DNA from: Oligoflexales bacterium | GTDB taxonomy: Bacteria > Bdellovibrionota_B > Oligoflexia > Oligoflexales > JAPPIL01 | DNA: 64,000 nt | NCBI GenBank assembly: GCA_965215515.1 | Contig: OZ244057.1 | Span: 1,824,001 to 1,888,000, forward strand | Direction: 5' to 3' | Shown here: positions 1 to 64,000 of the stretch, piece after piece | Numbering within the stretch: position 1 is the stretch's first letter | Layout of the letters: each line of letters begins with the position of its first letter | Position numbers and translations under genes: made by a program | The notes under the pieces: model-generated | Seen by the model: the letters and a program-made list of their open reading frames with translations, nothing else | The model's database searches: none | What the model was told of the DNA's origin: nothing

Positions 1-67
1 ACATCGTGGTGCAACTAAGCGATACGGTTGCAATAGTGAGTAAATAAAAAAACTGCATTAGCATGCC

Positions 68-3040
68 TCATTTAGAAAATTGAAAGAAATTAGAGCTGTC
101 CAAGTTTTGGAAATCGAGGGCGTTCTTAGCTAACCAGGTAATTTGGTCCGCGACCAAAGGGGTAGCTTTTCCAGATCGTGTCATCCGCATCGATGTATCA
201 TGGGCATGACGAATGGTATTTTTGATGGTATTTACCATGTTATTTTTTTTGCGTACAAATGGATCAACTATGTGCCCTGATAGGGTGTCTGCGATATTTA
301 TCTTCTCTATATTGACAAGATATTTTTCGCTAAAGCGCGCTAGTTGGTAGAGGGCATTGATACAGATAGTGCTGCGGTTTAGCTCACAAACGCGTTCATA
401 GGTAGCCTTGCCCTTGTTGAAGGGCAAAAATTTTTGTTGTAAATAGCCTTGGATGTTTTTAGATTGCAACACTTCGTGTTCCTTAACTTCGGGAATAAAT
501 ATTTTCCGTGCCTTGACCAAAGTAATCAAGGCAAGTGCATCGTTGAAGAAACGCTTATTGCTGGCAAAAATTCGTTCACGAAGAATTTGTTTTTCAAGTA
601 GTAGTAGTTGCTTATAATCGTGTACAGCAACTTTGTCTAGTTGTCTTTTACCGATAGTTAGAGCTACCTTGTAGTAGTAGGCGCGTCCCAAATCATCGTT
701 GCTAGCGATGTTTGCGGTGATGACATTATTAATTTTTGTCGTGGCATTTTTGATACTGCCGTGTCTGAATTCCAGCTCAATCGCTTGCATCGCCGCTTCT
801 GTACGTTGAGCTGCGTTCAGGTGTAACGATTTTTGTAGTAACGATAACTCACTGATGGCTGCGTAGTAATTGCCTTGTGACTGATACAAAGCGATTAGCT
901 TTTTCCTGACACGTGGTTCGGCGCGATCATTTTGGTAATTTTTTAAAAAGCGATTGTAAAAGTAGACAGCGTGATTTTCCTCTGCCATGATACCTGCGTA
1001 GTGTCCACCTTCCAACAAGGCTTGGCGCAGGTGTTTTGCGCGGGGATAGTTTACCACATAATCGGTCAAAGTTGTGAAAAAACTCTCGAATTGTTTTGTT
1101 TTTTTGTACAACCTAGCCAATTGCCAGGTGACAAATTCAAGTCGTGGTGCTCTTCGGAAGGTTTTGTATTCAGAAAATTTAGCGATAGCAATTTTATCTA
1201 GCCCCTTCTGTTGTGCAATAATGCCTTGTTGCAGTAAAGCTTTAGCTAGCTTGTCGTCAACATTACCTTGTTTGAGGGGAATTTTTACTTCTCTTTCCAG
1301 CAAGAGGCGGGAAATTTTTTCCAGTGAGACCCAGCGTTGTTCAGTTTCGTACCAATCTAACAAATATGCGGAAGCTCTTCTTGCATTAGCATGATCAGAA
1401 TCAGCAACGACGGCTCTGTTCCATAACACTGCGGCGGTGCTGCTTTTATCAGCCGCGATAAGCAGCAAGCCGAGATGTGCTTTGCTTTGCCAATCAACTT
1501 CAGGATGCAAGCTATCGAGTTTGCGGTACATGCCACGCAATGAGTGATAATCATTGATATGTTTGGCAGGAATTGTCAGCCGTGTATCGAAGCGTGGCTC
1601 GGCACTATAATTTAAGTAAGTGCTTTGCGCGGTGATTGCCCTATGCAAATATTTTTTCTTGTGTTCAGTATCTCTAACCAGTACCATCCAAGTGTCAGCA
1701 CTGCGTTCATGTGCGTTCATTTTTGTGTAGACCGCCGCAACGTTCTCATAGGCGAGCACTTTTTGGTCAGGGTAAATAGATACTAGACGTTTAGCAATAG
1801 CGATTGCTTGCTGTTTCCTTTTTACAGGGTAGTTGGCAGCTTGTGCTCTAGTAAGCTCTTGCGTAACGAACTTGCTGTGCACTTGCTTGAGATATGCAGC
1901 TGCCAAACCACCGAGTGGTGGTTGTTTATTCTTTTTTTGTTCCGCAAGATAATCACGATGCAAGCGATGCAGAGCATTGTCAAAATGCTTGCTATTACGA
2001 GCTTCGACGGTGTGCATCTTTGCCAACAGCAGATACTGCTTGTAGAGCTTTTGGCGATACTCTTTAACATGTGTATCTTTTGCTAATTTGTAATAAGCAT
2101 CGATAGCACGGCGATTGCGTCCTTGATGCCAGTCACTGAGTGCCGCACGTTCGATCAATGCTCTCGTTGCCTTGAGGTTGCGAAAATTTTGTAGCTTAAT
2201 AGGGGGTGTATTCCAATTTTGCTTATTCCCACTTGCTCTGCGCCACAACCTTACACTAAAGACCAGCAATTCACGCTTGTGATGTTTAGATAGTGCAGCT
2301 GCTCGTGCTGAAGCTTTATAGAGTGCATCGTTAGATTTTGCTTGTGGCTGCGATGTTGCCATCGCTTCACCTAGATAGGCGACGATCGCGATGTTACGAT
2401 TGTTAGCACGTTGGTAGCGGCGCAGCGTTTTTATGTCGATAGGCGATTGCTGTAAAGCAACTAATAATCGTGCTCTCTGTTGTAATCTTTGTGGTAGCAA
2501 ACGATAGTCACTGCGTGCTAATTCATCGACGATAGCATGTCTAGTTGCGGCAGTGTTGGCGAGAAAATAACGTGCCATGTGTTTGTGATAAAGAATATGT
2601 GCAACACTTTTCTTGCTTTTCGCTTGGGGCAAAAGCTTGTTGGCAAGGGCGACGATGTTTCTACGTGTTGCGTGCACTCTGTTACGCACTTCTTGTCTCT
2701 CGCGTACATCTTCTAGTTTGCCGTGTATAGTTTGTACATCTCGGTGCAGCAACTTAGCGTAAGCTGTGAGTAGTTCGGCAAGTAGCATCCTAGCAGTGCT
2801 GCGTTTGGTGTCGCGCAATTCTTTCTTCAACTTATTTATTTGTTTTATAAATTTTTTTGCTGGTGCTGTGTTTTGTCGTGAGTTTTTGTCTGCCAGCAGT
2901 GCTACCTCTAATAAAGGAATGTGGGCTACTTTATCATCAGCAAGCGGTATGATCGGTGTGATTCGTCGTTTATTGTTGTTCGACCAGTTGTTAAAGCCTA
3001 CCAGCACTGAAGCGATGGTCAGCAAATACAGAAATTTCAA
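68..3040 (-). CDS. Large exported alpha-helical TPR-like protein
   Basis: 990 aa ORF with N-terminal hydrophobic signal and TPR-like helical pairs (e.g. FFTTLTDYVVNYPRAK, YNRFLKNYQND); resembles gliding-associated TPR proteins but not assigned. Confidence 0.65.
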   Translation of the reverse strand: MKFLYLLTIASVLVGFNNWSNNNKRRITPIIPLADDKVAHIPLLEVALLADKNSRQNTAPAKKFIKQINKLKKELRDTKRSTARMLLAELLTAYAKLLHRDVQTIHGKLEDVRERQEVRNRVHATRRNIVALANKLLPQAKSKKSVAHILYHKHMARYFLANTAATRHAIVDELARSDYRLLPQRLQQRARLLVALQQSPIDIKTLRRYQRANNRNIAIVAYLGEAMATSQPQAKSNDALYKASARAAALSKHHKRELLVFSVRLWRRASGNKQNWNTPPIKLQNFRNLKATRALIERAALSDWHQGRNRRAIDAYYKLAKDTHVKEYRQKLYKQYLLLAKMHTVEARNSKHFDNALHRLHRDYLAEQKKNKQPPLGGLAAAYLKQVHSKFVTQELTRAQAANYPVKRKQQAIAIAKRLVSIYPDQKVLAYENVAAVYTKMNAHERSADTWMVLVRDTEHKKKYLHRAITAQSTYLNYSAEPRFDTRLTIPAKHINDYHSLRGMYRKLDSLHPEVDWQSKAHLGLLLIAADKSSTAAVLWNRAVVADSDHANARRASAYLLDWYETEQRWVSLEKISRLLLEREVKIPLKQGNVDDKLAKALLQQGIIAQQKGLDKIAIAKFSEYKTFRRAPRLEFVTWQLARLYKKTKQFESFFTTLTDYVVNYPRAKHLRQALLEGGHYAGIMAEENHAVYFYNRFLKNYQNDRAEPRVRKKLIALYQSQGNYYAAISELSLLQKSLHLNAAQRTEAAMQAIELEFRHGSIKNATTKINNVITANIASNDDLGRAYYYKVALTIGKRQLDKVAVHDYKQLLLLEKQILRERIFASNKRFFNDALALITLVKARKIFIPEVKEHEVLQSKNIQGYLQQKFLPFNKGKATYERVCELNRSTICINALYQLARFSEKYLVNIEKINIADTLSGHIVDPFVRKKNNMVNTIKNTIRHAHDTSMRMTRSGKATPLVADQITWLAKNALDFQNLDSSNFFQFSK

Positions 3041-3207
3041 TGTCCTGTCCTCTCAAATTGACAATGCGCGAAAAATTTTCGCCGCACTACCCTGTGCAAT
3101 AAGTGTTCCGCTGGTAATCATTGACAAAATTTCCTTCTCGGGGTGTCACTAGCACCGACATTGTTTATTTTTTTGACACTTTAAATTTTGCGCGTCTCTC
3201 GGCCGTC

Positions 3208-3234
3208 TTATCGGTGGATAGTAGCTAAAATTTG
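3208..3234 (-). promoter_or_regulatory. Sigma-28 (FliA)-like promoter
   Basis: Minus strand reads CAAA-N15-ACCGATAA upstream of the TPR gene. Confidence 0.55.
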
Positions 3235-3313
3235 AGTTCGCAGGTGGGGTTCTTTCCTTCTTCCTCTTTTCTTTTTCATCTGGGGGGTGTCGGGGGCGTA
3301 GTCTCTGACGTTA

Positions 3314-3370
3314 TTGAGTTTTTGCTCCAACTTTTTGCAAAAAGTTGTGCGGGGTTTGGGCGCGCCCAAG
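3314..3370. repeat. Palindromic REP/MITE-like intergenic repeat, copy A
   Basis: Contains the palindrome CAACTTTTTGCAAAAAGTTG; near-identical inverted copy at 40630-40688. Confidence 0.75.
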
Positions 3371-3380
3371 TATCCTTTGT

Positions 3381-5195
3381 TCATCCTGTGATTTTTTCTT
3401 TAATTGCGTGTGCCACGCGCTTTGACATACCTGGTATGGTCAGCAAATCTGTGATGCTTGCTTGTTGCAGGGCGGCACGGGTGGAAAATTTTTGCAGCAG
3501 GCGTTGGTGCAGCACTTTGCCTACGCCAGGGATATCGGTCAGGGGCGAGGCATGGCTGATTTTGCTGCGCAGGCGGCGGTGATAGGCGCGTGCGAAGCGG
3601 TGGGCTTCATCGCGGAGGTGCGTCAAAATTTTGAATGCAGGTGATGTCGGTGGTAAGGGCAGAGCTGTGTTGCGGGAGGGGATAAAAACTCGTTCACCTT
3701 TGTCGTGTGTATATGCCACGGAGTGTTGTCGGCGGTTTTTAGCCAGCGCGGCTAGGGCAATGTCTGTATAGCCCCATGCGGTGCATGCTTGTTGTGCCGC
3801 GTGTAGTTGTCCTTTCCCACCGTCGATGAGCAATAAGTCAAAATGGTCGTCATCGCGTGCGAGACGCGTTAATCTGCGCCGCACAACTTCCGCAATCGCG
3901 CCGTAGTCGTCGGGTTTCGTAGCTGTCTCAGCCAGCTTGTATCTGCGATAAAGGTCGGGCTGCGGTTTGCCATCGCTAAAGCACACTAACGAGGCAACGA
4001 TGGCGCTGTGTTGAAAATTAGAAATATCAAGACATTCGATACGGTGCGGCAAATGCTTGAGTTTGAGTAGTTCTTGCACCGCGCGTAATTCCGCGTCATA
4101 ATCTCGTCCACCTTGTCGCAATTGAAAGATGGCGTTTTTATGCGCTAAGGCTAATAAACGCCCCTCATCACTTGTGCTGTTAGTGTCTGTGTTTACAACT
4201 ACAGTGCAATTGCGTGCCTGCAAGGCAGCGAACAACACTTGCTCCAACGAAAAAGGCAGCAAGATGTGTGCAGGCAGGGGACGATGTTCGTAATATTGTA
4301 AAAGAAACTCTGCCAGTACTTGCTCTTTGTTTTCTAACAAGCTCATGACACGAAAATAATCATGTCCTAAGATGCAGCCGTCACGCACCGTTAATACATA
4401 TAACAAGGCTTTAGCACAATGAATGTCGATGCCAAACACATCGGCATCTATGTCGCTGCTTAGTACTACTGTGCGTTTTTGGGTGGCATGTTGTAAAGCT
4501 TGCATTTGGTCGCGCAGACGTGCTGCCAATTCAAACTTTTCCTCCTGTGCTGCCTGTCGCATTGCCTTGTCTAAATTTGTGGCAACTGCATGTGTTTTGC
4601 CATGCAGCACATCCATTACGCGTGCCATCATGTGCAGATAGTCTTGACGCGGCACATGGAAATGGCAAGGAGCAAGACACATCTTCATTTGATAATAATT
4701 GCAGGGACGTGTCACGTGTTTAAACTGATAGCGTGAACATCTGACCAGCGGAAAAACCCGCTGCACAAGATTAAGCAATAAGTTTAAATTTTTGACGCTG
4801 CCATAAGGGCCGAAATAAACTGCCTCATCGTCTTTTTTTTGTCGCACTTTTTCAAGGCGCGGCCATTGTTCTTGCAGATTAATTCGTAGCCAAGGGAATT
4901 CTTTGTCATCCCGCAAGAGTACATTGTAGCGTGGCTTTTGATGTTTAATTAACGTGCGTTCGAGTAACAATGCCTCGATCTCATCGCTGGTAAGGATTAT
5001 CTCAAAATCACAAACTTCTTTCACTAATGCTTTGATTTTTAAATTGGCAATTGTCGCGACAAAATAAGTACGTAAACGATTGCGCAGATTTTTAGCTTTA
5101 CCTACATAGATAATTTTGCCGCGATGGTTTTTCATCAAGTAGACCCCGCTTTGTGTGGGCATAGTGCTGGCTTTATGGTGAAGGGGGTTAGTCAT
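3381..5195 (-). CDS. uvrC: Excinuclease ABC subunit C
   Basis: GIY-YIG (GVYLM..IIYVGKAKNLRNR), UVR domain, RNaseH-like DISN/LLIDGGKGQL, C-terminal HhH. Confidence 0.97.
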   Translation of the reverse strand: MTNPLHHKASTMPTQSGVYLMKNHRGKIIYVGKAKNLRNRLRTYFVATIANLKIKALVKEVCDFEIILTSDEIEALLLERTLIKHQKPRYNVLLRDDKEFPWLRINLQEQWPRLEKVRQKKDDEAVYFGPYGSVKNLNLLLNLVQRVFPLVRCSRYQFKHVTRPCNYYQMKMCLAPCHFHVPRQDYLHMMARVMDVLHGKTHAVATNLDKAMRQAAQEEKFELAARLRDQMQALQHATQKRTVVLSSDIDADVFGIDIHCAKALLYVLTVRDGCILGHDYFRVMSLLENKEQVLAEFLLQYYEHRPLPAHILLPFSLEQVLFAALQARNCTVVVNTDTNSTSDEGRLLALAHKNAIFQLRQGGRDYDAELRAVQELLKLKHLPHRIECLDISNFQHSAIVASLVCFSDGKPQPDLYRRYKLAETATKPDDYGAIAEVVRRRLTRLARDDDHFDLLLIDGGKGQLHAAQQACTAWGYTDIALAALAKNRRQHSVAYTHDKGERVFIPSRNTALPLPPTSPAFKILTHLRDEAHRFARAYHRRLRSKISHASPLTDIPGVGKVLHQRLLQKFSTRAALQQASITDLLTIPGMSKRVAHAIKEKITG

Positions 5196-7171
5196 TTTAA
5201 CAACATCAGGCGTAGGGTTTGGATTTCGTCCCGTAACTCAGCGGCTTTCTCAAAATCAAGTGATGCGGCTGCTTTACGCATAGCGCGTGTCTTGCGCACG
5301 ATGCTTTTTTCAACTTCACTGCTACTGACCGCCGCGGTTGCTGCTGTTGCGGGTTGTCTGAGGCCAAAAATTTCGCGCAAATCTTGCGGTAAGTCTTTGG
5401 TGACGGTGCGCGGGGTGATCTTGTGTTTACGGTTGTGAGCCAGCTGTAAGGCACGACGGCGTTCAGTTTCGGCGACACAGGAATTTATCGATTGTGTGCG
5501 GCGATCGGCATAAAAAATTACTCGTGCCGCCTCATTACGTGCGGCCCGCCCGACGATTTGAATCAACGAAGTCCTAGAACGCAAGAAACCTTCTTTATCG
5601 GCATCCATCACCGCTACCAACTGTACTTCTGGTAAGTCAAGACCTTCGCGCAAAAGATTGATACCGACCAGAACATCATATTCTCCTTTACGTAAATCCC
5701 TGAGCAACGCGGCACGCGCAAGGCTGTCAATGTCAGCATGCAAATAGCGAATTCTTGCCCCAAAATCTTGATAATAACGGGTAAGTTCCTCCGCCATTTT
5801 TTTAGTCAGAGTGGTTACTAAGACACGACCTTTAGCTTGTACCGTTTTGTTAATTTCACCGAGAAAATCATCTATCTGCCCACGTGCGGGGCGTATCTCA
5901 ATCTGCGGGTCAACCAAACCTGTGGGGCGAATAATCAACTCGCTATAACGCCCGTTAGCCTGCTGCTGTTCCCATGCTGCAGGAGTGGCAGAAATGTAAA
6001 GGAGCTGGTCAGTTCTAGCGAGGAACTCCACAAAATTTAAGGGACGATTGTCCAGTGCAGAAGGTAAACGAAAACCATGATCAACCAGTGTTTGTTTGCG
6101 AGAACGATCACCGAAGAACATGCCACGCAGTTGTGGCACCGCGATGTGGCTTTCATCGATGATAGTCAAAAATTTTTGCGGAAAATAATCGAGTAGCGTC
6201 GGTGGTGGCTCGCCAGGAGCAACGCCTGTGAGATAACGAGAATAATTTTCAATACCAGGGCAAAAACCGAGCTGCTCCAGCGTCTCCACATCTTGTAAGA
6301 TGCGTTGCTCAAGCCTTTGATATTCAACGAGTTTACCTGCATTTTTGAATTCACGTAAACGCACACCGAGATCGGCGAGAATTTCTTGCACAATGGCACT
6401 GAGCTTAGTACGCTCAGTAATATAATGACTGTTGGGGTAGAGAGTGAGGCGATCAACTGCCTGTAGTTCTTTGCCACTTAAAACATCAAGCGTGGTAATG
6501 CTTTCGATGTGGTCGCCGTAAAATTCAACACGTATTGCCTCTCGATCCTGATGGGCCGGCAAAATATCAACTACATCACCGCGAACCCGAAAATTTCCTC
6601 GTCCCAAATCATAATCGTTGCGAGTATATTGAATATCGATCAACTCGCTGAGTAAGGTATTGCGTGCTAGCTCCCGTCCTACCTGCAAAGGACACACTAA
6701 CTGTGCGTAGTTCTCAGGCGACCCCAAGCCATAGATGCAACTTACGCTGGCGACAATAATTGTGTCTTTGCATTCAAACAAAGCACGGGTTGCTTGGTGA
6801 CGCATTTTGTCGATATCATCGTTAATCGACGCGTCTTTGGCAATATAGGTGTCGGTATTTACCACATAAGCTTCGGGCTGATAGTAGTCGTAGTAGCTGA
6901 TAAAAAACTCGACATGATTGTGTGGAAAAAATTCTTTCAACTCGGTAAACAACTGTGCAGCCAGTGTTTTATTGGGAGCAATGATCATCGCGGGACGGTT
7001 GTAGTGTGCGATGATACTGGCAACGGTGAAGGTTTTGCCTGAACCCGTTACGCCGAGAATGCCCTGATGCTTTTTCTCCTGCCGCAAATGCCGCAAAGTC
7101 TGCTCGATGGCACGTGGCTGGTCACCCGCCGCAGCGAAAGGTGCGTTGAGTTTGAAGATAGAATCAGACAT
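5192..7171 (-). CDS. uvrB: Excinuclease ABC subunit B
   Basis: GVTGSGKT, SYYDYYQPEAY, DESH, LLREGLDLPEV, C-terminal UVR. Confidence 0.98.
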   Translation of the reverse strand: MSDSIFKLNAPFAAAGDQPRAIEQTLRHLRQEKKHQGILGVTGSGKTFTVASIIAHYNRPAMIIAPNKTLAAQLFTELKEFFPHNHVEFFISYYDYYQPEAYVVNTDTYIAKDASINDDIDKMRHQATRALFECKDTIIVASVSCIYGLGSPENYAQLVCPLQVGRELARNTLLSELIDIQYTRNDYDLGRGNFRVRGDVVDILPAHQDREAIRVEFYGDHIESITTLDVLSGKELQAVDRLTLYPNSHYITERTKLSAIVQEILADLGVRLREFKNAGKLVEYQRLEQRILQDVETLEQLGFCPGIENYSRYLTGVAPGEPPPTLLDYFPQKFLTIIDESHIAVPQLRGMFFGDRSRKQTLVDHGFRLPSALDNRPLNFVEFLARTDQLLYISATPAAWEQQQANGRYSELIIRPTGLVDPQIEIRPARGQIDDFLGEINKTVQAKGRVLVTTLTKKMAEELTRYYQDFGARIRYLHADIDSLARAALLRDLRKGEYDVLVGINLLREGLDLPEVQLVAVMDADKEGFLRSRTSLIQIVGRAARNEAARVIFYADRRTQSINSCVAETERRRALQLAHNRKHKITPRTVTKDLPQDLREIFGLRQPATAATAAVSSSEVEKSIVRKTRAMRKAAASLDFEKAAELRDEIQTLRLMLLK

Positions 7172-7276
7172 CGGTTATTTTGTGTGCCAAGAAAGCACGA
7201 TACACATCACTTAAGCCTGGCACTCTCCAAGCTAGCACTCTGTTGTCCCCCACGTCAACGCCATTTTGCCCAGACT

Positions 7277-8740
7277 TTACGATTTTTTTGTTTTTTCGAT
7301 GAGGGTATCTGTTTTTATTTTTATTTTTTTATCTTGATAAGCGGCGGCAAAGGCATCTAAAATTTCTGGATCATAGAGGTCGGTATCGCTCAGTAGTTTT
7401 TCCAGTGCTTCTTTTTCTGTCATAAAACCCGAATAAGCACGCCCTGAGACCATCGCGTCAAAACTATCTGCGACTGCAATGATGCGAGCAAAGAAAGGAA
7501 TATCTTCACCTGCTAAACCATCTGGGTATCCTGTGCCGTTCCAGCGTTCGTGGTGGTAAGTAATACCAGAGATGAAATCGGCTGAGTTGGGAATATTGGC
7601 AATTATTTCTGCTCCGAGGATAGGATGTTGTTTCATTTCTTCGTATTCGTCGTTGCGCAATATAGAGGTTTTTTTGAGAATGCTGTCAGGAATTCCTATT
7701 TTACCGATATCGTGACATAAGGCACTGGCGAGCAGATTTTGTTTGGTCGTGTTGTCTAACCCTAACACCTGTGCCATCGCCAGTGAATAACGTCCTACTC
7801 TTTCTGAATGTCCCATCGTATAAGTATCCTTTTCTTCAAGAGTGCGAGTGATACTCTTCACCATACTCATGCTCCAATTATTGAGGGCACGATGTAGAGC
7901 CAACATCTCAAAATGTGCGGCGCAGCGGTTTAATAAAGCTTGTACCGTACCGAGCATTGCCACCGTCTCTGCTTGTTCCGCTTTAGCAAACTCCAAGTGT
8001 GCCAAGCCCCTCGTTTTACCCAGCAGTAGCATCGGTAATATGGCAATGTTAGAATAATCTGTGCTGAGAAACAACGCTTGCTGGCGATTAATTACCTGTG
8101 CAAGATGTTCATTGCTGATTTTAAAATGTCCTTCCTCCTCCTGTCGGTATGTTCCGTGGATCAAAAGCGTTAAGCGTTGTGCTTTATCATCCCACGTGAA
8201 TAACACTGCTCTGACGAGTGCAGCTGTGCATAAATTTATACAAGATAATAGTTGTTGTGCAGCGTCATCAAGCCCCGCGCTAACCATTATGTTAGTGTGG
8301 TAGTTGTAGATAATCTGCCGCTGCTCAGCTTCTTTTTCACCCAACTCCACAATATGGTCAGGATTGAGGCGACGTAACAAAAAACCTCGCGGCGGTGGCG
8401 GGCGGTTGTTGAGTTCACTTAAGTCAAGTGATTCCTTGATGTGCTGTGCAGTGTTGGCAGAGTGCACGAAGGTAAGGGTTGTTGTGCCAATTTGTAACTG
8501 GTCGTTGTTTTTTAACACCGCATTGACAATTCTTTCCCCATTGAGATATGTGCCGTTTTTTGAGCCAAGGTCTTGCACGATGAATGAAATACCGCGTCTT
8601 TTTACCTTCAAATGAAAACGTGAGGCCGCGGGGTCGCTGACCACCACGCCATTGATGTTATCACGTCCCACCGCGACGGGAAATTCTTCCAAACGCACAC
8701 GACTGCTCTTCTCACCTTGTTGTACTAAAAAATATGACAT
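7277..8740 (-). CDS. FHA + GAF-like + HD-GYP cyclic dinucleotide phosphodiesterase
   Basis: FHA (VGRD, SRFH, GSKNGT), HDIGK, HHERWNGTGYPDGL; start set at ATG 8740. Confidence 0.88.
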   Translation of the reverse strand: MSYFLVQQGEKSSRVRLEEFPVAVGRDNINGVVVSDPAASRFHLKVKRRGISFIVQDLGSKNGTYLNGERIVNAVLKNNDQLQIGTTTLTFVHSANTAQHIKESLDLSELNNRPPPPRGFLLRRLNPDHIVELGEKEAEQRQIIYNYHTNIMVSAGLDDAAQQLLSCINLCTAALVRAVLFTWDDKAQRLTLLIHGTYRQEEEGHFKISNEHLAQVINRQQALFLSTDYSNIAILPMLLLGKTRGLAHLEFAKAEQAETVAMLGTVQALLNRCAAHFEMLALHRALNNWSMSMVKSITRTLEEKDTYTMGHSERVGRYSLAMAQVLGLDNTTKQNLLASALCHDIGKIGIPDSILKKTSILRNDEYEEMKQHPILGAEIIANIPNSADFISGITYHHERWNGTGYPDGLAGEDIPFFARIIAVADSFDAMVSGRAYSGFMTEKEALEKLLSDTDLYDPEILDAFAAAYQDKKIKIKTDTLIEKTKKS

Positions 8741-8765
8741 CAGCTGCCACCACCCCCGCACCGTC

Positions 8766-8792
8766 TTATCGGCTAAATTCTGGAGATATTTA
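8766..8792 (-). promoter_or_regulatory. Sigma-28 (FliA) promoter, perfect consensus
   Basis: Minus strand reads TAAA-tatctccagaattta(15)-GCCGATAA. Confidence 0.8.
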
Positions 8793-8804
8793 GCTTAATG
8801 TGGG

Positions 8805-9728
8805 TCAGTCAAGCTGGCTTGCCGCGTAATTGCGCACGTCGTTGATCTGCCAACGATAGAAAAAATCAATGGCACGGGAGAAACGCAGGGCAAACTTGAC
8901 ACGTCGATTGAGGTTAGCGCTGAGCTGAGCTGCAAGTTGGGAAGTGGCGGGAGTTTTTTTATCGGTGGCTGACAGGTAGCTGCGTAGGTAGTCTCCTGCT
9001 CCTCCTTTGCCGAGCACTTTGTGTCCGTGTGTATCGAAATCCTCGTAATACCAGAGGATAATTTTGTTGAGCACAAGCTTGCCGCGTTTTGCATCCCAAG
9101 ATAATTGTTTGCCCGCGTTGACGAAGGTGCGCATGTTCTCTTCCAGCATCTGCTCGACGTTGGCAGCTCGATAAGCTTGAGCGCGCAGTTTTGGACAGCT
9201 GCGGGCAGCACAGTTGACCGCCATGTGAATGCGAGGGTCGAGTGTTTTTATCCTCAGGGGTGCGAGTTTGCCACGTGCCTTGCCGCGCAGTAGGTTGTGT
9301 TCGATGTCGTCGAGGTTGACCTGTTGTCCAGCCAGTTTAACACGGTAGTCGCCGTTCCATATGTTGCCGCCACTGACTCGTAGACGGTTGATCGCAAGGC
9401 GCAAAAACTTCTCGGAGGTCAAGGACAGCTCGTTCTCCTGTGCGTAACGCAGGATAGCCTCGATCATGAAGGCGTTGTAGAGATTGATGTAGACAGCTTT
9501 CTTCGCCGTTTCCGACCACGACTCTATCGCCAACTGCCCGTGTGCCGCAAGGAAGGCGGTGAGTCGTTGTCGCTGTGCGGCGAAGCCGAGGTACGATACC
9601 GCCCCGCGCCGATCGACATGCTTGCTGACCAGCTCGTGCCATGCCTGCGCCAAGCTCGCCTCGTCCGTTGCAGGCAGGGGGGCGGCAAGCAGAGAGGTCA
9701 GCAGTAGGCATATCCTACGCAGCGCCAT
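8805..9728 (-). CDS. DUF547-domain exported protein
   Basis: Signal peptide, YINLYNA, LDDIEH, DPRIHMAVNCAARSCP. Confidence 0.88.
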   Translation of the reverse strand: MALRRICLLLTSLLAAPLPATDEASLAQAWHELVSKHVDRRGAVSYLGFAAQRQRLTAFLAAHGQLAIESWSETAKKAVYINLYNAFMIEAILRYAQENELSLTSEKFLRLAINRLRVSGGNIWNGDYRVKLAGQQVNLDDIEHNLLRGKARGKLAPLRIKTLDPRIHMAVNCAARSCPKLRAQAYRAANVEQMLEENMRTFVNAGKQLSWDAKRGKLVLNKIILWYYEDFDTHGHKVLGKGGAGDYLRSYLSATDKKTPATSQLAAQLSANLNRRVKFALRFSRAIDFFYRWQINDVRNYAASQLD

Positions 9729-9729
9729 G

Positions 9730-10032
9730 CTAGCGCTTATCGATGGCGGTTATTTCGACCTCCGAGCAGGGTTGTTTCCAACCTCTGGTGCGCTTGTAAT
9801 TCTTGCGCCGCTTGTATTTGAACACTACAACCTTCGGCTGGCGGCGATGTTTAAGCACCTTGCCGCGCACGGTCACGCCCGTGCCCTCCGCACTGTGCTC
9901 AGCATCGCGGTAAAATAAGACCTTGCCCAGTTCAATCTCACTGCCTTCACTTGCGGCAAGACGATCGACAACGATGCGATCACCCACCGCTACTCGATAC
10001 TGATGCCCACCGCTTTTTACCACCGCATACAC
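9730..10032 (-). CDS. rplU: 50S ribosomal protein L21
   Basis: MYAVVKSGGHQYRV...KVVVFKYKRRKNYKRTRG; AGGAGG upstream of the GTG. Confidence 0.95.
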   Translation of the reverse strand: MYAVVKSGGHQYRVAVGDRIVVDRLAASEGSEIELGKVLFYRDAEHSAEGTGVTVRGKVLKHRRQPKVVVFKYKRRKNYKRTRGWKQPCSEVEITAIDKR

Positions 10033-10134
10033 GAGAGACACTCCTCCTTACCACGCAAGCGCGTGAACCTAGCACGAAAGCAAACGAGATGCCACAATTT
10101 TTTCCTGAGTTCCGCGTCTGCGCCCGTGCTGTTG

Positions 10135-10899
10135 TCAGGAACTGAGGAAGGATTCTGTGCGGATGTGCAGCTCGTCTACGCCCGCGGCGAGCAGTGCCTG
10201 ACGTGAGGTCTGCATCATCGCCTCAGGCCCACACAACATGAAAGTTTTGTCCGCAACCTTGCCTGCAAGGATATCCACGAGCATCGCCGCGTCGATACGT
10301 CCGTGACGGAAGCGAGGGTCTTTCTCTCCCGTCAAGGTCAAGTGCAAGTGTAAACGAGGAGAGGCGGCAAAAGTCTGCAACTCCTGCCAGCCGATCAGGT
10401 CACGCGTGGTGCGGTAGGAAACAAGCAAGCTCATCGCCGCGGGTGCGCCCTCAGCTGCACGAGGGATGAATTGCCTGATAATACTCAGGAAAGGTGTCAC
10501 ACCGCTGCCCGCGGCGATCATGAACAGATGGGCACGGTCACGCGTTGCATCGTAACAAAAACTGCCGATGGCCCCGCGTGCTCGCAGCAACATTCCTGTG
10601 CGCATATTGTCGTACAGCCAGTTACTGACCACCCCGCCGACCGTACGTTTCACGGTGATACTGATGAAATCACGCTGCCGCGGCGCGCTGGACATGGTGT
10701 AAGAACGGGCGATCGCACCACCGACGAAATTATCGAAACGGAAAGTCAAATACTGCCCCGCATGGTAGTCGAACGGGCAACCCCCTTCCTCGGCATCTAC
10801 CATACGGAAGGTACGGGTGTCGTGCGTCTCAGCGATGACCGCGATGACCCGTAACTTTATCCACCCCCGTTTTATGCGTTGCGGACGTGCGAGAACGAT
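10135..10899 (-). CDS. Ferredoxin-NADP reductase-like FAD/NAD-binding oxidoreductase
   Basis: RSYTMSS, GGVVSNW, IAAGSGVTP, CGP..MM, ESF; frame is open upstream of the ATG at 10803 to an SD-preceded ATC at 10899. Confidence 0.85.
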   Translation of the reverse strand: MVLARPQRIKRGWIKLRVIAVIAETHDTRTFRMVDAEEGGCPFDYHAGQYLTFRFDNFVGGAIARSYTMSSAPRQRDFISITVKRTVGGVVSNWLYDNMRTGMLLRARGAIGSFCYDATRDRAHLFMIAAGSGVTPFLSIIRQFIPRAAEGAPAAMSLLVSYRTTRDLIGWQELQTFAASPRLHLHLTLTGEKDPRFRHGRIDAAMLVDILAGKVADKTFMLCGPEAMMQTSRQALLAAGVDELHIRTESFLSS

Positions 10900-11026
10900 C
10901 GTCTCCCTCCACTTAAGTTAGTGCACATACACGTGTCTCACCCCTTTCTTGCCCTCGGCATGAGGCAAACTATAGCATATTTGAGCTAAAATAGAAGTCA
11001 GATCACCAAGTAAAGGCCGACACACC

Positions 11027-12085
11027 ATGAAGCTTCTGCTACTCACGATGTTCGCGCTCCCCTGTGCTGTATTTGCCGCTGAACACGATTCCACGACAGC
11101 TAGTGACGCACCGCCAGCGACAGCTGTTCCGCAGGACACCACCCCCGCCATAAGAGGGTCAACTCCACCCACGGACGCGCAAGGCACAGCTCCCGATGCT
11201 CTAGATACACCCCCCGAGGATATGGGGGTCGCCACGCCAGATGACATCTCCATGCCCGAGGAACTCGCTGCGCTGCATCACGAAACAAAGAACGAACACC
11301 CTCACGAGCGTTTTGTGCTCTATATCGATGCCCTGAAGTATCGCTTCACAACTCACAACGTAGAGGCAACCCGCGGCCGCCCTCGCAACGAAACATCGTT
11401 CAGCTCCAGTACAACCACCACGACCATGCAAGCCCTCGATACCACCGTCGGTCTGAAAAGCTACCACAATCGCCTGATTCTCGGTTTCGGGATCGCCAGC
11501 AACATCGTTTCCACTTCCGATGCTGTCAGTGGTGGTGCGTTGCTGGTCGGCTACCAGCCGCTCCCTGGCTTGGAAATAGGCGGTCTGCTCTACATCGCAG
11601 GCCGCACCAAGACAACCTCCACAACCAGGGAAGATGTTGTTGACGAGCAGATTTTCGACAGCACCGAAGACAGCACCGCCACCAACAGTACTCACTCTAT
11701 AGGCCCCTGGCTCAAATTGCAGGCGGGTGACCACTGGCAAGCTATGTTTTCCGTTTACTATGCCGCGTCACGAACCGAGCAAACCTCCGATAGCGGTCAA
11801 CAGACAAACGACAGCCAAAGAAACACCGTCAACAAACTGACCACCATTGTCGAACGCAGCTATTTTGCCCTCGATCTTGTCTTCGGCCCTTGGATTCCTC
11901 TCACCGAGCACCTGATCTTCGTGCCACAGATCAACATAACCTGCTACCTACCCCGCGCCTACACCCAAGAGACCAGCATGTCCTCCTCGGGCGGCGACAC
12001 CCTTTCCGAGGACAAGCTGGAGTTCGACGAACACTCTAGCTTCAGCTACTCACTAGTGCTGGGAGGGCTGCGTTATGAGTTTTGA
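11027..12085 (+). CDS. Putative outer-membrane beta-barrel protein
   Basis: Signal peptide, acidic low-complexity N-terminus, alternating beta strands, C-terminal GLRYEF. Confidence 0.65.
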   Translation: MKLLLLTMFALPCAVFAAEHDSTTASDAPPATAVPQDTTPAIRGSTPPTDAQGTAPDALDTPPEDMGVATPDDISMPEELAALHHETKNEHPHERFVLYIDALKYRFTTHNVEATRGRPRNETSFSSSTTTTTMQALDTTVGLKSYHNRLILGFGIASNIVSTSDAVSGGALLVGYQPLPGLEIGGLLYIAGRTKTTSTTREDVVDEQIFDSTEDSTATNSTHSIGPWLKLQAGDHWQAMFSVYYAASRTEQTSDSGQQTNDSQRNTVNKLTTIVERSYFALDLVFGPWIPLTEHLIFVPQINITCYLPRAYTQETSMSSSGGDTLSEDKLEFDEHSSFSYSLVLGGLRYEF

Positions 12086-12663
12086 GCCACACTGACATCT
12101 CCCGTCAGTACTGCCACCACGTTGCTGATCTCACGCGCCGCGGCGATGAGACGAGCGTTATCGCTGACGATGACGGCGCTGTGTGCCTGTTGCCAAACCG
12201 CGAGATCGTCACGGCTGTTACCGACATAGATGAAACGCCGCGGCCCGAACAGCTCGCACAAGCGCGCCGCTTTTGCTTTACGACGCAGGTTGCATACCCC
12301 ATCCGAAGCATAGCAACCGTCGAAAACACCGAGATGAGATGCCACCCGTGTTGCGACACTGCCGTCAGTAGCAGTGACAAGGTAGACCGCCCCACCCCGC
12401 TCCCTGTAGTCCGTAATCAGTTGCAAGACAGCTTGATTGTAAGGCAAACAGCTGACATCTAAAGACACCCGCGCGGCGAGTTGTTGCTTAAAATAAGCAA
12501 GCCCGTGGCACAACCACACCAGCGCTAACAGAGCTCGCCCGCACCGCCGCCCCACCCACAAGCGCACCGCCGCCCAAGTTGTATCGGTCGCGATTAACGT
12601 GCCATCGAGATCGACACAGAGAGGCAGCTCGCCGTCCTGAGGGAGAGAAATCTGTATATCCAC
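12073..12663 (-). CDS. HAD-family hydrolase (resembles the N-domain of HAD-UbiA fusions)
   Basis: PLCVDLDGTL, LVTAT, KAARL, YVGNSRDD; start uncertain. Confidence 0.8.
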   Translation of the reverse strand: MDIQISLPQDGELPLCVDLDGTLIATDTTWAAVRLWVGRRCGRALLALVWLCHGLAYFKQQLAARVSLDVSCLPYNQAVLQLITDYRERGGAVYLVTATDGSVATRVASHLGVFDGCYASDGVCNLRRKAKAARLCELFGPRRFIYVGNSRDDLAVWQQAHSAVIVSDNARLIAAAREISNVVAVLTGDVSVAQNS

Positions 12664-12753
12664 CTCCCGCGCTGAACATCTTAGCTTCAGCAAGCTTAGC
12701 AAATGCACGGAAAAGCATTATACCCTGCAGGCGCAAGGAGCAAAAGTACGGAT

Positions 12754-13593
12754 ATGTTTGAACACGGCACGATCTTTATCAACGCTCTCGATGTCATCGA
12801 CTGCGCGCAGTTCGAAGCTGAACAAGGGATCGTAGGATGTTCGTGGTATCTCGATGTGCAGGCACAAGGACGAGGCGATCGTAATTATTTTGTCAGCGAC
12901 TTCAGTAAACTAAAGCAAAAAATACGCCGCTTCGTAAGTCAGCATCTCGACCATCGTCTGCTCGTACCTACCCATCCTGCCGTGCGTAAAGAGGGAGACA
13001 CTTGGTTGTTCGGCGAGGCGGAGCGGGCGTGGACCTATACCTGCCCTCCCGACGCAGTGCGGCAGCTACCGCTGCCGCAAGTTGACCGCGCCAGCGTCGG
13101 CACGTGGCTGCACGCGGTCCTACAGCGGGAGGTAGGCGAGGAGTTGCAGATCACGGTCGGCCTGCGCGCCGATGAGCCACGCACAGGGGTGTGCTTTCAG
13201 TATACGCATGGTTTGCCTGGTCACGACGGCAATTGCCAGCGTCTATTGCACGGACATTCAGGTCGCGTGCAAGTGCTGGCAGATGGTGTGCACCAGCTGG
13301 AGTTAGAAAAACATCTCGCCCAAAAAATTTTGCCTCGCCAGGTGCATTTCCTCAACTCGCAGCACATCACCGCCCAGGGAAGACACATCGGTATGGCTTA
13401 CGAGAGCGGTCAAGGCTACTTTGCCGCAACTCTGCCGCGCGCACAGGCGATCGTGCTTCCCGCGCGGGAGAGCAGCATCGAGGCTATCACGCACTATCTT
13501 GCCGCGCAGCTCAGGCAACGCTTCACCCCTATGGCACGCACCGAGATTATCTGTTACGAAGGGATGGATAAGGGAGCACGTTGTTTTCTGTAA
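12754..13593 (+). CDS. Two-domain 6-carboxytetrahydropterin synthase/PTPS-like protein
   Basis: DFSKLK, LDHRLLVP, YTHGL..HDGNCQRLLHGH, EGMDKGA. Confidence 0.8.
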   Translation: MFEHGTIFINALDVIDCAQFEAEQGIVGCSWYLDVQAQGRGDRNYFVSDFSKLKQKIRRFVSQHLDHRLLVPTHPAVRKEGDTWLFGEAERAWTYTCPPDAVRQLPLPQVDRASVGTWLHAVLQREVGEELQITVGLRADEPRTGVCFQYTHGLPGHDGNCQRLLHGHSGRVQVLADGVHQLELEKHLAQKILPRQVHFLNSQHITAQGRHIGMAYESGQGYFAATLPRAQAIVLPARESSIEAITHYLAAQLRQRFTPMARTEIICYEGMDKGARCFL

Positions 13594-13597
13594 TACG

Positions 13598-16500
13598 CTA
13601 TTGGCATCTGTTGCTGAGTTTGATGATCTTGGCGCGCAACAGGTAGCGTCCTTGGCTATTATTCAGCCCGCCGACCAGCAGATTAACGAAGGTAGGTGCG
13701 TCACTTCTGACCCTGAACCAGAGATAGTGCAGGCGGTCGGATTTCCCGATCACCTGCCCGCGGCTGTGGGCGAGATGGAAGGGACAGCGTTCTCGGATCC
13801 GCGTGGTGGCGAGATTGTTGTAGGTGTAAGAGTAAAGAAGCTGATCGTCACCAGAGTTGCTGTGGATCATAATGGGATCGACACAGACATCAAAATCGAC
13901 CCCGAACACTCCCTCACAATGGTCAACACCTGCGTTCGGCAGGATACGGCTGGCATCGACATTGAGCTGGCGACGAATGTCGCTGGTGCGCATCGTGCTG
14001 TCGAGGTCACAAGGGTAGTTTTGCGGCGGCGCAGTCTGTCTCTCCCCCGTACAGGGGCCGCGTTTCCCTTCGGCGAAGGATGGGTCATAGTAGGTATTCC
14101 AGGTTTGCGAGCTCTTTTTTAAATTGACAAAATTTTCACGAGGAAACCAGTTGTCGTCACCGACTCTTCCCTCGGTAGCGGCGCAATCAGCACCGACTGC
14201 GTCATGGTTACAGATGTAACGTTTCGTTTTCAGTATCTCCTTAGCTGCTTCCCCCAGCGCGGTGCTGTCCTTTGTGCGACAGTCGTTTTCTGCATCGAGA
14301 CCTATCGCGGTGCAAGCTTCCAGTTTATCCTCGTCCTCCTCTTCATCATCAAAGGGCGCATCTGGGAGGTAGTTGATAAACTCTTCCAAGCTGTCCACAT
14401 ACTCATCGTTGACCGTTTCAATTTTTTTATCAAAGTTAGTGTCCTCGTCCACCGTATAAAAAACGAAAGGATTTGCTTCGGCATCTGCATCCCAACTAAA
14501 ATTAAAAAACTGGCGTGCCGCTTCGTCAGGACAGAAGGCACGAATACCGTTGCGGTCACAACTGAGTACCCCGTTGTTGAAACGTTGTGCATCGACAAAG
14601 GGACGGTTGGCAAACAAAAAATTATCGATCGGCAGATCGTAGCCATCGATGCTTCGTTGGTGGCGGATATCGAAGGTTTCTGCGTCGATGATGCCTCCGT
14701 TCGCACATTGTCCAGGGTTTGCTCTCGTCGCTTGGCACAGCACAGGCTCGCCTACTACTCCTTCCAGCTCGATGTCGAGATCCTCAAATTTTGCCCAGAT
14801 GTTGCGTCCCTTGAAAATTTCCAAGTTAGGGGTTGTCGCGAGTGTAAAAGGTACGAGCTGACTAGGGTAGTCACGCACCTTCGTCTGTACCAAGACGGTA
14901 AACTCCTCACCAGGACGACAAGCGCGTAGTGCGCAGGGGTCAACTTTAATGGTGTAGGAATCGGCATCACCGACAGTCATCGGGTTGAGGGCGATGTTAT
15001 CGATTGAACCTGCAATCCACAGTTCTTTGTCTTCTTGCAGTGTCCATTCCTGCATACTGTTCGGTGGGTAGGGAGGATTATCGTAATGGGTTTGCTCAGG
15101 GTCGGTGGTATCGGTAAGATTTGTCACTCGCACATCCATGTGACCGAGCTCGGAAGTTTTTTCTTGATGAATTTTGCGCAAATTAGCATCGCGATCACCG
15201 AGAGGTACAATTACAACTTGCAAGCCTTTACCGAAACTGCCGACAATATCGGTACGTTCTGCGGTCAGTCCTGTTATCATCACATAGGTTACCGAATTGT
15301 CTACTAGTCTCAAATCCATATCGCTGTCGGGCAACACCACCTGATAGAGTATGTTGTCGAGATTAGGAAACGGGCTGGCATGGGTACGATCCCACGCTGC
15401 TGCGGCGGGATTGTTAACATCGCCTGAGAGAAACGTCTGGCCGTCGTTGGCAAGCTCGACCGTCAGAGGTGGATCGGAGGGTGATACTTCTGTGCCCGCG
15501 AGATTGTTATCATCGAACAGCGGCATTTCCAGCGGTTTTGCGATATTCTCTGTGCCTGTGTCTGCTTTGTCCCACAAGCCACGCACTGCCGCGGGGTTGT
15601 CGGCAAGATGGGCAACAACTGTGATGCCAAAATCAAGCAACAGTTGTTCCAAGCTAACGCCAAAAGTATTTTCAATATTAACTCCGCCAGTTAATTCGGT
15701 ATCGACCAAACTTTTCAGTTTGTCACATATCGTGACTTTGTTGCCGCACAGACGAGTGTGCATGTACCAGGCAAACATGGTCAGCATGCCTTGTCTTTCT
15801 TCATCATCGATGATATTTTCGTAGTTACTCGATGGTCTTCCCAGAGGATCGATTGTCTGCGGACGGGAGGTTAGATACTGAGCGAGTTTGTGAAAAACAA
15901 AATTATTCCCCCCGATATAAGAGGAGGCCAACATAGCCAAAGCTTCCATCAGCCAGTGTTCCTCTCGCACTAGCCTGTCATCGACGATTGTTTTGTGATT
16001 GAGCATAATCAAATTCATCAACTGTGCTGCAACGTATCCTTTGCTGTAATTACTGGAGATAGAATTAGCACTGGACAGAAACCCGTAGGTGTAAATGCCC
16101 GCGGGATCGGGGACCCATAGGTAGATAATTTCACCTTCGTTGCTGGTAGAATTACGTCGAGCATCGAAGGGAGCGAGGTCATTGGGGCGCGAGGCTAGGG
16201 TAGCACTGAAATAATCAATGCGCTCCGAAGGATAACCATTGAAATGGGAGCGGTTTACGTCGGGGGACATAAAGATATCGACTGAACCATTGCTGTCGAC
16301 ATCACTGACATCACCGAAGGTAGCGCGGAGGCGAGTGTAGGCTTTCTCGGCTTCCTCGGCGAGGTTACGCAGATGTGCCATGTAGAGACGGTCGGTGACG
16401 GGGTTATTTTGGTCGGTAAAACCGATGGCATCGAAATCCCCAGGAGCTTGCCCCACTGCGATGCAAGGGTTGCCGTATTCTTCGTCAACCCAGATACGGA

Positions 16501-17161
16501 CTTTCTTTTTTGCGCTGACCAGCAACAAGCGTCCTGTTTTAGAGACGGTGTATTCGCTACTATCGGTGTCGCCTGGGCCGCGGCTAACACGGCGCGATGG
16601 CATGCGGAAAATACTTATACTACATAGTTCGGGCGATGAAGTTATGTCGAAGCGTTTTGTTTGTGTGGAGATGGTGGCGAGGTAGTTGCGGTGGGCATCG
16701 CTCATCGGCAGTGCGGTGGCGCGCACACGTGCTCGCTTGTCTGTGCGGGGTAGCGGGGCAAGACGTGCCCCCTCGGCTTCACCGCCGCCCGCCCCGCAGC
16801 TGCTAGCACCTGGGTCGTCGTTTTCAAAATAATCTTCTCTGACGGGTGTACCGATTTCTTCAGCAGGTCGTACTTTAAGGCGTACACACGATTCTGTGTT
16901 TGCTTTTACCACCAGCACATATTCGGAGAGATAACGTCCGAATTCGTGTCTGCCACTGGTTTTAAAATTAAGGATATGCTGACTAGCTCCGCTGCGGGTA
17001 TCGATGGTCATCAAGCCGTCAGGATCAACATCGGTTTCTTCGATGGATACTGCTGACTCAGTATTTGCTCCGCCTCCTGAGCAAGAGCTGCCCGCTTGTC
17101 CTATGGCAAAAAGTACGAGCAAAAGACGTAACATAGCGAATTTTCTACTAACTGCATCCAT
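13598..17161 (-). CDS. Large lipoprotein with a degenerate M30-like metallopeptidase domain
   Basis: Lipobox-like AGSSC, FGDVSDVDSNGSVDIF, SNEGEIIY, WLMEALA; the HExxH position reads AQLMN. Confidence 0.6.
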   Translation of the reverse strand: MDAVSRKFAMLRLLLVLFAIGQAGSSCSGGGANTESAVSIEETDVDPDGLMTIDTRSGASQHILNFKTSGRHEFGRYLSEYVLVVKANTESCVRLKVRPAEEIGTPVREDYFENDDPGASSCGAGGGEAEGARLAPLPRTDKRARVRATALPMSDAHRNYLATISTQTKRFDITSSPELCSISIFRMPSRRVSRGPGDTDSSEYTVSKTGRLLLVSAKKKVRIWVDEEYGNPCIAVGQAPGDFDAIGFTDQNNPVTDRLYMAHLRNLAEEAEKAYTRLRATFGDVSDVDSNGSVDIFMSPDVNRSHFNGYPSERIDYFSATLASRPNDLAPFDARRNSTSNEGEIIYLWVPDPAGIYTYGFLSSANSISSNYSKGYVAAQLMNLIMLNHKTIVDDRLVREEHWLMEALAMLASSYIGGNNFVFHKLAQYLTSRPQTIDPLGRPSSNYENIIDDEERQGMLTMFAWYMHTRLCGNKVTICDKLKSLVDTELTGGVNIENTFGVSLEQLLLDFGITVVAHLADNPAAVRGLWDKADTGTENIAKPLEMPLFDDNNLAGTEVSPSDPPLTVELANDGQTFLSGDVNNPAAAAWDRTHASPFPNLDNILYQVVLPDSDMDLRLVDNSVTYVMITGLTAERTDIVGSFGKGLQVVIVPLGDRDANLRKIHQEKTSELGHMDVRVTNLTDTTDPEQTHYDNPPYPPNSMQEWTLQEDKELWIAGSIDNIALNPMTVGDADSYTIKVDPCALRACRPGEEFTVLVQTKVRDYPSQLVPFTLATTPNLEIFKGRNIWAKFEDLDIELEGVVGEPVLCQATRANPGQCANGGIIDAETFDIRHQRSIDGYDLPIDNFLFANRPFVDAQRFNNGVLSCDRNGIRAFCPDEAARQFFNFSWDADAEANPFVFYTVDEDTNFDKKIETVNDEYVDSLEEFINYLPDAPFDDEEEDEDKLEACTAIGLDAENDCRTKDSTALGEAAKEILKTKRYICNHDAVGADCAATEGRVGDDNWFPRENFVNLKKSSQTWNTYYDPSFAEGKRGPCTGERQTAPPQNYPCDLDSTMRTSDIRRQLNVDASRILPNAGVDHCEGVFGVDFDVCVDPIMIHSNSGDDQLLYSYTYNNLATTRIRERCPFHLAHSRGQVIGKSDRLHYLWFRVRSDAPTFVNLLVGGLNNSQGRYLLRAKIIKLSNRCQ

Positions 17162-17171
17162 CTCTCCTGTT

Positions 17172-17198
17172 CCATCGGCAGCTCGGAGGAAAAAGTTA
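17172..17198 (-). promoter_or_regulatory. Sigma-28-like promoter
   Basis: TAAC-N15-GCCGATGG; would favour the downstream ATG at 17134 as start. Confidence 0.45.
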
Positions 17199-17240
17199 GC
17201 GCTACCCTCTTCTCTTTATCTCGACGCTGCGGGTAGGGCA

Positions 17241-17511
17241 TGTAGATGCCCTCGTAAAAAGCGGACACCCTGACTTTAGCTTAAATAAAATACCACGCAC
17301 AGTCAGATGCAGCCTCTTCTTGCGATACACGCCCGCCTCCAACAGTTTGTTTTTAAATATTGACCATTGTTCATCTGTGAGTACAATGCCTCTCATTGGT
17401 AAACCTCTGGAGATTATTATCACATCTTTCCATATGATGCAGGTTTGCCCTACTAATTACAAGTGATTAGCACACACAAAAAATTATTAAACGAAACGTC
17501 GACACGCCCTA
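17241..17511 (-). mobile_element. IS5-family remnant (orfA N-terminus) fused to an IS2-like left end
   Basis: End TAGGGCGTGTCGAC at 17511; MRGIVLTDEQW...GILFKLKSGCP truncated by TGTAGATGCCCTCGTAAAAAGCGGACACCC. Confidence 0.8.
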
Positions 17512-17585
17512 TTATAATAAAATTACATTTTTTATACTTTACTATCGTCTATATTCCAGGTGGTTGCGACCACCTCTAGTTCCCG

Positions 17586-17639
17586 CGGGGAAGAGCCGCA
17601 CAGGCTCTTCCCCGAACTCCTGAGTTCCGCAGGTAAATT
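17586..17639. repeat. 12-bp GC hairpin plus IS1634-like end CCTGAGTTCCGCAGGTAAATT
   Basis: CGGGGAAGAGCC-gcaca-GGCTCTTCCCCG; the 20 bp at 17620-17639 are identical to 45567-45586. Confidence 0.7.
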
Positions 17640-17800
17640 AGCATTGTTGTTAGATCTGGGGGATGTTTCCTTGCGTACAAACATGCCCCCACCATAGCAT
17701 CCCCCTCAACCTCTGTCAATAGAAAAAGTTAGTCAGGCACTACAAAAGGGGAAGACAGACAAAACACCGCAATATCTGTGCCATTTGTTCAGTTTGGTGG

Positions 17801-19333
17801 TCACAGCAGGTCGCTGGGCAGCAGGTTATGTCGGCCGTGCTGGGAGCTGAGCAGTTTGGCGCGTTGGCTCAGTTGAGTGTAGGCGGTGAAGAAAGCTGGC
17901 ATTACGGAACGCAGGGCGAGGAGGTACGCCGCGATCAGGCCGCACAGCACGTCGCCGCTGCCTGCTTTGGCGAGGCTGTTGTCGCCCGTGTCACACGCGT
18001 AGGTAGGGTCGTTGGAGTGGGGTGTGAACAGTAGGGGGCAGGTGCTTTTGTAAACAAGGTGTACACCTTGCGCTACGGCCAAGCGTTTGACTTCTGCGCA
18101 CAGGGTAAGGGTGTGGGGATGTGGGAGGGTGGGAGTGGCCAGGCGTGTCCATTCACCAGGGTGGGGTGTGAGGAGAATACCTCGAGTAGCTGGTCGCATC
18201 AGTGCACCGTCGACCGCCGCGGCATCGATGACGACGAATCCTCCTGTGGCGGTATATTTCTGTAGGAATTGCCAGAGCTGGTCATCGATAATGGCATCAA
18301 CAGTGCCAGGCCCGATGACGATAACTCGCACTCGGCGTGCGGTGACGAACCTGGCTAGTGTAGGGGTGTCTACTTTAGGGTGGCGAAAAAAGTGTTCGTA
18401 CATCAGCTCTAGCGGCAGGGGTTGGGGCGGTGTGTTTTGGTGGTCGAGAGCGACTGACACCAGTCCTGCCCCTGCGCGGAGAGCGGCCAAGCCGCTCAGA
18501 AGTGGTGCGCCGTGTTTGCCGCGGCTACCACCGATTATCAGCACATGGCCGCGTTGGTATTTGTGTGCGGTGTGTGGCAGTGCCGCGAAGGGTTCGCTTG
18601 TTTGCAGTGGTTTAGGATCAACCCAGCGTAGTTGCGGAGGGTGAGCTTGCATTGCGGTGTGCACACAGTGAGGCGGAAAACCGATGTCTGCGACATGCAC
18701 TGTGCCGCATGAGGTGCGGCTGGTGGAGAGCACGTGTGCGGCTTTGCGCGCTCCGAAGGTTATCGTCATGTCTGCTTGCACCGTCGTTTGTGTGTGTGTG
18801 CTACCGTCCGCAGCCAAGCCGCTGGGGAGGTCGATGGCTAGCACTTTGGCGTGTGGCATGGCGTTGATGGTCGTAATAATTTCTCGCATTGTGCCGTGTG
18901 GCTCGCCTCGCCAGCCTAGCCCTACCAGACCGTCGATGATTAGGACATTTCGGTCTGTGATTTGTGTCAGTCTTTCTGGTCGATAGAGTAGGTTTGCGGC
19001 GTTAGTTTGGGTAACTGCTGTGTAGATACGCAGTTGTTGGACGGCCAGCTCGCTGCGTGGTTTGTCGGTGAGCAGCACTACCTCTGGTCGGTGCGCGTAC
19101 AACAAGCGTGCTGCGACCAGCGCATCGCCACCGTTGTTGCCGCTACCGACGAGAACGATAATTTTGTGTGTTGTTGCGCCATGTGCAAGGGCTTGGGTGT
19201 AGATTTCTATCCCCGCGTGTTCCATTAGCAGTAGTGCTGGTATCGCCGTGCAGCTAGCGGTATCTACGGCGGCGGCTAGTCGTTGTGACCATACGGGCAG
19301 GGTGGTAATATCGTGATTAAGTGGTTTTGGCAT
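17801..19333 (-). CDS. nnr: Bifunctional NAD(P)H-hydrate epimerase/dehydratase
   Basis: LMEHAG, GSGNNGGD, DLPSG, HKYQRG, LTPHPGE, AGSGDVL. Confidence 0.93.
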   Translation of the reverse strand: MPKPLNHDITTLPVWSQRLAAAVDTASCTAIPALLLMEHAGIEIYTQALAHGATTHKIIVLVGSGNNGGDALVAARLLYAHRPEVVLLTDKPRSELAVQQLRIYTAVTQTNAANLLYRPERLTQITDRNVLIIDGLVGLGWRGEPHGTMREIITTINAMPHAKVLAIDLPSGLAADGSTHTQTTVQADMTITFGARKAAHVLSTSRTSCGTVHVADIGFPPHCVHTAMQAHPPQLRWVDPKPLQTSEPFAALPHTAHKYQRGHVLIIGGSRGKHGAPLLSGLAALRAGAGLVSVALDHQNTPPQPLPLELMYEHFFRHPKVDTPTLARFVTARRVRVIVIGPGTVDAIIDDQLWQFLQKYTATGGFVVIDAAAVDGALMRPATRGILLTPHPGEWTRLATPTLPHPHTLTLCAEVKRLAVAQGVHLVYKSTCPLLFTPHSNDPTYACDTGDNSLAKAGSGDVLCGLIAAYLLALRSVMPAFFTAYTQLSQRAKLLSSQHGRHNLLPSDLL

Positions 19334-19340
19334 GGTCGGG

Positions 19341-19757
19341 TCAGGGAGTATGTTCCAGCAGATGTTCGAAGATGTGTTGTATCAACATATTAGTGTTGAA
19401 TTTTTGCCCTCCTGTGTTTGTCCAGTATAGTAAACCTAGGTTACTGAGTTGTGGCTGGAAGTATGTTTGCTCCTTCTCTTGTTCGGCGAATTCGGCGATG
19501 GTGAACAGCTGCAGCTGTAGTTGTCCTTTGCGGTAGGTGAGCCGTGCCGTTGCTCGTGCGAAGATGATGTCGGCGGCGTTGTCGTTGCGCTGGAAAACCT
19601 TGATATTGCGGGTATCGCGGCGGTGGAAGTTAAAAATTGCGGCACAGCGTTGTAGTTCTTCCCATAGTTCGCACATGGCAGCGGTGTGTGTTTGTGGTTT
19701 TTTAGTTTTGTTTTGTTGGGTGGCCAGGTGTTGCAACCACAGATCGGCGCTGTTCAT
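19341..19757 (-). CDS. Hypothetical protein
   Basis: 138 aa ORF in an apparent operon with nnr, with the same codon skew. Confidence 0.65.
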   Translation of the reverse strand: MNSADLWLQHLATQQNKTKKPQTHTAAMCELWEELQRCAAIFNFHRRDTRNIKVFQRNDNAADIIFARATARLTYRKGQLQLQLFTIAEFAEQEKEQTYFQPQLSNLGLLYWTNTGGQKFNTNMLIQHIFEHLLEHTP

Positions 19758-21105
19758 CGTTGTTTATTCTACCCCAGTTAGTGTTTCCTACTACCTTTTC
19801 ATACGCTCGGCAACCGCTGAGGGTGGGGAAGCCTGTTTCGAACAGTGTGCAGAGTTGTCCCGTCGTGTGAGAGGGGAGTGTGTGGGCAGTTTCTTGGAAG
19901 ATTGCGGCGATAATCGTGCGTAGTGGGTTGCTGTTACTGCCTTCATTTTGCAGTCGTGTAAATACGGTGCTGAGCCAGTTGTGTATATAGCGGTATTTGG
20001 TGGTGGGCGAGGGTATTTCGTCGCGGATGTACAGCACGAAGTTGACGATATGATGCAGATGGTGGGCTAGGATTGCGCCGACGATGTGTGTATCGCTGAA
20101 ATCGGGATAGGTGCAGGAGGACGAAGTTCTCGTTCCCGTGTAGAAGGCGGTGACTATGTCGGGGGTGATAGTTTTGCGGCTGCGGTCGGCGAAAACGGGG
20201 TTGGCGATGTCGCGGTTATAGCCGAAGCATGGATAGGAGATGATGTCCGAAGGGTTTTCGTTTTCAGCGTAAAAGGCGTAGAGGTCAGCCCAGCCTTCGA
20301 GAAAAGCCTCGAGGCTACGTTGTGCGGCGCGGCGTTCGGGGTGGCGTTGTTCAGTACCCAGATCGCTTGCAGCGACATGGTCTGTTTGCCATTTCTGGTG
20401 GTTAGCGAATTGCACGTGGTGTGCAAATTCATGGGCGATGATGAAGGTTGATTCCCACAGGCTACGCCCGTAGAAGTTATCGTTATCTGGCAGCACTGCC
20501 AACGATTTACTTGCAGGATAATAGATAATGTTGCGGTACATCAGTCGTTGTTGCAGCTCGCCTTCTTCGTCGGTGTAGATGGTGCGGAAAAACGGCATTA
20601 CCAGCAGGGACAGGCGGGGCACGTCCTGCCCTGTACTGTCGGTAAAGAAGCGTTGTGCTTTCTGGAGGTGCAGTGCGGTAACCAGCGCGACGTGTTCGAA
20701 GCTTTCGCGTGGGTATTCCTGCTCGGTAGCGCAGATACGGAGTAGACCGCCGCTTTCGTCTATCTTTTGCCATGGCACAGGCAGAAAATCTCGATCGAGG
20801 CAGTGTTGTTTGCTATGGAAGTGGCAGAGACGTCGGTAGGTTTGTCCGTAGAAGGTGTTATCGATCAGGGGCGTATGTAGCGATTGTTTGGAGGTGTCGA
20901 GATGGAGTGGCTGCGCGAAGTCGGTCAGGTAAATCTGTGTTGGCTGAGCCGTGGCGGCGGGGGTTTGTTCTTGGCAAGCGTGGTCGTGGAGGAAATAGCG
21001 CTCGGATACCACAGGTGGCAGTAGTGGTACAGGCGGTTCGGATACTGCGGGGGGAGGTTTTTGACACGAACACACCACAGCTGCGATAATGGTGAGCAGC
21101 GGCAA
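19702..21105 (-). CDS. Lipoprotein zinc metallopeptidase (gluzincin-like)
   Basis: Lipobox VVCSC, HEFAHH and downstream EGWADLYA. Confidence 0.72.
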   Translation of the reverse strand: MPLLTIIAAVVCSCQKPPPAVSEPPVPLLPPVVSERYFLHDHACQEQTPAATAQPTQIYLTDFAQPLHLDTSKQSLHTPLIDNTFYGQTYRRLCHFHSKQHCLDRDFLPVPWQKIDESGGLLRICATEQEYPRESFEHVALVTALHLQKAQRFFTDSTGQDVPRLSLLVMPFFRTIYTDEEGELQQRLMYRNIIYYPASKSLAVLPDNDNFYGRSLWESTFIIAHEFAHHVQFANHQKWQTDHVAASDLGTEQRHPERRAAQRSLEAFLEGWADLYAFYAENENPSDIISYPCFGYNRDIANPVFADRSRKTITPDIVTAFYTGTRTSSSCTYPDFSDTHIVGAILAHHLHHIVNFVLYIRDEIPSPTTKYRYIHNWLSTVFTRLQNEGSNSNPLRTIIAAIFQETAHTLPSHTTGQLCTLFETGFPTLSGCRAYEKVVGNTNWGRINNDEQRRSVVATPGHPTKQN

Positions 21106-21220
21106 AAAGCAGTTGACTCGTCTGATAGCAGAGAAGATAATCAGCCGTTAACTCGTTACTTGGTCGATGCCGAGGCCCTTCATTATGCACACAAGGACAT
21201 CATAACACAAGGGGAAACAC

Positions 21221-21460
21221 GTGGCACGAGTATCCATTGAAGACTGTCTTACTACCATCGAGAACCGTTTTGTGCTGGTGGCAGTCGCTTCGCATCGCAC
21301 TCGCCGCCTGATGGGTGGTGCAGACCCGCTGGTTAATTCCAAGAACAAAGAGGCTGTTACTGCTCTGCGTGAGATCGCCGAGGGGCGTATTCTGCCGCGC
21401 ACTCCCCTGCCACGGGAGGATACCGCGGCGGACACCGACCGTGTGGCGACGGAGAAGTAG
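21221..21460 (+). CDS. rpoZ: RNA polymerase omega subunit
   Basis: MARVSIEDCL..ENRFVLV...NKEAVTALREIAEG. Confidence 0.96.
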   Translation: MARVSIEDCLTTIENRFVLVAVASHRTRRLMGGADPLVNSKNKEAVTALREIAEGRILPRTPLPREDTAADTDRVATEK

Positions 21461-21461
21461 A

Positions 21462-21770
21462 TCAGGTAGGTGTGTCTGTCGGGCGCTCCTGCACGGGCAC
21501 GGTCTGTTCGTACCAGCGCAGGAAGGTCTGTCCGTCGATGGACAGGAAGCCTGCGACTCTCTCTCTCCTTGAGATAGTGGTGCGCAGGTCGTGCTGTTCC
21601 AGAAACTTGCGCAGTTGTTCCATCTCCCGCTCCTGATAGGGGAGGTGGAGAAATCTTACGCGAAAGTCCTGTTCGATGCCTCGTACCTGTAGGTAAACTT
21701 GATCGAGATTCTCGCTCGGGTGCACGACCTTGCCCGACATGCTCAGCGCTTGGGGAGGATGTACAGGCAT
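21462..21770 (-). CDS. Hypothetical protein
   Basis: 102 aa ORF convergent on rpoZ. Confidence 0.5.
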   Translation of the reverse strand: MPVHPPQALSMSGKVVHPSENLDQVYLQVRGIEQDFRVRFLHLPYQEREMEQLRKFLEQHDLRTTISRRERVAGFLSIDGQTFLRWYEQTVPVQERPTDTPT

Positions 21771-21774
21771 CGGC

Positions 21775-22066
21775 GTGTAGGGAACTACATGTGCGCAAGT
21801 TTTGCGCAGTAGTTTAGAGCTTAAAGGGTGCAGAGGGGCATTTCAGTCCGACGATGCGGTAGAGGTTTTCGACCCGCGGGGAGGCTTTTAGGTTAGGCCT
21901 GCCGTACAGCTCTCCTGTCTTGATGTGCCCTGAGACGATCGCCTTTGCGGTGGAATATGGGACGCGTTTGGAGGTATTTTTTGCTGCCGCTGTTCTTGAC
22001 CAGATCTTTCACCGCTACCTCACCCTCGACCTTAGCCATCCTCTCCAGACGATCTAACAAACGAGC
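21775..22066 (-). mobile_element. IS1634-family remnant, internally deleted
   Basis: Highly similar to 45622-46096 but lacking internal segments. Confidence 0.8.
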
Positions 22067-22125
22067 CCTGTCCTTTTCTTGAGGGGATTATTATAAAAAG
22101 CAATAATTACAATGAGCTATACGAA

Positions 22126-24924
22126 TCACTGGCCTTGCCCATAGACCTGCAGAAAATTCTGGGCAGCGATCTGTTCTCGCAACGCGGGATCGTTTTTGCG
22201 GCACACATCCTCGAACTGGCAACCGCTACAAAAGGACGGGTCGATCGTGCTGTAAATGTCACCCACGCGACTGCGAAAAGCGAGCAAATCGTGCATCTTC
22301 TCTACCAACTCTTCCAGCCTACGGGTCTTTCTCTCGGTAACGTTAAAACGCGCCCGCAGAAAACTCGCCGTGATGTCCTCACCATGCGCAACAAGCATAA
22401 GCTCGCCGTTAAGAATGCTGTAGTAGCCCGTCACCATCTTGGCAAGACCCGCACCCTCATCGGCACGCCGTGCACAAGCTAGTGCGTAGGCATAGAAAGC
22501 TAACTGGAGTGCAATGCCCGCGTCGAGTTCCCTGTTTTCAGGCAAGCGTTTGCGTTTATAGTCGAGCAACAACACATGCTCGTCATCCTCGTGAATATGA
22601 TCGACTTTACAGTGCAACTCAGCCCGCCGCCCCTCGCTCCAAGATAACGCCGCAGGTAAGCGCAACTCGTATTCGTTCCACTCCCGATAAGACGCAGAAC
22701 GGGTTTTACGGCTGACAAACTCCGCCAAGCGCGGCCACGCAAACAAACGCAAATGCGTCGCAAGAGCACGGTCATTAAGCAAAGACGAAGCATGCGTCGC
22801 CGTGATGTCGTTGAGCAACTCACACAACTGAGCCACCCTGACGGAATCCTCCTGCGTGTCGCGACAGATACGTCGATAGACAGGATCACTGCTGAACTTC
22901 TCGATAACTCTATGCAGTCGATTGCCCTCCTCCTGCGGTGTGTCCTGCTCACGTACCTCGCACCCCACGATGCTAAGACGCGACAAGAAATGCCGCAGAG
23001 GACAACGCACGAAATTCTCGGCACTCGACGCAGAGACCGTGGCAAAAAAATCCCGCCTCGTCGTGACAGGCACGGCATCTAGAGGCACGGTGCACACGGA
23101 AGAAGCAGGCAACAGATCTGGCAAAGTTAAGCCCGTACAGTCCTGCTCCTTAAGGTGGTGTGTGCGGACAATTTTTTCGATAAAGCGCGAGCGTTCCGCC
23201 GTGCTACTACAATAGCTGCACGTAAGATGCAGGCGACGACCACACAGACCGTGGAAGGTGACATCCTCCATCGCTTCCAAATGTTGCCAGCCACTGAGCC
23301 CGATTGCAGTTTTTAGTTTGTCGCTGACGATAACATCGCGCGGTAAACTTTTGGGGAAAAAACCCTCGTGGCAGCCCACCACCAACACATGCTGAAAAGG
23401 CATCGCCCGCACTTCAGGCAAACTCAAAATCTGCACTCCCGCCAGCGGTTCGCCGATCTTGCGCAAAGGAAAAACCAACAACTTCTCACGGACGAACTGC
23501 CAAAACTCCGCGGGTACGCATTTCGTTGTAGCGCTCATGCCACTAGCAGCAAGACTACACAAAAATTCCTCCACCTGTGCGATGCTCCGCTGCTCAAAAT
23601 TTTCCCGTGTTGCCTGAGCCACAAAACCCAACTCGTGCAACAGTCCTCGCAGACATAGCAATTGTGTTCTCCACGATGCCGTGCGAAACCGCTGCACAAT
23701 ACGCTCGAAACGAGCGATCGCTTTGCCCGCGGGCGTGTCCACCCCCAGCAGTAACCGTAGTTTCCCTGGCCCGCGACAATGGATAGCACTCAAGGCAAGG
23801 ATAATGTCATCACGTTGCGAGTCCGCAACCGCAGCAAGAGGATGTGCGACAAGATCGAGGGCAGCAGGAACTTGGAACTCACTACAAGCGTAATTGCTCA
23901 ACGCCTGCAAGAAACCACCAACACTGGTCATCCGCAACGGAATGGGCACGGCGATGTTTTTAGCAAAACTAAAAAAATCAGCTACCGCCAACAGATGCGG
24001 CAGATAAAAAGCATCGCTGCTTAAGACGATGGCGATCTCCGCAGGACGCACACCCCCAGCCTGTAACAACTGCTGAGCTCGGTGCAAAGCGTAAGTAATC
24101 TCGACCTGTGGCGAAGCGAAATGCAAGATACCTATCGTCGCCTCCACGTGTGTCTCTGGCACGGGGGGGGGCTGCGGCACAGTTCTCCCCGCGCTACGAG
24201 CCACGCTTGTGAGCAATTCGGTCGCGGGGTTGCTGGGGTTAGTGGTCGTGATATGGTTGAAATAAAAGGTCACATGCGGCAGCACGGCAAGTTTTTGCAG
24301 AAAGACATCTACCGTCTTGCTAACACTGGTGAAGGCCGCGACGTAGAGGTGATCAAAATCACCTTCGCTCACCACCGCCGTGCGCAACGCTTGTCTACGT
24401 GCCACACTGCGGGTCATCTGGCCATCGTCTTGTAACTGGGCGTGGAGGGCAACAAACAACCGCTGCACCGCCGCGTACTTGTGGCGTTGTCGGACGATTT
24501 CGCCCTCGGCGAGCCACGGATTTTGTGCCAACTGTTGCTCGATACGAGCATGGAAATGCAGATGCAAGTCAGCGGCGATCACGTCGTCGTCCAACTGACG
24601 CAGCTCATGCGCAAAAGCAGGATGTAGGTGTTCATAATCGCCGTGGGTCAGCTGCATCTGCAACATTTGCTCGACCTGCAGTTCCGTGACCGTCGGTCGT
24701 TCCGTGCCCTGTAGCCGCGCCACAAACCCATCCAACGTGGTCAGCAGCGGAGGCTCGTAGGCAGTATGTCGTTCAGCCAAGGCGGCCAAACAAAAGGTGA
24801 CGAGACGGCGCGTCGGCAGAATTACCGCACTGCGTGCCAGCACGGTGCGGTCGAGAGCCGCAAGGTCGCGACACAGGCGGTTAATGATACACTGGTTGGC
24901 GGGCAGCACAACGAGTTCATACAT
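22126..24924 (-). CDS. AddB/RexB-like PD-(D/E)xK nuclease-helicase subunit
   Basis: VILPTRR, GCHEGFFP, SRFIE, CPLRHF, KVDHI..LLDYK, QLAFY, CSGCQFEDVC; AGGAGG before ATG 24924. Confidence 0.85.
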   Translation of the reverse strand: MYELVVLPANQCIINRLCRDLAALDRTVLARSAVILPTRRLVTFCLAALAERHTAYEPPLLTTLDGFVARLQGTERPTVTELQVEQMLQMQLTHGDYEHLHPAFAHELRQLDDDVIAADLHLHFHARIEQQLAQNPWLAEGEIVRQRHKYAAVQRLFVALHAQLQDDGQMTRSVARRQALRTAVVSEGDFDHLYVAAFTSVSKTVDVFLQKLAVLPHVTFYFNHITTTNPSNPATELLTSVARSAGRTVPQPPPVPETHVEATIGILHFASPQVEITYALHRAQQLLQAGGVRPAEIAIVLSSDAFYLPHLLAVADFFSFAKNIAVPIPLRMTSVGGFLQALSNYACSEFQVPAALDLVAHPLAAVADSQRDDIILALSAIHCRGPGKLRLLLGVDTPAGKAIARFERIVQRFRTASWRTQLLCLRGLLHELGFVAQATRENFEQRSIAQVEEFLCSLAASGMSATTKCVPAEFWQFVREKLLVFPLRKIGEPLAGVQILSLPEVRAMPFQHVLVVGCHEGFFPKSLPRDVIVSDKLKTAIGLSGWQHLEAMEDVTFHGLCGRRLHLTCSYCSSTAERSRFIEKIVRTHHLKEQDCTGLTLPDLLPASSVCTVPLDAVPVTTRRDFFATVSASSAENFVRCPLRHFLSRLSIVGCEVREQDTPQEEGNRLHRVIEKFSSDPVYRRICRDTQEDSVRVAQLCELLNDITATHASSLLNDRALATHLRLFAWPRLAEFVSRKTRSASYREWNEYELRLPAALSWSEGRRAELHCKVDHIHEDDEHVLLLDYKRKRLPENRELDAGIALQLAFYAYALACARRADEGAGLAKMVTGYYSILNGELMLVAHGEDITASFLRARFNVTERKTRRLEELVEKMHDLLAFRSRVGDIYSTIDPSFCSGCQFEDVCRKNDPALREQIAAQNFLQVYGQGQ

Positions 24925-24934
24925 CTCGCCTCCT

Positions 24935-26509
24935 CTACAAGATGAGAAACACCACGGCCACAATGGCGGTCGGCAGCAACGCACCGAGCAACAGACCGAA
25001 AGGAGAGATACCGTTGTTGAAATAGTTGTTGAGTAACGACTGCCCCGCAGGGTTCGGAGCATTGGCGATAACGGTCAACCCGCCCCCCGCAACCGCGCCT
25101 GCTACTACGGCGTACTTAAGTTGGGGAGCGAGATCAGGCACAAGGGTGGCAAGGTAGGTGATCGCCGCATTGTCGTTGAAGGCAGTCAAAATCATCGCCC
25201 CGCAAAAAAGTGGCACGCGCGACAACCCTTCCAACACAGGAGCAAGCCACCAACCTTGCAAACCACCGTGCACCACCAACCCACCGAGAAAAAACCCCAC
25301 CAACAAAGGGTTTTTAACTTTGAGCGGCTGTTGATGGGCACGGGTCGCTTGATAAAAGGCAAAGAAAAACAAAAACGTACCCACAAACAAAGGCGGATAA
25401 TGCGCGTTGCTGACCGTCCACAACATAAACAGGATATGCACACAGATGATCCAAGACGGAATAGGCTCGTCCTCCACATCACTGTGCGGGCTAGACGGTG
25501 TCTGCAATTGCTTGAACTGCCGCCAAAAAACTAGTGCCCCACAAGTGTTCGCGATCACGATGCCGACCAGTGCCTTCCAGCCGAAATGCGTAGCCATAAA
25601 CAGCGTGTCCCATTGCCAGGCTTTCGCTACCATCAACACAGGAGGGGCGGCAAAGTTAGTGAACGTCCCCCCCACCGAGACGTTGACAAACAAAAGACCC
25701 AGTGTCGCATAGGAGAGCAGTAGAGAAGGTTTACGGCGGTAAAAATATCTTGCCAGCAACAAAGCGCAGATAGTCATCGCGGCAGGCTCGGTGATAAACG
25801 ACCCGAGCAGCGGCCCTACCGTTAACACTACATACCAAAAGGACAGCGGCGAACCACCGAACAGTCGTGCGATAGAGTGCATTATTTTTTCAGAAAAAAA
25901 CAAGATAGGCTTGGTAGAGGCGATCGTCATGATAACGACCACGAAGATCGGCTCGACGTACGACACCTTTTGCGTCAGGTAGGTGACGGTATCGTGCCAA
26001 CCGATGTTGAGACCGAGTACTGCAAGTAGGGCAAGTACCCAGATACCGAAGACCGCTTCAACCTCGCCGAGAAGATGAAACATTTCCGCCCAAAACGGCA
26101 TATCAGTTTTGCGAAAATTGGAAGGATGCCACGGGTCGTCGTTTTTTTCCGCATCGTAGCGTCGTCGGCGGCGCAAAATGTGAAGGGGTAGGGTATCGCC
26201 GCGTCGCAACTGCGAGTTGCTGCGTTGCTCGCTGCTTCCTCGTCGCCGTCGCTGCATGACGATGTGGTGGTAGCCTGCGTTGCGAATTCGTATTGAAATG
26301 AGCATGAAGTTTTTACTACAGAAGGTGTGCAGAATTGCACCCAGGAATATCAGCGACACCCATAAATTCAGAGGCTCAACGGCAATACGTTGCTGAAGGC
26401 GAGCGAACAGCGATAGATGTGTATCCTGGTAGTAGTCCAACGCCAGAGGAAAGGCCGAGACCTCTCCCGCCAGCAACAGCAACAGTGTAACACCGAACAA
26501 CATCGCCAT
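24935..26509 (-). CDS. Putative Na+/H+ antiporter (DUF1504-type)
   Basis: HLLGEVEAVFG, GSFITEPAAMT, NVSVGG, TAFNDNAA, TVIANAPNPAG. Confidence 0.88.
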   Translation of the reverse strand: MAMLFGVTLLLLLAGEVSAFPLALDYYQDTHLSLFARLQQRIAVEPLNLWVSLIFLGAILHTFCSKNFMLISIRIRNAGYHHIVMQRRRRGSSEQRSNSQLRRGDTLPLHILRRRRRYDAEKNDDPWHPSNFRKTDMPFWAEMFHLLGEVEAVFGIWVLALLAVLGLNIGWHDTVTYLTQKVSYVEPIFVVVIMTIASTKPILFFSEKIMHSIARLFGGSPLSFWYVVLTVGPLLGSFITEPAAMTICALLLARYFYRRKPSLLLSYATLGLLFVNVSVGGTFTNFAAPPVLMVAKAWQWDTLFMATHFGWKALVGIVIANTCGALVFWRQFKQLQTPSSPHSDVEDEPIPSWIICVHILFMLWTVSNAHYPPLFVGTFLFFFAFYQATRAHQQPLKVKNPLLVGFFLGGLVVHGGLQGWWLAPVLEGLSRVPLFCGAMILTAFNDNAAITYLATLVPDLAPQLKYAVVAGAVAGGGLTVIANAPNPAGQSLLNNYFNNGISPFGLLLGALLPTAIVAVVFLIL

Positions 26510-26686
26510 CTCCGCAGGGAGGGAATTCTAGCAGTCTTCACAGCACGCGGCAATGGCATTTGTCCCGCTTCTGTACTCGGCACGCACACGCACCAAGCAC
26601 ACATGCGATATTTGCTTGTCACCACGACGCAGAGACAGCTAATCTGCTAAAATATCCCCAGAGCAAAACTTAGCGCACCGTCAAAC

Positions 26687-27640
26687 ATGCTGCACTCCGT
26701 AAACGCCTTCATCCTCGCCGCTGGCTACGGCAGTCGTCTACACCCCTTGACCACCACCACCCCTAAACCACTGCTACCCTGCATGGGCGTGCCGCTTATC
26801 GATATCACCCTACAACAACTGCAACGACACGGGGTGCGACATACCTACGTTAACACTCACCACCTCCCCGCGCAGTTCGCTTACCTGTCCCCTCTGCCAC
26901 AAGTCACCCTGTTGCACGAACCAACCCTGCTCGGCTCAGCGGGTTTTGTCCGTAACCTCCCGCGACGCGACCGCGACCTCATCGTTTACAACGGCGATAT
27001 TCTCAGCACACTAGATTTTACCGCCCTCTACCAGACACATCGTGCCCACCGAGCTATCGCTACCCTCGCTCTGCTACCCACCGCCCTACCCTTCACCCAG
27101 CCTGTCTACGTCCGTGACAGATACCTCGTCGCCTGCAACGCACCGACGTGTTCAGAACACACCAGCGCCCACACTTTCGCCTGCGCACAAGTATGGAGTG
27201 CCGAATTCCTGCACCTGATCGTCACACACAACTTCACCCACAGCAAAGATGCCTGGCAATACGCGCTCGACCACCACCACCCCATCGCAACATTTCTGCA
27301 CCACGACCTGTGGTACGACATCGGCACCCCCGCAAATTTTTTCAGGGCACACCAAGCACTGCACCGCAAACTACAACACGACCCCGACTTCCTCCACCTA
27401 GCCACCCTGCTGGATGAAGAACTGCACCTGCACGCCGAGCACGTTATCGTCGGAACACCCTATATAGAAAAAAACTGCCAGATCGGGACACAGACCTTCA
27501 TCACCAGCAGTCACGCAGCTGTCCACGCCCCCGCGCAACTCGACCACTGTATCGTCATGCGCGATGCGAGCGTGCACGGCTCACACAGCCACACCCTGTT
27601 GCTCGGCAAACACACCCTCCCCACAAACCATCCCGCGTGA
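26687..27640 (+). CDS. Sugar-phosphate nucleotidyltransferase (MurU/GMPP-like)
   Basis: ILAAGYGSRLHPLT..PKPLL, NGDI, WYDIGTP. Confidence 0.88.
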   Translation: MLHSVNAFILAAGYGSRLHPLTTTTPKPLLPCMGVPLIDITLQQLQRHGVRHTYVNTHHLPAQFAYLSPLPQVTLLHEPTLLGSAGFVRNLPRRDRDLIVYNGDILSTLDFTALYQTHRAHRAIATLALLPTALPFTQPVYVRDRYLVACNAPTCSEHTSAHTFACAQVWSAEFLHLIVTHNFTHSKDAWQYALDHHHPIATFLHHDLWYDIGTPANFFRAHQALHRKLQHDPDFLHLATLLDEELHLHAEHVIVGTPYIEKNCQIGTQTFITSSHAAVHAPAQLDHCIVMRDASVHGSHSHTLLLGKHTLPTNHPA

Positions 27641-27701
27641 GGGGCATAGGTTGTCTTCCCTACTTGCGTTAATTTTTTCTGGCCGTGTACTTCCCACTCG
27701 C

Positions 27702-28163
27702 CTACCGCAGAGCCAACAAATTACCCAGCGGTGCAGGCACACCTTGCACCCCGCCACGGCGCGCACATTCAAGATCGCTCTCTTTGTCTCCGACGAAATA
27801 ACTACCTGCAGCATCGATATGAAAATCCTGCATAGCGCGTACCAACAACTGCGTCGCGGGTTTGCGACAAGCACAGGCATCCGCCGCCACATGCGGGCAG
27901 TAGTAAAAAGCATCGAGCTGTACCCCCGCGGGTGCGAGCAGTGCCTGCAACGTGCGGTGGGCGGCAAAAACATCGCTATGCCCATAATAACCACGTCCCA
28001 CGCCTGACTGATTGGTAATGACAATCAGGAGGTAACCGCGCCGTTTTAATTCGTACAACTGTGCACCGACACCCTCGAGCAACACGATGTCAGCACGGCG
28101 ATAGACGTAGCCGCGCTCGGCGATCAATACACCATCACGATCGAGAAAGACGGCGGTGTTCAC
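27702..28163 (-). CDS. gmhB: D-glycero-D-manno-heptose 1,7-bisphosphate phosphatase
   Basis: FLDRDG, ITNQSG, YCPH...CACRKP, VGDKESD; GTGA overlap with the upstream gene. Confidence 0.9.
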   Translation of the reverse strand: MNTAVFLDRDGVLIAERGYVYRRADIVLLEGVGAQLYELKRRGYLLIVITNQSGVGRGYYGHSDVFAAHRTLQALLAPAGVQLDAFYYCPHVAADACACRKPATQLLVRAMQDFHIDAAGSYFVGDKESDLECARRGGVQGVPAPLGNLLALR

Positions 28164-28414
28164 GATGCGTCTGGCGTACCGTTCACCGCACGGTAGATGC
28201 GTGCCCACAGAGCGCGATCTTTGCGTAGCCAAGCCGCGAAGAGCTTGCGGGCGGGACGGTTAACCAGTGCCTCGTTGCGAAAATAAGCGGCAAACTCACT
28301 ACGCTCGCTCCGTTTACGCAACTCGGCAACGTGCTCGGCCAGCACGTACAACTCCGCAGGCCCCGCGCGCAAGATAAGGTTTTGTTCGTAAAAGTCGATC
28401 GTAACTTTGAACAC
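28160..28414 (-). CDS. Hypothetical protein
   Basis: 84 aa ORF tightly packed between hppA and gmhB. Confidence 0.7.
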   Translation of the reverse strand: MFKVTIDFYEQNLILRAGPAELYVLAEHVAELRKRSERSEFAAYFRNEALVNRPARKLFAAWLRKDRALWARIYRAVNGTPDAS

Positions 28415-28417
28415 GAG

Positions 28418-30484
28418 CTATCCGCCCCACAAATTCAACAAGGCCTGATGCGCTTTGCTCAAAAACGGCGCAAACACCAAACTGGTAATGGCCATCAGCT
28501 TCATCAGGATGTTGAGCGAGGGGCCCGAAGTGTCTTTGAAAGGGTCTCCCACCGTATCGCCGACCACGGCAGCCTTGTGTGCCCCCGTGCCTTTGCCTCC
28601 ATGTGCACCTGCCTCGATGTACTTTTTGGCGTTGTCCCAGCCGCCGCCTGCATTGGCAGCTGAAATCGCCAACACTACTCCGCTGACCAACGCCCCCGCC
28701 AGCAACCCCGCCAACGCTTCCACCCCGAACAACGCGCCGAAAATAAGCGGGGTGAACATAACAAGAAAACCAGGCGCAATCATTAAACGTAGCGCCGATG
28801 TCGTCGCGATAGCCACACAACTGCGATGGTCAGGTTCTTCCGTGCCGCCGAGAATGCCAGGTTTTTCCCGAAACTGTCGCCGCACCTCCTCGATCATCGC
28901 ATAGGCCGCTTGCCCTACCGCCCGCAGAGTTTGTGCCGTGAACAGAAACGGCAACACACCACCGCAGATCAATCCCGCGAACACCAGCGGCGATAACAGA
29001 TCGAGAGCGCTGATATCCGCCACCGTCAAGAATGCCCCGAACAACGCTAGAGCGGTCAACACCGCCGAGCCGATAGCGAAGCCTTTACCGATAGCGGCGG
29101 TGGTGTTGCCCGCCGCATCGAGCGTATCGGTACGCCTCCGCACTTCCGCTCCTAACTCGCCCATCTCGGCAATGCCCCCCGCATTGTCAGCCACAGGGCC
29201 GTAAGCGTCGATGGTCAAGCCGATGGCAATGGTGGAAATCATGCCGATGGCCGCGATAGCAACCCCGTACATGCCCGCCAACGTCCAAGCCATATAAATC
29301 ACCACGGCAATAGCGACGACGGGCACCACCGCGGACTTGTAGCCGAGACTCAGTCCGTAGATAATGTTGGTCGCCGCCCCCGTGTTCGAAGCTTCTGCCA
29401 CCTCCCGCACGGGTTTGTAGGCGTGCGAAGTGTAGTACTCCGTCACCGTGCCGATCAGCAGACCCGCCCATAACCCCGCCAGCAGCGATATCAGTACGGC
29501 GTTGGGCGTGACCACCTGTCCCGCGAGGGGGAACTCCACCATCACCAACTTGGTGACGACAGTCATGGCAACGGACATGATGAGGGTGGAAATGAACAAC
29601 TGTTGTTTGAGGGTCGGTTCCACGCTGGTGGCATCGGCCTTGACCTGAGCAAAGTACAGCGTCACCAAACAGACAGGGATACCCACCGCGGTGATCAGCA
29701 CAGGATAGTAGAGGACACCCCAGCCTTGTGCGATCGTCGCCACGCTTGCCCCGATGACGAGCGCAGCGCAGGTTGCCTCGGCACACGAGCCAAACAAATC
29801 CGCTCCCATCCCCGCGATGTCGCCGACGTTATCACCGACATTATCGGCTATGACGGCGGGATTGCGCGGGTCGTCCTCAGGAATGCCACTCTCCACCTTG
29901 CCCACTAAATCCGCCCCTACATCCGCAGCTTTGGTGTAAATACCACCGCCGACGCGACCGAACAAAGCCACCGTCGAGCCACCTAACCCGAAACCAGAAA
30001 CGATCTCCATCACCAGTCGAGGGTCGTCGAAGAAAAGGCTGAAAACGAGTGCGGTGGTCACGAGACCGAGTACCGCTAAGCCTGTCAGGCCAAATCCCAT
30101 CACCGCACCAGAGTTAAACGCCACGCGAAATGCCGCCGCCAGACTTGTCTGTGCTCGCAGTGTCGTGCGCACGTTACCCTTCACGGCAATCTTCATTCCC
30201 AGAAAAGCGCACAAGCTCGACACCGATGCCCCGACGAGGAAAGCGATGGCTGTCTGTACCCCGTGCGGGATAGTCAGGGCGATCAAAACGGCAAAACACA
30301 GGGCGAACAGGGTTACATACTTGTATTCCTGCAAGAGAAACGCCATCGCCCCCTGTTCGATAGCACGGGAAATTTTGGCCAGTTTGCTGTCGGCCACGGT
30401 GATGGCTAAAACTTTGCGGGTGAAGATAAACGCGACACCCAAGGCCAGCAAACCGAAGAGGTAGATTAAGATTAGAACTGCCAT
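28418..30484 (-). CDS. hppA: Membrane-bound K+-dependent pyrophosphatase
   Basis: [45 protein letters not shown]. Confidence 0.96.
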
Positions 30485-30519
30485 GTTCGTTCCTTACGTG
30501 GGATCACCGACGACACACT

Positions 30520-31851
30520 TCAATAGCGATAAAAATCCGCTTTGTAGGGCCCCTCGATGGCTAGGTTGAGATATTCAGCCTGTGCTGCGGTCAGCTCGGT
30601 CAACTCAACCCCGAGTTGGGTGAGATGCAGTCGTGCGGTCTTTTCGTCCAGGGTCTTGGGCAAGACATGCACGCCCGCAGGTAACTGCTGCTGCCATAGA
30701 GTAAGCTGTGCCAGCACTTGACTGGAGAAGGAGGTGGACATAACGAAACTCGAATGACCTGTGGCACAACCGAGATTAACCAGCCTCCCGCTGGCCAGTA
30801 CCAGCAAGGCACGCCCGTCGGCGTGGAGATATTTGTCAACCCGTGGTTTGATGTTGATTTTGGTGATGTCGGGTTGTTCTTCGAGCCAAGCGATGTCGAT
30901 TTCGGCATCGAAGTGCCCGATGTTGCACAAGATGGCATGGTCTTTCATTCGCACAAAGTGTGCGCGCGTGATGACATCGCAACAGCCTGTAGCCGTAACA
31001 AATATATCGCCGCGAGGCGCGGCCTGTGCCATGGTTACGACTTGGTAACCCTCCATCGCCGCTTGTAAGGCGCAGATGGGATCGATTTCGGTGACCAGTA
31101 CCCGTGCCCCGAGGGCACGCAGCGACTGGGCGCAGCCTTTCCCGACATCACCGTAACCACAGACAACCGCTACCTTGCCTGCAATCATGACATCGGTGGC
31201 ACGTTTGATTCCATCGACAAGCGATTCGCGACAGCCGTAGAGGTTGTCGAATTTCGATTTGATCGCGGCGTTGTTGACATTGATGACGGGAACGGGCAGT
31301 TCGCCGACTGCGGCCATCTGGTAGAGACGATTCACCCCTGTGGTCGTTTCTTCGGAAATTCCCTTAATTCCCTTAAGCAGTTGCGGGTGCTGTTTAAAAA
31401 CCATCTCGGTTAGGTCACCGCCATCGTCGAGAATCAAGTTGAGGGGCTGCTCGTCGTCAAACATCAGAGTCTGTGCAACGCACCACCAGTATTCGTCTTC
31501 GCTTTCGCCTTGCCAGGCGAAGACAGGGACACCGCTGGCTGCGAGCGCGGCCGCGGCATGGTCTTGCGTCGAAAAAATGTTGCAGCTCGACCAGCGCACC
31601 TGTGCGCCGAGGGCGATCAAGGTTTCGATCAGCACTGCGGTCTGCACCGTCATGTGCAGACAGCCTGCGATCCGCGCCCCGCGCAGCGGTTGCTGCTCAC
31701 GGTACTCGGCACGCAGAGCCATCAGGCCTGGCATCTCCCGTTCCGCGATGACGATCTCCTTGCGTCCGAAATCGGCGAGGCCGATGTCGGCTACCTTGTA
31801 ATCCCGCCGTTGCGTTTGTCGTTTGTCGGTCTGGTGTTGAATGTTGGGCAT
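30520..31851 (-). CDS. ahcY: Adenosylhomocysteinase
   Basis: [39 protein letters not shown]; short form without the insert. Confidence 0.97.
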
Positions 31852-31921
31852 GTGCAGCAACCTCTTGAATTTTCCCCGCTCAGGTATCATAGTGGTTTTT
31901 TCTGCGGAGGGGAAGGGCGCT

Positions 31922-33451
31922 TTGTCTGACTTGATGCACAAAATCGTCTCGTTGTGCAAACGCCGTGGGTTTATTTTCCAGAGTAGTGAGATCTACGGTG
32001 GTTTGAAATCCGCTTATGACTTCGGCCCTATCGGGGTGGAGTTGAAACGCAACCTCGCGGACTGCTGGTGGCAGCAGATGGTGCATGAGCGCGATGATGT
32101 GGTGGGCTTCGATGCCTCTGTCGTCATGCACCCTAAAGTGTGGGAAGCGTCGGGGCATGTGCAGGGTTTCTGCGATCCGCTCGTCGATTGCTTGAACTGT
32201 CAGCAGCGTTTTCGGGCGGACAAAGCACCGCCACAGCCTGTCGGCGAGGTGGTCACCTATGTGCGCGGCGGCGGCAAAAAAGGTCAACGTCTACAGGGGC
32301 GGGTGGCGGATTGTGGCTATGTGTGTCCGCATTGCGGCGCACCGACGTTGAGTGCGGAACGTCGCTTCAACCTCATGTTTCAGAGCACCCTCGGCCCTAT
32401 CGATCCGCGGGAAGAGTTGTTGCATGACCTCAGGCACGATAAAAATTTAACGTTAGCGGGGGTGCGTGCCCGTCTTCAGCAACTCGATCGCAGTAGCACC
32501 GTCTATCTGCGTCCTGAAACTGCACAGGCGTTGTTCGTGCAGTTTGCCAACGTCGTGCAGACGACAGGGCAAAAAATTCCTTTCGGCATCGCGCAGATCG
32601 GGAAAGCTTTTCGCAATGAAATCGTCACCGAGCATTTTATCTTCCGATCGTGCGAATTCGAGCAGATGGAATTGGAGTATTTTATCGCTCCTGACAGCTG
32701 GCGGGAGCAGCTTGAGTATTGGAAGAGCAAACGTCTCGACTGGTATCATGCCCTCGCTAATCACGCCGAGTCTTTTCGTCTGCGGCAGCACACGCAGGAT
32801 GAATTAGCGCACTATGCACAGGACTGCTACGATGTTGAGTTCTTGTTTCCGTGGGGCTGGGATGAGTTGGAAGGTATTGCCTCGCGGGGTGATTACGACT
32901 TGCACAGCCACCAGCAGGCGACAGGAGCGAAGCTCAGTTACTTCGATCCGCATCAGGTCAACACCGAGACAGGCAAGCAGGGGGTGCGTTACACACCGTA
33001 TGTGATCGAACCCTCAGCAGGTTTGACGCGTGCGGTGCTGGCACTGCTGCTCGATGCTTATCGGGAGGACAGGGGAGTTGACCATCAAGGCGGCGCGAAA
33101 CAACGGGTCTTTTTGCAGCTACATCCTCGTCTCGCTCCGTACAAGGCGGCGGTCTTGCCCTTGATAAAAAACAACCCTGCACAGGTGGCGATGGCGCAGC
33201 ACATCACGCGGACCCTAAAAAAGCATTCGCTACACGTCTGTTGTGACGACAATCAATCGATCGGCAAACGCTATGCCCGTCACGACGAAATCGGCACACC
33301 GTTTTGTATCACCGTCGACCCACAATCGCAGATTGACAACACCGTGACCTTACGGGAACGTGACACCACCGCGCAACAACGCCTCGCCTGTGATGCCCTG
33401 CCCGCTAAGATTGCTGCGGCACTGGTGCTACCTGGGGAGGGCAGCGCTTAG
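31922..33451 (+). CDS. glyQS: Glycine-tRNA ligase (alpha2 type)
   Basis: CKRRGF, LRPETAQ, FRNEI, FEQMELE, VIEPSAG, anticodon domain; start TTG 31922 or ATG 31934. Confidence 0.96.
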
Positions 33452-33523
33452 GCTTTCTTGATGACAGCGTGCCAGGGGCGTTGTACAGTCCACCCCAGCC
33501 TTGTAGAGAACGGATGCAAGAAA

Positions 33524-34309
33524 ATGGCATTGAACGAGGCGCAGCAGGTGTTGACTGCGCTGTGGCAAAAACGCAGGCTACCACAGGTTATTCTCTTTTA
33601 CGGGCGGGAGGGCATGCCTGCTCCCCGTCTGCTCGCCTGGCTGTTGCCACAGCTGCTTTGCCAGCAGGGCAGCGCTTGTGGACACTGCTTTGCTTGTCGC
33701 GCTCTGGCTCACGCTAACCATGACGATGTGCTATCCTATGATGCCGCCCAGGAAAGTTTCGGAGTCGCGGCGGCAAGTCGGGTGCAGAATTTCTTACCCC
33801 TGAGCGGTGGGACACGCATCGTTGTCGTGCAGGCTGCACACTTGATAACCCGTCCTGCAGCCAACAAACTGCTTAAAATTCTCGAAGAACCACCTCCGCA
33901 TGCACACATTTTTCTAACCTCAACCGCCTACGGGCAGTTGTTACCCACCGTTACCTCGCGCTGTTTTCACTTCCTCCTCAAGGAGTCGGAGGATGCGCCA
34001 TGCCGTGGCTTTGCGACACAGTTTGAGCAGTTGCGCACAGCCTCCAGCTGGTCACAGCGTCTAGCGGTGATAAGAAAGCTGCGGGAACACAAATGCGAAC
34101 TGCCAGAGTTTTTATTTTTTTACGAGCAGTACCTCAACCAGTGCTACCGCGCTGCCTTAGCCCGTGGCAAGGGAGAGACACAGGCTACCGCGGTGCGGCG
34201 CACGCGCCTGTATGACATCAAGTGTCTGTTGCAACAACGGGTAAGTTTGCATACACAACTAGCGATGGAGAGTGTGTTGGCAGCAAGCGCAGACGGAGGA
34301 CAAAGATGA
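33524..34309 (+). CDS. holB: DNA polymerase III delta' subunit (divergent)
   Basis: C..ACGHCFAC, AANKLLKILEEPP, LLPTVTSRC; upstream of ricT. Confidence 0.85.
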   Translation: MALNEAQQVLTALWQKRRLPQVILFYGREGMPAPRLLAWLLPQLLCQQGSACGHCFACRALAHANHDDVLSYDAAQESFGVAAASRVQNFLPLSGGTRIVVVQAAHLITRPAANKLLKILEEPPPHAHIFLTSTAYGQLLPTVTSRCFHFLLKESEDAPCRGFATQFEQLRTASSWSQRLAVIRKLREHKCELPEFLFFYEQYLNQCYRAALARGKGETQATAVRRTRLYDIKCLLQQRVSLHTQLAMESVLAASADGGQR

Positions 34310-35184
34310 GCTATGTCAACCTTGCCGCGGTACAGTTCAAGCGCGCGGGCAAGATTTACCACTTCGCGGTGCGGGAACACATGGCATTGCTGGTTGGCGA
34401 TACGGTGGTCGTCGATACCGATCGCGGCTTGAGCCTCGCCGAAGTCGTGCAGCTGGTCTATGAAAAGGGTAATGAGAAGAAAATCAAGCCTGTCGTCAGG
34501 AAAGCGACGGCCAGCGACTTGCAGGAAGGGCGTACCGCCGCTGACGAAGCACGTGCCTTCGTGCAAAAAAAAATTACCCAGTTGGAACTGAACATGAGGG
34601 TACTCAAGGTCGAAGTACAGTTCAGTGGCAATAAGATCGTCGTCTATTTTTCGGCCCCAGGGCGGATCGATTTCCGCAAACTAGTCAAGGAAATTGCCAC
34701 AGGGTTAAGACTGCGCGTCGAGCTTAAACAAGTCGGACCGCGCAACGAAACCAAGCTGCTCGGCGGCATGGGTGTGTGTGGACGTGAGTACTGCTGCTCC
34801 AGTTTCTTGCGCGACTTTTTGCCCGTCTCCACCCGCATGGCTAAAAACCAAAACCTCGCACTCAACCCCAGCAAAGTCAGCGGCGGCTGCGGACGGCTGC
34901 TGTGCTGCTTGAAGTACGAAAACGACACCTACACCGAACTGCGCCGCAAACTACCCCCCAAGGGTACGCTCGTAGAGATCATCAACCACAACCTGCGCGG
35001 CACAATCAGCAAAGTCGACCTACTCAACGAAATGCTCAGCGTAACAACAGATAACGACGAACACCTCAACATCGCCGCTGATCAAGTCAAAGTGCTGCAA
35101 ATTCCCACCCGCACACGTACTGCCACCAAAACCAGCGATGAACAAGACTGGGGAGAAGACATCGACCTGAAGGATCTGGTTTAA
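34306..35184 (+). CDS. ricT: PSP1/RicT (YaaT) family protein
   Basis: RIDFRKLVK, GVCGREYCC, MAKNQ, SGGCGRLLCCLKYE; ATGA overlap with holB. Confidence 0.92.
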   Translation: MSYVNLAAVQFKRAGKIYHFAVREHMALLVGDTVVVDTDRGLSLAEVVQLVYEKGNEKKIKPVVRKATASDLQEGRTAADEARAFVQKKITQLELNMRVLKVEVQFSGNKIVVYFSAPGRIDFRKLVKEIATGLRLRVELKQVGPRNETKLLGGMGVCGREYCCSSFLRDFLPVSTRMAKNQNLALNPSKVSGGCGRLLCCLKYENDTYTELRRKLPPKGTLVEIINHNLRGTISKVDLLNEMLSVTTDNDEHLNIAADQVKVLQIPTRTRTATKTSDEQDWGEDIDLKDLV

Positions 35185-35301
35185 AGTAACTTATTAAAAA
35201 TATAATATATATTTGTTTTATTTTTGTTTTTAACAACTTCTGTTATCTTTTTTATTAAAAATAGATTAAGTTTTTATTTTAAATAAGCGATCAGTTGGTG
35301 A

Positions 35302-35775
35302 ATGGTTTATTTTTATCTACGCAGGGGAGTATCGGCTGTGTCGGTTAATTTTATCAGCAATGCCGTATTGTTGTTGTTTTTGCTCTGTGCTTGTGGTGTG
35401 CCTGAGGGTGGAATTTCTAGTGCGAGAAAAGAGGAGCAGTGGCATGCTGCTGACGGGGAGCAGGGGAGGAATAGCTATCGTTTGGAGTTGAGCAAGGTAG
35501 TTGATGTCGCGGTAGGCGAAAAATTCTATGTCGCGGCGGCGCTGCATGACTGTGCAGGACGGGTATTGACGGGCGAGGCCGCGACGGCGGAGATAGCTTT
35601 GCACATCAGGGATGGGGACGAGTATAGTCCTTTGGCAACCGTCAAAGCTCGCGAAGGGGTGGCACACTTTTACGTGATGATGCAAAAAGCGGGCAACAAC
35701 TACGTGTTGCAAGCGGAAGCGGAGATTGCGGGGGAAACTGTCGTTGCCCTGAGCGGGCCGTTCAACTCCCCCTAG
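35302..35775 (+). CDS. Hypothetical lipoprotein, probably Ig-like
   Basis: LLCAC lipobox, beta-rich; start uncertain. Confidence 0.6.
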   Translation: MVYFYLRRGVSAVSVNFISNAVLLLFLLCACGVPEGGISSARKEEQWHAADGEQGRNSYRLELSKVVDVAVGEKFYVAAALHDCAGRVLTGEAATAEIALHIRDGDEYSPLATVKAREGVAHFYVMMQKAGNNYVLQAEAEIAGETVVALSGPFNSP

Positions 35776-35938
35776 GAATATGTCGCTTGCGCGGTATGAT
35801 TGCCATTCAGGAACGTGATCGTGACCGCCGTTTCTGTACGCAGCATGGTATGCCGCAGGGGAGAGCGCACACGCAGGACGAAGAGATGTTGCAACGGTTC
35901 GACAAAGCAACTCCGCTTGTCCGCAGCTAGATCAGTAC
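35772..35938 (-). pseudogene. mtaB: Duplicated mtaB 3' remnant with internal 534-bp deletion
   Basis: 35774-35877 matches 50771-50874; 35873-35938 matches 51404-51469. Confidence 0.9.
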
Positions 35939-35975
35939 TGTAGATGCCCCCGTAAAAAACGGACACCCTATCGGC
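35939..35975 (+). mobile_element. IS2-like (IS3 family) left end
   Basis: TGTAGATGCCCCCGTAAAAAACGGACACCCTATCGGC; related copies at 17241, 43014, 46097 and 50481. Confidence 0.8.
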
Positions 35976-36018
35976 AGTTCGGAGGCACTCAAGAGAGAGG
36001 AAGCGGGGGTATAGTTCA

Positions 36019-37233
36019 CTACTCTTTTTTCAGTTCACCCCAGGTGGTGGTTTGTTTGCCTTTTGCTGCGACAGGCATAGCCTTGGGGTGGGCGGCGATG
36101 AGGGTGACGATACGGGGCAGCTCAAGCTGGCGGGCGAGGTCTAGTGCCCTATGCCCGTCTGCGTTTTTGAGGAAGGGTTTGATGTCCTGGTGTGCAATGA
36201 GCCTAGCCACTACGTCATCGAAGCGCTTTAGCACCGCGTGGTGCAGGGCGGTCAGGCCGTCTTTATCCTGGGCGTTGATGTCGATACCTTGATGCTTGCT
36301 AAGCTCAATAACTAGTTCCTTGTAGCCTTTCAGTACCGCGTGGTGCAGGGCGGTCAGGCCGTCTTTATCCTGGGCGTTGATGTCGATGTCACGATCGTCG
36401 TTGAGCACCTCGCCTGCCCAGAAATCACTTCTTCCGTACTTGATCTCGAAGATCAGCGGGTATTTGGGGCGGCAACCCATGGGGTCTTCCTCTAACTCAT
36501 ATTCGGGAAAGGCACAGTCTTCCAGTGGCAGTCCCTCGTGCACATGCCTGTAGAGCCAGATGATACCGTTGATGTCGTCTTTGAAAAGCACGGCAAGGCC
36601 GTCAAGTGCGATAGGATCTTCGTGTCCTCTTATATCACCGCTCAAGGCCATCACGGAATTTGGCTGCGTGCCTCTAGTGTGCTTTAGACCGCCTTTACTG
36701 ACCCCTGGCTTGCCCCGCTCCTTCGTAGTAATGTAGGTATCGTCAAGACCGAAAACGTGCCCCATTTCGTGCATAAGGCTGTTCATAAGTTGTATCACTG
36801 CCTTCGTGCCGCTGCGCAGATTGATGCCAGGTGTGGCTCCTCCTACGAGTGCTGTGGAAGCGCCGAGACCGCAGTGGAAGATGATCCACATATCCCCTGC
36901 GGCAGGGCGAGGATCGGCAACAAGCCGATAACGAAAATCTTTGACGATCTGCTTGTCAGTGTAGTCACGCAACGGTTGTAACCAGGTACGCAAGGCTTTG
37001 CTGACTGCGCCAGTAAGTCTCTCATCGTTGTTTCTCGCCTCGGGCGGACAGTCGTCGCCGTAGCCGTAATTGATAACCAAGTGTGGTGCATGCACCTTGT
37101 TGATGAGCGCACCATGGAGACGCAATCGCTGCTCGTGATGAAGGGCCATGAACTTCTTGTCCGCGGGAGGCGGCGGACGCAGAATACAGGAAGTGAGGAG
37201 CACAAAAGAAAGGATGGTTAGCAGTTTCATCAT
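36019..37233 (-). CDS. Lipoprotein metzincin peptidase with ankyrin repeats, cassette 1
   Basis: AGGAG + MMKLL..LLTSC lipobox, HEMGHVFGLDD, Met-turn NSVM, INAQDKDGLTALHHAV x2, C-terminal KGKQTTTWGELKKE. Confidence 0.88.
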   Translation of the reverse strand: MMKLLTILSFVLLTSCILRPPPPADKKFMALHHEQRLRLHGALINKVHAPHLVINYGYGDDCPPEARNNDERLTGAVSKALRTWLQPLRDYTDKQIVKDFRYRLVADPRPAAGDMWIIFHCGLGASTALVGGATPGINLRSGTKAVIQLMNSLMHEMGHVFGLDDTYITTKERGKPGVSKGGLKHTRGTQPNSVMALSGDIRGHEDPIALDGLAVLFKDDINGIIWLYRHVHEGLPLEDCAFPEYELEEDPMGCRPKYPLIFEIKYGRSDFWAGEVLNDDRDIDINAQDKDGLTALHHAVLKGYKELVIELSKHQGIDINAQDKDGLTALHHAVLKRFDDVVARLIAHQDIKPFLKNADGHRALDLARQLELPRIVTLIAAHPKAMPVAAKGKQTTTWGELKKE

Positions 37234-37249
37234 GGTTCTCCTTGTATTA

Positions 37250-40200
37250 CTACTCAAAAAGAAGTGGAGCAGCGTTGGCACAGTTATCGTTCGATGCGCA
37301 TGAAACTGGAGGATGGCTACTATCTTTTTGGCATCCATTCCCACTATCACCAATTTCGTTAAGCAGACTGCTCTTGATATTTTCTAGGAAAATTTCCACA
37401 CCAGCATCATCAGCTGCTGTCGTCAGCAAATTGCGCCCAATCTGCTCGAGGCAGTCGCGACTTTGGGAAGTTAGTGCACCTGCCTCGTCAGGGGGGTTGT
37501 CACCACATTCCGATGCTGATGCTGCTGCAGCTCTTATCATATCTCCTCTCGTGCAGGTGAGGCTATTATTTTTCTTAGCGCAACCAGTCTTATCTCCTGC
37601 CATACTGTCTGTACGAGCAGCGTTATAGGCATTGACGATACAACCTTTGTATAATTCATGTAGTTGCGGCGTTGGCGGCGGCGGTGGCGGTTCAAGGGGA
37701 GTACACGTGCATGTGAATGCGTAGGTCTTTCCTGCCACCTGATCAGCGTTAAATGTTCCTAAGCAGTATTCTTCTGCGTAGATATACGGAACATCTGCAA
37801 ACCCTTCCACCGTTACACCATCGTGCGTGTAGGTTGCACACTTACTATTACATTCGCAATAAAAATTTGGGGGATTGCCAGATAAAATAAAACTACCGCC
37901 CTCACTGTTGCACGCCTCTTCTGCAATTTCAACAGTTTCACCATCTCTGTATCTTGTGCATGTATTTTCCTCCAGTTTGTTATCTGTCTCGCAAGGATTA
38001 TGTACATCATCAGGGCAATCTCGTTCAAGCACGGACGCACTTTGGTCGGTGCGAATAGGGATGCAGACATTTGTCTTACCTTCTTCGCAGGGGTTGTTGC
38101 ACGATACGGTGACTACCTGCTGTTGTTTGCAGTTACCGTTACCATTTAGATCTATGCAATTTCCCCAATTGTCAGGATCTGCTACGTGTGTTGGGCAATT
38201 TTGTGGGTGAGGAGGAGTCGTTTTACCGAAGACTCTTCGTGTAGCCATACCCATAGGCTTATTATGATCAGGACAGCTAGTTGGTGTGCATTTATTGGTC
38301 GTCACAGCCGTTTGTTCCTTACACTGACATGTGTATCTAGACACGGTCACCGTCGGCGACCAAGCACCGATCTCAGGTCTGCAGGAGCATTGGGGAGTAG
38401 GTGTTTTTTCGGGGAGTGTTGCGGCAGCATCTGACGGTTCTTCGGAGCACTCACACTCCCCGCTAGCCGAGTTCCAGTAGACTTTGCGGGAATCATCGCC
38501 ACAGCCGCCGTCTGCATGAGAGTTCATATCATCAGAAGCATCACAGCAGTAATTACCGTTAGTGTTCTCAGTGCATCCTTCGGGTGGCGGCGTAACAACT
38601 CCCCCTTTTGCGCACTCACACCTAGGAGCAGGGGGAACAGTATCCCCGTTCCAATTCACCGTGTAGTCCTCCAGACAGTCACTGCTTGGTCGTAGTTTGA
38701 CCTCATGATCATCTGCATCGGCACAACAGTAGTTGCTGTTAGTGTACTCATTGCATTCAGGCGTTGGCGTTGGCGTTGGTGGCGGAGGAGGCGGATCAGT
38801 AGTATCAACACAGCCAGTGCAGGCAACAGCCTCACTAGTGGGGCAATTCTTACGAACAAACCCCACGCCTACAGGGCAAGGACCGTCACTACTGACACCA
38901 GCACAGGGATCACTGCAGGTTCTGCTGCGCATTTCGTGGCAGTACATAGGATCACTCGAATCTGTTACAAAAGCATTTCTTGCACAGGCACTCCATTCAC
39001 CCCAGTCCCGACAATTGGCAGCACAATTGACTGGTTTCTCGCCGCAGACAACTCGGCTAAATTCAGTATGCTCATCGGGACAACTGAAGCCATCCTGACA
39101 ACCAGCTGGGTTATTTGGATGTGGTTCCCAATCTGCAGTAGCATTCCCTGTTTGCGTTACCTCCTTACAGGTGTAATCTTCACTGAGAGGATTCCAAGTT
39201 ATCTCGGCACTCATCACCTTGCACACACAAATACATTCAGTCCTGGTGTCACCTTCTCTGCACGGACATTCGGTGGTAGTGCACTCAGCGATAGGCTTTA
39301 ATCCTTCTTTAGTGCGGATAATGATGGTTTCTGTCTCTTCTGGGCATGTTGTTCCTGGTGGGAGAGTACCAATAGGTGTGCAAGTGATAGTGGTAGTTTT
39401 TGTCTCCGTGTAATTTTTGCATGCACATACGTCTGCTGGCTTTTCTGCTGCTATCCATCCCCCTTCACTACTCACGCAATCACACCGCCCTGGTGGTGTT
39501 GGTGTTGGTGTTGGTGTTGGTGTCGGATCAGGCGTTGGCGTTGGTGGCGTTGGCGTTGGTGGCGTTGGCGTTGGCGTTGGTGGCGTTGGTGTTATGCAAA
39601 CCTTCGTCCCTATAACTGTTACCCGCCTATTTCGTGCCTCTCTTGGACAGGGAGGCCATCCTCTACAGGTTCTCGTCTGTGGTTCATATTCATATCTCGA
39701 TTCGCCCTCACAAGCGTTGGGATCTGTCCTACTATCACTCACCGCAGGCTGCCAAGGAGTACATCCGCATCTCCTACAGCAGCCCTTATTAGGGGCACTA
39801 TCATTGAACGTCCCCCACCACCCGTTGCAGGTTAAGCTAAATGTATTAGCCACCTCGGTATTACCATCACAGCACTGTGTTGTCGGATCACATGGTGGCG
39901 GAGGCGGTGGTGTTGGTGTTGGTGTTGGCGGCGGCGGCGGAGGTGGTGCCCCTATTCCTGCGGGGCAGTACTTGGTGATGTTGCGGCAGACCGTGGGCTT
40001 GGCATCGCGCAACGCCATCCTCACCGCATCACCCCGCGTATAGTCACACTCCTCTCTCCCCCCGCCATGACAATCGGGATAAATATACCTGCCCTCAGCA
40101 TCGGCATAGGCAAAGGCAACCGCAACATTACCAGGACGCAACTGATAAAAATAACGTAACTGTCCACAGGCTTGCGGACGGAAACCCAGATGATTATTCA

Positions 40201-40522
40201 ACCCCTGATCGCGATCATCGGCGTAGTCCCCACAATCACCCCTAGTACCGTCCTCATTCTTGTAGCCGATACCACCATCAGGGGCGAGCAACGCGGAGCC
40301 ACTGTAGTACCTGAAGTGCTCGATCTTATACACCGCCTGCAGACTAGCCAGATGGGCGAGGTTGCTCTTCGCCTCCCCCCGCCGTGCCTGCGCCAAGAAA
40401 GCATGATAACGCGGCAGCGCCAAGGCGACCAAAATGCCGATAACCGCCACCGCGACCATCAACTCCACCAAACTTAAACCCGCTCTCGTCCGCACCACTT
40501 CCCTTTTTTTGGCTAAAAACAA
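37250..40522 (-). CDS. Giant type IV pilin with Pro/Thr hinges and Cys-rich (TSP1-like) body, cassette 1
   Basis: Class III signal RAG|LSLVELMVAVAVIGILVALALPRY; WGEWSAC..RSRTC; true start probably GTG at 40498/40495. Confidence 0.88.
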   Translation of the reverse strand: MFLAKKREVVRTRAGLSLVELMVAVAVIGILVALALPRYHAFLAQARRGEAKSNLAHLASLQAVYKIEHFRYYSGSALLAPDGGIGYKNEDGTRGDCGDYADDRDQGLNNHLGFRPQACGQLRYFYQLRPGNVAVAFAYADAEGRYIYPDCHGGGREECDYTRGDAVRMALRDAKPTVCRNITKYCPAGIGAPPPPPPPTPTPTPPPPPPCDPTTQCCDGNTEVANTFSLTCNGWWGTFNDSAPNKGCCRRCGCTPWQPAVSDSRTDPNACEGESRYEYEPQTRTCRGWPPCPREARNRRVTVIGTKVCITPTPPTPTPTPPTPTPPTPTPDPTPTPTPTPTPPGRCDCVSSEGGWIAAEKPADVCACKNYTETKTTTITCTPIGTLPPGTTCPEETETIIIRTKEGLKPIAECTTTECPCREGDTRTECICVCKVMSAEITWNPLSEDYTCKEVTQTGNATADWEPHPNNPAGCQDGFSCPDEHTEFSRVVCGEKPVNCAANCRDWGEWSACARNAFVTDSSDPMYCHEMRSRTCSDPCAGVSSDGPCPVGVGFVRKNCPTSEAVACTGCVDTTDPPPPPPTPTPTPECNEYTNSNYCCADADDHEVKLRPSSDCLEDYTVNWNGDTVPPAPRCECAKGGVVTPPPEGCTENTNGNYCCDASDDMNSHADGGCGDDSRKVYWNSASGECECSEEPSDAAATLPEKTPTPQCSCRPEIGAWSPTVTVSRYTCQCKEQTAVTTNKCTPTSCPDHNKPMGMATRRVFGKTTPPHPQNCPTHVADPDNWGNCIDLNGNGNCKQQQVVTVSCNNPCEEGKTNVCIPIRTDQSASVLERDCPDDVHNPCETDNKLEENTCTRYRDGETVEIAEEACNSEGGSFILSGNPPNFYCECNSKCATYTHDGVTVEGFADVPYIYAEEYCLGTFNADQVAGKTYAFTCTCTPLEPPPPPPTPQLHELYKGCIVNAYNAARTDSMAGDKTGCAKKNNSLTCTRGDMIRAAAASASECGDNPPDEAGALTSQSRDCLEQIGRNLLTTAADDAGVEIFLENIKSSLLNEIGDSGNGCQKDSSHPPVSCASNDNCANAAPLLFE
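39490..39592. repeat. In-frame (GGYGTT)n/GGT simple repeat encoding a Pro-Thr hinge
   Basis: Visible hexamer runs; similar tracts at 38760-38793, 39893-39947 and 49729-49793. Confidence 0.9.
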
Positions 40523-40540
40523 AACTTTCCCGCGCGAACA

Positions 40541-40566
40541 TCATCGGCGTTTTTTTTTTCACTTTA
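40541..40566 (-). promoter_or_regulatory. Sigma-28-like pilin promoter with A10 tract in the spacer (14 nt)
   Basis: TAAA-gtg(A)10c-GCCGATGA. Confidence 0.62.
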
Positions 40567-40629
40567 GTTACGTTGCCAAAACCCCCAAATTACCATTGTC
40601 TACCTGCAATATTGCGGGAGAGAGGGAAG

Positions 40630-40688
40630 ATGGGGCGCTGCCCCATACCCCGCACAACTTTTTGAAAAAAGTTGGAGCAAAAACTCAA
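40630..40688. repeat. Palindromic REP/MITE-like repeat, copy B
   Basis: TGGGGCGCTGCCCCA hairpin plus CAACTTTTTgaAAAAAGTTG; inverted copy of 3314-3370. Confidence 0.75.
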
Positions 40689-40697
40689 TTCCTGAGT

Positions 40698-40929
40698 ACA
40701 GCCCCGCAAGCAATGGTATGGCAGAGGCGTTCGTGAAAACTTTTAAACGAGACTATGCCTATGTCAGTGACTTGAGTTCAGCAGATGTGGTTGAGCAAAA
40801 ATTGCATGTCTGGTTTGATGAATACAACAACGTTGCACCACACAAAGCACTTGGCATGATATCACCTAGGATGTATATGGAGTTCCAACAGGCTGGGTAG
40901 ACTGTCCGTTTTTTGGGGGCAACTCCACA
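40698..40929 (+). mobile_element. IS2-like transposase 3' fragment with right end
   Basis: SNGMAEAFVKTFKRDY..; nearly identical to the reverse complement of 44979-45210; ends GGGGGCAACTCCACA. Confidence 0.88.
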
Positions 40930-41070
40930 TCCCATACCGACGCAACATTGAACTTCACACCGAAGTGGGTGGCAAGTTTAGCAGCAGATTTCAGTTTGCT
41001 GGTAGGCACAGCAAGCCTTGCCAGGACGCAGTTTTTCAAGATGCGATTATTGAGCTCAGCGTGTCGTCCT
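40930..41070 (-). mobile_element. IS1634-like transposase internal fragment
   Basis: Translates ILKNCVLARLAVPTSKLKSAAKLATHFG, similar to IS1634 N-terminal motifs as I recall them. Confidence 0.5.
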
Positions 41071-41105
41071 TGTAGATGCAGCCTCTTCTTGCGATACACG
41101 CCCTA
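41071..41105 (-). mobile_element. 35-bp doubly deleted derivative of the 17241-17511 IS2/IS5 remnant
   Basis: Equals 17241-17249 + 17311-17334 + 17510-17511. Confidence 0.8.
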
Positions 41106-41228
41106 GGCTTGTTATGCGAATTGTTAACAGCCGACCAGGTATTCGTTTTTCAGAGGTATCTACAGATGGCATCTTTGTTGCAGGGATTATCACGAGGACT
41201 GTGTTGTTTCTTACGTTGCGGAGGTTTC

Positions 41229-41717
41229 GTGAAAAAGTTTATCGATCACCTAAGTTGCTTTAATTTCAATGAATCCCAGTATTGGGTAGTTCCTGATGTA
41301 TACCGTCGCGGGGACTTTGAAGTCAGTTGGTTCAGAACTGCGATGGGCAATCCCGTGTGGAAAGTGCGAGCGCGTGGCGAAAATGCTGAGTGGGTGGAAT
41401 TCGACAACCGTGATGCAGTAGCGAAACTGTCGGAGTGCGGTGTTGATCTGCTCGCGTTGCGTAACTGCATCGCGGAGACGGTATTGAGGCAAGCGGTCTA
41501 TGCGGCGCAAATCAGTAAAAGTGCTAAAGAATTGCTAGGTGACCAAAATGTTGACAGTGCTGTGGCCGAGAACGAACTGTTCGTCGCCGATCTCGTCAGC
41601 AAAATCAAGGATACGCTAGCTAACACCCATACCGAGCAGGAGAAGAACGATACTCCCGTTCGTCATCTAAAACTTGTTACACAGCCTCAAAAGCCACTAT
41701 GCGGCGACACGCCCTAG
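41229..41717 (+). CDS. Hypothetical protein
   Basis: GGAGG + GTG, 162 aa; stop lies in an IS5-like end GACACGCCCTAG. Confidence 0.65.
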   Translation: MKKFIDHLSCFNFNESQYWVVPDVYRRGDFEVSWFRTAMGNPVWKVRARGENAEWVEFDNRDAVAKLSECGVDLLALRNCIAETVLRQAVYAAQISKSAKELLGDQNVDSAVAENELFVADLVSKIKDTLANTHTEQEKNDTPVRHLKLVTQPQKPLCGDTP

Positions 41718-42326
41718 TCGCGTCAAAACCTTGCCCCGACATTGAAGTGGAAACGCCCGCGCTGATACCAGTGCTGCTTGGCGAGCCTGCGATCGCGGCA
41801 GTGCCCTGAGTTCCGAGAGGGGGAGAAGATGGGGCCGCTACAGGCAGCCGTACCCGCTGAATGACTTCACTGTTATCTCCGTTGACCCTGCTGCATTTGC
41901 TCGTACTGAGCTAGGAATTGTACACCATCGAATCCCAACAAGCCTCCTACTCCTCGCTTCTTAATTCTAGAAGTGTGAACATTGTGTGAAATTAGCAGAC
42001 GATCCATTTTGTCTGCATCAGGCTCGTTGTGCATCATATAAAAAATTTTAACGGTAAAATCTTGCTCTATTTCTTCAAGTTTCGTGAGATATTTGTGGAG
42101 ATATTCCTATCTGAGCTAGAGTGGAAAGGGAAGTATTATTCTTATTCTTGCAATAGAGATAGGGTTGTAGAACGAGCTGAGGAAAATCGATAGATATGAG
42201 TATGTATGGGTTTGTTACAATTCCTCTCACTTCACCTCAATCGGTATCTGTTCCTGAATAACTTTGGGCATGGTAGCAAGGCCGATCTGTAGGCACAGGT
42301 TGTTGTCACTAGATGATTGCCGTTGA

Positions 42327-42620
42327 TTAGGCCGCTTTTCTTGGCTTGACAGAGAATTCAAGACCAAAAACGGCAAGGCCTTTCTCCAGTCGCCTATATC
42401 CCCACGATTTGTTGCCACTGACGAATTCAGATACGTTTGAGATTGGTATGCCTGACTTGTCGGAAAACTCTTTGATGCCCATGCTTCTAATAGCAAAACG
42501 CAGAGCAGCAACGATATTTCCCCGCAATTCAAGGCTAACCATTACCAGTTCCCTAGCAAAATCAGGGTCACGCATTTTTTTCGCCATTGCCTCACTGTGT
42601 GATTTGCTCCTGTTCGTCAT
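42327..42620 (-). CDS. HTH antitoxin (addiction module antidote)
   Basis: MTNRSKSHSE..DPDFA.., GIKEFSDKSGIPISNVS HTH; overlaps the toxin 3' end. Confidence 0.82.
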   Translation of the reverse strand: MTNRSKSHSEAMAKKMRDPDFARELVMVSLELRGNIVAALRFAIRSMGIKEFSDKSGIPISNVSEFVSGNKSWGYRRLEKGLAVFGLEFSVKPRKAA

Positions 42621-42918
42621 AGTTCCTCCAGTAGTTCTTTGCTCTCTCAATATCAGCTGACTGAGTACGTTTGCTGCCGCCAAGCAGCACGATTAGCCCA
42701 TTTAACTTGCCAAAATAGACACGCATAGTGCCATGTTTATAGTTGATCTTGATTTCCCAAACACCATCACCAAGCGACTTTACATTCTTGCGGCTACCAC
42801 CACAGGCCACTCGATCGATATAATCATAAACCGCAATCTGACTTCGCCTTTCGAGCTTGTCCACCCAGTCTTCAAAAGGACACCTTCCGTTTTCAAGTCT
42901 GTAGTAGACAACGTCCAT
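42592..42918 (-). CDS. RelE/ParE-superfamily toxin (addiction module killer)
   Basis: NGRCPFEDW, KSLGDGVWEIKI, RVYFG, LLGGSKRTQSADIERAK. Confidence 0.88.
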   Translation of the reverse strand: MDVVYYRLENGRCPFEDWVDKLERRSQIAVYDYIDRVACGGSRKNVKSLGDGVWEIKINYKHGTMRVYFGKLNGLIVLLGGSKRTQSADIERAKNYWRNYDEQEQITQ

Positions 42919-42999
42919 GAGGCTATACTTACCTAAAAAGGAAAGTTTGTCAACACCAAGTTAGCTCAAACATATCTAACATGGGATCGCAACCCTGTC

Positions 43000-43014
43000 A
43001 CGGGGGCATCTACA
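43000..43014 (-). mobile_element. IS2-like left-end stub
   Basis: ACGGGGGCATCTACA is the reverse complement of TGTAGATGCCCCCGT. Confidence 0.7.
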
Positions 43015-43089
43015 GCTATCGACAAGCCAATTGCTAACGCATTGCTACGATAGATAAGTGCTAGCAAAGCCAGCTTCTTTTACCTTGTA

Positions 43090-43688
43090 GTGGTTTTTGG
43101 ACGACAGTTAGACTCAACCCGTTCTTCCCCATCTATCCTGATGGATACTTTACTGATCCCAGCTTTGATTGCAAAAACATGCCAGCACCTTTCAATTACT
43201 CCAGCTCTGAGATGGTTGATGAGATTGCGGATCATGGTGTGCCAGCTATTTTAGCAGGTATCGTCAGGCTATCGAGCTTTTCCCTCAATCAGATAGAGAA
43301 AGCCTCTGGGCGCAACTTGAGGGAATTTTACCGTGACGACACAAAGAAAACTGCTATCTTTACCGAGAAGAAATCCCGTGATTTTCACTATAGTGATGAT
43401 GAGATTAGAGCCTACTATGAGCGTATTCATGCCAAGTGTGTGCAAAGAGGCATCCAGTTTACTACCTGCTACATCGGCAATGGCGAAAGTCATTTTTGGA
43501 AAGATCAAGACTTGTGGTCTAATAAAAAAGATTGTTGCAATGCCATCGGTCGTGTCGAGAAGTTTGCTAAAACAAAAACGGCTCGTGATATCAATTGGGA
43601 TGTGAGGATGAAACACACTAACAACAAGTGCCTAAAGCCGTTTTTGGGGAAGAAGGGAATTGTTTACACTAAAAATATTTTGGTTTGA
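43090..43688 (+). pseudogene. C-terminal remnant, possibly of a radical SAM (SPL-like) protein
   Basis: Frame reads GFWTTVRLNPFFPIYPDGYF..KKDCC; no N-terminus or CxxxCxxC; lies next to an IS end. Confidence 0.4.
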
Positions 43689-43731
43689 GATTTTCCCAGT
43701 GAATATGTAGCAAGCTTAGTGACTTCAAGCG

Positions 43732-44978
43732 TTAAGATGCATCTCGCAATAAATCGCGAGTATACATCAAGTCAACAGTATAACCATGCTCATTTTCCAA
43801 TCTATCAGCTTCTTCATGAGCATCTTTTGAGAAGCTGTGGGCTATGATTATACCTGCACCACGCTTTTGTATGTGTTTGAGAAAAGCATCAATAACAGGT
43901 CTACCGACTCTGTATGACTTTTTTACCTGTATAGGAATGTGATCATGTGTGTACCCATCAACACCACCATCTCTTCTTTGCTGAGTATTTGGTGTGCCTC
44001 CAATAAGAGATACTATGTGTTTTTCAAATTCAAAAGGAGATAGTGACATAACTTGACCTTTGGATAGACTATTATCTCGGATAACTTCTATCCTCAACTT
44101 GTGATCACGAACCATCCTTTCTTTGATAACATTTATGGCATCTTTGCTAACATCAATCCCCAACCAGCGTCGTCCAAGCTGCTGTGCAGAACTTATCGTT
44201 GTTCCACAACCACAAAAGGCATCAAAAACCAAGTTGCCCTTGTTAGTGAAAGATTCTATAAGACGATTCAAGAGGGCTAGTGGCTTTTGTGTTGGGTAGC
44301 CAACCCGTTCCTTAGCTCCTGATCTTGTTCCAAAACCAAGAATATCTGTCCAGACAGAGCCAACAGCACTCTTATACTTATCTAAGTAGTACTTTTTCCT
44401 GAGCTTTCCACCACTTGTAGTGTATATCATTCCCTTTTTCTTCATTTTTGCTATTGATGTTTCTGAATAATCCCCGATGGGAGCAGTTCTGAATTTTCTT
44501 CTTGTATTAGGTTCTATCTGTGAAAACGTTTTCTTCTGCTCATCAGTCAACGGTACATGCTGTTGACGAAATACAAATTTTTGCGTTTTTGCATAAACCA
44601 GTATCGTATCATGATTTCTTGGAAATTGTTTTGAGGTCTTTTTCGCTCCCTTACCAGCTGGATCTCGTTGCCATATTATTTCGTTAATCATGTTGTTCTG
44701 CCCAAAAATTTTGTCCAACTCTACTTTTGCGTAGTGAGAGGAACGATGATCTAAGTGTAAACAGAAAACACCACTATCCTTTAGCAGCCTATAGCATTCC
44801 CTTAATCTAGGAGTCAACCACTTTATGTATGCGTTAATGCCTCCCATCCATGCGTCGTTGAAGGAGACAACTTTCTTTCCCCATGCCTTATCCATGCGTA
44901 CTGAATTTGAACAGAAAGGTGGATCAATGTAGATAAAATCAATTTTGTTTGCTTTTAGTGTCTTCATAACTGCAAGGT
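43732..44978 (-). CDS. Beta-class N6/N4 DNA methyltransferase with C-terminal Mrr-like domain, 5' end clipped by IS
   Basis: IYIDPPF, YPTQKP, DAFCGCGTT, DGGVDG..IQVK; the IS end sits just before NLAVMK. Confidence 0.85.
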
Positions 44979-45566
44979 TGTGGAGTTGCCCCCGTAGAGC
45001 GGACAGTCTACCCAGCCTGTTGAAACTCCATATACATCCTAGGTGACATCATGCCAAGTGCTTTGTGTGGTGCAACGTTGTTGTATTCATCAAACCAGAC
45101 ATGCAATTTTTGCTCAACCACATCCGCTGAACTCAAGTCACTGACATAGGCATAGTCTCGTTTAAAAGTTTTCACGAACGCCTCCGCCATACCATTGCTT
45201 GCGGGGCTGTATGGTCTCGTAGTACAAACATCAAAGCCCAGATACTTGGCAAACGTTGTCGTCTGCCTAGCAACGTAACAGGGGACATTATCCGATAGCC
45301 ACTGTATTCTGTGCGGCAATTCATCGCCAAAACGTGCACCTACACAGTCAACCATCAAGTCTCTAACAAGACCACCATCAACGCCGCATGTCGAGCACGC
45401 CCAGCTGATTACTTCACGATCGTGGCAATCCATGGCAAACACAACCTCGAGACACTCCCCGTTATCGCACTGGATTCTGAAAGTATCCGAACACCATCGA
45501 GTGTTGCTCCTCAACGTAGCCACCTTACCTTCGTGAACCCTTGTTGGCCTCGACGCATGCCTTCTT
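44979..45566 (-). mobile_element. IS2-like (IS3 family) OrfB integrase-core fragment with right end
   Basis: SNTRWCSD, DCHDRE, WLSDN, SNGMAEAFVKT; end TGTGGAGTTGCCCCC. Confidence 0.92.
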
Positions 45567-46096
45567 CTGAGTTCCGCAGGTAAATTTCCCAACATACTGT
45601 AATTATAGGGATATGCTTCCTGTGTAGGGCACTACATGTGCGCAAGTTTTGCGCAGTAGTTTAGAGCTTAAAGGGTGCAGAGGAGCATTTCAGTCCGACG
45701 ATGCGGTAGAGGTTTTTGGCCCGCGGGGAGGCTTTTATGTTAGGCATGCCATACAGCTCTCCTGTCTTGATGTGCCCTGAGACGATCGCCTTTGCGGTGG
45801 AATATGGGACGCATTTTGAGATCGTGTTTGGAGCTGCGAAAAGCTTCTTCGATCTCCCATAGGCGACGGTAAGAGGCTATTACCTTCCCCGCGGGTTGCT
45901 TGGAATTGGTAATGTACCCGCTGATGCCATCCCAGGCAGCATCACTGGCTGCCTTGTCTCGATTGATTTTAGCTGTCTTCTTGCTCCCAGTACCGAATTG
46001 GAGATATTTTTTGCTGCCGCTGTTCTTGACCAGATCTTTCACCGCTACCTCACCCTCGACCTTAGCCATCCTCTCCAGACGATCTAACAAACGAGC
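45567..46096 (-). mobile_element. IS1634-family transposase 3' remnant nested in the IS2-like element
   Basis: WDGISGYITN, YRRLWEIEEAFRSSKHDLKMRPIFH. Confidence 0.88.
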
Positions 46097-46133
46097 TGTA
46101 GATGCCACCGTAAAGAGCGGACACCCTATCGGC
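46097..46133 (+). mobile_element. IS2-like left end bounding cassette 2
   Basis: TGTAGATGCCACCGTAAAGAGCGGACACCCTATCGGC. Confidence 0.8.
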
Positions 46134-46222
46134 TTCTAACAATCACGTAGAGGAGTTCAGTTACGGTTAGTGATCGTTTCGTAAGTTCGGAAGCACCTGA
46201 TAGAGAGAAGGCGGGGGCATAG

Positions 46223-47401
46223 TCACTCCTCTTTTTTCAGTTCACCCCAGGTGGTGGTTTGTTTGCCCTTTGCTGCGACAGGCATAGCCTTGGGGTGGGC
46301 GGCGATGAGGGTGACGATACGCTTCATATTGCGTTGTTGGGCGAGATCTAGTGCCCTATGCCCGTCTGCGTTTTTGAGGAAGGGTTTGATGTCCTGGTGT
46401 GCAATGAGCCTAGCCACCAGGTCTTTGGAGCCGCTCAACACTGCGTAGTGTAGGGCGGTCATCCCTTTCGCATCACGGACATTGATTTTGATATCCTGGT
46501 GGCTGGTGAGTCTAGCTACCAGTATCAAGTAGCCCTTGAGCACGGCATGGTGCAGGGCGGTCAGACCTTCCTTGTCTTGGACGTTGATGTCGATGTCAGG
46601 ATCGTTCTTGAGCACCTCGCGGGCCCAGAAGGATTTCCCTTGTTTGATCTCGAAGAGCAGTGGGTGTTTAGGGCGGCAACCCCTCGGGGTTTCCTCCAGT
46701 TCGTAATCAGGAAAAAGACACTCTTCCAGCGGTAAACCCTCGTGCCTGTGTCTGTAGAGCCAGACGATGCCGTTGATGTCGTCTTGGCCGAGATCGCCAA
46801 TCTTATTCACAAAATGTGAGTGTGAACTCATTATGGAAGCGGGCTGTGTGCCCTTAGTGCTAGGTAAACCGCCTGTGCTAGGGCCTGGCTTGCCCTTGTA
46901 GGTGTCGGAGAGACCGAAAGCATGCCCAACTTCGTGGATAAGGTTGTTCATAAAGATTGCTGTCCTCATGCCGCGACGCATGTTGATGACAGGGCGATTG
47001 TCCCTCAGTTGAGCATTGGAGGTATCAAAATTACAGTGGAAAATGACCCGCAGATCTTCGTCGTGGGGGCGGGGAACGGCGACGCGCTGAGAGCGGAAAT
47101 CTTCAACGATCGGCTTGTCAGTGTAGTCGCGCAATGGCTGCAACCAGGCACGTAAGGCTTTGCCGATGGCGGCGGTAAGTGCCTCGTCGTTATCCCTTTC
47201 CTCGGGCGGACAATTGTCACCGTAGGTATAAGCGATGTCCAGGTGCGGCGCGTGCACCTTATTGATGAGCTGACCATCAAGATTAAAACCTTCCCGCCAC
47301 CAGCGATGTTGCTGCGCGATAAACTTCGTATCCGTGCTCTGCGGACGCACTATGCAGGACAATAACAACAGAGCGAACGACAAAAAAAGTGAGTGTCTCA
47401 T
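46223..47401 (-). CDS. Lipoprotein metzincin peptidase with ankyrin repeats, cassette 2
   Basis: LLLSC lipobox, HEVGHAFGLSD, ASIM, ankyrin repeats, KGKQTTTWGELKKEE. Confidence 0.88.
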   Translation of the reverse strand: MRHSLFLSFALLLLSCIVRPQSTDTKFIAQQHRWWREGFNLDGQLINKVHAPHLDIAYTYGDNCPPEERDNDEALTAAIGKALRAWLQPLRDYTDKPIVEDFRSQRVAVPRPHDEDLRVIFHCNFDTSNAQLRDNRPVINMRRGMRTAIFMNNLIHEVGHAFGLSDTYKGKPGPSTGGLPSTKGTQPASIMSSHSHFVNKIGDLGQDDINGIVWLYRHRHEGLPLEECLFPDYELEETPRGCRPKHPLLFEIKQGKSFWAREVLKNDPDIDINVQDKEGLTALHHAVLKGYLILVARLTSHQDIKINVRDAKGMTALHYAVLSGSKDLVARLIAHQDIKPFLKNADGHRALDLAQQRNMKRIVTLIAAHPKAMPVAAKGKQTTTWGELKKEE

Positions 47402-47413
47402 GAGCGTATCCTC

Positions 47414-50368
47414 CTAAGGACAGACTTCGTTATCCTGCAAGGTTGTAACACTAGCAGCAGCGCAACCGCCGAAAGCACATCGATCGAGTGCTTCGAAGAG
47501 ATAGGGAGTTGATTCGTCGAGAAGGCTTGGAACTGGATGCTCAGGATCGTTGTCTAGTAGTCGTCTATCTATAAATTTTCTACATTCTATGCTCATGCTA
47601 CTCTTGCTTGTTGTACCCGCATAGAAATAATCCCACCACAGTTTTTGAGAAAGAGCACCCTGGTACTGATCCCCTTCAATAATGCCACCTGCAAATAGAG
47701 AATTGGGGTCGTCGTTTACAACGTCTGCATATGTTTGACAATCAACAGGAATCCTCCCTGTACTCCCGCTAGGAGTACCATATTTGAGAATGTTTTGTAC
47801 CTCACCAAGCTTGAGATGACTATAGTTAGTGCAAGCGTCCATGGCTGTAACGGGGGCGTAGCAGTCGCACGTTCCTTTGCCAGGAGACCATAAGAAAGGT
47901 GCATAGCCCTCGGGGCAGGAGGGAACACATGGCTCACCTTCTTTTGGTGGTTGTGTCGTTGGTGTTGGTGTAGGCTTCACAATGCAAATACAGTTGAAGG
48001 AGAGGGGTCTATTATTCACTTGATTTTTCTCTAGGGTGTGACCATCACCACCACCTTCGCATCCATGTGTTGCGGCATCGACAGTTATCGGCAACTGTAG
48101 AGAAGGAGTAGGGCTATCGTCACTATTTCTGTACGATATACACTGCCCCACACAGGTACATGCAATGGATGGCGAATCACCCGTTGATGCAAAGTGACCG
48201 CCTAGACCTTCACAGTGACTCTCTACACCATAAACCGTCTTTACGCTGGGAGCAGTAGTATAACTACCTGTGTAGCTGACGCTATCACAGACAGGATCAG
48301 GCGGTGTCTCTGTCGGAGGTAGAGAGCCGCTGTATTTGCAACTCCCCGTACACTTATCAGTGTCGAAACTCCAGCTCATACTAGCCCCGCTGCAGGTGCA
48401 GCCGCCACTGTTCCACGTGCCGCTAGCTTTGGTGCATGCAGTTTTCTCAGCGTCGTCAGAACACACGCACTTGCCTGTCGAACCAACCCCGAACACAGAC
48501 AGCGCCTTGTTGAGCAGGCTGAATGAAGTACGAGCAGAGAAGTTCCATACCTTCTTGGGATCAGAGCAAGTGCACTTGCACCTATTATCGTTCCAGGTTG
48601 CCTCACTCACGTTGCCGCATGCGTTTTTCTCATTACCAGTACTATCAGGGCACTGACACGTACAATTACTCGAATTGTATACTCTGTTCACGTATGTCGT
48701 CCCATCGCTGCTGTTGCAATTGCAGCCACTACCATATGTAGCCCTTTTCTGATCCTGACAGCTGCCGCCCGTCGTCCCATCCAAACAGGCATTCTCACAC
48801 TCTTCCACTTGCACCGCCTGCCCTCCCGAGCATTCTTCAGTTTCAGTAATGGGTTCTGTTGGCTGTTCTGTCTCTGACTTCTTCTTACACACGCACTTAC
48901 CCTCCATCCAGATGACGGTGTAGTCTGAAGTTGGATTTATACAGGGGTCATCTTGAAGCACGCCTTCGTCGCTGCAGCAGTAGTGGGTATTGTGGTTGTC
49001 CTCCTTGCATCCTTCGGGCTCCTCAGTTTCAATGGCGGAGCAGTCACACGCATCTGGGTCCAAGTCCGTGTTCCAGCTGATTGTGTATGCATCATCACAG
49101 TTATCACCGCTGGGAATGACACCACCAGTACCTTCCTCACTGCAGCAGTAGTTGCTCATGTTGCGCTGTCGGCATTCTTGGCCTTCATCCTTAGGACTGC
49201 AAGTGCAGTTAGCACTATCAACCCCGTGTGGGCAATCAGTAGCAGTAAGTGGACACTCGCACTGGCAGGTCGTGGAATTCCAAGTCGGTGTGGCAGAGGG
49301 GCAGGTGATGCCAGCTTCTGCAGCAGTAGCATATAGACACTGGCACTGGCAGGTTGTGGAATTCCATGTGTAGTTGCCAGTACAAGACTGTGGAGCACAT
49401 CCACATTGGCAGTGACTGGGAATCCAGGTGTAACCTGCAGCACAATCATCTTTGCTTTTTTTACATATACAACAATCAGGCTTACTTATATCTGTTTCCC
49501 ACCCGCCAACTTTGGCGCAGGTGGTGCATGGGGGGGGGGTAGTACACGTACAAGTAGTACCATCCAGCACTGCTGGGGGAGTGCAGGTACGATTGCAGGC
49601 ACAACAATCGTTATGGTGAGCAGTAACATCAAAGCTCCAGTCGGAGTTTAACCCAGCTTTATCGCAGGTTGTCTTTGGGTTTCCATACTCTCCTTCAGGA
49701 CAACACTGCGTTGCTGGGTTGCATGTCGGAGGTGGCGGCGTTGGTGTCGGATCAGGCGGTGGTGTTGGTGTTGGCGGAGGTGGCGGCGGTGGTGCCCCCA
49801 TTCCCGCGGGGCAGTACTTGGTGATGTTGCGGCAGACCGTGGGCTTGGCATCGCGCAACGCCATCCTCACCGCATCACCCCGCGTATAGTCACACTCCTC
49901 TCTCCCCCCGCCATGACAATCGGGATAAATATACCTGCCCTCATCATCGGCATACGCAAAGGCAACCGCCTCATTACCAGGACGTAACTGATAAAAATAA
50001 CGTAACTGTCCACAGGCTTGCGGACGGAAACCCAGATGGTTATTCAACCCCAGATCGCGATCATCGGCGTAGTCCCCACAATCACCCCTAGTACCGTCCT
50101 CATTCTTGTAGCCGATACCACCATCAGGGGCGAGCAACGCGGAGCCACTGTAGTACCTGAAGTGCTCGATCTTATACACCGCCTGCAGACTAGCCAGATG
50201 GGCGAGGTTGCTCTTCGCCTCCCCCCGCCGTGCCTGCGCCAAGAAAGCATGATAACGCGGCAGCGCCAAGGCAACCAAAATGCCGATAACCGCCACCGCG
50301 ACCATCAACTCCACCAAACTTAAACCCGCTCTCGTCCGCACCACTTCCCTTTTTTTGGCTAAAAACAA
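47414..50368 (-). CDS. Giant type IV pilin with Cys-rich CXCXC-repeat body, cassette 2
   Basis: Same N-terminal ~190 aa as cassette 1 (4 differences seen); WNSTTCQCQC, WIPSHCQCGC, WNDNRCKCTC. Confidence 0.88.
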   Translation of the reverse strand: MFLAKKREVVRTRAGLSLVELMVAVAVIGILVALALPRYHAFLAQARRGEAKSNLAHLASLQAVYKIEHFRYYSGSALLAPDGGIGYKNEDGTRGDCGDYADDRDLGLNNHLGFRPQACGQLRYFYQLRPGNEAVAFAYADDEGRYIYPDCHGGGREECDYTRGDAVRMALRDAKPTVCRNITKYCPAGMGAPPPPPPPTPTPPPDPTPTPPPPTCNPATQCCPEGEYGNPKTTCDKAGLNSDWSFDVTAHHNDCCACNRTCTPPAVLDGTTCTCTTPPPCTTCAKVGGWETDISKPDCCICKKSKDDCAAGYTWIPSHCQCGCAPQSCTGNYTWNSTTCQCQCLYATAAEAGITCPSATPTWNSTTCQCECPLTATDCPHGVDSANCTCSPKDEGQECRQRNMSNYCCSEEGTGGVIPSGDNCDDAYTISWNTDLDPDACDCSAIETEEPEGCKEDNHNTHYCCSDEGVLQDDPCINPTSDYTVIWMEGKCVCKKKSETEQPTEPITETEECSGGQAVQVEECENACLDGTTGGSCQDQKRATYGSGCNCNSSDGTTYVNRVYNSSNCTCQCPDSTGNEKNACGNVSEATWNDNRCKCTCSDPKKVWNFSARTSFSLLNKALSVFGVGSTGKCVCSDDAEKTACTKASGTWNSGGCTCSGASMSWSFDTDKCTGSCKYSGSLPPTETPPDPVCDSVSYTGSYTTAPSVKTVYGVESHCEGLGGHFASTGDSPSIACTCVGQCISYRNSDDSPTPSLQLPITVDAATHGCEGGGDGHTLEKNQVNNRPLSFNCICIVKPTPTPTTQPPKEGEPCVPSCPEGYAPFLWSPGKGTCDCYAPVTAMDACTNYSHLKLGEVQNILKYGTPSGSTGRIPVDCQTYADVVNDDPNSLFAGGIIEGDQYQGALSQKLWWDYFYAGTTSKSSMSIECRKFIDRRLLDNDPEHPVPSLLDESTPYLFEALDRCAFGGCAAASVTTLQDNEVCP

Positions 50369-50386
50369 AACTTCCCCGCGCGAACG

Positions 50387-50411
50387 TCATCGGCGTTTTT
50401 TTTTCACTTTA
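50387..50411 (-). promoter_or_regulatory. Sigma-28-like pilin promoter with A9 tract in the spacer (13 nt)
   Basis: TAAA-gtg(A)9c-GCCGATGA. Confidence 0.58.
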
Positions 50412-50468
50412 GTTACGTTGCCAAAAGCCCCAAATTACAGTTGTCTGCCTGCAATATTGCGGGAGAGA

Positions 50469-50481
50469 GGGGGCATCTACA
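50469..50481 (-). mobile_element. IS2-like left-end stub closing cassette 2
   Basis: GGGGGCATCTACA lies exactly where homology with cassette 1 ends. Confidence 0.65.
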
Positions 50482-50713
50482 GCGTACAAGTGATTTTCGT
50501 TAGCTGTGGTTTATTTCTATTTTGCTTGTTTGCCGACGGTAGCTTGTTTAGAATAGCGTGGGTGTGGTTTTGCGGGAGGTGTTGTTGTCCGTGGTGCGTC
50601 TGTTTGTTTTTATATTTTTATTTGCCTGCACACAACAAGCACAGTTGCCTGAGTGAGGTGAGCCGTGAGAGCGTCTGTCAGCCAAGTACACCAGCCTCGT
50701 GTTAGAATGCCCA

Positions 50714-50761
50714 TGTGGAGTTGCCCCCCAAAAAACCTCTACCGCATCGTCGGACTGAAAT
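50714..50761 (+). mobile_element. Chimeric IS2 right end / IS1634 fragment
   Basis: TGTGGAGTTGCCCCCCAAAAAA + CCTCTACCGCATCGTCGGACTGAAAT (reverse complement of ~45687-45712). Confidence 0.75.
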
Positions 50762-50762
50762 A

Positions 50763-52103
50763 CTATCCCGAGGAATGTGTCGCCTGTGCGGTGTGATCGT
50801 CGTTCAGGAACGTGATGGTGACCGCCGTTTCTGTGCGCAGCATGGTATGCCGCAGGGGAGAGCGCACACGCAGGTAGTTGCGGCTGTAGCCGAGCATCTC
50901 GTCGCCCTCAGGGCGTTCCCACAGCACGTGGGTTTTTTGTCCCACAAACCTTTGATAGTAGGCTCGTTTAAGCTGTTGCGAGAGCGCGCTGAGCTGCTTG
51001 CCGCGCGCTTTGATGGTAGCGGAAGGCACGTGCCCTGGCATGCGTGCCGCAAGCGTGTTAGGACGGGGCGAATAAGGGAAAACATGCAAGTAATGCAAGC
51101 CTACCTGTCGTGCACAAGCAAGGGTCGCACAGTGGTCGCGCTCGTCCTCGCGGGGAAAACCACAGATAACATCGCTGCCAAACATCGCGTCAGGAAAAAG
51201 TCGCCGTGCTGCCTTGAGACGAGCGCAGTAGTGCTCCACACTGTATTTGCGCCGCATTTTGCGTAAAATTTTGTTGCTCCCCGATTGCAGCGGCAGATGA
51301 AAGTGAGGACAAAAAACATCACGGTGCTCGGCCAACACTTGCAACAGAGCATCGCTCAATTCGGACGGTTCGAGTGACGAAATACGCAGGCGGCGCAGAC
51401 GAGGCAGGGCGAAGAGACGTTGCAACAGTTCGACAAAGCAACTCCGCTTGTCCGCGGCTAGATCAGCACCGTAATCGCCGAGATGCACGCCCGTCAGGAT
51501 TATCTCGCCACACCCCTGCTCGGTCAGTGCTTTAACTTGTGCAATAACCTTCGCCGAGGGCACACTCAGCGATGCCCCACGCGCATAGGGGATGATGCAA
51601 TAGGTGCAAAACCCGTTGCAGCCATCCTGTATCTTGACATACTGGCGGGTAGTGTTGCTGTGGACATAATCGCTGAGTGTCTGTGCCAGCTTGAAGTGTG
51701 CCTGCCTGTTAGCGGTGACGGGTTTGGCATCGGCGGGTAGTTTGTCGCCCTGTCCACGCCGCTGCAAGCGCGCGTTAAGCAGCGCGACGAGATCTGCTTT
51801 GTGACTGTTGGGGACGACGAAGTCGATGTCGGGATGTTCGCTCAGCGGGCCTGAGTTGGTCTGTGCATAACATCCCGTGATAACGAGAAACGCCTGCGGG
51901 TTAAGACGACGCACGCGCCGCGCATAGTAGAGTGCCTCCTGTTCGGCACGTGCAGTGACGCTACAGCTGTTAATGATGGTGATCTCTGCTTGCGCTATGT
52001 CCTCGCTCAATTCAAACCCGCCTCGACACAGCTGAAAGTTAAGGACATGCGCATCGAAGGCGTTGACCTTGCAACCCAGTGTTTTGATAAAAACCGATGG
52101 CAT
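50763..52103 (-). CDS. mtaB: tRNA t6A37 methylthiotransferase
   Basis: TLGCKVN, INSCSVT, KIQDGCNGFCTYC, LTGVHLG, HVFPYSPR. Confidence 0.94.
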   Translation of the reverse strand: MPSVFIKTLGCKVNAFDAHVLNFQLCRGGFELSEDIAQAEITIINSCSVTARAEQEALYYARRVRRLNPQAFLVITGCYAQTNSGPLSEHPDIDFVVPNSHKADLVALLNARLQRRGQGDKLPADAKPVTANRQAHFKLAQTLSDYVHSNTTRQYVKIQDGCNGFCTYCIIPYARGASLSVPSAKVIAQVKALTEQGCGEIILTGVHLGDYGADLAADKRSCFVELLQRLFALPRLRRLRISSLEPSELSDALLQVLAEHRDVFCPHFHLPLQSGSNKILRKMRRKYSVEHYCARLKAARRLFPDAMFGSDVICGFPREDERDHCATLACARQVGLHYLHVFPYSPRPNTLAARMPGHVPSATIKARGKQLSALSQQLKRAYYQRFVGQKTHVLWERPEGDEMLGYSRNYLRVRSPLRHTMLRTETAVTITFLNDDHTAQATHSSG

Positions 52104-52135
52104 AGCTCTTCCTTAACAAGCGATGCGTCCGCGGC

Positions 52136-53449
52136 CTAGTGCAGCCGATAAATTACTCGCACGGGTACGTAGCTAAAACCTAGCTCACGACGTAGCCGCT
52201 GGGACAGGTAACGCTGATACGATGCTTCAACGGCATCGGGGGCACTGCACTTGATAACGAAGGTGGGTGGCTCGGTCTGTGTCTGCACGGCGTAGTAGAA
52301 CTGCAGCCTTTTGCCACGACAGAGACGGTGGGTGTGGCGGGTGGTGATGTCGGCAAAAGTGCGATTCAACGCGGCGGTAGGAATTCTTTTTTGGAAATCG
52401 GCACCTAAGCGTGCTACCCACCGCTTAACGGTGCTGACGCGCAGGTTAGTCAGAGCCGAAGCCGTAACGACGGGCACGTAGCTGGCCCACGGCAGTGCGG
52501 CAGTAACACTCTGACAGATACGGTCGTGGGCGGCGGGCGAACGGTCGTCGCACAAGTCCCATTTGTTGAGCACCACCAACACAGGTTGGCAGTGTTGCAG
52601 TGCCCTAGCTACCAAGCGCACATCTTGCTCCACCAGCCCTTGTGTGACATCGACGACAACGACAACTACCTGTGCGGCGTTAATCGTTTGCAGAGCACGG
52701 GTCATACTCAGAAATTCAAGTTTGTCGCCTGTGTGCCGCACCTTACGACGCAAACCTGCCGTGTCAGTAATCGTGTAGGAGTCGCAGGCAAAACGATAAT
52801 GCCAGTCGATACTATCTCTGGTTGTGCCCGCAACCGCACTGACAGTGCTTACGGTCGTTCCTGCCAATTTGTTCAACAGCAGCGACTTGCCTGCATTCTG
52901 TCTCCCGACCAGTGCAATTCTGACCACATTCCGAGGTGACTTACAGTGCGGCGCGGGTGCGAGCTGCAACGCTGCAGTTATCGCACGGTGCAGACGTTGC
53001 AAGCCACGTTTGCGCAGGGCACTGACGGCGAGGAGTTCTTTTACCCCCAAGGCATAGAAGGGCAAGCAACATGGCTCGTCCTCGCGATGATCGACTTTGT
53101 TCACGACGCAGATGAAGAGTAACCCGTGTCTCCGCAAACCCTGCACCAACACTTGATCATCCTGGTGTAACCCGTGCTGGGCATCGAGTAACACGAGATA
53201 GAGATCGCTGGCGGCAATCGTGCTGCGGGCACTGAAACCCACCGTATCGACACAGAGAAAGGGAGACACTGCGGCACGGGCACAGTTGCGATCGACAGTA
53301 ACGCCTGGCTGGTCGTAAACGATCGCTTTGCGGTAACCGATGAGACGGTTGAACAGCGATGACTTCCCGACGTTAGGACGACCGACGATAGAGACCGTCC
53401 TAGCGCCCGCCGAGTGCTGTGGTTTAGGTTGCACTAGCAATGAAGCCAC
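52136..53449 (-). CDS. der: Ribosome biogenesis GTPase Der (divergent)
   Basis: Two G domains (GRPNVGKS, GRQNAGKS), GTTRD, DTAG, NKWD, KH-like tail. Confidence 0.93.
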   Translation of the reverse strand: MASLLVQPKPQHSAGARTVSIVGRPNVGKSSLFNRLIGYRKAIVYDQPGVTVDRNCARAAVSPFLCVDTVGFSARSTIAASDLYLVLLDAQHGLHQDDQVLVQGLRRHGLLFICVVNKVDHREDEPCCLPFYALGVKELLAVSALRKRGLQRLHRAITAALQLAPAPHCKSPRNVVRIALVGRQNAGKSLLLNKLAGTTVSTVSAVAGTTRDSIDWHYRFACDSYTITDTAGLRRKVRHTGDKLEFLSMTRALQTINAAQVVVVVVDVTQGLVEQDVRLVARALQHCQPVLVVLNKWDLCDDRSPAAHDRICQSVTAALPWASYVPVVTASALTNLRVSTVKRWVARLGADFQKRIPTAALNRTFADITTRHTHRLCRGKRLQFYYAVQTQTEPPTFVIKCSAPDAVEASYQRYLSQRLRRELGFSYVPVRVIYRLH

Positions 53450-54488
53450 CTCCTAGTACCTGCGTGTCGCGGTAAAGCACCGCTGCCTGTCCTGGGGGTG
53501 CGGTCAGGGCGGTATTGAGATGCAGGAGACAACCCTCTTTGTCTGTGCTTGCTACGGTGCAGTTTACTGCTTGCCCGTGATAGCGGGTAACGACCTGCGC
53601 AGCTCCTTCGACAGGGCGGTCGCTCAGCCAGCGCATCTGGTGCAGGCATATCTTAAGTTGTTGTAGTTCGTCGCTACTGCCGACGGTCACGTCTCCGCTG
53701 CGGCTGTCGATGGCGGTCACGTACTGGCGTTTACCCCGCGCCAAGCCCAATCCTTTGCGTTGTCCTACCGTATAGCGATGTACGCCCTGATGTTTGCCTA
53801 ATACTTCACCCTGTGTGGTCTTGAAATTGCCGCGTGCCGCGGGTACGGAATAGTTATTGTGCAGGAACGAAGCATAGTTTTTTTTGCCGACGAAGCATAT
53901 ATCCTGCGATTCACGTTTGTCGGCGTTGATCAAGCCAGCCTCACGACCGAGCACCCGCACTTCCGCTTTGTGCAAAGCATGGAGAGGAAACAGCAACCGC
54001 GGCAACCAGGCACGCCGCAAACCGAAAAGAAAGTAGCTTTGATCTTTGTCGCGGTCGGCCGCACGGCACAAAACCCATTCACCCTCTCGTTTCTGCACAC
54101 TAGCGTAATGCCCTGTCGCGACGAAGTCCGCCTGCAATGCGTCGGCTTTCTGCAGCAAGTGGCTGAATTTTAGTTTACTGTTGCACAGCACACAGGGATT
54201 GGGGGTACGTCCCTGAAAATACTCAGCAGCGAAGTAATCGACCACTTGAGTGCGAAACTCCCGCTCGTAGTTCAAGACGTAGTGCGGAATGTCGAGTCGC
54301 GCCGCGACCAGCCGTGCGTCGGTGATGTCGGTATGCGAACAGCAACCCTTGCCGCTCACGCCGCCGTGCCAGAGTTGCATCGTCATGCCGATGACTTCGT
54401 ACCCCTGCCGACGGAGCAACAAGGCAGCGACGGAGGAGTCAACCCCCCCTGACATGGCGACGAGCACACGTTTTTTCTGCATGGGCAC
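53424..54488 (-). CDS. mnmA: tRNA 2-thiouridylase
   Basis: AMSGGVDSS, TPNPC, ATGHY, KDQSYFL, SQDICF, PGQ. Confidence 0.97.
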   Translation of the reverse strand: MPMQKKRVLVAMSGGVDSSVAALLLRRQGYEVIGMTMQLWHGGVSGKGCCSHTDITDARLVAARLDIPHYVLNYEREFRTQVVDYFAAEYFQGRTPNPCVLCNSKLKFSHLLQKADALQADFVATGHYASVQKREGEWVLCRAADRDKDQSYFLFGLRRAWLPRLLFPLHALHKAEVRVLGREAGLINADKRESQDICFVGKKNYASFLHNNYSVPAARGNFKTTQGEVLGKHQGVHRYTVGQRKGLGLARGKRQYVTAIDSRSGDVTVGSSDELQQLKICLHQMRWLSDRPVEGAAQVVTRYHGQAVNCTVASTDKEGCLLHLNTALTAPPGQAAVLYRDTQVLGGGFIASAT

Positions 54489-54561
54489 ACCTCAAGCACA
54501 ACGAGGGTACGTTATTATAGTCGATCACGCGGCTATTGCAATCACTCCAGAAAGAAGGTCG

Positions 54562-54570
54562 TGGTATAAT
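54562..54570 (+). promoter_or_regulatory. Extended -10 sigma-70 promoter element
   Basis: TGgTATAAT about 40 nt upstream of GGAGG-ATG 54612. Confidence 0.5.
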
Positions 54571-54611
54571 GGAGTGTCCTGTCTAGAATTTGCCTTGATG
54601 GAGGTAGCCCC

Positions 54612-55397
54612 ATGAAATCGCGCTGGTGTGTCGTGTTGTTGCTGTCGGCATACGGAGGAGGAATATTAGCTAACAACACGGATACTACGGGCAGTGGCAG
54701 AATTGGCATAGGACGCTATGTTGCGGGAGGCGTGGTAGGAACGGCGTTGGGACTTGGTATTGGGCATGCTATCCAGGGACGTTATTGGCGTGACTATGGC
54801 TGGGCCTTTACCGTCGGTACTATCGCTCTAGTGTTGTCAGAGGAGAGTTGTGATCGCCACTACAACGAGCAAGATGCGGAAGAGGTACTACGCCACAAGA
54901 ACTGCCAGGCTGATCGTACCCGCGAGTGGCGCAGGACACTCCCCACTTTCCTAGGCCTCAAAGCTGTTGAAGCGATCGCCGTCTGGTGGCCCCGCAATGT
55001 TAACTTCGGCACGCCACCTCACCCCTCCCTACCCAGCAATCCCATACCCGTTAGCAAACAAAGATATTTATGGGGTGGTGTACTGGGCACTGTGGTTGGT
55101 TTTGGAGCTGGGCATGCCGTGCAGGGACGCTGGTTACGTGAAGGCTGGAAATACAGCGCGTGGCAAGCAGGAGTAGCTTCCCTTTTCGCTTACAGCTTGT
55201 TTGACGAATATTTCCCTGATACTGGGCTTTGGGCGCTTTTGTTGGTGGGGTCAAAAATAGCCGAGATCAGCGACGTCTGGGATCAGAACCCCAGCATTTA
55301 CCGCGTCGTCGGCGGTGCACAACAATCACCATCACTCGTCTTCACGCCATTGCTAAGCACTGAACGAATGGGGGTACGGCTGGTGATGAGGATTTAG
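54612..55397 (+). CDS. Membrane/exported protein with internal duplication
   Basis: Two copies of RYxxGGVxGTxxGxGxGHAxQGR. Confidence 0.75.
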   Translation: MKSRWCVVLLLSAYGGGILANNTDTTGSGRIGIGRYVAGGVVGTALGLGIGHAIQGRYWRDYGWAFTVGTIALVLSEESCDRHYNEQDAEEVLRHKNCQADRTREWRRTLPTFLGLKAVEAIAVWWPRNVNFGTPPHPSLPSNPIPVSKQRYLWGGVLGTVVGFGAGHAVQGRWLREGWKYSAWQAGVASLFAYSLFDEYFPDTGLWALLLVGSKIAEISDVWDQNPSIYRVVGGAQQSPSLVFTPLLSTERMGVRLVMRI

Positions 55398-55459
55398 TTC
55401 TATCCTTGCCTCGGACATACACACTGCACAAATTTCAAGCAAAGACCCGTGCGTTGCCG

Positions 55460-57427
55460 TTACAAAGCGGTCGGTTGTTGCCTGTATTGCACCACACCGC
55501 CGTGAAAAAGCGGGAAACCCCAGCCTAGGATCGAGCCGATGTTAGCATCGTCGGCACTCTGCACCACGCCTTCGTCTAGACAACGCTGTGCCTCGTCCGC
55601 TTGCACGCGCAGCATGCGCTCTGCCATCACGTCTACCGCGCACGGTTGAGCAGCAGAGGGGAACAGCTCCCGCACGCCTGACCACAACTGCTTGCCCTTA
55701 GCATGGTAATCGTAAAACCCCCGCCCGCTCTTTCTGCCGCTGCGGTCGTGTTTGTCCAACATCACGCTAATCACCTCCTGTGCCGCCGCGGGCACATCCG
55801 CCCCATCCTGTCGTGTCTGCGTAAAAATCTGCTGCACAAGGTTCAGGCTGATTTCATCCGTCAAGGCCAGCGGGGCAACGGGCATACCTGCCTTGCGCCC
55901 CGCGTGCTCGATAAGCACCGCATCCTGCCCCTCACGCAACAAAGCCAAACCTTCGCACAGATAGGTCATGAACACCCGACTGGTGTAAAAAGAACGGGCA
56001 TCATTGACGAGAATAGGCACTTTCTGCAGCTTAGCCACATACGCAAAGGCAAAGTCGATCACCCCCTGCGCAGTCTCCTCGCCTCTGATAATCTCCACCA
56101 ACTGCATCTTTTCGACAGGCGAAAAGAAATGCAAACCAACAAAGTTTTGCGGACGGGTGCTGTAAGCCGCTAACGACGTTATCGGTAGGGTCGAAGTGTT
56201 GGAAGCGAACACCGCCTCAGCAGATAAGTGCGGCTCGATACGCCTAATCATATCTTTCTTAACGGCACGGTCTTCGAAAACAGCCTCGATGACCAGATCA
56301 CAGGCGGCAAAGTCTTTTGCCTCGCTCGTGCAGGAGAACCTCGCCAGCACCGCTTGTGTCTGGGCAGCGGTTATTTTTTGTCTCTCCTGCTGGTGATGCA
56401 GATAATCAGCCGCACGCCGCTGAGCCGCGGCTGCCAGCGCCGCGGTACGATCGAGCACTAACACCCGACAACCCGCGAGCGCAGAGACTACGGCAATTCC
56501 CGCCCCCATCATGCCTGCACCGACAATCCCGACCGTCCGCACCTCAGGTGCCTGTTTACTTAATGCCCGCTGCATTATCTGCGGACGCACAATAGCCTGC
56601 ACCTTGACGATATTGCGTGTGGCGGGATGGCGTAGCAAGCGTTGCCAATGTTCCAGGTCATTGTTCACCGCCGTGTCGAAATCCAGCCGTGTGCCTTCGT
56701 AGAGGCAACTGGCGATCGTTTCGTAAACAGGGTAATGCCCTCCTGTCTTTTTGAAAATCGTCGCGGGCGTGGCCATCCACATTTTGGTCACGGCAAAATC
56801 ATCGGGGCTTGCCACAGGCCATCTGAATGCTCTCCGATCCCACGGTTGATGAGCGTTTTCACCCAGCTGACTTGCCAGTCGCTTAGCGCGTGGCACGAGT
56901 TCGTCCCGTTTCTCGACCAGCTCACTACAAAAACCCGCCTGCGCGGCGGCTAACGTCCTACCTCCCATCAACAGCGACAGAGCAGGCTCGATCCCTATCA
57001 GGCGTGAGAGACGCTGTATCGCTCCGTGCGCGGGGAGCAGACCGTAATTAACTTCGGGAAAACCGACCTGCACCTCGGGCAAGGCCAGACGTGCGTGTGC
57101 GGTGAGCACAATTTCTAATCCGACACCTTGCACATCGCTAGGCATGACAGCCAATAACGGTCGGTCGAGCATTTCTAATCTGCGTAGGCTGCGTGCGAAA
57201 CGTGCACCGAGTGCGAACACTTCAGCGCGCCATAACAGTTGGACATCGAAAGCCGCGGGATAGGGTTTTTTGCTCGTTACGCACAGAACGACAGCTTGTG
57301 CCGCGCTGGCCGTGGCAGCTTGCACACCCTTCTCGAAAGCGACGACAAACTTTTCGTCAAACAGTGGGTCGGCTACGGAAAGCGTACCGATGTTATCTGC
57401 TGTGGTGTTAAAATTTATCTCTGTCAT
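55460..57427 (-). CDS. Enoyl-CoA hydratase / 3-hydroxyacyl-CoA dehydrogenase (FadB/FadJ-like)
   Basis: GLE, GFPEV, GAGMMGAGIA, EAVFED, SNTSTLP, LHFFSP. Confidence 0.92.
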   Translation of the reverse strand: MTEINFNTTADNIGTLSVADPLFDEKFVVAFEKGVQAATASAAQAVVLCVTSKKPYPAAFDVQLLWRAEVFALGARFARSLRRLEMLDRPLLAVMPSDVQGVGLEIVLTAHARLALPEVQVGFPEVNYGLLPAHGAIQRLSRLIGIEPALSLLMGGRTLAAAQAGFCSELVEKRDELVPRAKRLASQLGENAHQPWDRRAFRWPVASPDDFAVTKMWMATPATIFKKTGGHYPVYETIASCLYEGTRLDFDTAVNNDLEHWQRLLRHPATRNIVKVQAIVRPQIMQRALSKQAPEVRTVGIVGAGMMGAGIAVVSALAGCRVLVLDRTAALAAAAQRRAADYLHHQQERQKITAAQTQAVLARFSCTSEAKDFAACDLVIEAVFEDRAVKKDMIRRIEPHLSAEAVFASNTSTLPITSLAAYSTRPQNFVGLHFFSPVEKMQLVEIIRGEETAQGVIDFAFAYVAKLQKVPILVNDARSFYTSRVFMTYLCEGLALLREGQDAVLIEHAGRKAGMPVAPLALTDEISLNLVQQIFTQTRQDGADVPAAAQEVISVMLDKHDRSGRKSGRGFYDYHAKGKQLWSGVRELFPSAAQPCAVDVMAERMLRVQADEAQRCLDEGVVQSADDANIGSILGWGFPLFHGGVVQYRQQPTAL

Positions 57428-57431
57428 GCCT

Positions 57432-58643
57432 CTATATCCTTTCGATCACAGTCGTGGTTGCCATCCCCGCTCCCGCACAAAAAGTCGCTAATCCTCTGCG
57501 CAGTGCGCGGCGTTCCAATTCATCGAGCAATGTGCCGAGCACCATCGTTCCCGTCGCTCCCAGCGGATGCCCCATAGCGATCGCACCGCCGTTGACGTTG
57601 AGTTTCTGTGCGTCGATACCTGTGTCACGTAAGTACTGCAGGGCTACGGCCGCGAAAGCTTCGTTAACTTCAAACAAGTCGATATCCTTGAGGGTTAAGT
57701 TAGCGACCGTCAACGCTTTGTGAGTCGCGGCGGGGTTGCCTGTCAACATGATCGTCGGTTCAGAACCGACCGAGGCACAGCTGACGATACGTGCTCGGGG
57801 AGTTAACCCTAACTTTTTGCCCTGCGCCGCGTTGCCGATTAACATCAAAGCCGCACCATCGACGATGGCGGAAGAGTTACCAGGGTGGTGCGCATGTACT
57901 ATTTTTTCCAGCTGCGGATAACGAGAACATGCCACTGCATCAAAACCGAGTTTGCCGATACCGATAAACGAAGGTTTAAGTTTGCTGATTTCTTCGACGT
58001 TACAATCGGAGCGGATCACCTCGTCGTTAGTGAGCAACAGCTTGCCGTTACGGTCATGCACAGGGATCAGCGAGCGTTGAAAGAATCCCGCGCGGGTGGC
58101 CTGATGTGCCTTGTGATGCGATGCCGCGGCAAACGTGTCGAGTTGTTGGCGGGTGAAATTCTCTCGTGTGGCGATAATGTCCGCCGAAATACCCTGCGGC
58201 ACGAAAGACAGTTTGCGATTAACTTCGGGGTCGATGTACCACGCGCCTCCGTCGGCGGCGATAGGCATGTGTGACATCGACTCCACTCCCCCCGCGACGA
58301 TCGCTTCGTTCCATCCTGCGGCGATTTTGGCGGCCGCGAGGTTGCAGGCTTCCAAGCCTGAAGCACAGAAACGGTTGAGAGTAAAGCCTGCCACGCTCTC
58401 GTGCCAGTCACTGAACAACACGGCGGTGCGGGCGATGTTCGCGCCTTGATCTCCGCATGCGGTAACGCAGCCGATGATCAGGTCATCGATACAACTCGTA
58501 TCGAGTTTGTTACGCCGCTGCAGGGCGGTGAGCAAAACTTTGAGCAAGTGCACGGGCTTGACTCGATACAGTGCCCCTGTGCGTTTGCCGCGCCCTCTGG
58601 GGGTACGCACCCAGTCGTAAATATAAACTTCGTTAGCCAACAT
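57432..58643 (-). CDS. Acetyl-CoA C-acyltransferase (thiolase)
   Basis: NRFCASG, EVNEAFA, GHPLGATG, CAGAG; GGAGG before ATG 58643. Confidence 0.95.
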   Translation of the reverse strand: MLANEVYIYDWVRTPRGRGKRTGALYRVKPVHLLKVLLTALQRRNKLDTSCIDDLIIGCVTACGDQGANIARTAVLFSDWHESVAGFTLNRFCASGLEACNLAAAKIAAGWNEAIVAGGVESMSHMPIAADGGAWYIDPEVNRKLSFVPQGISADIIATRENFTRQQLDTFAAASHHKAHQATRAGFFQRSLIPVHDRNGKLLLTNDEVIRSDCNVEEISKLKPSFIGIGKLGFDAVACSRYPQLEKIVHAHHPGNSSAIVDGAALMLIGNAAQGKKLGLTPRARIVSCASVGSEPTIMLTGNPAATHKALTVANLTLKDIDLFEVNEAFAAVALQYLRDTGIDAQKLNVNGGAIAMGHPLGATGTMVLGTLLDELERRALRRGLATFCAGAGMATTTVIERI

Positions 58644-59718
58644 GTGTGCCTCCTGTGTGTGCATAGCGCGGCGTAAGGGTGGAATATTTGATCGGATGGG
58701 CGACCTGCTGTTGTGTCCCGCCCTTGCCATCGGGGACGGCGACGATCATCTCTCGTGCCTGACATTGCGGATGGGCGAGCAGTTCTGCGCTGTCGAGACA
58801 AGGTTCGACGCAGCAGTCTTTAGCGGCGAAAACATTTTGCCAGTGCTGGAGAGGTTTGCTTTTTATTTTTGTCGCGATAATTTTTTGCAGCCGCACGTTG
58901 TCGTCGACCGCGGGCAAGGCGAGAGTCGCAGCGAAAACGTGGCGAAACTGCGGTTCGAGTGCGGCGACACTCAACCAACGTCCGTCGCTCGTCTGATAGT
59001 GTTGGTAGAAGGGATCACCACCGTTCAGCAACTCACCATCGGGTTGCGACAATTTGCCTGCGGCGAGATAGTCGGACAAAGGCGCTGTGGCCAGTGCTAT
59101 GGAGGTGTCGAGTAAGGACACGTCGATACACTGTCCTTCGCCTGTACGTTGCCGATGGAGCAAGGCGGTCAGGATAGCCGTGACCGCGTAGAGTGCGCCC
59201 GCACAGATGTCGGCAATTTGCACGCCATGTAGCGCAGGCAAGGAGTTGCTGCTGCCGAGGGTGCTGATAGCGCTGAGGGCGAGGAAATTTATATCGTGAC
59301 CTGCTTTGGAGGCGTACGTGCCTGTCTGCCCGTAACCGCTGAGCGAGCAGTAGATGAGATCTGGTTTGATGTGCCGCACGGTGTGGTAGTCAAGTCCCAG
59401 CCGTGTCATTACTCCAGGGCGGAAACCTTCGAGCAAAATATCACAGGTGCTTATCTGCTGACGTGCCGCTTCGTAGTCAGTTTTATGCTTGAGATCGAGG
59501 CGCGTAATTTTTTTGTTGCGATTCAGCACTTGATACCAGGCGGAGCTGTCGCCGACACGCGGGGTCATGTTCTTGAGTAGGTCGGGGCGGTGTTTAGCCT
59601 CAACTTTAGTGACTTCCGCCCCGAGATCGCCCAGCAGCATGGAGGCGTAGCAGCCTGGCAGCAGGGTGGAAAAATCGAGAACCTTCGTCTCTCGCAGGGG
59701 GGTAGGCATGTGTTGCAC
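58633..59718 (-). CDS. CaiB/BaiF CoA transferase / alpha-methylacyl-CoA racemase family
   Basis: LLPG, LGAEV, NRNK, EGFRPGV, GHDINF. Confidence 0.92.
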   Translation of the reverse strand: MQHMPTPLRETKVLDFSTLLPGCYASMLLGDLGAEVTKVEAKHRPDLLKNMTPRVGDSSAWYQVLNRNKKITRLDLKHKTDYEAARQQISTCDILLEGFRPGVMTRLGLDYHTVRHIKPDLIYCSLSGYGQTGTYASKAGHDINFLALSAISTLGSSNSLPALHGVQIADICAGALYAVTAILTALLHRQRTGEGQCIDVSLLDTSIALATAPLSDYLAAGKLSQPDGELLNGGDPFYQHYQTSDGRWLSVAALEPQFRHVFAATLALPAVDDNVRLQKIIATKIKSKPLQHWQNVFAAKDCCVEPCLDSAELLAHPQCQAREMIVAVPDGKGGTQQQVAHPIKYSTLTPRYAHTGGTHVG

Positions 59719-59811
59719 CTGTCTCTTGAGGCGGGTATGGGGCTATCATATCCTTGCATAACCGACAACGTTAATGTACTAGCTTTCTGAACCGCACAGA
59801 AAATCGAGACC

Positions 59812-60555
59812 GTGGCTGAATTCTCTCGCCCTCTGATCGTCTGTCCGACCTACAACGAGCGTGATAACATCGCTCCGCTGGTGACCCGCACCATGTCTTG
59901 TGTGCCACCAGCGGCATTGTTGTTCGTCGATGATCGCGGCGACGACGGCACGGAAGCGGAGGTTGTGCATCAGCAGCGGCGGCACAGCAATATCTTTTTG
60001 CTCGCACAAAAGCGGCGTGGTGGTTTGGCCAAGGCTTATCTTGCAGGTTTTGCCTGGGGTTTGGCGCGTGACTATGACTGTTTCGTGACCATGGATGCCG
60101 ATCTCTCGCACGACCCTGTTTATCTGTTGCCTTTGCTACAACTGCTCGCTGGGTGCGATGTCGCTATCGGCAGTCGCTATGTTGCAGGTGGTGGGACTGG
60201 CGATTGGGGTTGGTCACGGCAGTTACTCAGTCGCGGTGGGGCGCGCTATGCTCGCATGTTGCTAGGTCTCAGGGTGTATGATCCGACTTCAGGGCTCGTG
60301 GCTTTTCGCCGTGCGGCGCTGGAGAAGCTCGCACTGCACGAGGTGCAAGCCCGCGGCTACGTCTTTCAGATCGAACTCAAATACCGTGCGTTGTTGGCAG
60401 GCTGTGTGTTGCAGGAGATGCCGATTGTCTTTACCGACAGGAAACGAGGCGAGTCCAAGATGAGCCTGGCGATCGTGCTAGAAGCGGCACTGTCTATGTG
60501 GCGACTACGTCGTCTGGGTCGTAAACAGCGCTATACGACTCCGATGTTGTTATAA
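59812..60555 (+). CDS. Polyprenol monophosphomannose synthase (GT2)
   Basis: PTYNE, VDD, MDADLSH, GSRY, GYVFQIE, GESKM. Confidence 0.9.
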   Translation: MAEFSRPLIVCPTYNERDNIAPLVTRTMSCVPPAALLFVDDRGDDGTEAEVVHQQRRHSNIFLLAQKRRGGLAKAYLAGFAWGLARDYDCFVTMDADLSHDPVYLLPLLQLLAGCDVAIGSRYVAGGGTGDWGWSRQLLSRGGARYARMLLGLRVYDPTSGLVAFRRAALEKLALHEVQARGYVFQIELKYRALLAGCVLQEMPIVFTDRKRGESKMSLAIVLEAALSMWRLRRLGRKQRYTTPMLL

Positions 60556-60667
60556 TCTATTGAAACTTTTGTGTTTTAGGATTTTTAATGTTTGGCACAC
60601 CTGTTGCTTGACCTGTCGGTGGGATAAACTTTGGGGGCTGCGGAGCGTTGCTACGGAGGAGTGGAAT

Positions 60668-61726
60668 TTGAAGAACTTGGTGTTATTGCTTATTCTGGGG
60701 TTAGTACCGACAAGTTGTAGTGTAGAGCACAAAGAACCCGCCGCGGCACAGCAATCGCCGCAGGGGTTACGGGCGATGCGGGGGTGGTTCACCCTGTTGA
60801 CGGAGAATGCGGCACGCAACAGTTATCGGCTGCGTAATTGGTTGTCTCTGCTGGGGCAGCGGCATGCTTACGAAATCCGTGGCGATACTTGGTTTACCTC
60901 GTCGTTGAACGGTAACTTCGCCCGCAGTCGCAGCGGGCGAGTGCGGGGCAAAACCTACAGCACTTTCGGCGAGTTCATGGCCAGCTCCGATCTCGGTTCG
61001 AAAATAAAGTACGATGTCAATCAGGATGGTTTCTTCGGTTATCATACCCCTGACAGGTTGGTGTTGGGAATTTTTGACGGCAGTAGCACGGGTGGGAGTG
61101 GAGAACTTGCCACCCAGGTGGGCATCGATACCATGCGTCGTCATCTTCCTGAACACTCGTTACCGCAAGCATTGAACGAAGTGCGCGACGAGTTGTATGT
61201 GTATGCGTCTATCCATCCGCATGTATCACGGCAGTATAGTGCTGTGGCTGCGGGGGTAGAGATCACGGGCAACACAGCCCGCATCGCCCACGCGGGTGAT
61301 GTACGTGTGTTGCACCTGCGCGATGACAGCTTGCTATTTCACACTGACGATCACAACCCTGCGTGGCGTGAGGTGATGGAAGGTCGCCTGAGTGCCCAGA
61401 AGTATCTGTCTCCGCAGGTCGATAAGAGCGGTGCTGACCGAGAGCTACGTATTCCCAGGGGTAGTGATAATGGTCGTGAGATGGTTGAAACCGCCCAGCG
61501 CCAACTAAAAAGTGGTGACACGATGGTACTGGCTTCCGATGGTGTATGGAAGGTGTGCACCATCGCTGAGATTGTGGCTTTAACGCGAGGACGCAGCACT
61601 GCGGATGCGGCTGAGGCGATCAGACGACGAGTCAGGCTACGGGTCGGCGGCGATGAGAAGGTAGATGACAATGTCACGGTAATAGTTTATCGCCACGATC
61701 CTGCGCGGCTTCTGCAAACGCTTTGA
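60668..61726 (+). CDS. PP2C-family Ser/Thr phosphatase with lipoprotein signal
   Basis: GGAGG + TTG, MKNLVLLLILGLVPTSC; NQD, FDG, AGD, SDG, DN motifs. Confidence 0.82.
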   Translation: MKNLVLLLILGLVPTSCSVEHKEPAAAQQSPQGLRAMRGWFTLLTENAARNSYRLRNWLSLLGQRHAYEIRGDTWFTSSLNGNFARSRSGRVRGKTYSTFGEFMASSDLGSKIKYDVNQDGFFGYHTPDRLVLGIFDGSSTGGSGELATQVGIDTMRRHLPEHSLPQALNEVRDELYVYASIHPHVSRQYSAVAAGVEITGNTARIAHAGDVRVLHLRDDSLLFHTDDHNPAWREVMEGRLSAQKYLSPQVDKSGADRELRIPRGSDNGREMVETAQRQLKSGDTMVLASDGVWKVCTIAEIVALTRGRSTADAAEAIRRRVRLRVGGDEKVDDNVTVIVYRHDPARLLQTL

Positions 61727-61757
61727 TTTTTTTGGTAAAAATTAATACAATGGCGCG

Positions 61758-62876
61758 GTGCACTTGTACGACGTAATCATCATCGGTGGCGGGGCGATGG
61801 GTTCTGCTACCGCTCATCACTCAGCTAAGGCTGGGGCGCGGGTGTTGCTCTTGGAGCAGTTTCAGCATGGACACCAGCGAGGCAGTGCACACGGCGAGAC
61901 ACGCATCATTCAGCCAAACCACCATCGATCTTGTTACCCTCCGTTAGTGCAGGCGGCCTATACCGAATGGCGTGCTCTTGAGCGGCTCGCTCGGCGGCGG
62001 CTGTTGTTTATCGGTGGGGGTATCAGCCTGGCACCGCCAGCGCATCCAAGACTGACCGCGATGTGGGATAACCTCAGGGAGGCAGGGTTTGCTGTGGAGT
62101 GGTGGAATACGGCACAGCTTGGCCAGCGTTTCCCGCAATTTTGTCTGTCGGCGGACACGGGTATCCTGTGGCAAAAAGACTGTGGTGTGCTGCATGCTGC
62201 CGCTTGTCTGGCGGCGCATTTATATTTTGCCGAGCAGTATGGGGCCGAGATCCGTGTCGCAACTCCTGTCACTCGTCTTGATTGGCAGGGCGAGCGGGTC
62301 GCGGTGCATATTGCGGGTGAAGTTCTGCAGGCCCGTAAAGTCGTCGTCACTGCGGGGGCTTGGACGGGGCAACTGCTGGCGGAGCTCGATCTTCCGCTGA
62401 CGGTCACGCGTCAGCAGGTTGTTTACTATCAGCCCGCGGCGCAGGCTAGTTTTTCCGTGCCGAGTTTTCCTGTGTTTACCGAGATTACGGCGGAGGACGA
62501 AGTGTATTACGGTGTTCCTTTTTTTGGGGCGAAAGGGTTAAAACTAGCTCGGCATGGTGGCGGAGCGACGGTGTCACCTGACACCTGTGACCGCGCTCCT
62601 GATAAGGCATACATTACCCGTCTCGACCACCACATGCGAGCACTGCTACCTGCGTGTGGCGAGGTTGCAGACGCGGAGGTTTGTCTTTACACCGAGACAC
62701 CTGATCAGGATTTTATTATCGACCATCACCCACACTGCCCACAGGTGTTGATCGCGGCGGGTTTTTCGGGACGTGGGTTTAAATTTTCCGCCCTCATCGG
62801 GCGTATCTTGAGCGAGCTCGTGCTGCATGATGAAACTGCTTTCGACCTCAGTCCGTTTCGGATAGGAAGGTTGTAG
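61758..62876 (+). CDS. solA: N-methyl-L-tryptophan/monomeric sarcosine oxidase
   Basis: GGGAMG, GSAHGETR, CLYT, DFIID, GFSGRGFKF. Confidence 0.88.
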   Translation: MHLYDVIIIGGGAMGSATAHHSAKAGARVLLLEQFQHGHQRGSAHGETRIIQPNHHRSCYPPLVQAAYTEWRALERLARRRLLFIGGGISLAPPAHPRLTAMWDNLREAGFAVEWWNTAQLGQRFPQFCLSADTGILWQKDCGVLHAAACLAAHLYFAEQYGAEIRVATPVTRLDWQGERVAVHIAGEVLQARKVVVTAGAWTGQLLAELDLPLTVTRQQVVYYQPAAQASFSVPSFPVFTEITAEDEVYYGVPFFGAKGLKLARHGGGATVSPDTCDRAPDKAYITRLDHHMRALLPACGEVADAEVCLYTETPDQDFIIDHHPHCPQVLIAAGFSGRGFKFSALIGRILSELVLHDETAFDLSPFRIGRL

Positions 62877-62889
62877 AGGGAGACATGGG

Positions 62890-63468
62890 ATGGCTTTGAC
62901 TTCATCGAAGATGCTACCGCTGGCGACTCCGCTGCCTGATTTCAGTTTGACTGACCCCGCAGCCTGGCAACAGGTGGACAGGAGTATCGTGCCTGCTGCG
63001 GCTGAAGGGGTGTTGGTGGCGATAATCTGCAATCACTGCCCGTATGTGCAACATCTGCGCCCGCAGTTAGCGAAGCTGTGCGCGAGTTATCGTGAGCGTA
63101 TCTTCACGTTAGCCGTCAGTGCTAACGACAGCAAGCGTTATCCTGAGGACGGGCCGCGGCAGATGCTGGCGTGCAAGGAGGAGTTTGCTTTTACCTTTCC
63201 GTATCTGTGGGATAAGGAGCAGAAGTTCGTCAAGCGATTGTGCGCGGTGTGCACACCAGAGTTTTATCTGTTCGATGGCAACCGTCTGCTTGTTTATCGC
63301 GGTCGTTTCGATGCCTCCCGCCCTAGCCGCGCTGTGCCCGTCGATGGCAAAGATCTGCGGCTGGCAATAGAGAATTTGCTGAACGGGAAAGAACCGCTTG
63401 CCGACCAGCAACCGAGTGTCGGCTGCAGTATCAAGTGGTTGGACGGCAACGCTCCCGATTACGGGTGA
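62890..63468 (+). CDS. Thioredoxin/AhpC-TSA family protein
   Basis: ICNHCPYV, YPEDGP, CTPEF, YRGRFD, GCSIKW. Confidence 0.92.
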   Translation: MALTSSKMLPLATPLPDFSLTDPAAWQQVDRSIVPAAAEGVLVAIICNHCPYVQHLRPQLAKLCASYRERIFTLAVSANDSKRYPEDGPRQMLACKEEFAFTFPYLWDKEQKFVKRLCAVCTPEFYLFDGNRLLVYRGRFDASRPSRAVPVDGKDLRLAIENLLNGKEPLADQQPSVGCSIKWLDGNAPDYG

Positions 63469-63677
63469 GTATTGCGGTGAACGAGCGCAAGGTCGTCAGT
63501 TTCAAGGAAGCTAAAAAACGCCGCCGCGCGCGCAAGGTTGCAGCTTTGCCGCGGGCGCAGCCATCCCCGCACCGATACAAGTCGTGGGGGTGGAAGTTAC
63601 TCCAGGCTGTGCAGGTGGTGTTATTCTTGGTAATTCTAGCGCTGTTCATCAAGCTTTGTCACGGCGGCAGTATCTGA
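63465..63677 (+). CDS. Small basic membrane protein
   Basis: GTGA overlap, KVVSFKEAKK, C-terminal TM helix. Confidence 0.6.
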   Translation: MSIAVNERKVVSFKEAKKRRRARKVAALPRAQPSPHRYKSWGWKLLQAVQVVLFLVILALFIKLCHGGSI

Positions 63678-63714
63678 ATAACAAAGCAAAGCCCGCGCGA
63701 CCCGCCTAGGTGTT

Positions 63715-64000
63715 TTAGATTTTGCGCACTTCGTTTTTGATCTTAGCCGCCATCTGGCGCGGCACATAAATCTCATAATACGGCGGTAACTTCACGAAAC
63801 GCCTGGAAGTGAAGGCACGTGAGCTAAGACAGGGATTGTATTTACCTAAAGTGCTCTTGTCTAAAGAGGTTTTTTTAATCAAACTAGCGGTGGAAATTTT
63901 TTTGGGGAGACGCACTGCTACTAACGGAACAGGTTGATGACGTTTGCCGTCCACAAGCTTGTGATAAACTTTATTGGCAGCAAGATACTCGCTGTAAAAA
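63715..64000 (-). CDS. Lytic transglycosylase (MltD-like), 3' end only
   Basis: Frame open to the window edge; FYSEYLAA...KYNP, degenerate LysM-like tail. Confidence 0.55.
   Translation of the reverse strand, partial: FYSEYLAANKVYHKLVDGKRHQPVPLVAVRLPKKISTASLIKKTSLDKSTLGKYNPCLSSRAFTSRRFVKLPPYYEIYVPRQMAAKIKNEVRKI

Follow-up and report, generated by a model that had tools for sequence, protein, structure and literature searches.

Type IV pili are one of the most widespread kinds of surface machine in bacteria. The source of pilus binding specificity is an open question, and modular pilins are the current answer to it. In Neisseria pilE/pilS and in the PilV shufflon of R64, a constant pilin N-terminus is combined with C-terminal parts that are exchanged by DNA recombination, and in TcpB-TcpF, a type IVb tip pilin is accompanied by a secreted protein encoded in its operon. 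Outside pili, the variant-specific surface proteins of Giardia are Cys-rich, variable eukaryotic proteins with a constant anchoring end, namely a C-terminal membrane anchor, and are expressed one at a time. Known metzincins, in turn, include the snapalysin type and the bacterial, MMP-like karilysin, which has a T9SS-type C-terminal domain.

As adhesins presented by pili, modular pilins form an established class; S. sanguinis PilB (vWA module), S. sanguinis PilC (lectin module) and ETEC CofB are examples, and the most extreme protein named in the survey of Raynaud and coworkers has 860 residues (Raynaud et al. 2021, PMC8179133). CofB is described as a large modular minor pilin which shares its operon with the secreted CofJ (PMC6048534). 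In Bdellovibrio, of the same phylum as the bacterium studied here, the MAT chimeric fibres are presented as a surface fibre family in which one part is constant and the tips vary, and recognition of many targets has been proposed for them (PMC10769870). Here, we analyzed a window of 64,000 nucleotides from an Oligoflexales bacterium (GCA_965215515.1 OZ244057.1:1824001-1888000; positions are counted from its first letter). Modular pilins and recombining surface-protein families are known kinds, to which the gene family described here belongs as a variant.

A two-gene cassette and its copies

The preliminary description of this DNA had reported the same two-gene pair twice, with 16 nt (A) and 12 nt (B) between the genes and a Shine-Dalgarno (SD) sequence ahead of the second one. 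Both pairs were confirmed on the minus strand (pilin ORFs 37250-40522 and 47414-50368), both gaps are exact, and the SD reads AGGAG in pair A and GAGGA in pair B (Table 1). The prepilin ORFs as drawn are thus real, but translation more likely begins at a GTG 27 nt further downstream (40495 in A, 50341 in B), because the copy c1343 has a stop just upstream which leaves only this GTG as a possible start, the TTG of c0240 is out of frame, and pilin B is annotated in the database with 975 aa. The GTG start results in a 6-residue leader, and the true ATG of partner A is at 37233, from which the gene reads to 36019. Pilins A and B are 98% identical over the first ~200 aa and diverge after the Pro/Thr linker, while their partners are 63% identical and have the same tail.

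Table 1. Features of the two cassettes and of the DNA between them
Feature	Position	Strand	Remarks
IS-type repeat end CTGTAGATGCC	35938..35948	+	downstream of cassette A; more copies at 43005, 46096 and 50472; 24 in the genome
Partner gene A	36019..37233	-	predicted lipoprotein MMKLL...LLTSC↓ILRP; MMP-like metzincin domain HEMGHVFGLDD; ankyrin repeats; tail ...KGKQTTTWGELKKE
Modular type IV pilin A	37250..40495	-	1081 aa from GTG; ORF open from TTG 40522; leader MRTRAG↓LSLVE, pilin head, PT linkers, orphan Cys-rich modules
Conserved leader / putative promoter, cassette A	40496..40670	-	A7 tract 40504-40510; poly-A tract 40550-40559 (8-11 nt among copies); palindrome GCAATATTGC 40606-40615
Mobile island between the cassettes, outside the system	40697..45211	.	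236-nt inverted-repeat arms; DNA methylase-Mrr fusion 43732-44967; rve integrase fragment 45008-45595
Partner gene B	46223..47401	-	predicted metzincin-ankyrin lipoprotein, HEVGHAFGLSD, 392 aa; AF2 mean pLDDT 75.8
Modular type IV pilin B	47414..50341	-	975 aa from GTG; ORF open from TTG 50368
Conserved leader / putative promoter, cassette B	50342..50471	-	95% identical to the cassette A leader

The idea that these cassettes belong to a family was borne out by a count of 13 pilin-partner pairs in the genome (G000; 2.18 Mb, one contig), which, together with remnants, make up ~53 kb or 2.4% of it. The order was the same throughout, pilin then partner on one strand (13/13), and reading frames were open in 12 of the 13 pilins, that of c1600 being broken, and in all 13 partners. 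The two remnants are deletions and not silent cassettes, and the genome also holds unlinked, more distant partner paralogues and one orphan at 2171k. Contigs of three samples show 0 differences to the region where they match its unique parts. Conserved linkage in relatives, whose absence had been named beforehand as grounds for giving up the interpretation, was found in all three other genomes of the same family and extends across genera. Four pairs are present in G001, two pairs and one orphan partner in G002, and in G003 one partner is preceded by a contig-truncated Cys-rich ORF; G003 also has a separate Cys-rich pilin, truncated where its contig ends, and two more partner genes with no pilin upstream. 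The pairing had not been recognised from any described system, and none of the papers found in a literature search describes it.

Two statements about the surroundings of the genes stood in part. A shared promoter had been proposed, and ~170 nt upstream of the pilin are indeed conserved in 12 of the 13 copies; no consensus site was found in a sigma-70 scan of this leader, and no sequence fitted a sigma-54 motif sought by eye, so the leader is referred to here as a putative promoter. Its poly-A tract varies in length among near-identical paralogous leaders, ten copies having a G followed by 8-11 A, while c0099 and c0240 have A in place of this G and runs of 10 and 11. For variation in tract length or recombinant forms within populations, contigs of 4 sequencing runs were compared; they are short pieces, in which reads of paralogues are indistinguishable and differences mostly reflect paralogues. 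With regard to the borders, described as IS ends, the 11-mer CTGTAGATGCC does occur at 35938, 46096 and 50472, but it is a repeat end found genome-wide (24 copies), and a 236-nt inverted-repeat arm takes its place upstream of pair A.

Within the mobile island, short ORFs at 42327-42918 resemble a toxin-antitoxin pair, a label read from their translations alone. An ORF at 35317-35910 was considered as a copy of the radical-SAM gene at 50763-52103 and rejected, as no protein similarity was found; the two have only short DNA repeats in common.

Giant pilins and their metzincin-ankyrin partners

Each pilin consists of a class III signal, a complete pilin head (~180-190 aa), a Pro/Thr linker and orphan modules totalling 400-1000 aa, 8-10% of which is Cys, and in pilins A and B, further long Pro/Thr linkers lie between the modules. 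These are, to our knowledge, the largest modular pilins. The head opens with a short basic leader ending in Gly (MRTRAG↓LSLVELM...), followed by a hydrophobic helix with Glu5. The N-terminal methylation motif scored above the cut-offs in pilins A and B with both PF07963 (N_methyl; 21.9 and 22.2 bits, cut-off 21.2) and TIGR02532 (20.2 and 20.6 bits, cut-off 16.3), and 24 such motifs were counted genome-wide. A Cys pair at the end of the head (Cys179/Cys186), as for the C-terminal disulfide loop of type IV pilins, is conserved in 17 of 18 aligned heads, the exception being G2_2185k with Arg at 179. The AF2 model of the head shows a long N-terminal helix and a 4-strand sheet (pLDDT 60-80), and short pilins of 165-227 aa encoded in the genome are 37-50% identical to it.

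The variable modules were without recognisable relatives outside this genome in the collections searched. Pfam searches with the whole pilins and with 23 overlapping windows of both variable regions (E up to 1) gave nothing beyond chance level, and the ESM Atlas gave no usable match for the variable region. A word-seeded search of 5.8 billion proteins and an exhaustive phmmer search of 1.84 billion representatives each returned 3 matches, all from this genome. Modelling of the whole pilin B from an 18-row alignment had a mean pLDDT of 42.5, with the variable module unusable. By its composition and by analogy, this part may be a binding module.

Pilus machinery is present in the genome, with one prepilin peptidase (Peptidase_A24), 3 secretins and 8 matches to the T2SSE-family ATPase, two of ~600 aa and four of 367-385 aa. 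A complete pilin with so bulky a module (800 aa) may not pass easily through a secretin. A search for the PilY1 family gave no match, yet its control likewise matched in no genome.

The partner combines an MMP-like metzincin domain with 2-4 ankyrin repeats and a conserved C-terminal tail. As described at the outset, HExxHxxGxxD and ankyrin repeats (Pfam/NCBIfam) are present in both A and B, and the motif is intact in 13/13 partners, with Asp instead of His at the position of the third zinc ligand. In a 52-row alignment, E157, G159, H160 and G163 were invariant and H156 and D166 were conserved in at least 90% of the rows; Met191, 25 residues past the third ligand and a candidate for the Met-turn, was invariant in 52/52 homologues, in a part of the model with a pLDDT of ~60. 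Foldseek with the AF2 model of partner B returned MMP-7, MMP-10 and MMP-3 (probability 1.0, TM 0.54-0.58), and VIA-wide returned MMP-9, MMP-2, MMP-20 and MMP-12 (Z 8.9-9.9 over 137-146 residues), serralysin (Z 9.1) and adamalysins (Z 8.0-8.4). As modelled, the partner has a metzincin fold. With regard to the matrixins (M10A), PF00413 matched partner B only, and at 16.7 bits (E 0.0068) it remained below the cut-off of 24; Ank_2, by comparison, reached 87 bits (E 1e-24). The ankyrin part is conserved rather than variable.

A Cys-containing, lipobox-like pattern (L-x-[SA]-C type) was read by eye in 13/13 partners, the start of c0240 being uncertain, and from this pattern, the partner reads as a lipoprotein. 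Partners c1491 and c1569 carry a T9SS-type C-terminal (type A sorting) domain; export of the family by a T9SS was rejected, since these are the only two such domains in the genome and PorU was not found there.

Database searches with the partner gave 599 matches at E up to 0.001, the best 120 of which cover at least 81% of the query, while weaker ones may match the ankyrin repeats alone. Members of the family were also found as tandem arrays, with no pilin, in MAGs whose title is Candidatus Poribacteria (a phylum known mainly from sponges); the lipobox Cys is missing from these homologues. When JGI metagenomes were scanned with an alignment of the partner, matches were weak or limited to the ankyrin repeats, the best of them 29-45% identical along part of the sequence, and no further linkage data came of it.

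Heads, variable regions and partners in evolution

The two genes, and the two halves of the pilin, differ in their history. Twelve heads and their leaders are homogenised (mean dS 0.10), and with a dN/dS of 0.28, the heads are, as judged from substitution patterns, under purifying selection. In the tree, the 12 heads group closely together in a single clade found in this genome only, and their end branches measure 0-0.035. The partner catalytic domains have end branches of 0.3-1.6, with the exception of the near-identical c0416 and c1874 (0.015 and 0.06), and interleave with those of G001-G003, e.g., c1604 with G2_235k (support 100/100). By these trees, the partner genes are old paralogues with lineages far older than the homogenised heads.

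The variable parts are mosaics, in which patches of 88-99% DNA identity are common to changing subsets of copies. The dN/dS of their blocks is 0.5-0.86 and none exceeds 1, and therefore no signal of positive selection is given. The pilins c1041 and c1919 are 93% identical over 2.7 kb and their partners 49%; only a block across the gene junction is co-inherited by pilin and partner. The co-divergence of pilin and partner trees envisaged in the preliminary description thus does not extend to the variable parts. Its wording of a "cognate" peptidase likewise found no support here, because the partner family also occurs without a pilin in the Poribacteria-titled MAGs; moreover, partner lineages predate the heads, and pilin blocks have been shuffled independently of partners.

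Proposed working, rival readings and known systems

We favor, with moderate confidence, a lineage-specific, recombining family of two-gene operons which would place a pilin and a protease at the cell surface. The single prepilin peptidase would cut the 6-residue leader, and the conserved ~180-aa head would carry the pilin into type IV pili, either at their tip or suspended from their shaft on the flexible Pro/Thr linker, with 400-1000 aa of disulfide-rich modules as the exposed, exchangeable binding part. Gene 2 would be co-transcribed with gene 1, and its product, a lipid-anchored MMP-like zinc protease with ankyrins, would act at the same interface of the cell surface, with host matrix, host cells or prey as possible targets. 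Diversity would arise by homologous recombination among the 13 copies, for which the near-identical 5′ end (leader and head, ~770 nt) and 3′ end (partner tail, ~110 nt) would serve as handles and yield mosaic variable regions. The role of the partner need not concern pili, because the family exists without pilins in the Poribacteria-titled MAGs; since these MAGs carry the name of a phylum known mainly from sponges, it is a candidate tool for contact with animal tissue.

A more far-reaching form, which we put forward tentatively and deem rather unlikely, is a variant-receptor system on type IV pili: 13 switchable operons (possibly via a hypermutable poly-A tract in the leader), each displaying a different shuffled disulfide-rich module and supplying the site of contact with its own MMP-like ankyrin protease, which may be docked on the pilin C-terminal domain. 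If true, an Oligoflexales bacterium with a small genome could in this way recognise and remodel a wide range of surfaces on hosts or prey.

Pilus-mediated delivery is a rival of low probability. Here, the C-terminal domain of a tip pilin would dock the partner N-terminus, as in CofB-CofJ or TcpB-TcpF, and the protease would be an effector carried or secreted by the pilus; the precedent is CofB-CofJ, encoded in one operon, with the N-terminal 24 residues of CofJ anchoring to CofB (PMC6048534). For two types, there is perfect co-variation between the pilin tail and the partner's signal peptide together with the first residues of the mature partner, tails in ...APLLYFGQ pairing with MMKLL...CILRPPPPADKKF and tails in ...YLFEALDRC with MRHS...CIVRPQSTDTKF, and tail identity correlates with catalytic-domain identity (Mantel r = 0.44, p ~0.005). 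However, co-variation is equally expected from linkage of adjacent DNA, and c1919 has a c1041-type tail (71%) yet a partner only 49% identical. Furthermore, the partner reads as a lipoprotein and not as a soluble secreted protein in 13/13 copies, and the leader is short as in type IVa, whereas CofB and TcpB are type IVb. A complex prediction for partner B residues 17-392 with the pilin B C-terminal domain scored 0.00 with no verdict, the partner's own fold being uncertain, and speaks neither for nor against docking.

Of similarly low probability is the earlier suggestion of a processing or shedding protease, by which the metzincin would cut the Pro/Thr linkers of the neighboring pilin and so mature or free the Cys-rich modules. 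The strict geometry of co-transcription, with gaps of 12-16 nt and an SD in 13/13 pairs and in relatives, the long linkers and the intact catalytic motif would all suit it; tandem arrays without a nearby pilin in Poribacteria-titled MAGs, the unlinked paralogues and the 2171k orphan in G000, and variable parts that do not co-diverge with partners argue against it.

Ankyrin-repeat proteins serve as immunity proteins in some polymorphic toxin systems, and a constant N-terminal trafficking part, a variable toxin C-terminus and a linked downstream protective gene would give the same outline as these cassettes. We hold this to be very improbable: no toxin domain was found in any of the 23 sequence windows, the tails are Cys-rich and extracellular in character, and instead of a small immunity gene there follows a gene for a predicted exported lipoprotein of 350-550 aa with an intact protease motif and a conserved ankyrin part. 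Selfish or decaying IS-carried repeat DNA, or an assembly artefact, hardly comes into question, although IS-type ends border several copies, a mobile island separates those of the window, and one broken pilin and two remnants exist, given the open frames of nearly all copies, the constraint on the heads, the linkage across genera and the sample contigs without differences.

As a recombining pilin-protease family, the cassettes would be an extreme case among known systems, with 13 recombining copies that make up 2.4% of a small genome and in which gene conversion keeps the heads alike while the exposed parts are shuffled. Within a single operon, they offer a clean natural example of concerted evolution beside diversification, and they tie pili genetically to an uncharacterised MMP-like ankyrin protease family. 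With matrixins and snapalysin-type metzincins, these proteases have in common the catalytic fold, the extended zinc motif and a conserved Met, and c1491 and c1569 resemble karilysin in their T9SS-type domain; unlike in matrixins, the third ligand is Asp, Peptidase_M10 remains below its cut-off, there is no cysteine-switch pro-domain, and the catalytic domain is fused to ankyrin repeats behind a putative lipobox. Bdellovibrio MAT fibres are likewise a surface family with a constant and a variable part, but they are not pilins, and we know of no protease paired with them. The Giardia proteins offer an analogy only, as a Cys-rich variable surface family with a constant anchoring end, and differ in being eukaryotic, C-terminally membrane-anchored and expressed singly.

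Closer are CofB-CofJ and TcpB-TcpF, where a large modular minor pilin is encoded together with a second exported protein which its C-terminal domain may dock; in the present cassettes, the leader resembles those of type IVa systems, a predicted lipoprotein protease takes the place of the secreted protein, and paralogous pairs are numerous. Modular pilins share with the cassettes a class III signal and a pilin module, with a linker leading to additional modules at the C-terminus, which in known cases the pilus presents for binding; the modules described here differ in being orphan, Cys-rich, 400-1000 aa long and without a Pfam match, in 13 recombining copies each trailed by a predicted metzincin-ankyrin lipoprotein. 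Finally, a constant N-terminus with exchangeable C-terminal parts is common to these cassettes, pilE/pilS and the R64 shufflon. Unlike in pilE/pilS, 12 of the 13 copies have the same leader, start codon and head and silent cassettes are absent, and, unlike in either system, the units exchanged are whole multi-module regions together with a second gene.

Cassette copies in the genome and in its relatives

A two-gene cassette, consisting of a giant Cys-rich type IV pilin gene followed by a partner gene for a putative metzincin-ankyrin lipoprotein, was present twice in the window, as the preliminary description had claimed, with both copies (A and B) on the minus strand. The intergenic gaps given there, of 16 nt in A and 12 nt in B, were likewise borne out, and contain AGGAG and GAGGA, respectively. 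Pilins A and B were 98% identical across ~200 aa and divergent thereafter, and the two partners showed 63% identity, with an identical C-terminal tail. With Pfam and NCBIfam, both pilins scored above cut-off for the N-terminal methylation motif, as did both partners for ankyrin repeats. Protease families were matched below cut-off only (Peptidase_M10, 16.7 bits vs 24; M6 domain, E 3e-4).

By tblastn and ORF tracing, 13 pairs were recovered from the window's own genome (G000, a single contig, C1, of 2,180,710 bases), always with the pilin preceding the partner on the same strand, and together they take up 2.4% of the genome (about 53 kb). Copies are named here by kb position (e.g., c0099). One pilin, that of c1600, is broken, and two decayed cassettes were also located. 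With regard to the pilus machinery, the genome harbors one prepilin peptidase, eight T2SSE-family ATPase matches and three secretins; four minor-pilin-like genes are clustered near one ATPase and one secretin, and short pilins (165-227 aa) show 37-50% identity to the conserved N-terminal head of the giant pilins.

Coordinates of cassette features in the window and on contig C1 of G000
Feature	Position	Strand	Detail
Pilin A ORF	window 37250-40522	-	ORF reading from TTG
Partner A	window 36019-37233	-	ORF reading
Pilin B ORF	window 47414-50368	-	ORF reading from TTG
Partner B	window 46223-47401	-	ORF reading
Tail in window partners	window 36019-36100 and 46223-46300		3' ends of partners A and B; motif K-x-x-T-T-W-G-x-[LI]-K together with some charged residues
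11-mer CTGTAGATGCC	window 35938, 43005, 46096, 50472		
Mobile island between window cassettes	window 40697-45211		236-nt inverted-repeat arms, 96% complementary
Pairs in G000	approx. kb 99, 240, 416, 1041, 1343, 1491, 1569, 1600, 1604, 1864, 1874, 1919, 1947		
Decayed cassette	G000:C1:2170997-2172453		orphan partner, then pilin leader plus 30 codons joined to a HicA-like ORF; HicB-like gene adjoining
Decayed cassette	G000:C1:964642-964971		deletion joining pilin codon ~50 to the last ~47 partner codons

Elsewhere in G000, numerous ankyrin repeats accompany a metzincin-like region in a 1731-aa ORF (C1:957447-961835), and further distant, unlinked paralogues, 25-31% identical, occur near 857, 1172, 1237, 1353 and 1376 kb. 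Two other window ORFs on the minus strand (13598-17161, 1187 aa; 68-3040, 990 aa) had no Pfam match at E <=1e-5.

Of 40 related genomes, only those of the same family (3/3) gave strong partner matches, and the rest of the order gave only weak and partial ones. Within the family, G001 carries four pairs and G002 two pairs and one orphan partner; in the fragmented G003 assembly, a Cys-rich ORF cut by the contig start lies immediately 5' of one partner, and an 858-aa Cys-rich pilin is cut by a contig end. Further copies were thus found in G000 and conserved linkage in its relatives, so that the lack of either, named in the preliminary description as a refuting outcome, did not arise. The closest partner homologues outside the family, 38-40% identical over the full length and also in possession of the tail, came from MAGs titled Candidatus Poribacteria; there, arrays of 4-6 such genes in tandem encode ordinary signal peptides, and no pilin accompanies them. 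In a large protein database, the partner family had 599 matches at E <=0.001; query coverage was at least 81% in all of the best 120 of these 599, among which one name was informative ('ankyrin repeat domain-containing protein') and one further entry was a 'hypothetical protein'. Poribacteria are a phylum associated with sponges, and from this and the record titles a sponge link may tentatively be drawn.

Mosaicism and concerted head evolution

Identity among 12 of the 13 copies was 90-99% over the ~170 nt preceding the pilin gene and over its first 600 nt; at the other end of the cassette, the closing ~110 nt of the partner gene were conserved in 10 copies. Between these ends, patches of 88-99% identity were common to changing combinations of copies: 444 nt are shared at 99% by c0240 and c1874, three blocks of 96-99% identity by c1864 and c1947, and the first 1290 nt at 99% by c0416 and c1919. 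In the head tree, 12 heads formed one tight G000-specific clade with end branches of 0-0.035; the tree of partner catalytic domains was deep (end branches 0.3-1.6) and interleaved with genes of G001-G003, short end branches (0.015 and 0.06) being limited to the near-identical c0416 and c1874. Here, c1604 paired with a G002 gene with 100/100 support. Furthermore, c1343, which kept an old head, grouped in the tree with c1600 and c1919, both with homogenised heads. Mean dS of the heads was 0.10 and their dN/dS 0.28, the latter reaching 0.5-0.86 in variable blocks. We read these profiles as homogenisation by gene conversion, within G000, of the 5' ends and mostly also the 3' ends of old cassettes, while the number of copies in the family rose from 2-4 to 13 and the middle parts of the cassettes were still being reshuffled. 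Pilin tail and partner catalytic domain were moderately correlated (Mantel r = 0.44, p about 0.005), with clear exceptions, and linkage would by itself produce such a correlation.

The variable, C-terminal remainder of the pilins contains 7.7-10.2% Cys, and domain, database and structure-model searches yielded no family, homologue or confident fold for it. By reading, Pro/Thr linkers divide it into Cys-rich stretches that contain short repeats (in pilin B, for example, the T-W-N-x-x-x-C-x-C-x-C motif), and the C-terminal domain of about 150 aa is better conserved and falls into a few types. Regarding flanking DNA, the 11-mer CTGTAGATGCC, usually continued by CCCGTAAAAAGCGGACACCCTATCG, terminates a repeated element that occurs 24 times in G000, seven of these copies being beside cassettes. 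The mobile island between the window cassettes holds a DNA methylase-Mrr fusion gene between its inverted-repeat arms and an rve integrase fragment, as well as two short ORFs (42327-42918) that, in translation, read like a toxin-antitoxin pair.

Pilin start, partner fold and partner tail

The TTG formerly taken as the pilin start is probably 27 nt too far upstream, and a downstream GTG is favoured because the divergent copy c1343 has a stop codon just before the homologous position, leaving GTG as the only possible start, because an A7-to-A8 change in c0240 throws TTG out of frame with the remaining gene open, and because the gene called for pilin B in the database encodes 975 aa. From GTG, the leader is probably MRTRAG/LSLVELM, a class III signal that is short, in type IVa style, and has Glu at +5. 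A poly-A tract lies 55 nt upstream of the pilin start in cassette A (window 40550-40559) and at the equivalent site in 11 other cassettes. Its length varies between leaders otherwise about 95-100% identical: in ten copies, 8-11 A follow a G; in c0099 and c0240, where A replaces this G, the runs are of 10 and 11. It resembles a slippage-prone contingency tract and could be a candidate switch. A second tract, A7 adjoining the ribosome-binding site, is A8 in c0240.

The HExxHxxGxxD motif claimed for the window partners extends to all 13 partners of G000, each of which also has a signal peptide with a lipobox-like Cys, read as a sequence pattern. With an AF2 model of the partner (mean pLDDT 75.8; 52-row alignment), Foldseek matched ankyrin proteins and, over residues about 36-220, the catalytic domains of MMP-7, MMP-10 and MMP-3 (TM 0.54-0.58). 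An independent all-against-representatives structure alignment returned MMP-9, MMP-2, MMP-20 and MMP-12 at Z 8.9-9.9 (137-146 residues aligned), serralysin at Z 9.1 and adamalysins at Z 8.0-8.4. Because of these MMP-like matches, the Asp at the third zinc ligand position and the invariant Met191 (52/52 alignment rows), the partner is a metzincin with an MMP-like fold, outside M10A by the curated model.

The Poribacteria-titled homologues share the conserved partner tail (...K-G-K-x-T-T-T-W-G-E-L-K...). The same tail closes two unrelated G000 ORFs with signal peptides and without Pfam domains (C1:659691-660644, minus; 986628-987557, plus); it may thus serve for sorting or anchoring, as a tag not recognised before. 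In place of the tail, the partners of c1491 (C1:1486522-1488225) and c1569 (C1:1564826-1566505) have dockerin repeats together with a type A sorting domain of the T9SS. These are the only such sorting domains in G000, where a search for PorU found none, which suggests that the segment was acquired from elsewhere.

The homogenised heads contain two RGD triplets (residues 94-96 and 163-165, TTG numbering), which are missing in c1343 and in all 6 heads from relatives, x-G-D at the second site being kept everywhere; the sequence ...W-G-E-[LI]-K-R-G-D-x closes the partners of c1343, G001 and G002. These triplets and ends could reflect chance or a cell-attachment motif.

Proposed role and comparison with known systems

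The best-supported reading, held with moderate confidence, is a repertoire of giant modular pilins that would present exchangeable disulfide-rich modules, possibly with a binding function, on type IV pili, co-expressed with a surface metzincin-ankyrin protease that would act on a presumed target at the same interface. Recombination between copies, mediated by the conserved cassette ends, would generate the variation. It seems unlikely that the pilin docks and delivers its partner in a CofB-CofJ-like manner, and a dedicated protease cutting the pilin linkers is just as doubtful; each of these could be compatible with the repertoire of modular pilins. A polymorphic toxin-like cassette is very improbable, and selfish repeats or an artefact are scarcely credible.

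Modular pilins are an established and common class (PMC8179133). Recombining pilin variants are familiar as well, and pairs of a tip pilin with a secreted protein have been described (PMC6048534). Giant orphan Cys-rich pilins with a fixed metzincin-ankyrin partner in a 13-copy recombining family were not found together in the full-text literature searched, which lay mostly outside subscription journals.

Follow-up and report, generated by a model that had tools for sequence, protein, structure and literature searches.

The window analysed here, a 64,000-nucleotide stretch of DNA, lies in the single closed contig (2.18 Mb) of the Oligoflexales genome G000, which makes up the family considered below together with three other related uncultured genomes, G001-G003. 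On its minus strand the window carries two copies of a cassette in which a FliA-type (sigma-28) promoter with a pure run of A's in its spacer precedes a gene for a giant pilin-headed protein. The pilin gene is followed at a short distance by a gene whose translation contains an HExxH motif and ankyrin repeats (Table 1).

The promoter sequence that the initial annotation had given for the two genes was confirmed exactly. Copy 1 (minus strand, 40566-40541) reads TAAA-GTG-A10-C-GCCGATGA, with a spacer of 14, and copy 2 (minus strand, 50411-50387) reads TAAA-GTG-A9-C-GCCGATGA, with a spacer of 13. A -35 box TAAA(G) and a -10 box resembling GCCGATAA are thus present upstream of both pilin genes, with the CGAT ~45-50 nt from the start codon as in the sister promoters, and alignment of the 12 full cassette copies of the genome shows that the promoter and leader form a near-identical block. 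The pattern TAAA-N13..17-GCCGATNA has three matches in the window where 0.13 are expected, and none of 100 shuffles reached three. The comparison promoters that had been quoted as having 15-nt spacers fared unevenly: the one at 8766-8792 does so with a perfect TAAA, the one at 3208 only if CAAA is taken as the -35 box (16 if TCAA), and the one at 17172 with an imperfect -35 box (TAAC). Other readings of the promoter region were tried as well. The T run of the plus strand gave no terminator-like match as an antisense intrinsic terminator, its four folds being no different from shuffles (z -0.57 to 0.85); no sigma-70 promoter was found at 40300-40800, and no Rfam family matched up to E 1.

Table 1. 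Features of the two cassette copies, in window coordinates
Feature	Position	Strand
Giant pilin-headed protein, copy 1, ~1081 aa	37250..40498	-
HExxH (metzincin-like) + ankyrin gene, 16 nt after the stop of pilin copy 1	36019..37233	-
Shared promoter-leader block, from ~70 nt upstream of the -35 box through the leader	40499..40630	-
-35 box TAAA (within CTAAAG), copy 1, FliA-type promoter	40563..40566	-
A10 tract in spacer, copy 1; spacer 14, one base below register	40550..40559	-
-10 box GCCGATGA, copy 1	40541..40548	-
Giant pilin-headed protein, copy 2, ~975 aa	47414..50344	-
HExxH + ankyrin gene, 12 nt after the stop of pilin copy 2	46223..47401	-
-35 box TAAA, copy 2	50408..50411	-
A9 tract in spacer, copy 2; spacer 13, two bases below register	50396..50404	-
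-10 box GCCGATGA, copy 2	50387..50394	-

The genes behind the two promoters had been described as pilins, a name that holds for their N_methyl start but covers proteins of 1081 and 975 residues. Both have a prepilin cleavage motif with Gly-1 and Glu5, and PF07963 scores above its cut-off over residues 1-27; at the cleavage site, G|LSLVE, the +1 residue is Leu instead of the usual Phe. Copy 1 is laid out as a constant 183-aa head, a Pro linker and a variable Cys-rich tail, and the two window proteins are 98% alike in residues 1-183 and nearly unalignable beyond, except for one 35% patch. Only the head was identified when the proteins were searched against Pfam (up to E 0.1) and in the ESM Atlas, and the TSP1-like and CXCXC-like motifs picked out by eye in the tails had no Pfam support. 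Judging from the preceding purine-rich stretch, copy 1 would start at a GTG at 40498 or 40495, and it probably shares one transcript with its HExxH-ankyrin gene. For the pilus assembly ATPase, TIGR02538 gave two full-length matches (621 and 563 bits) below its cut-off of 676, as were the controls.

The surroundings of the cassettes bear marks of rearrangement. An end motif, TGTAGATGCCCCC, with ~70 sites genome-wide, borders the cassettes at 35938-35975, 46096-46133 and 50470-50481 of the window; at 45008-45595 there is an rve integrase gene, part of which recurs inverted at 40697-40932. The spread of the cassette looks like an IS-mediated process. At the far end of cassette 1, the segment 35765-35942 joins duplicates of two fragments (50762-50874 and 51404-51473) of the radical-SAM gene at 50763-52103, and further fragments of this gene lie near 45684 and 21840. 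At locus L091 (7649-11314), contigs of the sequencing runs discussed below are joined in such a way that some parts of the pilin tail are missing or substituted, which may be consistent with modular shuffling or may merely be other copies mapped there. The coding region of pilin copy 2 contains a C10 run (49530-49539, G10 on the plus strand), for which a paralogue at G000:C1 1600130 has C11 (G11) with identical flanks; it is possible that this run is a second, frameshifting switch, even if the paralogue is already broken upstream.

FliA is encoded at a single locus in G000 (TIGR02479, 274.6 bits, above cut-off), and its closest relatives among the matches listed, at 84-85% identity, are labelled Oligoflexales. 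Flagellin matches were found in none of the four family genomes, which are 86-94% complete, while the control matched 4 of 14. The neighbours of fliA (L001 358-2654, G000:C1 ~1446100-1448400) include a gene with a C-terminal part that we presume by eye to resemble FliO, and perhaps a gene that we likewise take to be PilZ-like. It is possible that this neighbourhood is a relic of a flagellar cluster.

The difference in tract length that had been noted between the two window copies extends to the rest of the genome. The cassette promoter occurs in 15 copies, most of them 97-98% alike, of which 14 precede a pilin start and one an unrelated short ORF. Their tracts range from A8 to A11 and their spacers are 12 (two copies), 13 (four), 14 (six) and 15 (three), the A11 tracts being at three loci other than the two described above. 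When the 12 full copies are aligned, the tract is the sole place in promoter and leader where more than two lengths occur, and the neighbouring A7 run differs in only one of them. Two copies that are three substitutions apart over 560 columns have A11 and A10, and a pair of sisters has A11 and A9 in a tree of the 12 copies that is mostly unresolved (2/9 branches starred) and on which tract changes were left uncounted. The two copies with spacer 12 are broken genes, the three with spacer 15 all have long open frames, and truncation or a frameshift affects 3 of the 14 copies linked to a pilin. Two HExxH-ankyrin genes stand without a pilin: the one at G000:C1 1969341 has its own tract promoter with A11 (spacer 16) and an intact 361-aa frame, and at G000:C1 2172451 an A9 tract (spacer 14) precedes a 19-codon stump.

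The promoter class is wider than the cassette. G000 has 24 poly-A FliA-type promoters with runs of at least 8, nine of which precede non-pilin genes. Seen from the runs themselves, 17 of the 24 A/T runs of at least 10 have N2-4 CGAT behind them on the A strand, compared with 1.2-1.9% after runs of 4-8 and 0/24 after T runs on the same strand, and only 1/24 lies deep in an ORF. A looser pattern gave 26 vs 1, 40 vs 3, 8 vs 0 and 9 vs 1 matches against a reversed control in G000-G003, respectively, and in 37 other genomes mostly stayed at background level, G007 being an exception (7 vs 0). A stricter pattern, derived from the family's own sites, matched 4 of 131 genomes, all of them in the family, and none of the 127 others. 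A scan of JGI metagenomes for the cassette promoter returned no matches.

In the stretches sampled from the relatives we found 37 sites in G001 (A9-A15), 7 in G002 and 8 in G003, counting sites with at least nine A's and leaving out four shorter ones (A7-A8, all out of register); with the 24 of G000 they form a pooled set of 76 tract promoters. Judged at motif level, the genes behind them have a pilin motif in 19 cases, a loosely defined lipobox in 41 and neither in 16, and single-linkage clustering sorts 72 products into 27 families, a number that is an upper bound as some products are cut at locus ends. The flanks differ between gene families and between genomes while the pure A run is retained, and the G001 loci at A13-A15 retain full-length frames. 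The switch for choosing a pilin variant that the initial annotation had proposed is therefore not a two-pilin device; what stands in its place is a family-wide promoter class before many unrelated surface genes.

Some long runs of G000 lie outside this class. Of the seven long A/T runs without CGAT, four (G000:C1 305681, 2062567, 1036219 and 1075101) are in sigma-70-like contexts, and at 305681 and 2062567 the other strand has TTGACA, a spacer of 16 or 15 filled by T10, and TACAAC or TACAAT. It may be that these sigma-70-like T10 sites represent the same device in a form read with the housekeeping sigma factor. A FliA-type promoter at G000:C1 1607694, before a 475-aa exported protein, has a 15-nt spacer that is in register and includes a T9 run, and G/C runs of 23, 14 and 13 occur at G000:C1 377377, 519729 and 1036101.

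Which spacer length works was judged from promoters that have no tract, an argument that rests on genome statistics. Promoter-positioned TAAA-N-RYCGAT sites of this kind in G000 number 18 at N15 and 13 at N16 as compared with one at N14 and two at N13, over a background of ~2, for gene starts called crudely by ORF length; the peak is absent away from gene starts. Ordinary FliA-type promoters of G000 have spacers of 15-16 in 31 of 37 cases. In 27 genomes of the order outside the family, sites exceed the reversed control at N15 (581 vs 343) and N16 (482 vs 303) and not at N14 (296 vs 357). The tract promoters are distributed differently, with 4/24 in register in G000 and 11/76 in the pooled set, or 12/76 once nine variant -35 boxes are read as lying one base further. 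A Fisher p of 2e-7 overstates the case because paralogues are not independent. The pooled spacers are 12 in three cases, 13 in 21, 14 in 35, 15 in nine, 16 in two, 17 in two, 18 in three and 19 in one. The commonest state, A10 with N14, accounts for 35/76 promoters in the pooled set, 19/37 in G001 and 4/8 in G003, and is modal in all four genomes, with a tie in G000.

Spacers in which the run has been interrupted give a further view of the register. Among pattern matches selected by eye for family flanks and an A-rich but interrupted spacer, all five with no A run longer than 6 are N16, and the five in which a run of 8-9 survives have N16, N15, N14, N14 and N13. N16 is also the spacer of two G001 giant-pilin paralogues whose promoters have no tract. 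Since the working register of G000 is 15-16 and not 13-14, A11 and A12 would be the in-register lengths of the cassette and both window copies would be short, with spacers of 14 and 13 outside the register that 3 of the 15 sister copies fall within. We would class the two window sites as out-of-register states and not as active promoters. The expectation that A11 is the ON length is borne out insofar as A11 is in register, and has to be widened to A12 (spacer 16), which is equally so. That both copies are weak or OFF agrees with their being out of register; as A10 is the modal state and may be partly active, copy 1 may be weak and not off. No measurement of FliA activity at shortened spacers was found among the accessible papers.

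Length differences were also sought in contigs of sequencing runs. Seven sequencing runs contain the stretch, none recorded as RNA, and four were compared (X1, X2, X4 and X5) at a 12-kb locus that contains a single-copy sister promoter besides one copy of the cassette; X5, from a relative and with patchy cover, contributed nothing usable for the tracts, and X1, X2 and X4 come from a single study, with the source of the assembly perhaps among them. At the cassette tract, contigs of X1, X2 and X4 have one T more and one T less than the assembly, at several times single-copy depth. Length variants of the cassette tract are thus present in the runs, although these contigs pool all copies so that +1 and -1 cannot be assigned to one locus. 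The depth ratio of +1 to -1 contigs in X2 differs from that in X1 and X4, the depths being means over piled copies. The sister tract is A15 in long contigs of X1 and X4, which are identical to the assembly over 3.6 kb, and A17 in the main X2 contig (15 kb, depth 75), with no other change over the 3.6 kb; further X2 contigs cover this tract, bringing the total depth there to 219. The change from A15 to A17 shows that the tract is mutable and the assembly accurate; it does not show switching, both states being out of register. A length difference between samples at one locus is thus seen for the sister promoter, where one of three runs differs, and may also occur at the window copies, whose contigs are pooled.

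We consider it probable, on the strength of the sequence comparisons, that these are slipped-strand contingency promoters that would be ON at A11-12, with both window copies weak or off. This reading builds on the observed boxes and anatomy, the register statistics and the length differences from copy to copy and from sample to sample. In a flagellin-less Oligoflexales lineage, FliA would serve a regulon of exported proteins, as the promoter boxes suggest, and would read the whole class found in the family, the two window copies included; in a subset of this regulon a pure A run would fill the spacer between -35 and -10. RNA polymerase with FliA would need a spacer of 15-16, that is, A11 or A12 in the cassette, so that spacers of 15-16 would fire, 14 would be weak, and 13 or less or 17 or more would be silent. 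Replication slippage would shift each locus by one A per step, independently and presumably reversibly. Against this reading, MutS and MutL are both present in G000 and would slow slippage at A9-11. In the bulk population most loci would lie one or two steps below register and be weak or silent, and therefore a cell would strongly express few of its ~12 giant-pilin and protease cassettes and sister cells would differ. The 40541 copy (A10) would be one slip from ON and the 50387 copy (A9) two; each cassette would switch alone, bringing its protease gene along, and the variable Cys-rich tails may act as pilus-borne adhesins. A spectrum with 14 > 13 > 12 and a thin tail past 16 would be expected from stepwise loss of a costly ON state, although N14 as the commonest state would also be expected from a fixed working A10 design.

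That last point leads to a different account, in which N14 with a pure A10 would be the normal working state and A9 or A13 and longer would lower expression, making the tract a rheostat centred on A10. The 40541 copy would then be ON and the 50387 copy down, and most of the repertoire would be expressed together while still being tuned by length. An A-tract spacer wound tighter than mixed DNA could bring this about (the helical repeat of A-tracts is near 10 bp per turn), as could an activator bridging the gap, and the account fits the mode at N14 in the pooled set and G001, with the tie in G000, as well as the mostly intact genes after N14 promoters. It sits poorly with the tract-free promoters, which avoid N14 (one site vs 31 at N15-16), and with a spectrum that declines from the register window (35 at 14, 21 at 13, 3 at 12) and has a small tail of 6 at 17-19. 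Moreover, ten A's add twist equal to about half a base, and with such a gain A11 would be best and A10 only partial. We judge this account unlikely. A rather improbable one is that the run is a fixed promoter element, a bend or a protein site, copied by block duplication, and that its lengths reflect neutral drift or paralogue decay with no selected switching. The cassette copies do descend from one block, with IS-like ends nearby and most copies 97-98% alike, and the truncated or frameshifted ones (3/14) could be read as decay, but the pure run is kept while the flanks vary among gene families and genomes, the A13-A15 loci of G001 keep full-length frames, and spacers whose run has decayed are 16 and not 14.

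Homopolymer miscalls are a known fault of long reads, and G000 is one closed contig for which the library type of the runs is unrecorded, so that all tracts could in principle have one true length. We regard this as highly improbable. The X1 and X4 contigs match the assembly without difference over 1.46 kb and 3.6 kb, the A15 tract included, and three runs have the A9 and A11 variants in contigs whose depth is several times that of a single copy. The A7 run adjacent to the tract differs in a single one of the 12 aligned copies, and G003, in 280 contigs, likewise has A10 and not A11-12. Of the A/T 8-mers in G000, 173/274 lie deep in intact ORFs, DNA that makes up 70% of the genome, which argues against general frameshifting.

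We put at somewhat below even the chance that part of the post-flagellum FliA regulon works as a genome-wide lottery, in which 20-40 promoters stand one slip short, each cell entering the FliA phase draws a private handful of adhesins, lipoproteins and proteases, and interruption of the run is an evolutionary lock to ON. Were this true, one promoter design, placed before dozens of gene families that are unrelated to each other, would combine developmental gating with stochastic choice. Most known promoter switches of the homopolymer type belong to animal pathogens and act on single genes or on one family. The device here appears to be built into an alternative-sigma regulon in a Bdellovibrionota lineage without a flagellin match, with 24 loci in one genome and at least 37 in a relative. 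It would offer a possible route to cell-to-cell variation in prey or host recognition, and DNA reads would suffice to tell the predicted ON/OFF state of every locus. Dozens of naturally occurring alleles, with pure and interrupted spacers of 12-19, also provide a series for studying the tolerance of FliA to spacer length and A-tract geometry.

With regard to membership among contingency loci, a repeat between -35 and -10 and its polymorphism are observed, and an effect of length on expression and frequent, reversible switching would be predicted. Among the literature matches listed, from a search of sources other than subscription journals, there was no precedent for homopolymer phase variation under sigma-28/FliA or in Bdellovibrionota/Oligoflexales. 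Spacer tracts are found before porA, opc and fetA of Neisseria meningitidis; its nspA promoter is not of the FliA type, and the sabA tract of Helicobacter pylori lies beside the boxes and not between them. In N. meningitidis nspA, a poly-A promoter tract is A5 or A6 and is reported to show no evidence for phase variation (PMC6389960). As described there, the amount of a surface protein in a Gram-negative cell changes when a promoter tract gains or loses a single A, which resembles the present case. In H. pylori, the T tract of sabA is reported to act as a rheostat, homopolymer length being linked to graded adhesin expression (PMC4081817). Both nspA and sabA are single genes, unlike the set described here.

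The use of FliA outside the flagellum has a parallel in Bdellovibrio, where FliA serves two thirds of attack-phase promoters, including those of surface anchors and proteases, with the sequence TTAAG-N16-CCGATA (PMC3627812), and where FliA of Bdellovibrio bacteriovorus drives a pilin operon promoter in E. coli (PMC5430801). The likeness lies in a FliA regulon extended to non-flagellar surface anchors, proteases and pilins, and the Bdellovibrio consensus as given there corresponds to a spacer of 15 or 16 in our count, depending on how the -35 box is aligned. Homopolymer spacers such as those found here are absent from the FliA promoters described in the available text of these papers (PMC3627812, PMC5430801). 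Bdellovibrio also keeps its flagella, whereas 0/4 genomes of the present family have a flagellin match.

The closest parallel is Mycoplasma hyorhinis with its vlp system, in which surface paralogues are each turned ON or OFF as the A tract in their promoter gains or loses bases (PMC10502178). As far as the accessible part of that report goes, the two have in common surface paralogues that each have their own transcript, an A tract in the promoter, and a constant N-terminal and a variable C-terminal part. Here, by contrast, the boxes are of the FliA type, the genes lie scattered over the chromosome of a diderm Oligoflexales host and have short tracts (A8-15), and many unrelated families (giant pilins, lipoproteins, a protease) are involved; the vlp genes are one family in a cluster, and their longer tract is read with the housekeeping sigma factor. 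What sets the present case apart is the FliA boxes, the many unrelated families at dispersed loci and the lineage, and by analogy the promoters may work in the manner of vlp.
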